From Balanoglossus misakiensis (taxonomy: Eukaryota; Animalia; Hemichordata): a stretch of DNA of 64,000 nucleotides. A model generated the notes under the pieces. It made no database searches. It was not told the DNA's origin and was given only the letters and a program-made list of their open reading frames with translations. This document shows, piece after piece, positions 1-64,000 of this stretch; position 1 is the first letter of the stretch; every line of letters begins with the position of its first letter. The stretch covers positions 3,214,925 through 3,278,924 of the forward strand of contig CM082596.2 of assembly GCA_040954595.2 (NCBI GenBank), given 5' to 3'. The position numbers and the translations under genes are program-made.

Positions 1-51
1 ACGAACACTGCCAATCAAGCGAGTAATAAGTCAACTGGGAGTAATGAGGAA

Positions 52-2211
52 ATGAAGATCTCTGTGGGACGTGAGGAATTGAAACAGACCGTGTGTCTGC
101 TGGCCTGCAGTCTCGGCGAGAGTGAAGTCAACAAAAAAGATGAAGCCATACTTGACGCTATTCACAGACTTAATCGTATTATAACTCAGGGAGACAAAAT
201 GATTCAGTTTGCTTCACCGTCCCAGCCGGGGCCTTCACCTCAAGAGAGCGACGGGCCGAAGCCGGAGACCGACGTCCCAACGGACAGTCCGATGAGCGAC
301 ATGACAGCCGACGAGTTGTCAGGGCAACTGCAGAATCCCGCCCGTCCTGGGGTCACTATGGTAACCAAAAACGGAGAGATAATGGAGGAGATGCTTCTGG
401 AATGCTATAATGGATCGGACGACACCGACTTGGAGGACTATTATGGGGTACAACCTGAGAGTCGGGAGAGTCTGACGGCGCAACAGAGCAAGCTGTCACA
501 CAGCATCAACTTGCCACCGACTATGAGTAACGGCATCGGATTGACAAGGGGAATGGTGAGCGGGATCATGCATCCCCTCAAGATGTCCAGCCTGTCACGG
601 AGGAAACACGAGAGACAGACTTTCACGTGTTACAAGTGCAAGGAGAGGATTGTCTGCGTGACAAACTTTGAGAAGCACATGATGGAGGCTCACAACATCG
701 GAAAGCCCTGGGAGTGTCGCTTCTGTCCCGGTAGGCGCTTCCACCGACTCATTCTGCTGGAGCACCACTACAACACCATGCACAAGAACAATGGGGAGGG
801 GCGTCGCAAGTACACCCAGAGGCAGTTCATTTGCGACGTCTGCCACGAGGTCGTCACGTACGTGTCCAAGTTCGAGGCCCACATGCTGGAGAAGCACGGC
901 GTACGGAAGCCGTGGAGGTGCGATCAGTGCGTGAACTACGCGGCCGCCACCTACCACCTCTACATGTGGCACGTCCAACAGTACCACCCGAACATCACCA
1001 AGCACCACCTGGAGATCAGCACCGTGGTGAACAACACCGTCAACATCAACAGTACTGGACCTCAGAGCCTGGTCGCCGCCGCCCCCGTGCTGGTCCCGCA
1101 GCGTCCCACCCTCCCCGTCACCCTGCCGGCCAACCAGCCGCGCAGTGTCGAAAGTGAAGCCAAGAACACCGAAGAAGCCGTGATGAAGAGTGCAGACAAC
1201 ATGCCTGGCAGTGCATCGTTGGAAACAGTTTCCGGAGAAGAAAAGGGGTCAGAGATCAAAGATGCTAAAGTCGTGCTTGCGGAGCCAGTGCTGCTTGCAG
1301 CCTCAGTGGCTCAACCACAGGTTCCTCAGGATGAGGAAAAGAATGACGGCGAAGAAGATGAAGAAGAAGACGAAGAAGATGAGGGTGAAGGCGAACTGAT
1401 GATTGCTGAAGATAAAGAGATGGATTTTGCAGACCCAGAGAGACCAGATGATGAGATGCCCATGATGAAAACCGAGGCAACAGAGACTTCCATGCCACAG
1501 AGTCAGAGTCTTGAAAAGATTGAACTGAATGAATGCAGTCCGCAAAACCTGGTTGTCAAACGGGAACCCAACTGGGAGGATGAAGCCAGCGAGGACTCTG
1601 GTTGCCAGGGGGAGGAAAATAACCCCGGCGACGGGGCTAATGGCAACCACGCGGTGCCGAGAAGAAGCTCGGTGGAGCTGGAGATGGAGGACAGTCAAGA
1701 CGAGAACCGGATGGCGTTCATGCCGAACTACCCGCGGAAGTACACCATACGGCGGTTCATCTGTGAACTGTGCGGCGTGGAGATCCGACACACGGCCAAG
1801 TACGAGCGTCACATGTTCGAGATGCACAACGTCACCATGCCCTACAAGTGTAACAAGTGCTCAGGGAAACGCTTCATGAGGCTCATCCAGCTGCAGGTGC
1901 ACGAGGACAAGATGCACAGCCACAAACCGGTGGAGACGCGCCGCAAGTGGACGCAGCGCCAGTTCCAGTGCCCCATCTGCCGCGAGAAGATCACCTACGT
2001 GGCCAAGTACCAGCAGCACATGATCCTGGAGCACGGCGTCATGCGCATGTTCGACTGTCGCGTCTGCGGCCACGCCATGGGACACTATCACCAGTACCAG
2101 GATCACATGAGAACATATCATCCCAACGCCAGCGTCCGTCACTACTCGGAGACAGAGTCGCTCACTAACAGCGGCAGTGCTACGGGTCAAAATAGCGACG
2201 ATGGCACTTAA
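52..2211 (+). CDS. C2H2 zinc-finger protein (8 fingers in two clusters of 4); probably the terminal exon of a longer gene
   Basis: 719-aa ORF with repeated CxxC...HxxxxH fingers (e.g. FTCYKCKERIVCVTNFEKHMMEAH, FICDVCHEVVTYVSKFEAHMLEKH, FQCPICREKITYVAKYQQHMILEH) and an acidic linker. The frame is open back to base 1, so the true start may lie upstream of the window. Confidence 0.88.
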   Translation: MKISVGREELKQTVCLLACSLGESEVNKKDEAILDAIHRLNRIITQGDKMIQFASPSQPGPSPQESDGPKPETDVPTDSPMSDMTADELSGQLQNPARPGVTMVTKNGEIMEEMLLECYNGSDDTDLEDYYGVQPESRESLTAQQSKLSHSINLPPTMSNGIGLTRGMVSGIMHPLKMSSLSRRKHERQTFTCYKCKERIVCVTNFEKHMMEAHNIGKPWECRFCPGRRFHRLILLEHHYNTMHKNNGEGRRKYTQRQFICDVCHEVVTYVSKFEAHMLEKHGVRKPWRCDQCVNYAAATYHLYMWHVQQYHPNITKHHLEISTVVNNTVNINSTGPQSLVAAAPVLVPQRPTLPVTLPANQPRSVESEAKNTEEAVMKSADNMPGSASLETVSGEEKGSEIKDAKVVLAEPVLLAASVAQPQVPQDEEKNDGEEDEEEDEEDEGEGELMIAEDKEMDFADPERPDDEMPMMKTEATETSMPQSQSLEKIELNECSPQNLVVKREPNWEDEASEDSGCQGEENNPGDGANGNHAVPRRSSVELEMEDSQDENRMAFMPNYPRKYTIRRFICELCGVEIRHTAKYERHMFEMHNVTMPYKCNKCSGKRFMRLIQLQVHEDKMHSHKPVETRRKWTQRQFQCPICREKITYVAKYQQHMILEHGVMRMFDCRVCGHAMGHYHQYQDHMRTYHPNASVRHYSETESLTNSGSATGQNSDDGT

Positions 2212-5200
2212 ATCGAAAATCAAGCAAGGAAGTAGAAACCAAGAAAATATCTCAAAACTCCAAAAATTTAAAACCGAACACAAATAGTTGCATATCAGAC
2301 AAATATTGAACTTTTATGGTATTCTGGTTTTTTTTATCTGAGAACATTTTCCTATGCTGCAGACACTGGATTATAACAGTATGGCCACAGCATCTTGTAT
2401 ATGAGAATTATATTTTGTCAAAACCTCGCATTCAGGTGGAATTATTTATAGAGGTCGAGGGCAATATTTAAGACCAAAAGTCAGACTGAGTGCATTCTCA
2501 ATTTTGTCACAGGTTCTGAACATCTCATAGGCCAGTGTCTGATGGCAGACATTAACAGGTTTGTCCCCCAAGTGGCCTATTTCAGATAGATTGGACTTCT
2601 TGTGGCTGATCAGGAGAAATTAACTCTTCCTTCTCATAAAAAAACAAGAGAAACCTGGTGAAGTGGATAGATCACTGATCAAAAAACTTATTATTAAGTT
2701 TTCATATTTTGCCCAATTAATTACCCTCATGGAAAAGAGTACCCATGCAAGTGTGGTTGGTGATGATGTGGTTTCCATCAAATATGCCATGAAGGTGTTT
2801 TACGATCAGGTCTGTTCATCATGCACTCTGTATGATAAACATTGTCACGTTTCATATTATTTAATACTTCTGTGAAGTTTATTTCCTTGCAGAATCATTT
2901 TGACCTTTTCCACACAAACCTTTGACCCATAAAAAAGACCTCTTCCTTTTATTTTTGGTAAAATCCTACTTTCAGAGTTTTTTCATAATTTATCACATTT
3001 GTTTTATACTTTTATCTTTCAATTCTTGTAACCAAGATTTGAAATTTAATTACAGAATAATTTACGAACTGTTGGCGCAATTATAAATCCTATGTTTTCT
3101 GATCCCAATTTTCAAAACATGCTGCACTTTCACAGTCATTTGGATTCTTTCAGTCCACATTTGTCTTCTTTTTCGGAAAAAAAAGTCTTCTATTATAATC
3201 GTAGCGGTAAATTGTAGCGTGAATAGTCAATTTGAACCGTGTGAGTGTGAAAAGCTGGATTGTCGTGATTTCAGTAGAGCAGTGTCAATGAAGTTACATG
3301 GACAAATCTTTGATGTTTTACTCGTAAAAAAGTACTATTAGTGTTTTGTCTGTATCAGTAGGGATAGTGTGCCACTTTCTCGCGGCACAGAATTATGTAA
3401 ACCACACCGCATTTAGTCTGGAATGTTTAATTAACCCTGTGAATTGCCATTGGTTCAATTTAATCATGTGGTCTCCAAGTCTGTATTCTGATTGGTGTGT
3501 TACTTGAATGTGTTAATTAGACACTGTAATCTCTAGCATCTTATTGGCCAGATCCATAACGACATATAAGGTGTGATAAAATATAAGATGTATATTTCCT
3601 AAGACAGGAGTTTGTGTGATATTTAACTCCTTGACTAAATTTACCTCAGTTTTCCACAAAAAAGAGAGAGATGGAGACAGTACTTTCTTCATCTATTTAT
3701 ATGTCTATCTTTATGTTCATAATATCACTATGAACAATAGATGTTTTAAGTCTATATAGTCTTTCAAATATTTAATCTTAGATATCTATACATTTTGTGA
3801 CTTTTGTAACGTGTTCATATACTGGTATATCCCAAGGTTTGTTCCTAGAGAAATATTACCGCACCTTTGTGTTGTACAGCTTGTTTTGTAAAGGACTCTG
3901 CTTTTGCGGTATTTCTTTTTTTCGGGACTGCATCATTACACGTGCATTGCAGCTGAGCTTTGAGTTTTTCTGATGATTGGGAACAGACGGATGTTCGGTC
4001 ACATATGTCCTCTCATGATTTATGGTGTTTTCATGTAGACATTGGCTCATCAGACAGCTGTTATCTGTTCCTAAAAGCATACAATTTTCAGACAGAATCA
4101 CTCGTAAAAGTTTATACTTTAGTGAGGGTGGCATGACATCATGCGCCTTTTGTCTGTGTTCATGTTTCAAGGCAGAGATCTGTAGTTCTGTATCCAGACA
4201 GTTGATAGTATCTATCAGTGATTGGTCGAGAACCACCACAAAATTTACAGGCATGTATCTATCTGTGATTGGTGAAGAACTGTCACATGGCATATCACCA
4301 TGACGATATATGCATGTCAGTATGGTCCATTCACAGTTTCAAACATGTGCACTGTGAACAAAACTTTAATATAACTGTGAAATTCATGTATGTAATTCTA
4401 CCTTTTACATATGAGAAACCAAAAGGAATGTTCAGAGCTCAGCTACAACTGCACTTAGGGTTTAATTAATACCTGGCCTGATGGGTAGGGGCCCAGGTCT
4501 TGAGTACTGTATCACAGGGACCTATCTAACATGCTTCTTATACCCTGCCCCCAAACAGTGACAAACACAACACTTATGAATAGACTGTGACTTATTAGAT
4601 CTATTGATATGAATGTGGAAAAGGAAAGGTATTTCATGGAAAGCCTTGACATTTCCTCCTACAAAATATTTGAAATTGTAACCCGATGAACCTGCATAAT
4701 ATTTATTACAGTTGATGAATCTGTTCATGGGTCACCTAGAGAAATGGGTTTATAGTCATCACGATTAACATGTCAAGTTGGATTTGCATTCATGGCAAGA
4801 TATCTCGCTTGTGATGATAGGGATCTAATAATATTGTAAATCACGAGTCACTTTTATATTAAAAAGTGTCGCGTTTGTCACGTTTGGTGGTGCGTTCCCA
4901 CAAATCAAACTGCAGACTCCACGGCCCTCGTTTTCTAGCAGATTGGCAAGCCGAGTGGAAAATAACTTTCGTCCAAAAAATGCTGGCATTAGCTGTATTG
5001 CAAGGCGATGGTGAATTTGATAAGTGATGATCTCTTGACAGGGGGCAATAATTCTTACTACATAAGGGGGAGGTTTCACTGCAGTCAGAGAGATCTATGT
5101 CATCGGAGGTTTTTTTGTGACCTCTTGCAAAACAGTGGGTTGTCTCCATCTTTGTAATGATTCATAAAACACACAACCATAGCATAGGAGATGATAAATT

Positions 5201-8200
5201 TAGATATAAAAAACATTACATTGCTCTGACGAAAGTAAGAAAATTTTATCTTAATTTTCCACCCAGTTGTCTGGTGTCTCAATTCAAGAGATATTTTAAA
5301 TGTGTTTTCTGTTGTGATAATAGCTTTGCGAACAAAATGGTATCGTAGTCAGATAGCGTTGTTAATGAGCACAGTTTACAGCCACATAAATCTTGCCCTG
5401 TTGCCATGGCAGCAAGTGCAGTATCTTTGTGCGTGGGTTAATGGTTGTGTTAACTGTATGTGGAAAGTCTTGAGGAAAAGAAGTTGTCTTATGCTGCAAC
5501 ATGATTTAGATTTGGGGCATGCCAACCCCTGTTGTAATGATTTAGAGCAGATGAATTTTGCAGAGCACCTTTGAAGAAAATCAGTCATCCATATTTCTTC
5601 CGGCTAGGATATTAAAATGGTTCAAACAAATTGCAGAATAGAAATTCTATAAATACATGACATAAGGTCATGTTCTTTGCTGGATAGATACAATTGCCAT
5701 TTTTCATGAAATGAACCTGTTTTCACCCATCGCACATACATACTGTGCTTGCTGTCTCTCACATTGAAATAAAAAAATAATAATAAAAAAACACCCTGAA
5801 TGTACAGTTAATTAGTAACCATTGTCTTTGCCATCAAGTTGATGTATTTATTTAATTACTGAGTGTAATGTAATTGATGTTGGCAGTATATATGTTATTG
5901 TACAAAACACAACTAAGTTATTGAAAAATTTAATAGATATAGAACCAAGAGTCTGTTATTGTCAAATTTTAATTTACATTTTGTACTAGTGCCATGTATT
6001 TTAACAATATTTATAACTCAATTTATACTTATAGTGGTTGGACTATTTATTTGATATTTATATGGTTTCTTCAATGTTTTAGGACCATTTATTCTGTCTC
6101 ACTTCATATATATACTGGTACATAACCAAGAATGCCATATGTAAAGCTGCATTGACTGTATACAGTACATACTTGAGTTTGCTTTGTGTAATCTTTCAAA
6201 AGCGTTTTTAAGGTCCTTATTTCAGTGATGCATAGAATGATCTGTGCGCATCTTCCATGAACCTTTGTGTGGATTCCAAGCCTGTGGGATTGTGTACTTT
6301 TCCGAGTGGCATGCTTCTTCTCACTTCAGTGGGAAAGAAATCATGCGGAAAAATCGCTGGAGTTAGGTGATGTGTACACGCGAGCAGTCTGGATCGAGGG
6401 CATGGTGAACTTGTCAAACATTCTGATTTCTTGCATGATTGATGGCCGTAGGAAATGAAAGTGGCCGTAGTGACTTTTAAATTGGAAAGAGTTAGTGGCG
6501 TGGAACGAATTTTGTTTTCCATCAAGGGAGGATGATGGCAATCGAAGCTTCAGAGGCACAATATTCGATTAGAAAACAGAAAGTAGGTGGCCACTGCAAC
6601 AGGCAATGTATATGATTGTGCTTGACTTGTTAGAACTGTTTCACCACCCTCTTTTGGTCTCTGGTTTGAAGTTTAGAACTGGGCCTCTCAGATCATTCGG
6701 ATGCCTTCTTAGAATTTAGCAAGACATGGCTTGGAACTCCAAAGGTTCATGAGAAGTCTAACTTTGCAGATAAAGACAGGAAAGCTTAGTTTTATTCCCA
6801 GTGTAATGTACAGAATGCCATGGCAGTTTTGGGCTGTTGCAACTATCTTTCACATACATGTATCTGTGGTAAAAAAGCTCACTGTTTGTATTTATCTACC
6901 AGATGGGATTGATGAATGTCCACGAGATAAATTCAAGAAATCCTTAACCCCAGGAAAAAAATCATAAAATACTTTAACAGCACGTTTTTGTGAGAGTTCA
7001 ACTATACTGGTTACCACTGTGCGTGGTATTTGCCAACTTTAAATCTCATTAATCAGAGACAAGAGGTAAAACATACCCATAAATTGCACATCTCGAAACA
7101 TTTTTGACTGCATATTTTGTATGATTTATAGTAATACAAAAATGTATCTGTTCAAGTTATTCATGTGAAGTCTTAAACACATTTCCATGCAGACAGAACA
7201 CTTTGAAATTTGAAGTTAAGTCTGGAAAATTCAGATTGACACCACTTGCTGTGATTTTCTTGCTTGTAATGTGAAAGATGATGCAACAGCCCAGATTCTG
7301 TGTCTCATTAAGTAACTTAGAGTAATACATGTGCCTATTGCAAAGTCAAGTCCATTAGATTGCAATAGGCACATGTGAATACTCACAGAACGTGCATTCT
7401 TGTGAGCATTATCGCGTCTTTGAGAACACCACAAAATGTATACATTATGCTGCTTTTTAATGTTTTAAAATGAGTAGTACTTTCTGAGAACAACTCCTTC
7501 CACCAGTCGGAATCTTTTTACAAATTCTCTTGCGGTCTGATTGACAAAGCCCCTGGACTCTGTGATTTTGATGCAATAACAGGTTCTGTTATTAGCAAAG
7601 TTTCATTTAAACAATGAATTGACTTTTTCACTTTAGCAGTATAGAATATAAGAATCTCCATGATATTCTCATCCCCCTCAGATATACAGTGTTCACCAAA
7701 GCAACCATGATAATTATTGCCTGAGCCACGATTATTATGTGGCTATGCAGCTCAGGTGCAGGGAGAAGTTTGCTTTGGAAGCCTTGATCCACAGATTACA
7801 AAAATAACCGTCCATCACAAGAAAAAGAATCAGTTAAAGTCAAAATTTCAGAGTATCGTCTCACTAGAATTGAGCATCATATTCTTCAGGGGCTCTTTAT
7901 ATTTTTTTTCTGTCCAGAGTGAGAAACAAGTTTGCAGGAATGGAAGTTTTGTCAAACAGATTATAGATGTTTTAGTAGTTCTAGAGCTTCCAACTATATT
8001 TATTTGATGTGTTTTGTAATTTGGTAACAAACGTATCATTTACCAGAATTGACTGCGAGATAATATTATACCAGATAATTCATGGGTCTTTCCATATCAC
8101 TCTGTCATTTTGAACTGATTAGTCAAATCATCCTTTAATATTTGGAACAGTCTTTAAGTCCCTGTTTCATCACATCAGCCCAGAAAATCCTGACTGTATC

Positions 8201-8253
8201 CATTACATGTATTTTTTTTTAAGTTTAAAAGTTTTTCTCTGCTTCCAGATTAA

Positions 8254-8310
8254 GCATCGCCCTCTAGAGTCAAGTTCGTATTTGTAAGTGTGTCCTCTAG
8301 AGGGCGATGC
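8254..8310. repeat. Perfect 16-bp inverted repeat with 25-bp spacer
   Basis: GCATCGCCCTCTAGAG (8254-8269) and its exact reverse complement CTCTAGAGGGCGATGC (8295-8310). Confidence 0.85.
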
Positions 8311-8574
8311 CATGTTCAGTGCATTCGCTTCCAAGTTTTGTTACCTTAATACATGAAGTTGAAATTTCCCAAACTCATACATGAAGATATTTTTATTCAG
8401 TTGTTTTCTTTTATGTTTGTATTTCACATCAGATTGATTTCCTGTCAACCGTCAGCATGATGAATGTTGTGACTAGTTGATTGTGCAATTTCTACTTTCG
8501 ATTACATGCATTGTCAAGTATGGATGGATTTTTATCAATAAACAAACTCAGTATACACCACACAAAAATCTATT

Positions 8575-8956
8575 GAGGTTCTTACGTTTTACAGCCCAAA
8601 AAGTTAAAAAAATAATTGAGGTTCTAGCTTACAAAGTCATAGTTTTAGTTGATGCGATGATAATTTGTCATTTTTAATTAACAGTTATCGTAATTTATCT
8701 CTCCGATATCATCAAGGTTCTTAAATACGATTTTATACGCGTGGCCGAGGTTCTTAACAAAAGTCGAGGTTCTTACGTTTTACAGCCCAAAAAGTTTACA
8801 AAGTCTTAATTACCGAAAAATCGTGGTTCTTACGTTATTCAGCCTACAAAGTCAAAAATTTTCAAGGTTCTAGCTTACAAAGTCATAGTTTTAGTCGATG
8901 CGATGATAATTTCCCATTATTAATTAACAGTTATCGTAATTTATCTCTCCGATATC
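8575..8956. repeat. Local direct duplication upstream of PTPN23
   Basis: GAGGTTCTTACGTTTTACAGCCCAAAAAGTT occurs at ~8576 and ~8765. The ~90-bp block GGTTCTAGCTTACAAAGTCATAGTTTTAG...GTTATCGTAATTTATCTCTCCGATATC occurs at ~8620-8710 and ~8866-8956. Confidence 0.8.
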
Positions 8957-8958
8957 TC

Positions 8959-8990
<32 letters not shown>
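8959..8990. repeat. (GAT)n microsatellite just upstream of the PTPN23 start
   Basis: About 10 GAT units read directly. Confidence 0.9.
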
Positions 8991-9076
8991 CCTTCGAACT
9001 CTCTCTACTTCACTCTCGAATTTTCTCACGGGAAGGTTACCCATGACGTCATTCCGCGAGACTTCAACCAACCAAG

Positions 9077-18981
<9,905 letters not shown>

Positions 18982-20674
18982 ACTTACCATTCATTCTATT
19001 ATAATTGTGAGTAACCCCCACTTTTATATTCTCTTTACAAGAACCCTGGAAATTTACATTATATTAAACAAAATTCTAGGGACAGATGAATTTATGCATT
19101 ACAAAAAAATAGATTTTTTTAAAGCGTAATTATTCGTTGAGCAAATTGAAAATGATTTACATATACCTACTGACAATTAATCACCAGAATTTAGAAAAAT
19201 CACCTTTATTTTGTTGCTTGTAACTTTGCGTACACAAGTTGAATCTATGGTTCTGTAAAGCGAAGCATTAGTCACAAGATACTTGCAGCTTAATATTCTC
19301 CAGAACAAAATGATATCTCATACTTATCCATGACACGCCATAGAAGACTAACTTATACATATGAACGCTTAAAATTACAAGGCCACCTATGCAAATCTAG
19401 CCACGCAAGGATAGTTGAGCTCTTGCCAATCACAGATTTTCTATTGTGGCCATGTGAAAAAGTGCTCCACCACAGTGTGATTGGTGCCCTCTTGATAAAA
19501 AAGATCTAGACACTCATGGTATCAGATTATTTTCATTTTATATTTTATATGTTTATTGAAATTTGATTTTTGTATACTCAGTATTTTTTGCTGTGTTAGC
19601 CTTGTTTAGCATCAAACTGCAATTTATGATTTTGATCAAGATACTGGGCGCTATCTCAAATCAAGAAGTCCCAAAATTTTAACCAGACATGATAAAAAAT
19701 ATGTGGCTCCCATATTCAAGAAGACAGGATTGTGACTACCATATACAAGTTAGAATGAAAACTAAAACGTAGTTTGAAAAATACCGAGTTTCTTATTATT
19801 TGGCATTACATTTATGCATGTAAGTACTTAAATTGTAACTCAGCATAAGTTTTTTACTGGTGGGTTATAATCTTTGATCATTATGCCATGTTCTCCTTTT
19901 GTGTGGGTCCAGTTATGGCTAATATTTTGCTTTATGTTATAAACATCACTAGTGAAACAAAAAATCACTACTTTTAAATGGATGTATTCTGGTCGTCGGA
20001 ACAACTATTTATTTGTTTGTTTACCTTAGTGATGACGTGTAGTCAGAATAAATGTCACTAGTTGGTGATGGCATGAAAGGGTCATGCTTCTCTCAGCATT
20101 CTCCAACCAGATTTGGATTCCGGATTGAATGTCACAGGCAAACACTAATGCAATGATTTTCATCTTTACCAAAAGTCATTTCTTCCCAAAATGTGTAAAT
20201 ACCAAAGAGCACTTGGAACTCTTCTATATTGTGACATTATTGCTGTACGTGCTTGTAATATGTACATGGCATAACTGGATGTCAACAAATTTTCAAATAA
20301 CTGTTCTATGAGAAGAGTTATTCTTCAACCATTAAAATAATCCATTCAAATTAAATAGCATATGTCTAGTTCACAGCACTTTTTCCTCTATCTACATAAC
20401 TTTTATGTAAATAACACTCTTTTTTGGATGTCTGTACTTGTTATTAGAAAACCAGTCTGAAGTAGTGACATTTGTTTCTATGTGCAGTCACAATTTGTTT
20501 GCTCCTATAACATCTTGCGTACTTCTGTGAAAACGTGCAATATGTATTTCCTAATTACTATATGATAATAAAGTCTTAATAAAAAAGATATGAATCCTTA
20601 CTGAAGTTACATTGTCTTTTTTATGAAATGCATAACATTTTTGGGATGAAACGTTATAATAACAATCCCTGCGT

Positions 20675-22610
20675 TTACTCCACAAATTCGTCAGGTTCAT
20701 CGAAGTATAAATCATATCTCAAAGTCGATTGCAAAACTGGAGTCAGTTCAATCCCATGTCGGACTCCCAGTTGGGCTATTTTTCTTTTTATTTCTTCATT
20801 CGCCTTTGTGAGAATATCCAACATATGAAACCTGCCACACAATCTCTCCAGAGCCTGGATAACTGTCCGCAAATAGCTAATTGAGCGCCCCCTAGAGCCA
20901 GTTTCACGTGGTAAGTGCGCATAGCCGAGGAGAAAATCAGCCTCGTTCGGGATGACGTCTATAGATGTCATCAGAGTTAGTAAGTCGTCATCTGCTGGTG
21001 TAACCGATGACGGTTCTCCGCGGGGCCCGTAATCGTCAATCGGACGTGTCTCTACCAGAAAGACCTTTGGTTTTCCGGCCAAATTTGTGGAATTCGCCTC
21101 GGCGAATATTTCCGTGAGATTCCGAAAACTGACGCCTACTCCATCCACGCCCATCAGTCGGCCAAAAGTTCCTTGGGAGAGGATGCATACGAGAAGGCAG
21201 TCGTGGAAAGAGTGGTCTTCGAGATTCAAGTTTCTCAACGAGCCGATCAGATCCAGCGATGTTAAGTTTTTCATCACTCTGACGCTGAAGCCCATGCTGG
21301 AAAGTATACTGCGAATAATGCCTGAAATAAATGAAAACAATGTAATGTACAAAACACGAGTTACATCTGCCCCCTCTCCATCTACATCTCCACATGCGCA
21401 TATTGAACAAAGTCTGCAAAAAGTCATGCTAAACGTATAATAGACTCGCAAAAATAACGCGATTTCATACACAGAACACGCCTGCTTATTTAGAACATGT
21501 ACATGAACTTTAATACACACTCAAACTGTGAGTACTTTAGGCCTTAGAGATGTACGTAGCCTGGGCCTCCGGGGATTGTGGAGTTAAAGGTCAATGACCT
21601 GACGTGACCTTACACCCCATAAACACCGTCACGTGATCACTTCTGCAGACATACACGTCCCTGCAAAGTTGCTTGTTTTCACATACAAGTCCGTGGTACT
21701 CACCTAATTCGGACCGGAAGACATCACCGCTAGACTTGGCATCAGATTCACTGTCATATTCGTAATTATAGACTATCACAGCCGCGCCACACGGATGGCT
21801 GTCCATCGTATAGCACGGAACTTGGGAACCGGACTGCCATTCTCGCATCTCCATTCTCCCGTTCTTCGTCCGAGCTGAGTCGACCGTCCGTTCCAGTTTT
21901 TGGATCGCTGGAATCCCCTTCTGTATCGCGTCTTGATACTCCGTGATAAGCAAGTTCTCTTCGAAGTGGACATCTTTCAAGCCGCCCAAGTTACTGCACA
22001 GAGAAGCAGGTAAGATCCTCAAACGATTTTCTTCCACGCGAAGTTCTTCTAGCCCTTTCATTTCCCCCAGCGTGTACGGGAGCCAGTCCAACTTATTGTT
22101 GTTCAGCCACAATACCTTCAGGTTCTTCATTTTTCCAATTCCCCTCGGTAAACTGGTTAGTCCGTTGTTGCTCAGGAATAGCTTTTCCAGCCCTTGCATG
22201 TCGGTGCTCAGCAGGCTGTCGGGGAATTCTGTGAACTTGTTGTCTGATACGTCCAGGTAACGGAGTTTTGATAACCGACCTATCGAAGCTGGTAGCGTCT
22301 TCAGCCTATTGGTCCCCAAGTAAAGCCTCACCAGTTCCCCCAGTCCCGAAACGACGTCGGGAAATTCCTCAAAGTGATTGTTTTCCAAGAATAACCATCT
22401 CAGTTTGTCTAGTTTGGATACGTCACTGGGAAGTGATTTTAAGCGATTGACGTTCAAGTTCATCCACTGTAGTTCTGTCAGGGTGCACACCTGTAGTGGT
22501 AGGCTTGTGAGGTTACGGTAATTCAGATCCACGCGGAGATCGTACGCTTTTCCCCGGTAAGGGTTGATGTTCAGAGCCGTCAGTTCTCGCTCTATCTTAG
22601 CCTTGGTCAT
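20675..22610 (-). CDS. L1: LRR protein (9 repeats) fused to a catalytically inactive caspase-like (peptidase C14) domain, ~517 aa, 2 exons
   Basis: Exons 22610-21704 and 21321-20675, separated by a GT-AG phase-1 intron; total length is divisible by 3. LRRs follow LxxLxLxxNxLxxLP. Caspase motifs YTMDSHPCGAAVIVYN, MGFSV, DCLLVCILSQG, LAGKPKVFLVETR, IPNEADFLLGYA and STLRYDLYF are present. Confidence 0.88.
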
Positions 22611-23726
22611 CTTTGGGTCGGATCGAAGAGGAAGGGTGCAGTGAAATCGCGAGATCAAATGCGACTAAAACATTCAATGAGAAATAACATTTGCGCTTTT
22701 AGTCTTTGTCAATCGGACACCTGTAGGAGCCTAAACTCGTGTACGTGCTCTGAATCAACAAAGCATCTCTATTAGCCTATCGATTATTGCAGCGTTGTGG
22801 TCCATTCAAATTCGCGACGTCTTCTCAAACTATTCAAAATTCTTAACAATTGAACGAGTTCGTTTCTTTGCAGTTTCCCCACATTCATGGTGGTAACAGA
22901 AGGATTCTGTCTTGTAAATCTCTGTATTTCTCAAAAAAGCCCAACAATATCACAGACGGAAACGTACATTGAGAGTAGAGATACAGGTTTCAGTGATCAT
23001 TCTCTGACAGACCCTACCTCTTTGCTTGCACGTTTATAAAATGGTGTCCCTCCCGATCAAAGCGGGAATCGTTGTTTTCAAGCACAGTATCTTTGTACGC
23101 GAGTTTCTTACTGTTCATCAGCATGCCATCTGTACGTTTCAGGGAGCGACTGTAATGACTATTCCAGGAAAGAGACAGCGAGCAAACAATATGTATACGT
23201 AGCCATATCTACTTAAAAACCAAGGAGCGCATGCGTTTGAATATTGACAACTTTTAATTCTGCTGAGGCATAGTTATGTAATAGGTCTAAAAGACTAAAG
23301 GGCTCCAACACTGACAGATCTGAGAAAATGAAATATCACATATTCAGTTCCTGTTGTACTAAGGTCATTTTAGGAGAAGCGCTTCTGACTATGGTACCCC
23401 GTGACAGACGTAACATGTAAACTTTGCGTATTTAAAACGTCAGGCAACGTAAATAGACTGTGCACGGCCTAATACATGTATTAGAACTGTATACTGTTTG
23501 GTGTCTTAATCTTGGTAAATACTAGTTCATTTAATTCTCCGTGTAAATGTGCGCGTCTCAACTTTCCGTTGCCAGGACAAACACCACTCCACTGTAAGTT
23601 CATGTTCATTTCCGCTTGAATCCTGAATGAGTGAGAGAAAATACCAAAAGTTTATATAATTTTACTTTTGGTCACTACAGACAGGGTAAACTCGAGTTTT
23701 GATGACATGTTCATTGTTCTGTTTAA

Positions 23727-25805
23727 TTATTTTAAAAAGAGATAAATGCTTAACTTAAACAAAATTAATTTAACGCATTGTGTCTCGGACCCACCTCTGG
23801 CGGACGACGGCTGGAAGACGTACATTGCGTACAGGGTCATAAGGAAGTTGTCGTTCATGTACGCCTGTATATGGTCCTTGTGGAGTGAAATTTGTTCTTC
23901 AGAGAGACAGATATCCTGGTTCATTAGGTCTTCCATCTTTCCCCACGCCTTGGGGAAAGTTTTCTCAGTGTAACTCGTGGGCCGCGGTTGGATGAGCGGC
24001 AAAACCCTGGCGTTTGAACTCAAAGTGATGCCAAGTTTTTCTGTAGGAAAATGAAGATCATGAGATACTATAGATTTCTTGAAATTGTGCGCTAAGATGA
24101 CACAAATTTACTGAAATGAAGATTTCCGGGTTTTCAGTCGTGATAACTGGTGAGCCGGCTTTTGTGCTGTTCGTATAAAAGCTCTTGGAAAAACATGGCC
24201 ACCTATTTCACCCACAAAACTTCCGCCAACTTCTAGGCCAATAGACCAAAAATCGCCAATCTCATGTGTTTCACTCTCGTATACCAATCCAATCTTAGAA
24301 ACATGCCAACCCCCTACCCGTTTTCCCGGGTAAAAGTTTTTCCTCATAATTTGAGAAACGTGTAGTATGATAACAATTATAATGTCAGTCTTTTTGACAT
24401 CTGTCGAGCTAATCACTTTCGGTTATAAAATAACCAAAGTACACCCACCCAACTGCCGTGTCAAATGTATGCCTATCCTGTCCTCGTTATCGATCACCTT
24501 GGCAAAACAGTCCTCGCAGTGACAGAGGAGAATGACTCTGTCGAATTTTGGAAACCGGTTGAACCACAGCATCCGGGCTATTTTGACACAGTAAAGATTG
24601 AACATGTTGTCGACCCCGTAGCTTCTCAGCGTCTTGGCTTGGAGGGCGTCCTCCGCCGTATGCGACCCCGCCCCTTCGCAGAGTTGCAAGGTGGGGAACC
24701 CGTTGACGAAATACGTCTGGATGCTGGCGAGCTCGCTCTGTCTGCTGCTGTCTGCGGAAAATAAAGGCCTGGACACTTCCACGGTGAAGTGTCGATCCCA
24801 CTGGATTACCCGGTTCGCCAGGAACGGGTTGCAGTGGAGATCTTCCTTCGCGTCACCTCTCTGTCCGATAACTAGGACGTTTGAGTCTCGCCCTGTCCGC
24901 AGCGTTCCCCACGGACTCGGTATCAGCGGCAATTTCATAAGATAGTCCTCAATACAGTCTACCTGGTCCGAGTTGAATTCTTCAAATACGGAAAATATCC
25001 GACGATCCTTGGCCAGTTTCAAGGCCCACTTATCTCCGAATTTCCACTGTTTTAGCCAAATGTCGGCGATGACCTTGTCTTTCATATGTCTGGATTTTCG
25101 GTCACCGTATATTACGATCAGTATTGAACCTGAAATATTAAATTTGTGGGTTAAAGGTCGTGTAGAGAGCAGTGGGAGACAGAGAACATTTTTATTTTAA
25201 TTTTAATTTTAAGCAATCATCCTTCTATGACCACCAACTTAATATGCCCTGTCTTTGTCAGGCCCTTTGCACTTGCTTCGGGGAATGCAAAACAAGTTTT
25301 TCTGATTGCAGTAGGCAAATACGATAAATTACCAGAGCTCGATAGGTTTGGTATTTCCGTCATGGCGAGACAAGACGGAAGTAAAACGATGGATTTTCTT
25401 GTGGATGGGGCAAATGATTCGGCAGAAGTGTGACCAGACATTTTTTGTGTCTAATCTGCCTCTGGTTTGAATGACAGGGAGTATACCTTTTGGCTTGGTC
25501 GATGTCCGATGCAACATGTCTAGCTCCTGCCTGTGGTCGATACTTCTGTCACGTCTCTCGGGTCTCAGACAGACCCGGCTTTGCCTGGCGTCGATGACAA
25601 CGACCGCTGTGGACGTGGCGTACCTGGCCAGCGTTGTTGCGCGCTGTTTCTCGTCCGCGGCTCGGAAGCTATCTACCGTTGTCATGCCGTTCAAGTTCTC
25701 GTTTCCTTCGACCACCGCTTCCAGCAAAGCTTTCACGTTTTCTTCGGCGGCTTTCTGGAAGGATTTCAGTTTCGCAAACACGAAAATTCGGTGTCTTTCC
25801 GCCAT
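23727..25805 (-). CDS. A1: uncharacterised protein with a TIR-like N-terminal domain and a putative degenerate P-loop GTPase domain, ~437 aa, 3 exons
   Basis: Exons 25805-25487, 25129-24449 and 24040-23727 (GT-AG, both introns phase 1, frame preserved). It is a clear paralog of A2 with the same intron positions: VVVIDARQSRVCL, IDHRxELDML, TSTKPKG|SIL.VIYGD, LWFNRFPKFD, KLGI.LS.NARVLPL. The exact 3' end is uncertain, and the domain names are inferred. Confidence 0.8.
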
Positions 25806-26995
25806 TCTTTGAGTGTGTACGTCTCTTCTACCCTCTAGCGTAGACCCTGGGTTTCTACGTAGAACCCGGATCGTGTCACACACACACTCACTGTTCCAAG
25901 ACGAACTGAAACCGTTTGCTTATTTTAGTCTGGTAACTAGTTGGACATTGAATTCCTGTCAAAGTTTACAGCACAAGCATATACGCATAAACGCTTTCTC
26001 TTGAAGAGCACATTAAATCATATATCGCCTTCTGTGACTTGTGTCATTAGAAAAAATTAATCAGGTACGTGCTGCCTCCCGTAACCATAGACATGACAGA
26101 ATTAACATGCAGCTTTAGGCTGCCGGACAGATTCCAATAAATCATATGGAACAATAATTGATCATTGGTTGATAACCATAACAGTTGTTTTTGGTATAGG
26201 CGCAAACAACGCCTTCTTATCTGCCAAGCGAAATAACTGCAAGGCACTTGAAACGCCGTTCATTTCTGTGTAACCATGCATGTATGTACATTTTCTGTAA
26301 GGAGAATCAGCTTTCTGTCAACGACACGATAAGAACATTTTATCATATTAATCATATATTGACTCTTGCTGTAAATAATATTTTCGCAACCCGACCTTAT
26401 TGATTGACATATTTCTATAGTAAACGTTCATTACGCTATCTGAAGGAAAACTTTCTTTCCGAGTCTACGAACTGCCTGTATGTCCGCCTGTAAAATAGAA
26501 CCCCTATAGGGTGACATCTTCACCTCGGTTTACCGCATGAATAGGTTCAAGCCCCTGGGTCCATGCACACAATAAAGCAACCAGGTCAAAAAAGTAGTCG
26601 CTATACAGCTGACATATCTTTGCCCGTTAGAGAGAGCTATAGTTAATCGAAACATTAAAAACTTTGCTTTACAGTCAAGTAAAAAAGAAATACTTTGAAA
26701 ATACACCTCGCTGAAACACCCCATGTCAGAAACCTATATCGGACCTTCTAGGTTACTTTAAAGATATCATATTTTTGACGTCACGAGATATTTTGGGCCA
26801 AGATACCAGTGGCAAATACAATTCCCGAGCATTTGGACTATGGACGATTACTGATAGTTTAACAATCACTGGGTAAATGTTGGCTGGAGTGGAACTTTGG
26901 TCGCATTAAGTGGCCTGCTTCTCGCACAAAAGGACTGTGTTTAGCTAAATATAACGTATGGGTCAATTTTCCACTGCACCGCACCTTGATGATCG

Positions 26996-27005
26996 GGGGA
27001 TTTCC
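26996..27005 (+). promoter_or_regulatory. Candidate NF-kB (Rel) site in the A1/B1 divergent intergenic region
   Basis: GGGGATTTCC matches GGGRNWYYCC and lies 75 bp upstream of the first B1 ATG. This is a motif match only. Confidence 0.4.
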
Positions 27006-27079
27006 TTGTCTAATTCGAGGTGATTAGATCCTGTTCTATTCATGGTTAGACGCGGTTGCGGACTCGCGATATTTTAAAC

Positions 27080-29439
27080 ATGAGTCGTCACAGTGCTCCA
27101 GTGCTACCAGCGAAGATGAGCGAATCAGGGATATACGTGACGATGAGGGGGTTCCACGCAGCGGGTTCGGGACTGCCCATGTACGTGCGCTACGCCAGGG
27201 GCGACCCAGTTGCGATTCGCGTCGATTGCCACGAGGACGATACCATACACGACCTGGCCAAGAAGCTGATCCTCCGCTCGAAGGATTTCGGGCTGGACCT
27301 GGCCGGGATCAGGCTCAGGGAAGGCAACGTGGCCGTATACATACTCGGGAAAGACGGCGTCGTGCTCCCGGGGAGAGACAAGCTGTCGCCGAGGAAGCTT
27401 CTTAAAGAAGTACAAGAGTACGACTTGGAATTTGAAACAGGTGAGAATAGTGTTGTATCATCATTACACGGACAGACACTTTATAAACATTTTACAGCAA
27501 AGCATTTCTGTGTTCAACATTTCACATATACTGGCCACTGACAAAAATCTGAGGGGGAGGGGCAAACATGACAAAACAAGTACAGTATGTCCGTTTATTC
27601 TTGTGCAAACTTTTCTGATACATACATACTGGTATGAACTGTAATTATTTCCGTGTGTGCGCACTGAAACCTATGCATCTCTTGCTGTTTACAGATTTAT
27701 GCGATGTGGTCGTCACCCACGCCGAGACCAGCGCCGTCTTCCCGTGCATCAAGACAGAGACGTTCGGTGACCTGGCGCGGAAGATAGAGACCAGAATTGC
27801 GGCTTTCAACTTCCAGGAGACGTATTTGATTGAACTGAGGGGGCAGCTCAAGACGGGCAAGTTGAGAATTTCAGAATATTCCGCCGTTGGCCGCAAGAGT
27901 AAAGTGATCAGCCTGACAAGAAGGATCGGGGATGTGGGCGACAGGAAGTTTTCTTTCTTCGTAGAGCAACCGAAGAAAGCCATTACTTGTGGTAAGTTGG
28001 TCACCACCAGTTCGAATCAAAATGATCAGCCTGGATGCATTTGCGGGTGTCCAGAATGTAAAATAATGTCAACCCATTGAATTTCGGTCGGAAGATATTT
28101 ATAGTGTCTTTATATAACTTGACAAAGGAAATACAAATAACTGAAAAAAAAATCTAAGTGAGGGGGCGAGTTAGTCTTGTTTCAACCGGTCACATAAGCC
28201 TTTAACCCCCTCCCCCAATAAATGACACGTCATTTACCGAAATTGCATTCTTTATTGCAGCTGATATCAAGGAAAACCTGTGTGGGCAAAACGTAGTTTT
28301 CTTTGGTCCCCCTGGCAACGGTAAATCATCGACGATAAACACATTTGCCAAGGTAAGCTACTAAGTATTTCCGCATATGATCTCAGAATTCGTCACCTTC
28401 GGTCGGACTTTTTAGCGACGCGTGGGGGCGCGCAACAGCAGACTCAGGGAAAACGTGAATATGGTGTTGATATTGTATGGATCGTGTTGAAATACCATTA
28501 TATGTTTATAATTGACGCCTTTGTCATATAGAAATATTCATATGGGAGATACTACATACTGTATACTCTCGAGTCCATTAGCTGAAATTGGATAAATTCA
28601 ATGCCTGTCTTGGCAGACTTTCCAGAAGTTGACGATATGTGAATTCTTCGAAATGTCATGCCTCGTAATAATCCGATTTTTTGCCTTTCTGGCTTTGTTT
28701 TAGGCTTTAGGTGGAGTCTATCGCCCTCTGGCAAATACCTATCAATTACGCGGCCCTGGCACTAAAGTATTCAAACCGTACACATTCACAGTCGAGGAGA
28801 AATCGTTCTCTCTCTGCGACGTGCCCGGTGCGGCTTTCCAAACCAGTGACGATTATGACCCCACCAAATTCATCCAAAGGATTCTCGACGGCAAACTGCC
28901 CGCCGAAAAGCCCCTGGACTACAAGCACAAGTTCTACAAGCGCGGTTTTGGAAAAGCCCATTGCATCGTGTACATCCACAAATGGGACGCAGAGTTGGAC
29001 GAACTTCACAGGTTTTTAGTCGATGAGGCCGCTGTACGAGGTGAGATGTTTTAGGATAATTTGGGGCTGTGTGGTTTTTATGCAAAACGCAAATTGAAAT
29101 ACGAAGACTTTTATCTAAGGATGAAAATGATTTCATGCCTCATCGTCTTTTTCCATAGGAAGCGGTATTCCAGTGGTTGTCATAGTGACTCATATCGACC
29201 TCGCCCCAGACGACCCCGACCTTATCGCCGAGAAATGCGATCAGCTGGCCGAGATCATGGGTATTGACGTCGCAAATGTGTTCACCGTATCGAACTTTGA
29301 CCACGAGGCATCACACGAAGACCAACTGAGGGATGCGCATGCTCTGCAGTTGCTCCACAAGATCCTGGCGTCGGCGAAGTCTTTCTGTGACAGAGGAAAG
29401 GTCAAAGTGACCGCAAAGGTCAGAGCGGCCGATAAATGA
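27080..29439 (+). CDS. B1: IFI44-like P-loop GTPase with two N-terminal ubiquitin-like domains, ~455 aa, 5 exons
   Basis: Exons 27080 (or 27116)-27440, 27695-27991, 28261-28352, 28704-29040 and 29159-29439 (GT-AG; phases 1,1,0,1). Motifs: G1 GPPGNGKSS, G3 LCDVPG, AHCIVYI, G4-like VTHID. The C-terminal VSNFDHE...RDAHALQLLHKILASAKSF resembles the IFI44 tail VSNY..E...D..IL.AL..ML..A..F. Confidence 0.85.
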
Positions 29440-31029
29440 CCCGCGTGCTGTCACCGTAGCGACAGCTGAAACAGATAGAGACTGACACCATATAGAAAAA
29501 GGGGTGTTTTCTACCTGGATGTGCTTACAGGTACCCGAGAACGAGTCTTGACCACTACGCCCCCGGACTCGGTCAGTTCTCGGGTACCTCAGTATGGATG
29601 TGGTGATCACTTAGAACCCTTTTCCTAAATGTGTGGACATTGTACATTAACATTTTCATTCATTTACAACACACGCATGGCGATTTTTTATCTATTGCAA
29701 CAGGTTACACTAGGTCAGATACCACGTGATAAACTAGCAGAGCGAGATAATGATGGCCACGAGTACTTTGACAAATAGTTCACTTAACAAGCAAACACGT
29801 TTGATTGATGGACTGTTGCATGTTATGACCTATTGCATGGGTCGTTCAATTCCATCCAGTACGGGTACACCTCGCTTTAGACCAATCAGTACTCGTAATC
29901 CTGTATTTTTGTACATAGCAGCTTTTACCAAAGAAGATAGACAGTACGGTATTTAAGAAACATTGATTTGCGGTATCCTTTAATAAAATGAGTTTTGCAT
30001 CTGTCGTTTGTGTGGGGCTGACATGATTTGTACTGTTTGAACGGCCTGCAGGGACGTATATTTTCCTGCATGTTGTTACGTCTGCGTCGATAAGTGTAGC
30101 ACAGTCTCATATATCGTGTATCATATGCTGCTGCTGAGATATGTCCGTTATCATCATGTCCACGAGTTGCTTGGCAACTGGTCACGTGACAGTCGCAGTC
30201 TCCAGTCGAATCTCCCGGCGATGTCGTTTATTGACAAGATTCGATGAGTACATTGTCGGCTTCTCCCATAAAATTTATATTTCAACAGTAAAATGATAAC
30301 ATTTATGTTCAAAATACATGTACACGAATATGCATGCGTTAATGTCATGCGGCTGTTTTGCATTCCGGTACTTTGCGATGTAAAAACACCTGCAAAGCGA
30401 AACTGGGCAACAATATTGACATGCTTGATTAATTGGGTTAGTATGAAATAATTGAACCAAGCTTTTGTGCCATGGCCGGCCGTCTAATAAGAGAGAAACA
30501 AAAGACTATTGCTTTTGTTCAGTTTCACAAATTCCTAAATTACACAGAATAATCAGACGCCGAGTTTTAGGCTCAATAAGACACACATATCTGGTCTTGG
30601 TTAACTGAATTATTTATTCGCCTTTCGGTTCACTGGTTCCATCTCATGCCTTCTTGGAAGACGCACGTTCATTGCTGCTGCCGCGCATCTGACAAACCTA
30701 CGGTTGCCATGGACACATTTTCTTTGGAGTGATGCCAAAAGTGGTTAATACCAACACCGCACACGCTAAATTTTGTATTATTTAAATGACATACTGTATA
30801 GTAAAGTAAAGGGCAGCCACCATGCTATCCACAGTCGTGAAGGCACGCTGATATTTATATGCGCACTGTGGTCCATTTTTAGAGAGCGAAAATAGAACGA
30901 GTTCGCATTCTTTACGGTGGCTGCTGATCTAAATTTAAAACAGGGTCATTATCACACGCTGTAAAACAAAGAAAACATACAGAAAAGTCCACAATTATTG
31001 TCATGATGATAATATTCACAGAATGACCA

Positions 31030-31737
31030 TCATTTCCCGCTGAGGTACTGCTTTATCGCGGCCGCTCCGTTCCTACACACATCCATCGGGGGGTTCTCCA
31101 TCGGGTTGCCGTCCACCATGATCTTCTTCAGCTTGGGGAGTTTCGTTATGGCGCTCGGCAGCTCGGAGATGTTGTTGTCCTGCGCCCAGATCTCTTCCAG
31201 TTGCGGCATGCTGGCGATGCAGTCGGGAAGGGCCGTCAGCTGGTTGTCGTTCACGACCAAGACCTTGAGGCACCGCAGGCTGGCGAGGTTCTCCGGCAGC
31301 TCCGTGAGTTTGTTGTGGCGCATGTAAAGCTCCTCGATTTCGGAGCCGCTCAGCGCCTCCGGGAATTCCTCGAATTCGTTGCTGTCCAGCCAGAGCTCAC
31401 GGAGGTTCAGCAAACGGGAGATGTTCCGCGGCAGTGACCTCAGCCGGTTTCCCCGCAGGTCCAACACCCTCAGCTCGCGCAACTCACAGACGACTTCTGG
31501 TATCTCCTCCAGACCGTTCTCGCTGAACGTGAGGCTCTCCAGCCGCTTGAGATGCACGACATCATTCGGCACGTCCACAATGTTGTTTCCCTTTAAACTG
31601 AGGCCCATTAAATTCCTCTGTCCGTAGACTGCCTTCGGGATGACTGTGAGCCGCGAGTTGTCCAGGTCGACACACACGCCGAGGTCTCCCTGGTTGTTGA
31701 TGAACGGCTCAAAGAACAGCTTGTGTCCATCAGACAT
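31030..31737 (-). CDS. L2: intracellular LRR-only protein (9 repeats plus C-cap), 235 aa, single coding exon; paralog of the L1 LRR region
   Basis: ORF of LxxLxLxxNxLxxLP repeats ending in GNPMENPPMDVCRNGAAAIKQYL. There is an in-frame stop 11 codons upstream of the ATG, GC-rich codon usage, and no signal peptide or transmembrane segment. Confidence 0.9.
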   Translation of the reverse strand: MSDGHKLFFEPFINNQGDLGVCVDLDNSRLTVIPKAVYGQRNLMGLSLKGNNIVDVPNDVVHLKRLESLTFSENGLEEIPEVVCELRELRVLDLRGNRLRSLPRNISRLLNLRELWLDSNEFEEFPEALSGSEIEELYMRHNKLTELPENLASLRCLKVLVVNDNQLTALPDCIASMPQLEEIWAQDNNISELPSAITKLPKLKKIMVDGNPMENPPMDVCRNGAAAIKQYLSGK

Positions 31738-33380
31738 TTTGAGCTGATTTTCTCCTCCAAGCCCGTTTTATGATTGATAGAGCGCGTTGTTCTGGCTCTC
31801 TCCAGCACCTGTTGGTGACGATGTGCGCACAAAATAATAACGAGCCTCTTGCTTGAAGTTGAAACCAACCGATGTCCTGGATGCGATGATGTATTCCTGA
31901 CAAGTTGGGTCTTCTCGGAGATCCACGTTGCAAATGCTGTTCTCGCACGTCTTATCAGCGCTCAAATTATCGCGTCACCAAAATCAGCATAAAATTGTGT
32001 CCCGTACTCTAGAAGGTGTGGTCATGATATAAAAGTCATTATTTTGTGCTCCGACATCTCCACTCTTTAAAAAAAAACGCCTGATATATATCCCAACACG
32101 ATGTCACTTTCACTTGTCGGTTTCACGCGCAGTCTCACAAACGTCTAAATGCTGCACACAAATTCGGTTTCAACCCCAGCGCTTGAACTTTGCGACACAG
32201 ACAGATAATATCAGGCAGAGTCCGACACTGCTGACACATTTATGGGATTGATGATGTGTAACACGCGGAGGCCTCGCAAACTGACCCCAACCCGATCAGA
32301 GTTATGTTAATATGTCAGCCAACAAACGCTAAACCGTTAATTCAATGACCTCCTAATGGATGACCGAGCACGTATACGTGTTAATGGTCCAATGGAATTG
32401 TAGGAAATGAAATTTGTAAATGTGGTCCGTTCTGACAAAATTGACGGCTGTGATTCTAATATTTCGAGAAGTTCATGGTGCCATTTTAATCATTTCCCCA
32501 TCAAATCGAAAATAAACATACTCGATGTGAAAGGGACTCAAATGATACGGGCACGAACGTATTACATGTACACCTTCTATGAAACCGCGATTTTCCAATT
32601 ATTAAATGTTTGAAAACGACAGTGTAATCTCACTAATGAATATTTTAGTAAGTATTCGTGCATGTACTTATACCGGCCTCAGTATTACTCTATTACACTA
32701 CTTACTAGACCTGATGGTATCTCGACAGGTATGGTTACACGCTCCTGCGCGGGGAACATGCGCATTGTATGATGTCAGAAAGCCACAACATATTATGGAG
32801 TCGTTTACATGTTTCCATAGAAACGTACAGCAAATTAATGATGGAAGATGTAGGAGCAAAGTGAGTATTTCTTTTACGACACATTAATTTAGTTTTATGA
32901 CATGAGTAATCTCATTCGGAACCAAGTCGTTTTTCTGCGGATATTTTTAATTTTTATATCCCATGGCATGACGAAAAATTCTTACGAGATTCACGAGCTT
33001 TTCCGCTTAGTTTTTATATCAGTGCAGGACGTTATTATATATTAGCTGGAATATGTAGCCAAAACATCTGTACCACCAGAATGCGGAAACTTGTAAATTG
33101 TGGATAGTCGTCCATCGATGTGAATTGAATTGTGATTGCAGTCGTTTCGCATATACCTGTACAACATAAATAAGCTGTCAGTAATACATGTAACGGCCTC
33201 GTTGATCCATGTATGTTCATGATGTTATACCTGTATCTTGCAGTAATTAGTTATTCAATTATTCATGTGACGTAATAGTACTTACCTTCAATTGGTTGAT
33301 CTTAATTATATGCAAACCACCTGGAAGTTTCATTTGACCAATGAACACAAGCTAATCTGGCACTATGATGTAGTTGCTGA

Positions 33381-33414
33381 TATAAAAGGACATTGTGCAT
33401 AAAATTGGTCAGTT
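33381..33414 (+). promoter_or_regulatory. Candidate TATA + initiator core promoter for A2
   Basis: TATAAAAG at 33381 and TCAGTT at 33409-33414, with the A at +30 from the TATA box. A possible 5'UTR donor (ag|gttagt) follows at ~33475. Confidence 0.5.
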
Positions 33415-33693
33415 CACCTCTGTAGCCAGACCGGCCACACACGTTGGAACTGACATGTATTTGTTCCATTTCAGGTTAGTTTCCTTGTACCTTATTATCT
33501 GTTGCTTGAAGCTTTGTATTTTGGTGCATTCTACCGACTCATTTCAGCACAAGTAATTGGTGTCTTGAACTTGCGTCAATTTTCCAATTGTATTTCTGTA
33601 TTTTTCACTTGCATGAATTTTGGTGTATTCTGTTGGAGGTGAACTCCCATACATGTGTGTAATTTAGCAGTTCACCTCTGTAGCCAGACCGGC
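33410..33693. repeat. 26-bp exact direct repeat upstream of A2
   Basis: CAGTTCACCTCTGTAGCCAGACCGGC at 33410-33435 and 33668-33693. Confidence 0.85.
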
Positions 33694-33960
33694 ATAACAT
33701 ACTGTATATGGCAATAACCTCAATAATGTTAGAAGTGAATGATGACACCACGATATGCAGTCTATTCCCTTCAATGCAAGTCTGATCTTTCTTCAATGTT
33801 TGTCGCTGATGGCGCCTCATGTGCCTGTGTACGCAGGGGTTGCATAGGGCCGTTTGTTGATAGACATGTTAACGATGGCCAATCTTCGGTCATCTCGGGA
33901 CGATGACAATAGCGCCACCGTATAAACCACAGTTAACTTCTTACAAAGCCGGACTCCGAA

Positions 33961-35774
33961 ATGGGGGATGTGCAATGCGTACTTGTTTTCGCTAAGCTCG
34001 TTTCTTTTCAAAAAGCGGCAAAACGAGTTCGTTCTCTCCTCGAACAAGTGGTCGAGGATGACGACCAACTGAACGGAAAGGTGATTGTCAAGAAATATAA
34101 AGGCGGAGACAAGTGGCCCACCGATGACTTCGCTACCACCACGGTCGTCGTCGTAATCGACGCCAGACAAAGTCGTGTTTGTCTCGTCCAATCGAGGCGA
34201 GACAGCAGTATTGACCACAGGGCAGAATTGGACATGCTTTATAAGACATCCACAAAACCAAAAGGTAAATGTTTAAATACACAGATATTTTTATAGCAAA
34301 GTTTTCGATCTGCAGCTTTATTATCTGGCCAGATAGCCCAAACTTTTGATTGCGCGTGTGCTGCAATTTCTAAATTATTTTAAGTGCAGTGTTTGTATGT
34401 ATTCGATCTCGAAGGGTGTTGCTATCAACGACCTTTGATTTTATGTCATCGCCCCTTTGCTTTTTCTGTTGTACTAGCAGCGTGCTTTTAGTATTAACTG
34501 TTGATTTTGAAAAATACAACACAGCTTTTTATTTTATTTTATTTTATTTTTATCAAAGGTTCAATTTTGGTTGTTATATACGGAGATAGCCAATCTGAAA
34601 ATATGAGTGACGACAAGCTGGTCGCCGACAAGTGGATTCAAACTTGGAAATTCAATGACAAAGTGGCGCAGACTCTCGTTCAGCGCAGTAGACTATTTTC
34701 CATATCGGACAATTTTAACGCAAAACAGGTGGCAGTCATTGTGGACTATTTGTACAAGTTACCACTGATTCCGATTCATGCCCCGGACTCCAACGTTCTG
34801 GTCATCGGAAAGAGAGACCCGCTGACGGAAGAAGCTGCAGAACTCCGCCGCGACCCGTTTCTCACCGATCACATCGTTCAGCACGAGCGTCAGTTTACCG
34901 TCCAGGAATCGAAGTACATCTCGCTCGTTCACGGACAATGTGACGACGCAAACGGCCACCTGAGAACATACTTCGTCGACGACCTCGCAACGCCGAAGGT
35001 CTGCGATCTACCTGACGGACAAGAGATTAATTTGCTCACCACTAAAGACTTTAAGGACTACGGAATTGATAACATGATGGATTTTCACATTGTCCAGGTG
35101 CCTCGTGTGCTCTGGTTCAACCGATTTCCAAAATTCGACCAAGTTCTACTGGTACCTCACTGTGGCGTCTGTTTCTGTAGACTGACCGCGGAACAAGATC
35201 GCATTGGACAGCACCTCAAGTCAGCACTAAGTAGGTATAACAAACGTCCCGAATGTTGTAACTTTGAAAATTAAGAATGTTATTAGCCATAAACTTTTAT
35301 CCACGATTAACCCGAAGATGACGAATTCTTAAAGGAAGCTCGTGCTTTTTTATAGCCGAGTACAGTACAAAAATAGGCCATAGGCTAAAGTAGACTTCTA
35401 AGTCGCCCTACTTATCAATGTTTATTGAAATAATTCATTCAGCTATTATCGTTAGCCATTAGGCCATCACTAACACGATTGTCAATTTATTCTCAGGTAA
35501 ACTTGGCATTCAGCTGAGCCCCAACGCCAGGGTGCTACCATTAATGACAACTGGCTGTCAAGAGCCCTCAGTCAGAACGAAGGCTTTGGCATTTGTAGAC
35601 GACGCAATTGAAAAGGATGCAAATCTGACTGACGAGTCCAAAACCGCTCTCAAAAGACAACTTGGGTGTTTTAGCGAGGACGACAGTTTTATCTGGGACT
35701 TGTATACGATGCATATGTACAACTTCCAGCCAGGTCAGTTGAATATTCATCGGCTTTCATATACGAAACACTAG
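33961..35774 (+). CDS. A2: paralog of A1 (TIR-like plus putative degenerate GTPase), ~417 aa, 3 exons
   Basis: Exons 33961-34264, 34559-35230 and 35497-35774 (GT-AG, phases 1,1). Colinear with A1 along its whole length. Confidence 0.82.
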
Positions 35775-37113
35775 TTTTTTCAAACCCGACATGTCCGAAT
35801 ACGAGAGACTTGAACAAAGTACTCTGTACACGTCTGCATTGGTAGAAACCTTTAATCCTTGCAAAATTGTTAACATTTTTCTCTGACCAACTCTTTAAAC
35901 TGCTGAGAAACGTCAACCGCAAAGTGTTTTTCATTATGAGACGCTGGTAATTTTGTCTTTCAGGACTAAAACCAAAAGAGCATCGACTGGACACTCAATC
36001 AGCCTCTACAGATCAAAAGGGACATGGACAGAGAAAAGAAGAATCAAATCTGCACAGTGAAGATTGTTCACTACCTATGGCATAGTGGAGGGACCCCGGT
36101 TGAGCAGACTTACAGACGTACACGCCCTATTGAATAAACGAACGTGTTTACCTTAGAACTAACATTCTACGACATAGGAAGTTTCTTAACGAGATTTTAA
36201 CGACAGCATTAAACGACATCAAAAATGAGTTGGGGATCTTTATCGGGGATTTTAGAATGGCCGAGATGTGCAGGGTCGAACTGTTGCAGGTTTTTATTAA
36301 TGACTGTGTGTTACCATTGTTATGGACTCTATCTAGGACTGAATTTATGCCTCGAAGAGCGTCGGCGCACCTAATGTATTTTGACTCAGCGTAATAAAGT
36401 ATGGGCGCTTCACCATTGGTAAGCACCAACGCCCAAAATTCTACATCGCCTTGTCCGTCTTTGTCTCTCTCTCTCTGCTTTTGGGTCTGTACTTAATACT
36501 CTCGCAAAAACATTGCAATCGACGTGTGTTAAACCAATGTGCATTAAAAATACTTCACTATATGTATCCGTCATTCAAAATATTTATGTTTCAGTTGATT
36601 GGTTATTCGTTTATTTATTTTTGCTTGGCTTTGATATTTGTATTTACTAGTCAATGTTATTATACATTTACTATACATAAAGACAAAAAAGACATAAAAA
36701 TAAAACTCTGGTTTTTTTTTCTCTCCGATGTATTATGTTTGTGAAATTTCCATGGATATGAACTACAACACATATGTGTGTACACACTCTTTAAATGTCA
36801 TATATGTCAGTTAACGAATCAATCAATCAATCGAATAATTAAATAAGTGATATTTTCTTAGTACACTAGTCTAGAGAAATTAGCTACAAAGTCAAACCAT
36901 GCATGTGATTTCGGACGGGTTTACAAACGGTCACATTGAAAGTATTGTTATTTTTTTGAAGTTGGATTTTAGGATCCTCCTGTGTATGTATAATATAAAC
37001 CGTATAATACAATATAGGGGTAACAACCATGCTTAAGCTTGTTTATAAAATACAAGGCTGTGATTTAAGTTGATTTAATTATACGGCGGTTGGTGTCGCC
37101 ATCCTTTTACTTT

Positions 37114-38225
37114 TTAGTTGCAAGCAGCTTCTGTTTTGTCAGTTTCGACTGAGGACGCCCCTTTATTCATGTATACTTTTCCTGCATGAAGGATAACTTC
37201 GAGTATAGACAGAGCATTCTGCCTGCGATCGGGGTCCATGCCTGTAAAATCGTTGCGTTCTTGGTCAAGGTTGGATATGGTGAAAATGTTGGCGCGAGTC
37301 ACTGTAGTTGCTGCCGTAATGGCCTGGATTTTTTCCTCTATCTCGTCTTCTGTGCCTTCTGCTTGATCGATATGTGTGACGACAACAAAGACCTTTAAAC
37401 CACTTTCTGCAAGAAAACGTTAAACGTTATGGAAAAAAGTAACCGAAATTCACAGAGTGTGGAATATGTAGACGTGTAAATCTAGGAGTATTAGTTTAAA
37501 ACATTGACGTTTTTTAAAGTTTTAATTTTTGTCTGCTACGGCGTAACTTGAAAAAGAAGACTTACTTAATTTGTATACTTCACCCATGAGTGGATCTATC
37601 ATGCTGTCAACTTCTGCTGCCCACTTATGGATGAAAACTATTGCCGATGGTTTCTTAAAGCCACTTCTCAGCTTGAATGCAGACTCTTCACCGACAGGGC
37701 TCCTATTGGCAGGCAATCTTCCGTTCAGTATTCTCCGAATTGCTCTCCTGGTTCTCTCATCTGGATCGTTTCCTGGGGTTGTGATCGTTTGTTTACACGA
37801 ACCGGGAACATCACTCAGCCAGAACGGTTTATTATCTACAGTGACTTCGTATGGTTTGTAAACAGCTGAACCAACACCACCTTGCATATATGCTTGGGCT
37901 GGCCCCTGGATGCCAGTTACAGCCTAAAAATGCAAAGATGTATGGTGTAAAAACTTGTGGCAATCAAATAAGCTGAACAAAAGAGAACAAACAAACAAAC
38001 AGACGTACGTACATACATACATACATACATACATACATACATACATACATACATACATACATACATACATACATACATACATACATACATACATACATAC
38101 ATACATACATACATACATACATACATACATACATACATACATACATACATACATACATACATACATACATACATACATACATACATACATACATACATAC
38201 ATACATACATACATACATACATACA

Positions 38226-38256
<31 letters not shown>

Positions 38257-40887
38257 CCGAATTGTTTGTCCAATGTAGGCCTTATTCATACAAAAAAAAA
38301 GTGAATTCTAAATTACTCTATACAATGAATTGATTGTTGATGATTTCCCTGTTCCAGGGGCACCGAAGAAGACAGTATTCTGGCCACAAATGCAGTCCTT
38401 GATATCACCTGGAATTGAATCGGAGAAAATCATCTTGGGATATGGAAATGGTGTCGATATAAAAATGCCTCCATACATTCAAATATAACGACCGTCATCG
38501 ATTCGGAATTCTATTTACTTGAATTGTTGGGATTTGCTTGTAATCCGAATGTATTTTACAAGTTGTAGATCAACGTGAAGGTTCAGGAAATATAACTTAC
38601 TAATGGAAGTGGTTTTCCGAACTTTCTCGATCTCGAAAACAAACTTTTGGAGGCCGATATCTTCAATCGCTTTTGTAGAATCCAGATGGACGCTCTTTCC
38701 AGTAACTTTTGGGTATTCGTAAATTCTCATCTGACCTCCGTTTTTTATTTCATTCTGAAGGGATTTCATGTGATCCTCCGAAAAACGGAAGTCTGGCAGC
38801 CTTTTCAATATGTTTTTGGTCATTCCAAATACCGTCTCGTTTTTTCGGCATAGCATGGCGATGTTATTGTCACCGTGGATAATTTGCACTTGAAGTAAAT
38901 CTGCAAAAGAAGAATAGGTTCGAAGGAATGGAAATAATGTGGCGTTTTACATGAAATAACGCCAGTGATATTTTTATCAAACGTCATGATATTCACGTTA
39001 AACGTCATCAGTTTCTGCTGGGTCCTAGCCATAGCAATAAACGAAGCATGCCTGTATGCTACTTGTTGCATGCTTGGACCTGGCCTCGGACGGAACCTAG
39101 CTAAGAAATGATGAACAGGAAATTTAGGTAAAATGCTAACACATCATATTTTAGGTACTGATGGTTATTAAGGTTTAAGTTATTTATTTATTTATTTTGA
39201 CTGACCTCAAGTGGGGTCATTTAATAGAAAACATCTCCGCGTGACGGGGGCGATACTGATCGCGGACCCACCCACTGAGGGAAACTTCGCGACACGGAGG
39301 TTGTCGCGCAGTTCATAATAGTTTCAAAAATGGGCCCAACTCTTCCCAATGTCACAAAACAAAACATTTTGGGGTCAGTTTCGATTTAACTTCTTTTAAA
39401 CGTCCATACTTCAGCAAAATTTACGAATAAATTATAAAAATGCATCCGTGTTGTCGACTTGCACTTAATATCGACCGTCCCGTTCCGAAGTGCAAAATAC
39501 GAACAATTTCCATAATCAAAATTAAAGGTGTTTTTTGGATGTGCGAGACGGAGCAGACGGGCAGGGGATACTTTGTGCGACGTGTGTGCAACCATTTCCG
39601 CATATAGACAGTTAAAACCCTCACCATATCCCATTATCCGCGTCATGTGTACAAATTGATGATCGCGTATCTAACGTCAACATCATAAACATTAGGTGCA
39701 ATGATTGTAACGGGTGCTGCTAGGTTGAGTGCGAACACACCACTCAATCATTGCAGCTACATGAACATGGTCAAGTTGTTTACCAGGGCAATAAAATACC
39801 ACGGTCACTACACAAGAAAATCCGTTTAATACAGGACATAAAATGTATTGCTAGAGTTCAATTATGCAAACGTTAGAGAGATATTGTAACAATTAAGTTA
39901 TCACCCCGCACCCGAATCGATATCACCCCTTTGCTCTTCGTTGAGTGTATAGTCTGGTAGACGAATTTCCAAACTTTGATATTTTTCCTCACAAGGAAAA
40001 TTTTTCACGGCGTACGCGAAAGTAGTAACCTCGCGTCTTTTTGCTAAAACCATTCGCAGAAACCTCGTGACAACAAATGGTTGTCGCATATCATAGCGTT
40101 GTTTTCATCGGCGCGTACCAATGACAGTGGTGCAAGAAATAGGCATAATTTCTCCAGAGTGTAGCAGCTGTTATGCGACCACAACCACACTTGTTGCAAT
40201 ATCTCATATTGTTTTTCTGTCTCTCATGTGGTACATGTAATTTATTAATATAGTCACATATGCTTTATTTGTGGTAGAATTGTCTTTTCAGAGTGTCAGA
40301 TATCATGTCATCAGAGCCCTCTGAACTTCATAGCCCCAATGAATTCAGAATTATTGGGATCTCAGATTCCTGGTCTTGAAACCCTTAATTTTTCTGAGAT
40401 AACATGCATATACATGGATATTTACATGGATTTCAATTGAATGCATGGAGGCATGATCGAGTAATTTGGAAACTATGACTTGTGCTGAAACAAGATAATT
40501 GCAACAAGCAAAACTTCAAAGTGGCCTATAATGGGCAATACAGGGCTGCAGCAACAATGGCAAATACATGTACTCACCAATATCGAATTCCAATGAGAAT
40601 TTTTTTATCTCTTCCAGCGGAGTACGAGGATGAATTACTTCCTTTCTCGTACCATCATCCTGGACAGAATATATCGTGACATCGCCTGGACTGAGAGATG
40701 CATCGTCATGTAACTTTATCTTGAAATCTTCGGCCTTGTTTATTATCAATTCCGCTAGATTGTGTGTAACATCATTAAGAAGACAATTGACTTGGATTGG
40801 ATTCTTCGGTCCGTATTTATAACGTAGATACAGAGGTAAGCTTGGTGCTGCTAATTGTGGTAATTCTTGTTGAACGTTGTCAGCCAT
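37114..40887 (-). CDS. B2: paralog of B1 (tandem Ubl-like domains plus IFI44-like GTPase), ~450 aa, 5 exons
   Basis: Exons 40887-40578, 38900-38601, 38408-38317 (92 bp, same size as B1 exon 3), 37923-37566 and 37406-37114; phases match B1. Motifs: CGQNTVFFGAPGTGKSSTIN, KPYEV, LSDVPG, RILNGRLPA, IVFIHKW, VVTHID, IFTISNLD. Confidence 0.85.
38010..38253. repeat. (TACA)n tetranucleotide microsatellite in intron 3 of B2
   Basis: About 60 perfect TACA units, preceded by a short (AAAC)n run. Confidence 0.97.
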
Positions 40888-42907
40888 GTTAAGAAAATCA
40901 AAGCAGTGTGTCGGTACGACTTTGTCGAGGCACTTGTATAAACCTTTGAGCTGTGTGCAACTCTCAAATACTGAAGGAGTAAGGGGTAGTGATTTATAAT
41001 GGGTGAAAGTTGTCTTATTTGGCTTGTGATTACTAAAACTCAAACCATTGTAGTAGTTTATGACCGATATAATTCTCCCAGGTAACAAATCTTTTGCCAA
41101 ATACCTCACCTGTCCTCTGCCACTGTAGCTGTGTGGGAGTATTTGAATTACAGGACATTCCTTTAGAGCTATTTGATTTCGGAGTGAAATAAAGCCTCTT
41201 GACATTCCTTATGCCAAATAAAATAATCCATCACATAATCAGACGACAGTTTATATCTTGTGGGCGTATTTTAGGCCTGGCAAACAATCAAATGTTTCTG
41301 ACAAAAAGATAAGTAAACAAAGGCATGTTTTTTATAAAAAAGAAAAGTATCAAATGGTTATCAAATGTTGAACATTTAAAAAGGTAATAAATCATGCAAT
41401 CAGATGTAACTCAAACACATCCACCCCTACCAAACATAAATACATTTGTACGTACCTCGAACTCATCAGAAGTGGAGTGCAAGTATGACGTTCTTTGATG
41501 AATGGGAAATCTAATGGTAGGTGATGATATATTTTAAAAGAGCTGTCATCACCACCAGTTTTTGGTGGCTTTAACAACCATCAGCTACGCAGGGCAAGTC
41601 ATACTTTTTCAAGTAAATTTTCCTGAACCTGCACTTTTCATACCCTAAAAACAAACAAAACTTCTGGTACTGGAAATATTGATTTAAAAGGAGTAAAATT
41701 AAAAGGCTGAGCTTTCAACAATGAGTCTTTGGTTTTATACAAACAGAATATTCTCTTATTATTGTAGTGTAATACCTACTTAAATACATAATAATAATAA
41801 TAAGCTTGATTAACACTACAGTACGTGAGTGAAGTGCAAAGTAGACACATTTATTCATATTGCTAGAATTACTATTAGTATTACACCATGCTAACACCAT
41901 GGCTTCACATTCTGAAGTACAACACATCAAAAAACAGTGTAATGTAATGATCAAGTGATATCGAAAAATGGTGTATCTGGTGTGAATGAAAGCTACAGTG
42001 CAGTGCACTTCGTCTGCAATTGGAGTTTGTCAAGTAGCGACAAGATGGTTCTTGTTCCATCAAAGTTCAAGGTTCAGTAGAGATTCACATCCTTTGAGTG
42101 ATCTACAATAGTCATCAAGCATACATTCCACAAAAGAAATCAAGCAGATCATAAGACTATTCTTCTTTTGTAAATACATTTACATTTACTCTTTAGCCAC
42201 TTTTTGGGTTCACTGAAACACTGATCCAAACATCTATCCGACAATATATCCACAAGCTCACTTAGGAAACCATGATTGCTGTGTTGTTGATTTTAAACGA
42301 TATAATCAGTGCCTGTTATTGTTGTGCACATTCTGTGCATGTTACATTTTTCTTTCTTTTTTTAATTTCATAGAAAATGCATTGTGTAATTTTCGAATTT
42401 TTATATGGAGCTTCATACTAGCAACCATAGTTTGGGTTGTACCCTAAGACATAAATTATAGACATAACATCCTCTATGTAGCAAAATACAGCAGGTGAAG
42501 CTGCTGGTTTTTTTTACTAAACTTGCATTTGACATGTTTAACTTACTATATGAGAGTTCACTATTTCAAATCTAGTCAGATTTCAAGTTCAGCCTATAAA
42601 TGACGTTGGTCTTCAGAGAGATATGTTGGAGTTGCCCTGCATCTGTGACTTTCTCTCTCCACCAAGAGCAGGTTTTCTGTAGTAGCAAAATTGAGATGAA
42701 ATACTAAGTGTCAGCTTTAGATTATTCTCTCAACACTAGGAGAGACCAAACCACTGTTTGTAGTAGTGCTGTAACTTTGGGCTTTTTGTTTCCTGTATTT
42801 TAGCTCTTTTTTCAACTACAGTTCCTTGTTCTGTTTCCTCACACGTCACAAGCCCAACAATTGGCTTGTCAGAAGTGAGCATTGGACTTAAAGAGTCATT
42901 TTACCGT

Positions 42908-45900
42908 TTACTTGTGTCTGTGGATGTAACTTGGCTGTCCATCCACTACTTTCATCCAGTCATCATTGTCACGGGTGAGGGGAGTTTCGGGTCCTAGGAA
43001 TGCTATGCCATTGGCCAGGTGGTCTGGTAGTAAATACCTACAAACAACACAAAATGAGACTGGAAGCATTAAGAAAATTGGCTTTTTGTTGTAAATCACA
43101 AAACACAAAACCAGCACACTTTGTTTTCAATTTGCTTCTGGCTAAGTAGTGTAACACTTACTTTTCTGCCACCTGTACCAAATCCTCTTTGGTAACAGCA
43201 AACAGTTGCTGACGGTGTGCTTGTTTCATGTCATCAGAAATGCCGCTCAGAAATAGTGTGATTCCTCTGTTTGGGGGCGCTATAGGATAGTCGACCTGGG
43301 GAAAAAGAAAAGGATGTGACATTATATTTTCAGTATATGATTTTCACAATTTTCATAACAGTAATATTGAGCAGGGTATAATAATATACTAGATACTCAC
43401 AGTTTGAAAGACAGAGAGTTTAGCTTCATCGATGTCTTGATCCGAGAACTTGCCCTGACTGGCCCAGTCTATTGCACCGTCAAATGCCTCCATTGTTTCA
43501 AGGTTGTTTGGGTCCCTGGAGAAAATATGCGAGTTATGAACTTGTCTGGCCGAGATAGATGGTCTATTGATGCCTGTGCATTGCAGTTACTCCTAAATCT
43601 GTATAATATGCTGATATAAATTTATTTGTAAAAACACAAATCAAATGCATTTTCAAAGTACCTGTAGGAATAGAATGAAAATATTCCGGATGTTCCCATT
43701 GATGCTCCTCCGCCATAAGCACCTCCCTTCTCCCTGGAAAAAAACAAACATTACAATGTTCACCAGTAGTATTTTTAGGGTGGCCATTTTTATAACTCAA
43801 GTGATTCATAGATACAGAACTCACCTAATTTCTCTGTGTAGAAACTTGCTTGTCATCAGTTTACCAAGAACTCGTAACCTGCATTAGGAAGAAGGGGGAG
43901 TGTTGATTTGCGATATGAGTTTAATTTTGAATCAGTACAGATAAACTAGACTGAGTCCGCATAAGCTGACTTGGTGTATGGTTGCCTCTACGGCCGCTAA
44001 TCAACCCATGGAAATGTGACTTACTTTGCACAATCTGGATGAGTGTATGGCACTGTTGGTACACATCGTCCGACGTAATTCACTGGGAATGGCAGTGGGA
44101 AATGAATCCTCCTAGGTACTGGCTTGAAATTGAACACCTGAGACAGGAGAGATCAAAAAGTATTGATAAGCATGTATATGTATGTCATCTGCCCAAAGCA
44201 CAAGCTGATAGCATTATGATCAATTTACATCACAAACCAAGGAGAAAATGAGCATCAAAAATAATTGTTTTACATTTTTTGTCCCTTGACTGTATCTGTC
44301 TATATCAGCTGTATGTCCCTTGTCTAAATCTGTCCGTAATTGGCCATATGTCTTACCTCAATCATTTTGACATGACTACCGGGAGCAGGCTTAGGTGGTG
44401 GCGCCACAGTCTTGATAAACTTCTCGAGTGTTTTAACAGCCGAGTCTATGTTCTCAGGTGTTGTATTCAATGCACATCTGATGAGACAATGTACATGGAG
44501 ACTCATGAAACAAAAATGTCAGCAAACTTTCATGTACTACTAGTTTATCCATATGATTAGAGACATGCCTACCTAAGGTGCTTCCTGTTAAACAGAATCT
44601 GCGAAATCATCTTCAAATTGTGAATGACTGGGTCCAAATCCTTCATTTCAGCAATCTTCTTCATAATGGCTACCTGTAAAACAAACATAACAACAGCAGT
44701 GTTTGTATACTTCAGCGTCAAGGGGTCTAATTTCCATGGTGAAACATGAAATCAGGCATTTCAAATATTTCAGTTGTTCATACCTGCGTCATTCCACTAA
44801 ACAGTTCCTTGATTTTTCCCAGTGGTGTCAGGGAGCTCCCGGCACACAACATGGCATAATGATGGCCATGGTGGGGTATGGAGTTGGCCAAATCGGCTGC
44901 TTCCATCTGGATCAGAGTTGTCAGGGTGTTTGTGTCATCAAAGCTTGCTCTGTTGAGAAATCAAACCAAAATTTAGCACCATCTAATATCATAACATATC
45001 ACATTGTATCATACAGTATTGTACCATACCTTCTGTAAATTGTCTTTGAAGTAAGACCTTAGTAGAGTGAGGTACCTTCAACATTATCAGTAGTCATCGC
45101 GAATGAAACAAGTTAACATATACTCTTTTTAATTTACTGGCAGATGGAGCAAGTAACAGTCACAGCGCTGACCAACTGGTCGATGCTTTAGCGCACAAGA
45201 TACATGTTTTACTGCATCATAGCTTTATTTGCGTACCTGTGAAAAACTTCTGTCCACAGATCAAACATATCTTGCAGATTGTGATCTAGACAGAATGAGG
45301 AGATTACCACACCCTGAAATAAAATGTCAAAATGTTGATGATCTATACAATGATTTCAGAAGCAAAGTTTCCCACATGAAAGTACTGATTCTGATTAACA
45401 GTAAAGGAAACAAGGGCAGGTGTTTCTGTACTTGGTTTGAGTGGAACAATATTCCTTTCTCCTAGACATAACTGACCTGCTGTTTAAGAGTTTTAAAACA
45501 TCGCTAGTTGAGACACAAACCTGTTCATGACCATTGATGTTACTGTGATGTAATACAGTGTGCGGTGTAACACTTAGACCTCCAGTTTTCAATTCTTCTC
45601 TCTGGGCAAATTCATGGTGATTCATCACTCCAGCACCAAGTCTGTGAGACAAGACACAACAATGTTACTGGTGAATTGCAAGTATGGTTAATTACCATGT
45701 GATTCAGTTGACAGGCCTGTCTGATTTTGATTTGTTTGATGCAGGCAAATGTGAGAGACGGACACACACATCACTGTGGCCAGAACTTACTTTGTTATCA
45801 CACTGCAAAACAATGGCACATATGTCATGAGTTCCTCTGGAAGTCTTTTCAGATTGGCCACAGCTCTGAAATATGTGACTCCATTTGTTGGCTGCTCACA

Positions 45901-48900
45901 CAACTGGATGGGTACGTACTCTGAAAAGAAGCCAAACACTTCAGAAAGGAGTCGCTGGATTGTCATCAGATGACATATTTTAACCATTTCATCCCTGTTT
46001 CCTTTTATGGAAGTCCAACTTTACCATAGAAAACAATAGATTTGGACCAAACCATGGTGGTGAAAGGGTTAATGAAAACCACAAAACACAAAAATGATAT
46101 CTGGACAATCTATAACTCACCTATAATTGCCTTTTTAATAGCTGTCCTTTTCAAGTCTGGATTGATGTCACTAATCTTCAGTGTTGGTAAACAGGACAAG
46201 TCTTCCTGTGCATTCTGTACTTTAGCAAGCCTAAGACCTAAAGCAGAAAAGAGTAACACAATTCTATTATTTTACAATCCTAGAAAATAGGATTCAAAGT
46301 TCACAACTGTTAGTGTCTCGTCACAGAAAAGCATGCATTTTTACATGTGACTTCCTCTGAAAAAGACACCAGTACTTCAAGTTCAACTGACCATGACTGT
46401 ACACTTCTGCTCTGTCTTTTTCACTCAAAGCGTCCAACTTCTCTTGCAACAACTGTTTTTCCTCTTCCGCTTTGTTCTTCTCATAGTCCGGATCAGGACT
46501 CATTGTAAGCGTCAGTTTGTGGGGATTGTTCTTGAAGTAGGTCTCCATTTTCTCTTGCAAGAACCTGGGGTTCTCTGCCATGGCGTTCTTGAACTGCTCC
46601 ACACACTTGTTGACTTGCAAGTTGGCGATGGGATCCCCTCCATGGTTCCAGCTTGGCATCAAAGACTGCAGATATATGACATTATATAACATGGCTGCCG
46701 TTATTGCAGTGAAAACTTCGTACTGCTCAATTTAACAAACTATTAAGGTACTCATTAGTATGATAAATACAGTTGTTGTCGCTAGCGACAGATGCTTGTA
46801 CTTACACCGATGAGTCCAAGACCAAACTGTGTTGTTTGATGTTTTATGGACAGTTCTATCTTGTGAAGCACAGCATCTATCCTCTCTTCAGGAAACCCCG
46901 TTCTAGAAAATGAAAATATAAATTTGACCCCAAGAGCAACATTATCCAAATCATTAACACCCCAACCACCTCTGTTGTCATCATCATTATCATCGTCGCC
47001 GTCATCATCATTTTCACCCAGTCAGTTTCACAGTTCTCTGACAATACTTACTGGATTACACTGTCTATTGTATCTTCAATGATCTTCTTCACAGTTTCGA
47101 CATCACTTTCGCCGATATCCTTCAGTCCGACCGAGAAAACTGCCTCCTTAATTGAGCCATTATAACTAGCACCAAAGAGATAACAAATGTGAAGTTTGTA
47201 TTTTGGTGTCATTTATACAATACTGTCAATTGTTTGTACTTTTTTCAACTCTTCACCTACATAATGATTAATCTTACTGAAATTTCTGAGTCAATTATTG
47301 TCAAACATACGAAGAGAGTGTTGAAAGGATTATTTCCAATACTGAAGTATCTCTACTTACCCGACAACAGGAGCATAATCCGATCCAATATTGGCATCCA
47401 ACAATGCCTGATAAAATGGAGATGTTGGTCCAGCAGTCAACAGTGATCCAATGATAGATGCCGTGAATGATTCAAAGGTGTCTGTGATGCTACAAATATA
47501 GAGAAATAATGTCAGTTTCAGCAAAAGCAGTGAGAGATTCTTCGATAGTGTTTGGACAGTCTGATTTAATGCCAGCCAACTAGCAACTATCTAGTGGCTG
47601 ACCAATGTGGGACAAGCTACTGTACCAAAAACACAACCACTTACTCATTGAGAAGATAAGAAACAGACAGTGTCATCTGTTTCTTTGGATCGACTGCCAT
47701 GGGATCCACTGCACAAGACACATGGTCTTCCCTCTGAAAATACAGAAATTAGAATTGTTATTTCACTCCAAGACTGTTCTTTGTGGCTTCCCAATTTTTG
47801 TTTGACAGATGTTTAAAATATTAAACACTGTTTGTATTGCATGCGTGTTCATTCTACTTACAGGTTCTGTCCATCTTTCCTCTTTTGGTACCTCAGTATC
47901 AGGCTCAATTTTTGAAAACTTGCTCAGTGCGTTTTTTTGGATAAATTCTAAATGGTTCTCCATTGGCATGTCTCCATAGGTATAAAATCTGAGTGAAAAA
48001 AATAGCAACATAAAGTTGGTCATGATCATTACAGAGTGGTTAAAAAAAGTTAATATCTGATAACTGGTTGCATGAGATGCATTTACCTGGCATTACTAGG
48101 GTGGTAATGTGTTGCATGGAACTTCCGGAGTTGTTGCACAGTCAGTTCTGGAATTTTCAAAGGATCCCCACCGGAATTCGTAGCATAGGTGTGGCTGGGA
48201 AGTATTTTGTTCTGTACGTGAATTCCAAACATATCATCCGGACTTGTCTGGAAAAAGGGGAAATAGAACATTTGAACTTCTCAGTACCATCGATACACAA
48301 TCTGTTCATTATTAAAGATATCTGCGTAATGACAGCAATGAATTTGGGAAATGATACAATTACTGATGTGCCCTAACTTAATCAAACTTAATTTCAACTT
48401 ACCAGAGCCCCTTTCATTTCATTGAAAACAACACCTTTGAAAATGATTGGAGAGTTGGTATTATTGATATCTTCATGTTCTAGCCTCCATCCTTCTTGGC
48501 TGTTAAAATATAAAGGTTCAATCAATCAAGCAACCAATCAATCTAACAGTCAGTCAGTCAATCAATCAATCAAGTCAGTCAATCAATCAAGAATTCCACC
48601 ACTGGTATTAAACTTATTATTAGCTGAGCACAACACAACTTACCTGAAGTCATATTCTTGGAGTTTTGGAAAGAAGACAGCATCCAGGTACACTGACAGT
48701 AAATTCTCAAAGTCTTTATCATTCTGGCTCGAAAATGGATAAATGGTGTAGTCACTTGCTGTGGACAAATCAGATGACATTTTCAATTCACTTTGGAATA
48801 CTCACATACAAGTGAGCACCAGATCATAAATTGGCATAGCATTACCTGTCATGGCATTGAGGAATGTTGAGAGTGATCTGGTCAACATCTTGAAGAATGG

Positions 48901-49882
48901 ATCTCTGATCGGATACTTGCCACTGCCACACAAGACAGTGTGTTCTAAGATGTGCGGCACTCCTGTATCGTCCATCGGGGTCGTACGGAAACCAACACTG
49001 GAATGAAAATATTTGAGTTTTACCAATGATGATGAGGTGTTGGATGTGGTGTCCATCCTACGTATATTGCAACATTGTATTTCTTACAAACAAAAATATC
49101 AAATGATCTGGCCTACCTGAATACATTGTTGGCGTCGTCCCTAGCAACGTGTAGATATTGGGCACCAGTGGCATCATGGGTAAGTTTCACTGCTGTTAAG
49201 TGCAGCTCTGATATCGTGTCCACCTTGTTTGAAATAGGACGTAGAAACCAACATCATGAGATTATGATCGCCATAACAACTGGAAGGTGTTTTAATGACA
49301 TTCACAATTACGCGGATCACAAATATCACTTTCAAACCTCACTTTGTCAACAGTGAAACCATGAATCTTTTCTCCCGGCTGATATTTCTGTGCTTCTTGC
49401 AACACTGCTGAACTTGAACTTGAGATACTGGTAGTACTGAAAGATCTTCTAAAGGGTTTTCTACATTTCCTGCTTAAGTTTAAGAAAAGAGGAACAATGT
49501 CATCTTCTCAGCTGATTATCAATATCAGGCCACAAGCTTGCACATTCAATATATACAATACTAGGCATAGCCTAGGAAATGTAGGATGTGCACTGGGCTA
49601 AGATATCACTGACTACTAATCCAAGAGCTGAATATCTATGTATATACGAACAGCCATTATATAATATACATGGCAGGATACTGCTTCCATGGTCACATGC
49701 ATTGTACGGCAAGATTCCATCCATCATTGAATGATTCAATCCATTTGATTCATTGCACATTTACACATGCATCAGCCTGGTAAAGCCTCCGATCTCTGAT
49801 ATTTTTGTTTATTTCATCCTTACCTATTCTGTGCAATCGTCACCAGCCTCTTGACATGCCTCGACGCTGCCGATCGCAACAT
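42908..49882 (-). CDS. PITRM1: Mitochondrial presequence protease (pitrilysin metallopeptidase 1, M16C), multi-exon
   Basis: N-terminus [20 protein letters not shown] resembles a mitochondrial targeting peptide. The inverted zinc motif appears in [42 protein letters not shown]. Other matching segments: [12 protein letters not shown]...[37 protein letters not shown], and the late exons with REKGGAYG and FYSYRDP. The last exon is approximate. Confidence 0.95.
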
Positions 49883-50994
49883 TTTAGAATGTCAGCCTTG
49901 CAGTTCAGCGATTGACGTGCTTGTAGTGATCGCCAGCTGACCTTGAATGAATTATTTCACAACATGACCCCTGTGTGACCTTGTATGTTTGTGCAAAGCA
50001 TCCATTCTCCAGTGAGTGTGGCCACACAGCTCTGCCATTATTTGCAACAGAGGGGATTTCTCTGTAAAACTATGAAGCAGCAGTACCTTGAATTCCACCA
50101 GAATTTTTTCATAGAAGATTTCTGTATAAATAACCCCACTTGATTACTGCAAACCCCGGCGTATTAGTGTGGCATAAGGGTGTATTGTTTTGACAGGCTT
50201 CAAAATATTGTATCTAAAAGTTTCAAAGCTAGGCGGTCGTAAGTGAGTCTGTGTGTCAATTTAATAAAAAGCCAAGGAAAACAAACTTCTGGTCGAGTTT
50301 GATCGCAATTTTCTATGAGAAGGAGAGCGTTGTCTTTGATGTCATAGCACAGATCGACTGTTTGGTCGGTAGACTCACAAATCGGTACGTTGGCATGTAG
50401 AAATAGGTGTTAATGTTTTTAGCAGATAGCAATTAGCATAACAACAAACGGTGGATGTTTATCACAGCTGTTTCAGCTATGTGTACACCGGTGCAAAACA
50501 GTTATTCTGGAGCGGGGATGTGTGTTATGGCAGCTTGATTAGACTGATATTTTGCATCCCCAGCTCAGATTACCGAAATGGAATCTTGATTAAGAGACTG
50601 TCATTTGCGAAAATGGGGGGTGTCTGTTTCCCTTGGGTTTGTTTACTTTTCTGTGACGCATTTCTCATCCACCCAAGTCCCAACCCCGCCCCCATCACCT
50701 AGGAAACTCATGAACTACATCCAGTAGTGATGTGATGGCAATGTGTCTTCAGACACATTGTACCTCCACCATAGATTGGTGCTTATAAATTGATGTCACT
50801 GACCTACTCAACATTATTACAAAATACCCAATAATAAAGTTTCTGTGCCGTTTAGCGGGTCTTCTCCCAGAATGCAACGCTAGAGATCTTTTGATTTGGG
50901 GATCTTGTACCTTCCTACCCCATATAATCAATGCAAAGTCCTGCATCTCTACTTTCAGGGGTATGGTTGTGTTGTCTGGAACAGGGTCGGTAAG

Positions 50995-52904
50995 ATGTGG
51001 TATGTGATGGCAAGGCTGCAGCAAAGCTACAGTCTGCAGGAGCGCCTGGTTCGCACCATTGCCGACTGGCGGGCGTACTCCACAGACGATGTGGAGGAGC
51101 TGTTGGACGAAGGGGCGGATGTCAACGGCGCCTCGGGCACTCTGCTACCGTTGCACTGTGCGTGCATGGTGAGCGACAGCAATGTTCTCAAGTTGCTGCT
51201 AGACAGGGGTGCTGCAGTAAGTATTGGTACCTAAGAATTTAAGGATAAGGCTTAAAGGGGAAGCTTACCCTCTGTTGTAATTGCACAAAGTTGTTTAATA
51301 GTCACGTGACAAATGCCAATTTCACTAACTTTCACTCGTGCACAGCAAAGTAATTTATCACCAATGATAAAAGACAAGAAGTGACAGAATTGACTTGTGG
51401 GTCGTCTGCTGCAGGGGCAAGTACATGTACAGTCACGTTGCTGTGTCAAGTCACACACACACATGAACTATGACATAACTATGGCAACAGATAATTTGGA
51501 GCCAGAGATCCCCCTCTAAAAACTGGAGATTGAAATAACACTGGACCGTACGCAAAGCGCAGTACTGCACGTCGACTGCAACACAAGTCGTGTACGTCAC
51601 TTCTAGTTGCATTTTAAACACACACAGTGCACGACTGAGATCTAATCCATAGGATATCTGACAATATAATGACAGGACTTTGGAAGGACTGTTGGTGAAC
51701 TATGTAGTGACCTTCCATATTGATGCCAGGTCCCACCCAACATATACATGTACATTAACCTCCTACTGCTTTGCATTCTGTTGTGTGACCTCCCTTTTGA
51801 GGGATTGCCTTGCGAGACAGAAAGAATCCTTTTTTTGTTTGCGGCTTGTAGTGTTCTGTTGTGTAGCTGTGAAAGTTCCAAGTGTAAAGCCAAAAATGGC
51901 AAAATGCATTTTTTTAAAATGCGAGAGGGATGACTATATGTATGTGTAATGAAACTCGCCAACCCTGACTGTCAGTGAATAACAGAAAGAGTGTACTAAC
52001 GGATAATGGAAAGAATGTACTAACACCAAGCTCTAGCGACAGCGCCCTCTAATGCCAATCGCGGAATCTATTGATCAGTTGTTTTTGTGTGCAGTGCAGT
52101 CTGTGTGTAATTCTATCTAATCTTAGGCAAATATAAGCTTCGGTAAAAGTTTAGTGAAGTTTAGAAAAAATCTAACTTGAAATTAATAAAATGTGGTGTG
52201 GACATAAGGTTTGATTTTTTGAAATTCAAGTTCAATCAAGTAAAACATGGAACTTTTTCAAACAGGTCAACGCTGTCGATGGCTATGAAAGAACTGCTTT
52301 GCATTATGCCGCGGAAAAAGATGACATTTGCACTGAGCTTCTCATACAACATGGTGCTGACCTGAACGCCCCCGACGGTAATCAGGACACTCCGCTGCAC
52401 TGGGCTTCGTTTAAGAACAATGTGAACAGCGTCAAGATTCTGCTGCGCCACCAGGCCGCGGTCAACCTCGTGGACTACAACAACGACACGGCGCTCAGCT
52501 GGGCTGCGCTGAAATGCAACCAGGAGAGCATTCAGTTGTTGCTAGATTACGGGGCGGACCCGTCCATCACGAATTATAACGGGATGTCGCCTATTTTACG
52601 GGCGGCCATCATGGCGGCCTCCGGACTAGATAGCCGGGACGTGGAGTCTGTCCGGTTGCTCGTCAAAGCGCTTGGCATGTTTGACATACGCAACGAGCAG
52701 GGCTGCCTGCCCAATGAAATCAAGCGAGACGCGCACCTTCACGACATGCTCATACAGTACTGCGAAAACGCCAGACCACTCAAGGAGCTGTGTCGCTTTG
52801 TTATACGTAGAAATCTCGGCCAGACTTATTTGCCTGAAGCTGTGACTAAACTGCCATTGCCTGCTGTGCTGCGGAGTTACCTACTGCTGCAAGAACAAAG
52901 ATGA
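50995..52904 (+). CDS. ASB8: Ankyrin repeat and SOCS box protein 8, ~286 aa, 2 coding exons
   Basis: Exons 50995-51216 and 52266-52904. MWYVMARLQQSYSLQERLVRTIA, GTLLPLHCACMVSD, RTALHYAAEKD, DTPLHWASFKNN and DYNNDTALSWAA match ASB8 as I recall it. C-terminal SOCS box: PLKELCRFVIRRNLG...LPLPAVLRSYLLL. Confidence 0.93.
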
Positions 52905-55900
52905 TCACAGGATATTCTTATACATTATAAGGATGCCTGTCTTTTAACACTGCGAAAAGTGCAGTTCAGAAACTTTTAAGTGGGAGTATGCATGAACCAT
53001 TAGTGTACATAGAATATGACATTTACACAAAGACACACACTCATACTCATAATAACCATAATACTGATACACGTATCTCTGTATGCACCACTGCATATGA
53101 CAGATTCATCACTCACATTGACAATCTGGGCCAACTACCCGTGACATTTGAAACGTGTACCTGGCTTGAATGAGTAAAGAAGTACCATATGACCGTGGGA
53201 CGGCTTGCTCTAATACTCATCTATGATGTGAGCGGCTTAAATACATCTTGTTTCTGAATAATGCAACATGTGAAAAAGATATCATCTCGACTATGAAACT
53301 GCAGAAATTAATGCAGAGCGATACATGTAGTTTAAGATTAAGATATTATCTGGGTTTTTTTTTTGTTCACTTCATGAATAATGCATGATGTTCCGAGGCT
53401 GTAACTTTTTCCATTATTTTTTAATATTTTAATCTGGAACCAAGGTCGTCTCATAATGCATTCATCGTGTGAGATGAGCATCTGCTTGTTATCACACTTT
53501 TACAGGAAAGTGTTGGGAGTGCAAGTTCCTAACAGTACCATCTCTTGGGTACGATTAACCTATTTACTGCCATGGTGTGGTTTAACCTCATTCTTTCAGT
53601 GGTGAATTCGGAGTCATACATTTGGAAAGAGGGGTGACATGGTGAAAGAAAGTGCTCCCCTCAAATTTTAAACACACAACTACCTTGGGCAGACTTTTAT
53701 GTTGAGATTTAAAGCATGTATAATTTTTTTATTATTTCATATTCTGACATAGTATCGATTGAAATTAGACTTTCTAAACTGTGTCTTTATGAAGCCATCA
53801 GCGGATGTTACAATATGGTTAATATTATTTAATGGTATGCTGCAACTATTTAATCAGGGCAGATAATAAAATAACAAGAGTTTATTAAACAACCCAAACT
53901 TTGAAAATATTTTCTACAATCAAGAGATAATGCAACATCAGAACCATTTACAGATTCTAAATAAATCTGGATCTTTGCTTGAATTGAATTGTTAATTGTC
54001 GCAGTTGTAACTGTTTTATCATTTTCGCTTTATTTTTATCTGTCCATCTGTAGACCTTCAAATATTTTATTCCTTTGAGAAAGATATTACAGCTGGTTGG
54101 TTTGTGCAGGAAAGTAGAAAATAAAACTTGTTTCTGTTTTGCTTGAAGAATCAACCATAAACTAGGCTTCTGTGTTATTCTTTATAATTTAAAAATGAAT
54201 TCTGTGTATCATGAATAAAACAAGCGAGTCTATGCTAGAAAGTACCCCAGGTTGTACAGTATTTATTCGCTGACATTCAGTTTGGGATGTGATGTGTAAT
54301 TTACACGGTACAACGTGGCATAAAAAGATGTCATCTGGAAATGGCAAAGTTGAATTAATCTCACTGAGACATATTATGTTATATTAGTATTTATTGCTTT
54401 AGCATGGGAAGCTCTCTTTAAAAGTATTGAATAAATCGGGTGATTAAAAAAATTGTGTATTTTTCCTCTGCCATGCTTGTCCGTGCTTGCAGTTCCTCCC
54501 TGCAGCCATAGAGTATATATGCTTTGTTGTGTCTGTTCATTTCTCAGCAGTGCCGTAAATTAAAACTCATCATTAAACCCAGACACACACAGTGACCCAC
54601 ACTCCCGCAAATGTTGTCTCGCATTAAAACCTTGAACAGCGCCGCCATTGGCCAGAATGGACCGTTTTACGAACATGAGTGTAATTACATCCCCAGGCAC
54701 TAGTTTTAATTACTCATTTTTTTCACACAGCTGTCCAGTTTAAATTCGTTATGTATCAAAATATCATAAAGCATGGAGCTCAAATGCTGGGAAGTATAGC
54801 TGCACAATGTGTGTGCATGGGGGCTGGCAGGGTTGGGGTGATGCATATGGTTTCATGTAGGTACTGCTGACCATGCATAGATACATGTAGTGTTGCTTTT
54901 AACATGTTGATGTTTGTCGGCTGCATGCTAGCTGTTGATTGGTCCTTCAAAGGTCAGAGTTCACCAGTTCACATGGCAGCACATGGCTCGGTTCAATAAC
55001 CTTGGCATGCATCTTTGTATGCACTGTCAGATTTAGTGAAGGGTTTTAGAGGATGATGATGATTGATGCAGCGGTTAGGTCACAGTGCAGATGAGTTCGA
55101 GCGACCACAAATGTCGTTTGATGGCAAGGATCTGTTTTATTAGCGTTGACATAATACTGATGTAAAGTTATTTCTATATACCGGTATTAAATTGTTTTGG
55201 CGACATGCTGGATTTAACGCCTGAATGAGCAAGTACTAGTATGTAGATACCTATACTTCCGGCAGTCTTCTTGAATAAAGAATCAGACATACAGATTTAT
55301 TCTTGTACGGCAGCCAATTTAACCCTTTCGTTCAGACTAAACCCACTCTTTTTTATGGTAAAGGAACTGGGGGTGAAACAGTTAAGGATGGTGGCCAGGG
55401 GGTGTGGACTGTACCGTACGTATAAAACAATGGACTTGGGCCAAACTGTGATTGTGAAAGGGTTATTTGCAGTTTCACAGGTTTCACAGGTTTCTTGTTC
55501 GAGTATGAGGCTCATACGATGAGTTAATTTCTCTTCTAAATGTCCAATTGATTTCTTTTCTGACCACTGATGTCACAATTTAAGCTTTGGTAGTGATTGA
55601 ATCTGACATAGAAAAAAGCATCTTGCCATCGTTGAATGAGGCACACTGATACAGTAACCCAGATCGAATAATTTCATTACAGTATTGCAGTTGCTTGGAT
55701 GCATAGCTAATGGAATCTGCAGTTGTTTTGTAGATGATTCATGCGGTGCATGGCAATTGGTTTATATATGAATGTGTGTTTTGTGTCTGCGTCTGTGCCT
55801 GGCGGCAATTTCAGATGCCATATTTTTGCTTTTAATAAACACCCATCTTCATTTCTGAAACAAATTTAGTGCAGATTTGCGTAAATTTGAATGTTTTTTA

Positions 55901-58900
55901 AAAATATGTTACAGAAATCTTTAGTGGTTGTTAATTAAATGTACACGTATAAGCAATGTATTACCGGTAAATATTCTCCATTCATCACATCTGAATGCTA
56001 GACATACTTGTACCTAATTACACACGATGTGATGTTAATTCAGACTGAGCTCTGTCGTCACAGTTCCCTTGAAGTGTGTTGTTTTCAAAAACAGCCTACA
56101 ACCACGGCAACACGCATTGTTTGTGTATATCTCAATGTAATGACACGTGTCACTTTCGCATAGCTGTCATCGCGATCACCCGAGCGTGTGATTCGTGAAA
56201 CTGACAAGTGTGAGTAATGAAATTGACTCAGCATAGTCATGGCAATGACATTTTGAACTTGGTCTGATCAGACTGATATCGCATGACTAAGAGTGTGTTT
56301 GCGTGAATGTATCACTGTGAAATATATCAACAACATGAAACCTGCGGGGGAAATGAAGTATAAAGTATATGCAGATATTGCATCGTTGTACCCTCAGTCC
56401 TGTCTGTTTTTATCTCACTTGACAATTCTTAGAAATCTCGTATTGTCTAGCCGTGTTTCATCATCTCTCACTTCAGGCACTTATTCAATATTAATATCAA
56501 ATTGATGAATAATGTATAAATATCATAACAGGATAATCATTAAATAAATTGCGGCATTTTAATGCCTTATTTATGAAGATCAAAGAATGCAATCTTATAC
56601 ATTTTGACATACTTCTGATGTGTGACTAATACACGCTGGGATCCAGTCATCAGTGAAATGTATCTGTGTGGATGTCACAATATAATTATGAGAGCCGTCA
56701 ACATTAAAAATTAGTGTTATCTTCCAGTATGTGTCACAGGATTGTATTCTCCTTGCGTGGTCCATGGCAAGATTCCAAATCCTGATTAATATTTTGTTTA
56801 AAAGGGGAAATTTGTAATATTGAGATCTGTCTCGTGTTTGATCAATAGTCTCCAATGCTTGACAACATCTCATTACCAAGACCTGTTTATTCAGTCTCTT
56901 AAAGATGTGCTGATTTATTGCCTTCCTTTCCCATTTCCGTTAGACGAAAATGTAATCGGAGATTTGTCGCCTCTAATATGCCAAGTTTTGAATATTTTAT
57001 AAGATGAAAACAATATGTGTGATACTAGAAAGATTGCTTGATGAAATGAGCATTGCATAGTTGCCGGCAGACATAATGACGTCACAAGTGTCTTGCGTTG
57101 TGTGTGAACACTTTTTTGGGTTTGCAGACAAAGATTTTCGTATTATCATCAGCGAACAAATTACAAATCTTGAAGTTTATCGCAAAACATTGATCTGTCC
57201 AAAATGATCGCCTGGTGTTATAGCGCCACCTATGGTCAATATGTTCCCATCTTCACACTGTACAGAGTTCACTGAACATACTGTCAAGTTTCCGTGGTGA
57301 TGACACATAACCTCATTGTCCTTGTCTAGTCATCATGTAGTCATCATTAGTATGTTTGCTGGTTGGATTTTCTAGTCAAAGAATATCATAAATTTCAGTT
57401 ATTCATAAAATAATTTATTAGTGAGAGATAAATTCTGAAATCACTGACATGTTTCATCTATCAAAAGGACCGAGTGATATTAAACTGCTAAAATAACTCC
57501 CAACATTGTACTGGTATTGATAATTTGCGTGTCTGTCATACATGTATCTGTATGCATTCCCTGTCATATTTATATGAATATCATGGATGTATGTCGTAAA
57601 TCAAGGAAAGACGCAAGCTATCACTTGCATTGGTCATTCACTCATCCAATCAGATATTGATTAAAGAAAAAATGTTTGACTTAATTCTGGCTTCATTTGC
57701 TCATCTCTGTTTAAGGACAGTTGTACATATTGATTCAATTGTTTATTTTCATGTACAAGGAGCCAATTAATAACATTCTCTGCACATTCTATATGTGATT
57801 AAATTCTTTCTCATTTCCTCCCATCATGCTGCTGGGCCTCATATATCCACTTCCTTGTGAAATAGATCTTGAATTACCTTGAACTAGACCTACAATTTCC
57901 TGAGAGAGCGACCTTCCACATCATAAAGTGCCATCAAAACATACTGGCCACCTGTCTGTGGTGAAGTGCTGTTCTTGCCAAACAGAGAAGCATCAGTAAT
58001 TCCAAACTCATTAAGGCTAAAACTGCCCAGCCATTAGTGGTTCTAAATTATCCCAGTCAGCAATAAATATGCCAGAATTAACATTTTAATGAACATCAAG
58101 CTGGATTCGGCCTTCTGATCCAGACAAGACAAGAATGTCTAATACCTAGTCGTTGAATTTTATTAGGGCTTATTGTAAATAATTAATCTGCTAATCTGAC
58201 TTAGTGTATTGCTACCAATGTTAATAAGTCTGGAAAAATTGTTTCTTTGGATGGATCATTACTAATGGTTTGTTCTGTTTCACACCCTTTTTATTAACTG
58301 TACTCTTTATTATATTTTTTGTTTCATAAATTTAACTGTACGTACATCACTCATCAGTATGATTGATCGCTGTGGTATATATTGTAATTATATTCTTGTA
58401 CTGTAAGTGAATAGAATGGTGTGGTGGTTATTAAAGTACCAGTATGTACAAGGAATTTGTAGTGTCTTCGACATCCATAATATTCAGACTGTGTTGTTAA
58501 ACAGCAGACATGGTCCTGAGATGTACATGTACATGTAGTATTAAAAATAAAAGAGATATTGTTAATCTTTCTGCATGCATATAGCATTAGTAAGAGTATT
58601 TTAAATAAACCAGGCACTTTGTTGCCTTTAAGTTGTAATTAACTCAAGCTATTGGTCTGAAAGTCTGTGGACTAATATGGAACTGTGGAAATCTGATGCT
58701 GGTCCGTTCATGGGAAATTTACTCTCACAAGTGAAACTAATATCTTGTGAGTTTCATAATGGGGGTATCTGTAGTGCATACCAATGGTGAGATCATTTTT
58801 CACTTCCTGCAGATTTGTTCAGGCCAAAAATAATGATATTCATAGACCCCTACACAAGAAACAAAATAAAAGTAGCCAATCGAAGTGACTAGAACAACTG

Positions 58901-61900
58901 CAGATGAACTCTTCCCTGTCACCTCCACGTGTCGTTGATCGCGGTTGATCTTTGACCCCACGCGGTAACGCTTCACTGGCAAACTCTGTGTGACCCCCAA
59001 GGCTAATGACAAGATATCATCATCAACATGTAATGTGTACACCACTTTTGCGGAATTGTTGGCGCATTTCTCATTCCCCTCTTCTGTTTGAGTCACGAAC
59101 GAATTTGAATCGTCTGGCAGATGTTTCAGATGTCAGCCGGCAACTGTGGTGATATAACATCAGCAAACATGACAGAAGTCTTAAAATTGTTTTCCCAACA
59201 TCACGAAAATATTTCAATGCTAGGCAACTGGTGAAACAATATCTTCTCATGATCAGAAGACTGAAAAGTGTTTTTGTCCAACAGCAATGAAAATATCATC
59301 ACAAGATGATGTCGGAAATTAGCATCAAATGAGTTTTCTGAATGTAATTTTTCCAGTGCCTATAAATAACTAGGCAATGGCCATTTTGGTATTTAATATC
59401 GCAGAAAAAGTTAACTGATATTCGAGATTTGTTAATTAAGTGTTGAAAATACACTTTTGATGATTAAGCAATCTTAAGACAATCTTAAAGTCTCAGCAGG
59501 TGGTAATTATAATCACTGACTGTGAGTGTATGATTATCTTGTCTGGTGATCATCGTTCTTGAAGAAATGAGGGACGGCACAGTAAATGGTCATTCTGATA
59601 TTTATTGCCTTCATTTGCGTGCGAATCCAGGAGGGAGAAAACTTTGTTGTGAATGTGAAATGAGTTAGTGCCTTCATTAGTTTGATGTGTTTGGATGCAG
59701 AGAATATCCCCTCCAAGGAGAGGCTGAACAAATCACTGCAGCTGTTTTGATTGAGGGGAATGGACTGGAGGAGATGCGTAAACATTCCCTTCTAGACATT
59801 ATTGAATTTTCAAGGTTGGCATTGCAGACGTGCACGGTAACATGTGTGTCCTTCCTGTCAACTGTGACATTGACATCATCGATTTATGGGGCACACACCC
59901 TTGTGACATCATCAATTTTGATGCACGTGTGAATATGTTACCAGATAATCTTGAGTGCCAGTTTCTGCAAAATACAGTGTCCTCAGAATCTCCTCACTCC
60001 AAGGCATCATATACTGTGTTAACACAACACAACACATGTACTGTACGTAATTTTCATATATAGGAAATCTAATTTCATCCACCATGTCAAAATAATCATA
60101 TAAAGAGTGCATTCGCATTGCCTGCCATACACAGCGGCTATCAGTGAATCAAATCCATTCAGTGAGGTGGCATATATATTGACCTCCTGAACCCACCAAT
60201 CACACTTGTGTGTGTGTCTTTCTCCCGGGCTTCTCTGACCCAATTCCCACAGACAGACAATTAGGCCAAACCATTCTGGAGGATGGGGAGGTCTTCTCAC
60301 ATTCAAAAGCCAATTTACTTATATCAGTTATGATTTGAAGTGATAACTTAGAGCATTATAATACAGACGCCATGGCAACACATTGGCAACGTATCACATT
60401 TTGTGACCTTTTTGTTAAGTAGATGTTTGCTAACAAGGAGAATGGTCATATTATTCATTCCTGTCATTTTTCCCTTGAAATAATCACTGATCATAAATAA
60501 TGGAATACTTGTAAATGCAAAAATCATAAAATGACTTTGGACAGGTTTATGGATGGACCTGTTCTACAGTAGCTGCATTTTGCATGGTTGCCAAGCAACC
60601 AGTTAAAATACAGATGCCCACTTCGAAGCAACAGAAAACTCAAAGGAGTTCATACCATTCAACTCTGGTAAAACAGACGCTCACATATCACGCTCGCTGT
60701 CTGTCGTGCATTTCTCAGCGCACTGTTTTTCTCATTACACCGTTTCGACTCCCACATCCCCAGTTTCGCGGTTGCTCGAAGCTAATGGCGTTTCCACTTC
60801 CCGCTATCTGATTGGCTTGATCCCAAGGATTACACCTCGGAGGCAACACATGCAATCAATCACTGACTTCTATAGCATTATTCCAAAATTACAAATCCCA
60901 GCAACTTAGATTTCAGTCGTGTCTTTCATGTCATGTGAGAGATATAAATTTAGTGCAGCAAATTCTGACTGTGTTTGCGCATTCAGATTATGTGAAACTC
61001 TCAATGTATTTTGGAATAAAAATAATTAGCACATGACAAATATGTTAATCGTTATAACTGGCAGGTTAAATATATCTTTACAGCTGAGAGAAAGAAACTG
61101 CATGACATTGAAAATGCTGATGGGCTAAACATCATGCAGACATGACTCAGCAACATAAAAAGATATTACCATTGCACAGAAGCATGGCTGGTAATATTTG
61201 TACTATGTGTTGTGACGGTTATGGTAATATATCAAATGAACGAGTTGGGGGTCGATCGGCAGTGCGAAAATGGCTGAACGAAGAGTGGCTTTAGGCAGGA
61301 TATTCAAACTTCTCCATTGCATAGCTATAGTATACCTGAGAGAGTACGGTCGTACATTTGCGGAAAAAATAGAGCAATGACCTAAATAGGTGTCCGGGTT
61401 GTATGTGGCCTTAGAAACAGTGTCAGGTAGCGGTCAACTCAACACTGAGGGTCGATGACTGTGGCTGCAATAATTTGCATGTCATTCTAGTGTTTGTCAG
61501 ACAATGTACAGTACAGTTAATGTAGCTCAATTTCATGATTTTGATGGAAAGGAATTAGCTTGAAAGTTTTAAGCCATATTGTACTGCCTTTCAGCCCGAT
61601 ATCAACTGAATAATATTAATACATCTACTATACATGTATGTTGAAGACAATTGCATTATGGGTGTAATTGACTCAATATAGAACCCTGCCATGATTGGAT
61701 ACTCGAGTTCTATAATACTCAATCATGACTAACATGTCTTCTGCACAAGATGTATGACTGTACTTTTATTCAGCAAATTGGCAAAAGTATGATTCATACC
61801 TACCATAGGTTGTGACATAGGTCACCATGGAAACTGTGTTGTTAAATTGCATTCTTCAGTGAGTTTTTGTCTGTCTCTTGAACCTTATACCTCCCTCCCT

Positions 61901-63866
61901 CGACTCAATCTGAAACTTCAAATTAACGTGTTTCCCACAAGAAACTGATGTCTGAGTGTTTGCACGTGAATCAGATTGTACTTTTCGAACAAGTGTGGAC
62001 AAAGTGTCAAGGCAATTATTTTTTTTTTAAAACTTGCCTGTCCATTTTTAAAAGAGATTCTGCACGTTCTCCTCACAACTTGAAAGCGATGTATTCACAC
62101 TTGACGTGTTGACATAAAAGCAGTGCTTAGATGCCAACTGTGTGTCAGATGGAGTGACTGTGGCTTTAATATAAGCTTTGTTGATTGTGTGGGCTGTAAG
62201 CATTTCACAGGTTACCGACTGACAATGCAACTATTGTGTCGTTGGTGTGTTGCAAGTCAACAGAAACAAACACACTTCCACCTGTGTGTTGTGTGAACTA
62301 GTGGACATTCAATATACTACTGTATTCCTCTCTGAATGGGGCAATTGACATTTCAACACGTACATGCTCTGCGTGTATATTCTGTCGCATGGAACTTTAC
62401 GTTTACTACATTGGTTTGTGATACTATGAGAAATGATATTGAAAATAAAATAATTATAGTCTAATGGGTTAATCTACTTGCAATGGCTTGCTGGTGGAGT
62501 CAGTCTCAATGATAAAAAGAGTTCTAAGCAGTGTATGCACATTATGTCACTTTTATTAAATGTACATAAGTTTGAGATCTACTCTGAATTGAAAATATTG
62601 TCATTTTCCTGATTGAAAATCATTACTTTTTTTCTTAATATACAGGGAGTTGTCACCTGCATGTGCTGTTGGTTGCAGCTGACTGCCAGAGAGGAACTTC
62701 AGAAAATAATCAAGAGATGGGAAAAAAGTACAGTCGCAATTTCTGCAGTTTGCACCTTGGAGCAAAACTGATCAGGTTTGAAGTGGATGGTCAGCTGATC
62801 GTTCTGTTAGATGCAGCTGTGATTTGATGGGAAGCGGTTACCATGGAAATGCATTCGCAGGTATGGTTCAAATGCTCTGCATCTTCATACCTCTGTTTAT
62901 TTGCAAGTTTAGTTTGAAATGGATATCTTAATTTGTGTCATCTATTGTATCATTTCCCTATAAGTTCTCCTCATCTCAGTTCCACATCTGCCACTCAATT
63001 TACCAGCTGTCATAACTGAACTCATACAGTGTACATGGGCATAAAACACTATGGTTTTGCCACAAACATTAAATTTGAAAGCAAATCTGCCCTCGTATAA
63101 AAAATATGTATTGCATGCATATATAATACTACAAATAGCATATCGCTTTACGTGGAACTGATGCCTGTCGAAAGCTTGTCATCGCAATTCAACATAATGA
63201 TGCTATCATATGACATGATGTTATAGCCACATCATCTTTGCAGTATATCGATGTACAGTTGTGATATTGAGGAGACCACACAAACCTTAGCTACTATAGT
63301 CATTAAATGGAAATGGCCACTGCTGTCTGGGGGAGTTTCAATATTTTCTCAGTGACAGTATATTACTCATCGAGAGAGGCCGCTGTACTTTTAAGTGAAA
63401 ACGAGAGGTCAGCGCACTTTATTAGTGGAGGTGCCAGCGTGACACACATCTGAAACTGTGTCTTGCTTTCATGAATTTTAATCAGAGGAGAAATTATGAC
63501 ACTTCCATATGGCTCAGTACGATTTCCCTAGGTGAAAGCAATGTCAATTTCCATGTTAATTACCAGTGGGGAATTTTGGGTGATATTGGCCAGAGAAATG
63601 ATTATATGTTACGGCTAGGAGTGAATTTCCCCCAGAAATGGTGCAATCAACTCTTGTTAATAAGAAATCTATGATAAGATCTTGTGAACTACAATAGCGT
63701 CGAGCATCTGGCATTGATGTTTGTCAACTTCTGTTAAAATCGCCGAAATGCAGCATTTCTGTATTTGCAGCAATAGTGCATGCACTTCAGATGAAAACTT
63801 AATATTTGGACAATTTAATGGTCATACACCTCAAGTGTTACTATAGCTTCCCTCATTCCCAGCAGC

Positions 63867-63882
63867 GGTTGCTATAGCAACC
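63867..63882. promoter_or_regulatory. Palindromic RFX X-box-like motif
   Basis: GGTTGCTATAGCAACC is a perfect 16-bp palindrome matching GTNRCY-AT-RGYAAC; related motifs lie nearby (see findings). Confidence 0.45.
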
Positions 63883-64000
63883 AGTCTTCTACCTGTTCTG
63901 TCTCCTCCAGGCTTATGTAAACACTGTCTATATTGTAAGACACAGTAAACCTTAGGACTGAAAAATAAACCATTTTCTGAAGCAGTGATATCTAGAAAGT

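What the first reader, a model, noticed from the sequence alone, without database searches (positions are those of the whole stretch)
20675..40887. Duplicated three-gene module (LRR/pseudocaspase + TIR-like/pseudo-GTPase + di-Ubl/IFI44 GTPase): candidate undescribed innate-immune system
Seen in sequence: six intact spliced genes sit between the housekeeping genes PTPN23 and PITRM1. They fall into three families arranged L1-A1-B1 then L2-A2-B2; the A and B paralog pairs share intron positions and phases, and the L pair aligns repeat for repeat. The paralogs are strongly diverged yet all frames are open, so both sets appear to be maintained. Established knowledge: LRR, caspase, TIR, tandem ubiquitin-like (ISG15/OASL type) and IFI44-family domains are all innate-immunity or cell-death modules. 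Inference: three structurally different genes kept and duplicated together suggest a co-functional sensor / signalling / effector unit, analogous to a defence island or paired NLRs. I know of no described animal system with this composition.
Basis: partly seen in the sequence, partly recalled or inferred. Interest (0 to 1): 0.9.

Follow-up and report, generated by a model that had tools for sequence, protein, structure and literature searches.

The report
Acorn-worm IFI44 GTPase partner cluster
Six intact genes, likely from an acorn worm, place an IFI44-type GTPase beside an unnamed protein family and a leucine-rich-repeat protein with a dead caspase; relatives fuse the unnamed protein to a dead copy of the GTPase, so those two likely work together as an immune switch, while the third gene's part in it is unproven.

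Summary
The six spliced genes are real and intact, and the host is likely an enteropneust hemichordate. B is an IFI44-family GTPase with intact G1/G3 motifs. L1 is LRR plus a caspase lacking both catalytic residues; L2 is LRR only. A belongs to a family without any Pfam match (37 representatives; all 11 with a species name are acorn-worm proteins). A's second domain is a distorted G-domain-like fold without P-loop. Its conserved first domain shows no profile likeness to two TIR families. New evidence for an A-B link: four A-family genes in two species carry a P-loop-less copy of B's GTPase domain (HHalign 96.9%). Orthologues of L1, A1 and B1 share one Ptychodera flava chromosome, L and B under consecutive accessions. 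A clean triplet duplication is not supported: orientations differ, L2 lacks the caspase and is more distant, and no set-2 orthologue was found. Verdict: an undescribed, lineage-restricted A-B pair, likely immune, in a small cluster; the three-part system remains a hypothesis.

The parts
20675..22610 (-). L1: 9-unit LRR plus catalytically dead caspase, 517 aa; exons 22610-21704, 21321-20675
   Evidence: Model; Pfam LRR_8 and Peptidase_C14 E 2.5e-19; aligned to caspase-8, SHG reads SQG and QACQG reads ETRPI; P. flava orthologue 72% with the same losses; 17 syn: 2 non-syn listed alleles
23727..25805 (-). A1: family A, conserved alpha/beta domain 1 plus P-loop-less G-like domain 2, about 437 aa; exons 25805-25487, 25129-24449, 24040-23727 (3' end uncertain)
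   Evidence: Model; 65% to P. flava XP_070571198; fold of that orthologue pLDDT 86; fold searches; possible short 4th exon
25806..27079 (.). 1,274-bp head-to-head spacer shared by A1 and B1 (likely bidirectional promoter); one NF-kB consensus match at 26996-27005
   Evidence: the motif count in the window equals chance (5 matches, 4.96 expected)
27080..29439 (+). B1: two N-terminal repeats (likely beta-grasp) plus IFI44-family GTPase, 455 aa; exons 27080-27440, 27695-27991, 28261-28352, 28704-29040, 29159-29439
   Evidence: Model; G1 GPPGNGKS, G3 DVPG, THID at the G4 place; 64% to P. flava XP_070570359, whose GTPase matches IFI44/TLDc-IFI44 clusters at TM 0.79-0.87
31030..31737 (-). L2: single-exon LRR-only protein, 235 aa, no caspase
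33961..35774 (+). A2: paralogue of A1, about 417 aa; exons 33961-34264, 34559-35230, 35497-35774 (3' end uncertain; possible exon from 35964)
37114..40887 (-). B2: paralogue of B1, 450 aa; exons 40887-40578, 38900-38601, 38408-38317, 37923-37566, 37406-37114
   Evidence: G1 GAPGTGKS, DVPG, THID

Best explanation
This is a small cluster of intact genes, likely of an acorn worm, whose core is likely a working pair: B, an IFI44-family GTPase predicted to act as a nucleotide switch, and A, a partner protein predicted to dock on B's G-domain and to pass the signal on through its highly conserved first domain. Shown: B keeps its G1 and G3 motifs; A has no P-loop; some relatives of A carry a dead copy of B's domain in the same chain, others a C-terminal membrane-anchor-like helix. 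Inferred: A is always coupled to an IFI44-type G-domain, in trans here and in cis in the fusion relatives, and the pair acts in innate immunity, in the way mouse GMS-type IRGs pair with GKS-type IRGs. L1 is likely a cFLIP-like scaffold or decoy with an LRR binding surface that has stayed next to the pair since before the split from P. flava; whether it is part of the same complex is open. A and B duplicated at about the same time; L2 is a looser companion.
For: Fusion: the C-terminal tails of P0042, P0043 (P. flava) and P0046, P0056/P0072 (Glandiceps talaboti) align with B's GTPase over 198 columns, HHalign 96.9%, E 1.6e-10, score 72.3 against at most 16.7 in 30 shuffles; the same tails do not match a bacterial G-domain profile (0.12%) while B does (97.4%); they sit in one branch of the tree (SH-aLRT 91, with two members lacking the tail). 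0 of 38 A-family sequences has a GxxxxGK[ST] motif. Linkage: L1, A1, B1 orthologues all on a 44,037,996-base P. flava sequence, L and B as XP_070570358 and XP_070570359, whereas 4 of the other 5 named P. flava A-family members lie on a 40.3-Mb sequence and 1 on a 50.6-Mb one. A1 and B1 are head to head, 1,274 bp apart. Paralogue-to-orthologue distance ratios: A 2.14 (1.78-2.59), B 2.47 (2.05-3.01). Domain 1 is far more conserved than domain 2, with near-invariant polar residues K12, D76, R78, R81, R89, D90, D94, H95, W96, E98. Immune role of the B family: IFI44 homologues are enriched in cnidarian antiviral cells (PMC13319465, passages); human IFI44 dampens IKK signalling (PMC6712396, abstract and passages).
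Against: The fusion partner is shown to be B-like, but no other IFI44 sequences were on hand, so it may derive from another IFI44-type gene; 33 of 37 representatives show no such tail. The fused models are RefSeq predictions. Most named A-family genes lie on another chromosome, and their neighbours could not be read. The P. flava A accession (XP_070571198) is not adjacent to L and B, so gene-by-gene adjacency there is not shown, and same-chromosome linkage is expected anyway between related hemichordates (own knowledge). The head-to-head A-B layout is not kept in set 2. No L1 or B orthologue turned up outside P. flava (word-limited searches). Fold matches of A are middling: domain 1 best Z 8.5, domain 2 best whole-domain Z 4.9. 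Nothing here measures immune induction.
Confidence: 0.45

Rival explanations
1. Three-part sensor-switch-effector unit: L1's LRR senses, its dead caspase scaffolds or decoys, B is the GTPase threshold and A's domain 1 is the effector; the unit is kept together by co-regulation.
For: All three orthologues on one P. flava sequence, L and B consecutive accessions; dead active site kept in both species under purifying selection; order L-A-B repeated twice; every gene is rich in catalytically dead domains, as in bacterial GTPase-centred conflict systems (PMC7159879, passages).
Against: L2 has no caspase, its distance ratio 3.97 (3.01-5.42) does not overlap A's, repeat register is barely better than a shift; orientations differ between sets; no L-A or L-B fusion among 37 A representatives.
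Confidence: 0.2
2. Guard and decoy: A monitors IFI44-type proteins that pathogens attack; the dead B-type domain in fusion relatives is an integrated decoy, and B1 beside A1 is the guarded protein, as in head-to-head plant NLR pairs (recalled).
For: All four fused domains have lost the P-loop; A1/B1 head to head; domain 1 constant while domain 2 and the tails vary.
Against: No NLR-type domain in A; listed alleles show purifying, not diversifying, selection; no pathogen antagonist known here.
Confidence: 0.15
3. Chance neighbourhood: members of three fast-evolving, lineage-specific gene families landed in one permissive gap and were copied locally; they do not act together, and A may not be immune at all.
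For: A is a large family mostly on another chromosome; different orientations and L age; domain shuffling in immune genes is common in invertebrate deuterostomes (PMC2575513, PMC8195603, passages).
Against: A fused to a B-type domain at an independent locus in two species; matching A and B duplication ages; L-B neighbourhood kept over about 30-35% protein divergence.
Confidence: 0.2

Closest known systems
IFI44 / IFI44L family
   Same: B's C-terminal domain matches IFI44 and TLDc-IFI44 clusters by predicted structure (TM 0.79-0.87 over 217-231 residues) and by features (0.95).
   Different: Two N-terminal repeats instead of TLDc or Ig; paired with an unrelated family; known human partner is FKBP5 (PMC6712396).
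Mouse immunity-related GTPases, GMS (Irgm1-3) regulating GKS (Irga6)
   Same: An active immune GTPase coupled to a partner with an altered P-loop through the G-domain (PMC3042988, passages).
   Different: A is not a recognisable paralogue of B (HHalign 0.5%), has lost the P-loop wholly and has an extra conserved domain; the coupling here is inferred.
Amphioxus LRR-caspase proteins; cFLIP
   Same: LRRs joined directly to a caspase domain (PMC2575513, passages); dead caspase as in cFLIP (PMC8195603, passage).
   Different: The amphioxus proteins keep QACXG; L1 has lost both catalytic residues and has LRRs, not DEDs.
Bacterial DO-GTPase/GAP1 conflict systems
   Same: GTPase plus a dedicated partner that is adjacent or fused, often membrane-anchored, with caspase-type and inactive-enzyme components (PMC7159879, passages).
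   Different: Analogy only: no bacterial relative of A was found; animal genes with introns.

Membership tests
IFI44 family (B1, B2) | P-loop G-domain with G1 and G3 motifs | tested here: met
   GxxGxGKS and DVPG in B1, B2, P0002; 97.4% to a bacterial G-domain profile
IFI44 family (B1, B2) | Closest structural match is the IFI44 domain | tested here: met
   Atlas rows named IFI44, IFI44-like or TLDc at TM 0.82-0.87 (run on the P. flava orthologue of B1; both sides predicted)
IFI44 family (B1, B2) | N-terminal TLDc domain of vertebrate IFI44 | tested here: not met
   No TLD hit in B exons or P0002; other IFI44-like clusters also lack it, so B is a variant, not an IFI44 orthologue
IFI44 family (B1, B2) | Induction by dsRNA, virus or interferon-like signals | not testable with these tools
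   Needs challenge RNA-seq of this species or P. flava
ISG15/OASL-type tandem ubiquitin-like domains (B N-terminus) | Two beta-grasp folds | tested here: inconclusive
   The two exons align as a repeat; best ubiquitin-like hit UBL5 at E 0.89; no Pfam hit; not folded
ISG15/OASL-type tandem ubiquitin-like domains (B N-terminus) | Conjugatable C-terminal di-glycine | tested here: not met
   Repeats are N-terminal and the second ends without GG in B1, B2 and P0002
Caspases (L1) | Peptidase C14 domain | tested here: met
   Pfam E 2.5e-19; caspase-8 E 5.5e-19
Caspases (L1) | Catalytic His-Cys dyad (SHG, QACxG) | tested here: not met
   SQG and ETRPI in L1; SQG and ETNPV in P. flava: a pseudocaspase
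TIR domains (A domain 1) | Profile similarity to TIR families | tested here: not met
   HHalign 0.10% to CAP12-type TIR (19 sequences) and 0.37% to TIR_2 (25), within shuffle range, while the two TIR sets match each other at 96.8%; no TIR Pfam hit in 38 members. Animal TIR and SEFIR profiles were not compared directly beyond Pfam
TIR domains (A domain 1) | TIR fold as best structural match | tested here: inconclusive
   Best rows are P-loop GTPases (7zhf Z 8.5, rmsd 3.4, 146 aligned; LRRK2 8.3; GIMAP7 8.0); TRAM TIR Z 6.9, rmsd 5.8, 131 aligned; TIR-STING E 3.8e-3 in Foldseek
Pseudo-GTPase (A domain 2) | G-domain fold | tested here: inconclusive
   Foldseek best E 6.7e-4; 42 of 45 rows shown are G-domain chains or, inferred from chain length, G-protein-type chains of larger complexes; VIA whole-domain rows Rab11/Ypt32 Z 4.9, rmsd 5.4, 154 aligned; no profile match
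Pseudo-GTPase (A domain 2) | Loss of the P-loop | tested here: met
   0 of 38 members with GxxxxGK[ST]; alignment
Co-duplicated three-gene module | Same gene order in both copies | tested here: met
   L-A-B twice
Co-duplicated three-gene module | Same relative orientation and same domain content | tested here: not met
   - - + versus - + -; L2 lacks the caspase
Co-duplicated three-gene module | Equal duplication ages | tested here: inconclusive
   A 2.14 and B 2.47 overlap; L 3.97 does not overlap A, but rate differences could explain it
Defence island / paired immune genes | Linkage kept in other genomes | tested here: inconclusive
   One further species, chromosome level plus consecutive L and B accessions; no genome coordinates available

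The most novel reading that the evidence does not exclude
An animal 'defence island' built largely from dead enzymes: an LRR-pseudocaspase senses or decoys, an IFI44 GTPase sets the threshold, and family A delivers the output through a new alpha/beta enzymatic or ligand-binding domain (conserved D76, R78, R81, R89, D90, D94, H95, W96, E98). Family A would be the first dedicated G-domain partner of IFI44-type GTPases, in trans here and fused in relatives.
Probability: 0.2. Interest if true: 0.85.

Novelty: new variant of a known kind. Interest (0 to 1): 0.6.

Why it matters
IFI44 is a widely reported interferon-stimulated gene whose GTP-binding domain has little mechanism attached. A protein family that is either encoded beside an intact IFI44-type GTPase or fused to a dead one gives a concrete, testable partner. 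Family A has no Pfam, NCBIfam or PADLOC family and is expanded in acorn worms, a key outgroup to chordates. If L1 belongs too, it would be a clustered three-gene immune unit in an animal. The limit: it is so far seen in two species only, and shuffled immune domains are common in such animals.

Tried and rejected
Complex prediction of the P. flava B and A orthologues: no answer, score 0.00 in two runs, alignments not used, partner fold uncertain; no evidence either way. Sequencing-run search: no RNA holder listed. No whole genome is held for the window, so other copies in this species and the empty-site test for PTPN23-PITRM1 could not be done. A-family relatives in metagenome contigs (one query) and prokaryote genomes (one query, 5 genomes): none found in those searched. 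Atlas search for A: best score 0.84, under the bar. PDB sequence searches for A and for B's N-terminus: nothing significant. PADLOC, NCBIfam and Pfam on 38 A members: no shared family. A domain 2 as an IFI44 derivative, and domains 1 and 2 as an internal repeat: rejected at profile level. No family other than GTPases and helical fragments stood out for domain 2 in the fold lists; absence from a list excludes nothing. NF-kB and ISRE motifs: not above chance for exact matches; the one-mismatch ISRE excess is spread over the whole window. The careful tree did not finish; the quick tree was used, leaving out P0069-P0071 and using isoform P0072 for P0056. The first LRR register test missed repeats and was redone by hand. 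Saccoglossus poly(I:C) paper PMC10210618: term search of main text and its one held supplement found no IFI44, GTPase or caspase; data files not held may list such genes. Three look-ups of earlier findings returned nothing. Allele data for L2, A2 and B2 were not obtained.
Full report
Observation. I built all six gene models from the window. All introns are GT-AG and all frames are open. The order is L1(-) A1(-) B1(+) L2(-) A2(+) B2(-), between a BRO1/ALIX-V/phosphatase gene and an M16C peptidase gene. The A pair shares intron phases 1,1 and the B pair 1,1,0,1; identities are 35% (L), 45% (A) and 38% (B). RefSeq proteins of Ptychodera flava match L1, A1 and B1 over their length at 72, 65 and 64%. 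The host is therefore likely an enteropneust hemichordate other than P. flava. Of 243 allelic differences in two DNA runs of one sample, 40 were listed; the 31 in coding sequence give 17 synonymous to 2 non-synonymous in L1 and 8 to 4 in B1. These runs may be the assembly's own sample.

L genes. L1 joins nine LRR units to a caspase domain closest to caspase-8. Both catalytic residues are gone (SQG, ETRPI), and the P. flava orthologue has the same losses. L2 is a single exon of LRRs; no second caspase exon exists in the window. L1 and L2 share unit number and an irregular fifth unit, but in-register identity outside the consensus is 18 of 90, against 11 of 70 for a two-repeat shift and 67 of 90 for the true orthologue. 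They may be sisters, but the evidence is thin.

B genes. B keeps GxxGxGKS, DVPG and THID. The GTPase of the P. flava orthologue matches clusters named IFI44, IFI44-like or TLDc at TM 0.82-0.87. The two N-terminal exons align as a repeat and resemble a beta-grasp pattern (recalled), but the best ubiquitin-like hit is UBL5 at E 0.89 and I did not fold them. They carry no di-glycine end, so they are not ISG15-like modifiers.

A genes. A search of 1.84 billion representatives gave 37 proteins at E up to 0.001, the query included. All 11 that I could name are from P. flava (6) or Glandiceps talaboti (5); 26 remain unnamed. No Pfam, NCBIfam or PADLOC family covers the shared region. The model is confident (pLDDT 86, pTM 0.88). 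Domain 1 (1-180) matches P-loop GTPase cores best (Z 8.5, rmsd 3.4, 146 aligned); the one TIR listed scores Z 6.9, rmsd 5.8. These are middling scores. Against profiles from 19 of 22 CAP12-type TIR loci, 25 of 30 TIR_2 loci and 27 of 30 G-domain loci (clipped loci dropped), domain 1 scored 0.10, 0.37 and 0.73%, while the two TIR sets matched at 96.8%. So 'TIR-like' is not supported; domain 1 is best called a new alpha/beta domain with a strongly conserved polar patch. Domain 2 folded alone (pLDDT 82) draws almost only GTPase chains in Foldseek (best E 6.7e-4) but only Z 4.9 over 154 residues; it has no P-loop and a conserved Cys/His cluster. 'Pseudo-GTPase' is plausible, not firm. Thirteen of 37 members have a C-terminal hydrophobic helix; A1 and A2 do not.

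The new link. Reading the 36 relatives, I picked four genes whose tails resembled B's GTPase: two in P. flava and two in G. talaboti. A B profile ranked three of them first to third among 39 sequences and the fourth seventh. Profile against profile, the tails match B over 198 columns at 96.9%, score 72.3 against at most 16.7 in 30 shuffles, and do not match a generic G-domain profile. All lack the P-loop and B's N-terminal repeats. They fall in one branch with two tail-less members (support 91, quick tree). I had no other IFI44 sequences, so the tail is shown to be B-like, not shown to come from B itself.

Linkage and timing. The L1, A1 and B1 orthologues lie on one 44,037,996-base P. flava sequence; L and B have consecutive accessions, A does not. 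The other five named P. flava members of family A lie on two other sequences. A1 is sister to the P. flava protein (98) with A2 outside (89), so the duplication predates that split; no A2 orthologue appeared among the 37. Paralogue-to-orthologue distance ratios are 2.14 for A, 2.47 for B and 3.97 for L. A and B fit one event; L does not fit well. Turning - - + into - + - needs at least two single-gene inversions (reasoning).

Mechanism. Shown: domain content, dead active sites, fusion homology, chromosome-level linkage, similar A and B ages. Inferred: B is a GTP switch, A couples to its G-domain and signals through domain 1, and the pair serves innate immunity. The nearest worked-out analogy is the control of GKS IRGs by P-loop-altered GMS IRGs (PMC3042988, passages). 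The immune role rests on the family: IFI44 homologues mark antiviral cells in a sea anemone and a coral (PMC13319465, passages), and human IFI44 dampens IKK signalling through FKBP5 (PMC6712396, abstract and passages). I put this at 0.45, a full three-part unit at 0.2, a guard-and-decoy reading at 0.15 and chance neighbourhood at 0.2.

Comparison and novelty. LRR-caspase proteins are described in amphioxus, with intact QACXG (PMC2575513, passages). GTPase-plus-partner systems with fused forms and inactive enzymes are described in bacteria (PMC7159879, passages), as an analogy only. Six paper searches (listings and abstract starts) showed nothing on this family or cluster; the library lacks most subscription papers. 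Family A and its tie to IFI44-type domains appear undescribed. The overall design, an immune GTPase with a dead partner in a lineage-specific cluster, is a new variant of a known kind. Interest 0.6: real and testable, but seen in two species, with co-function untested and the triplet claim weaker than first stated.

Noticed in passing
window 33220-33700: A high-copy repeat between L2 and A2: contig depth 6,500-31,000 in that bin against 10-220 in the other bins; likely a transposon or satellite fragment.
   Followed up: no
window 23795 and 35733: A1 and A2 each have a phase-1 donor-like site just after the last conserved helix, the same phase at which B's GTPase exon begins; this could explain how A-B fusions arose by exon shuffling, and hints at a short fourth exon.
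   Followed up: partly
window 26996-27005: A perfect NF-kB consensus 75 bases before B1's start, in the spacer shared with A1; the window-wide count is at chance.
   Followed up: partly
family A, P0001 residues 261, 314, 315, 318: Conserved Cys/His cluster in domain 2 (28-32 of 38 rows), a possible zinc site.
   Followed up: no
P0057 and P0069: Two A-family models carry Kazal repeats or an LDL-receptor class A domain at the C-terminus; real fusions or merged gene models.
   Followed up: no
window 38017-38257: Long (TACA)n microsatellite in intron 3 of B2.
   Followed up: no
window 10517-10929: Long trinucleotide repeat tract inside an intron of the PTPN23-like gene.
   Followed up: no
window 50884-52901 and 1-2208: An ankyrin-repeat/SOCS-box gene lies head to head with the peptidase gene; a C2H2 zinc-finger gene opens the window.
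   Followed up: no
Glandiceps talaboti and P. flava accessions: Family A looks clustered on one chromosome in each species (5 of 5 named in G. talaboti, 4 of 6 in P. flava), suggesting a main tandem array worth its own study.
   Followed up: partly
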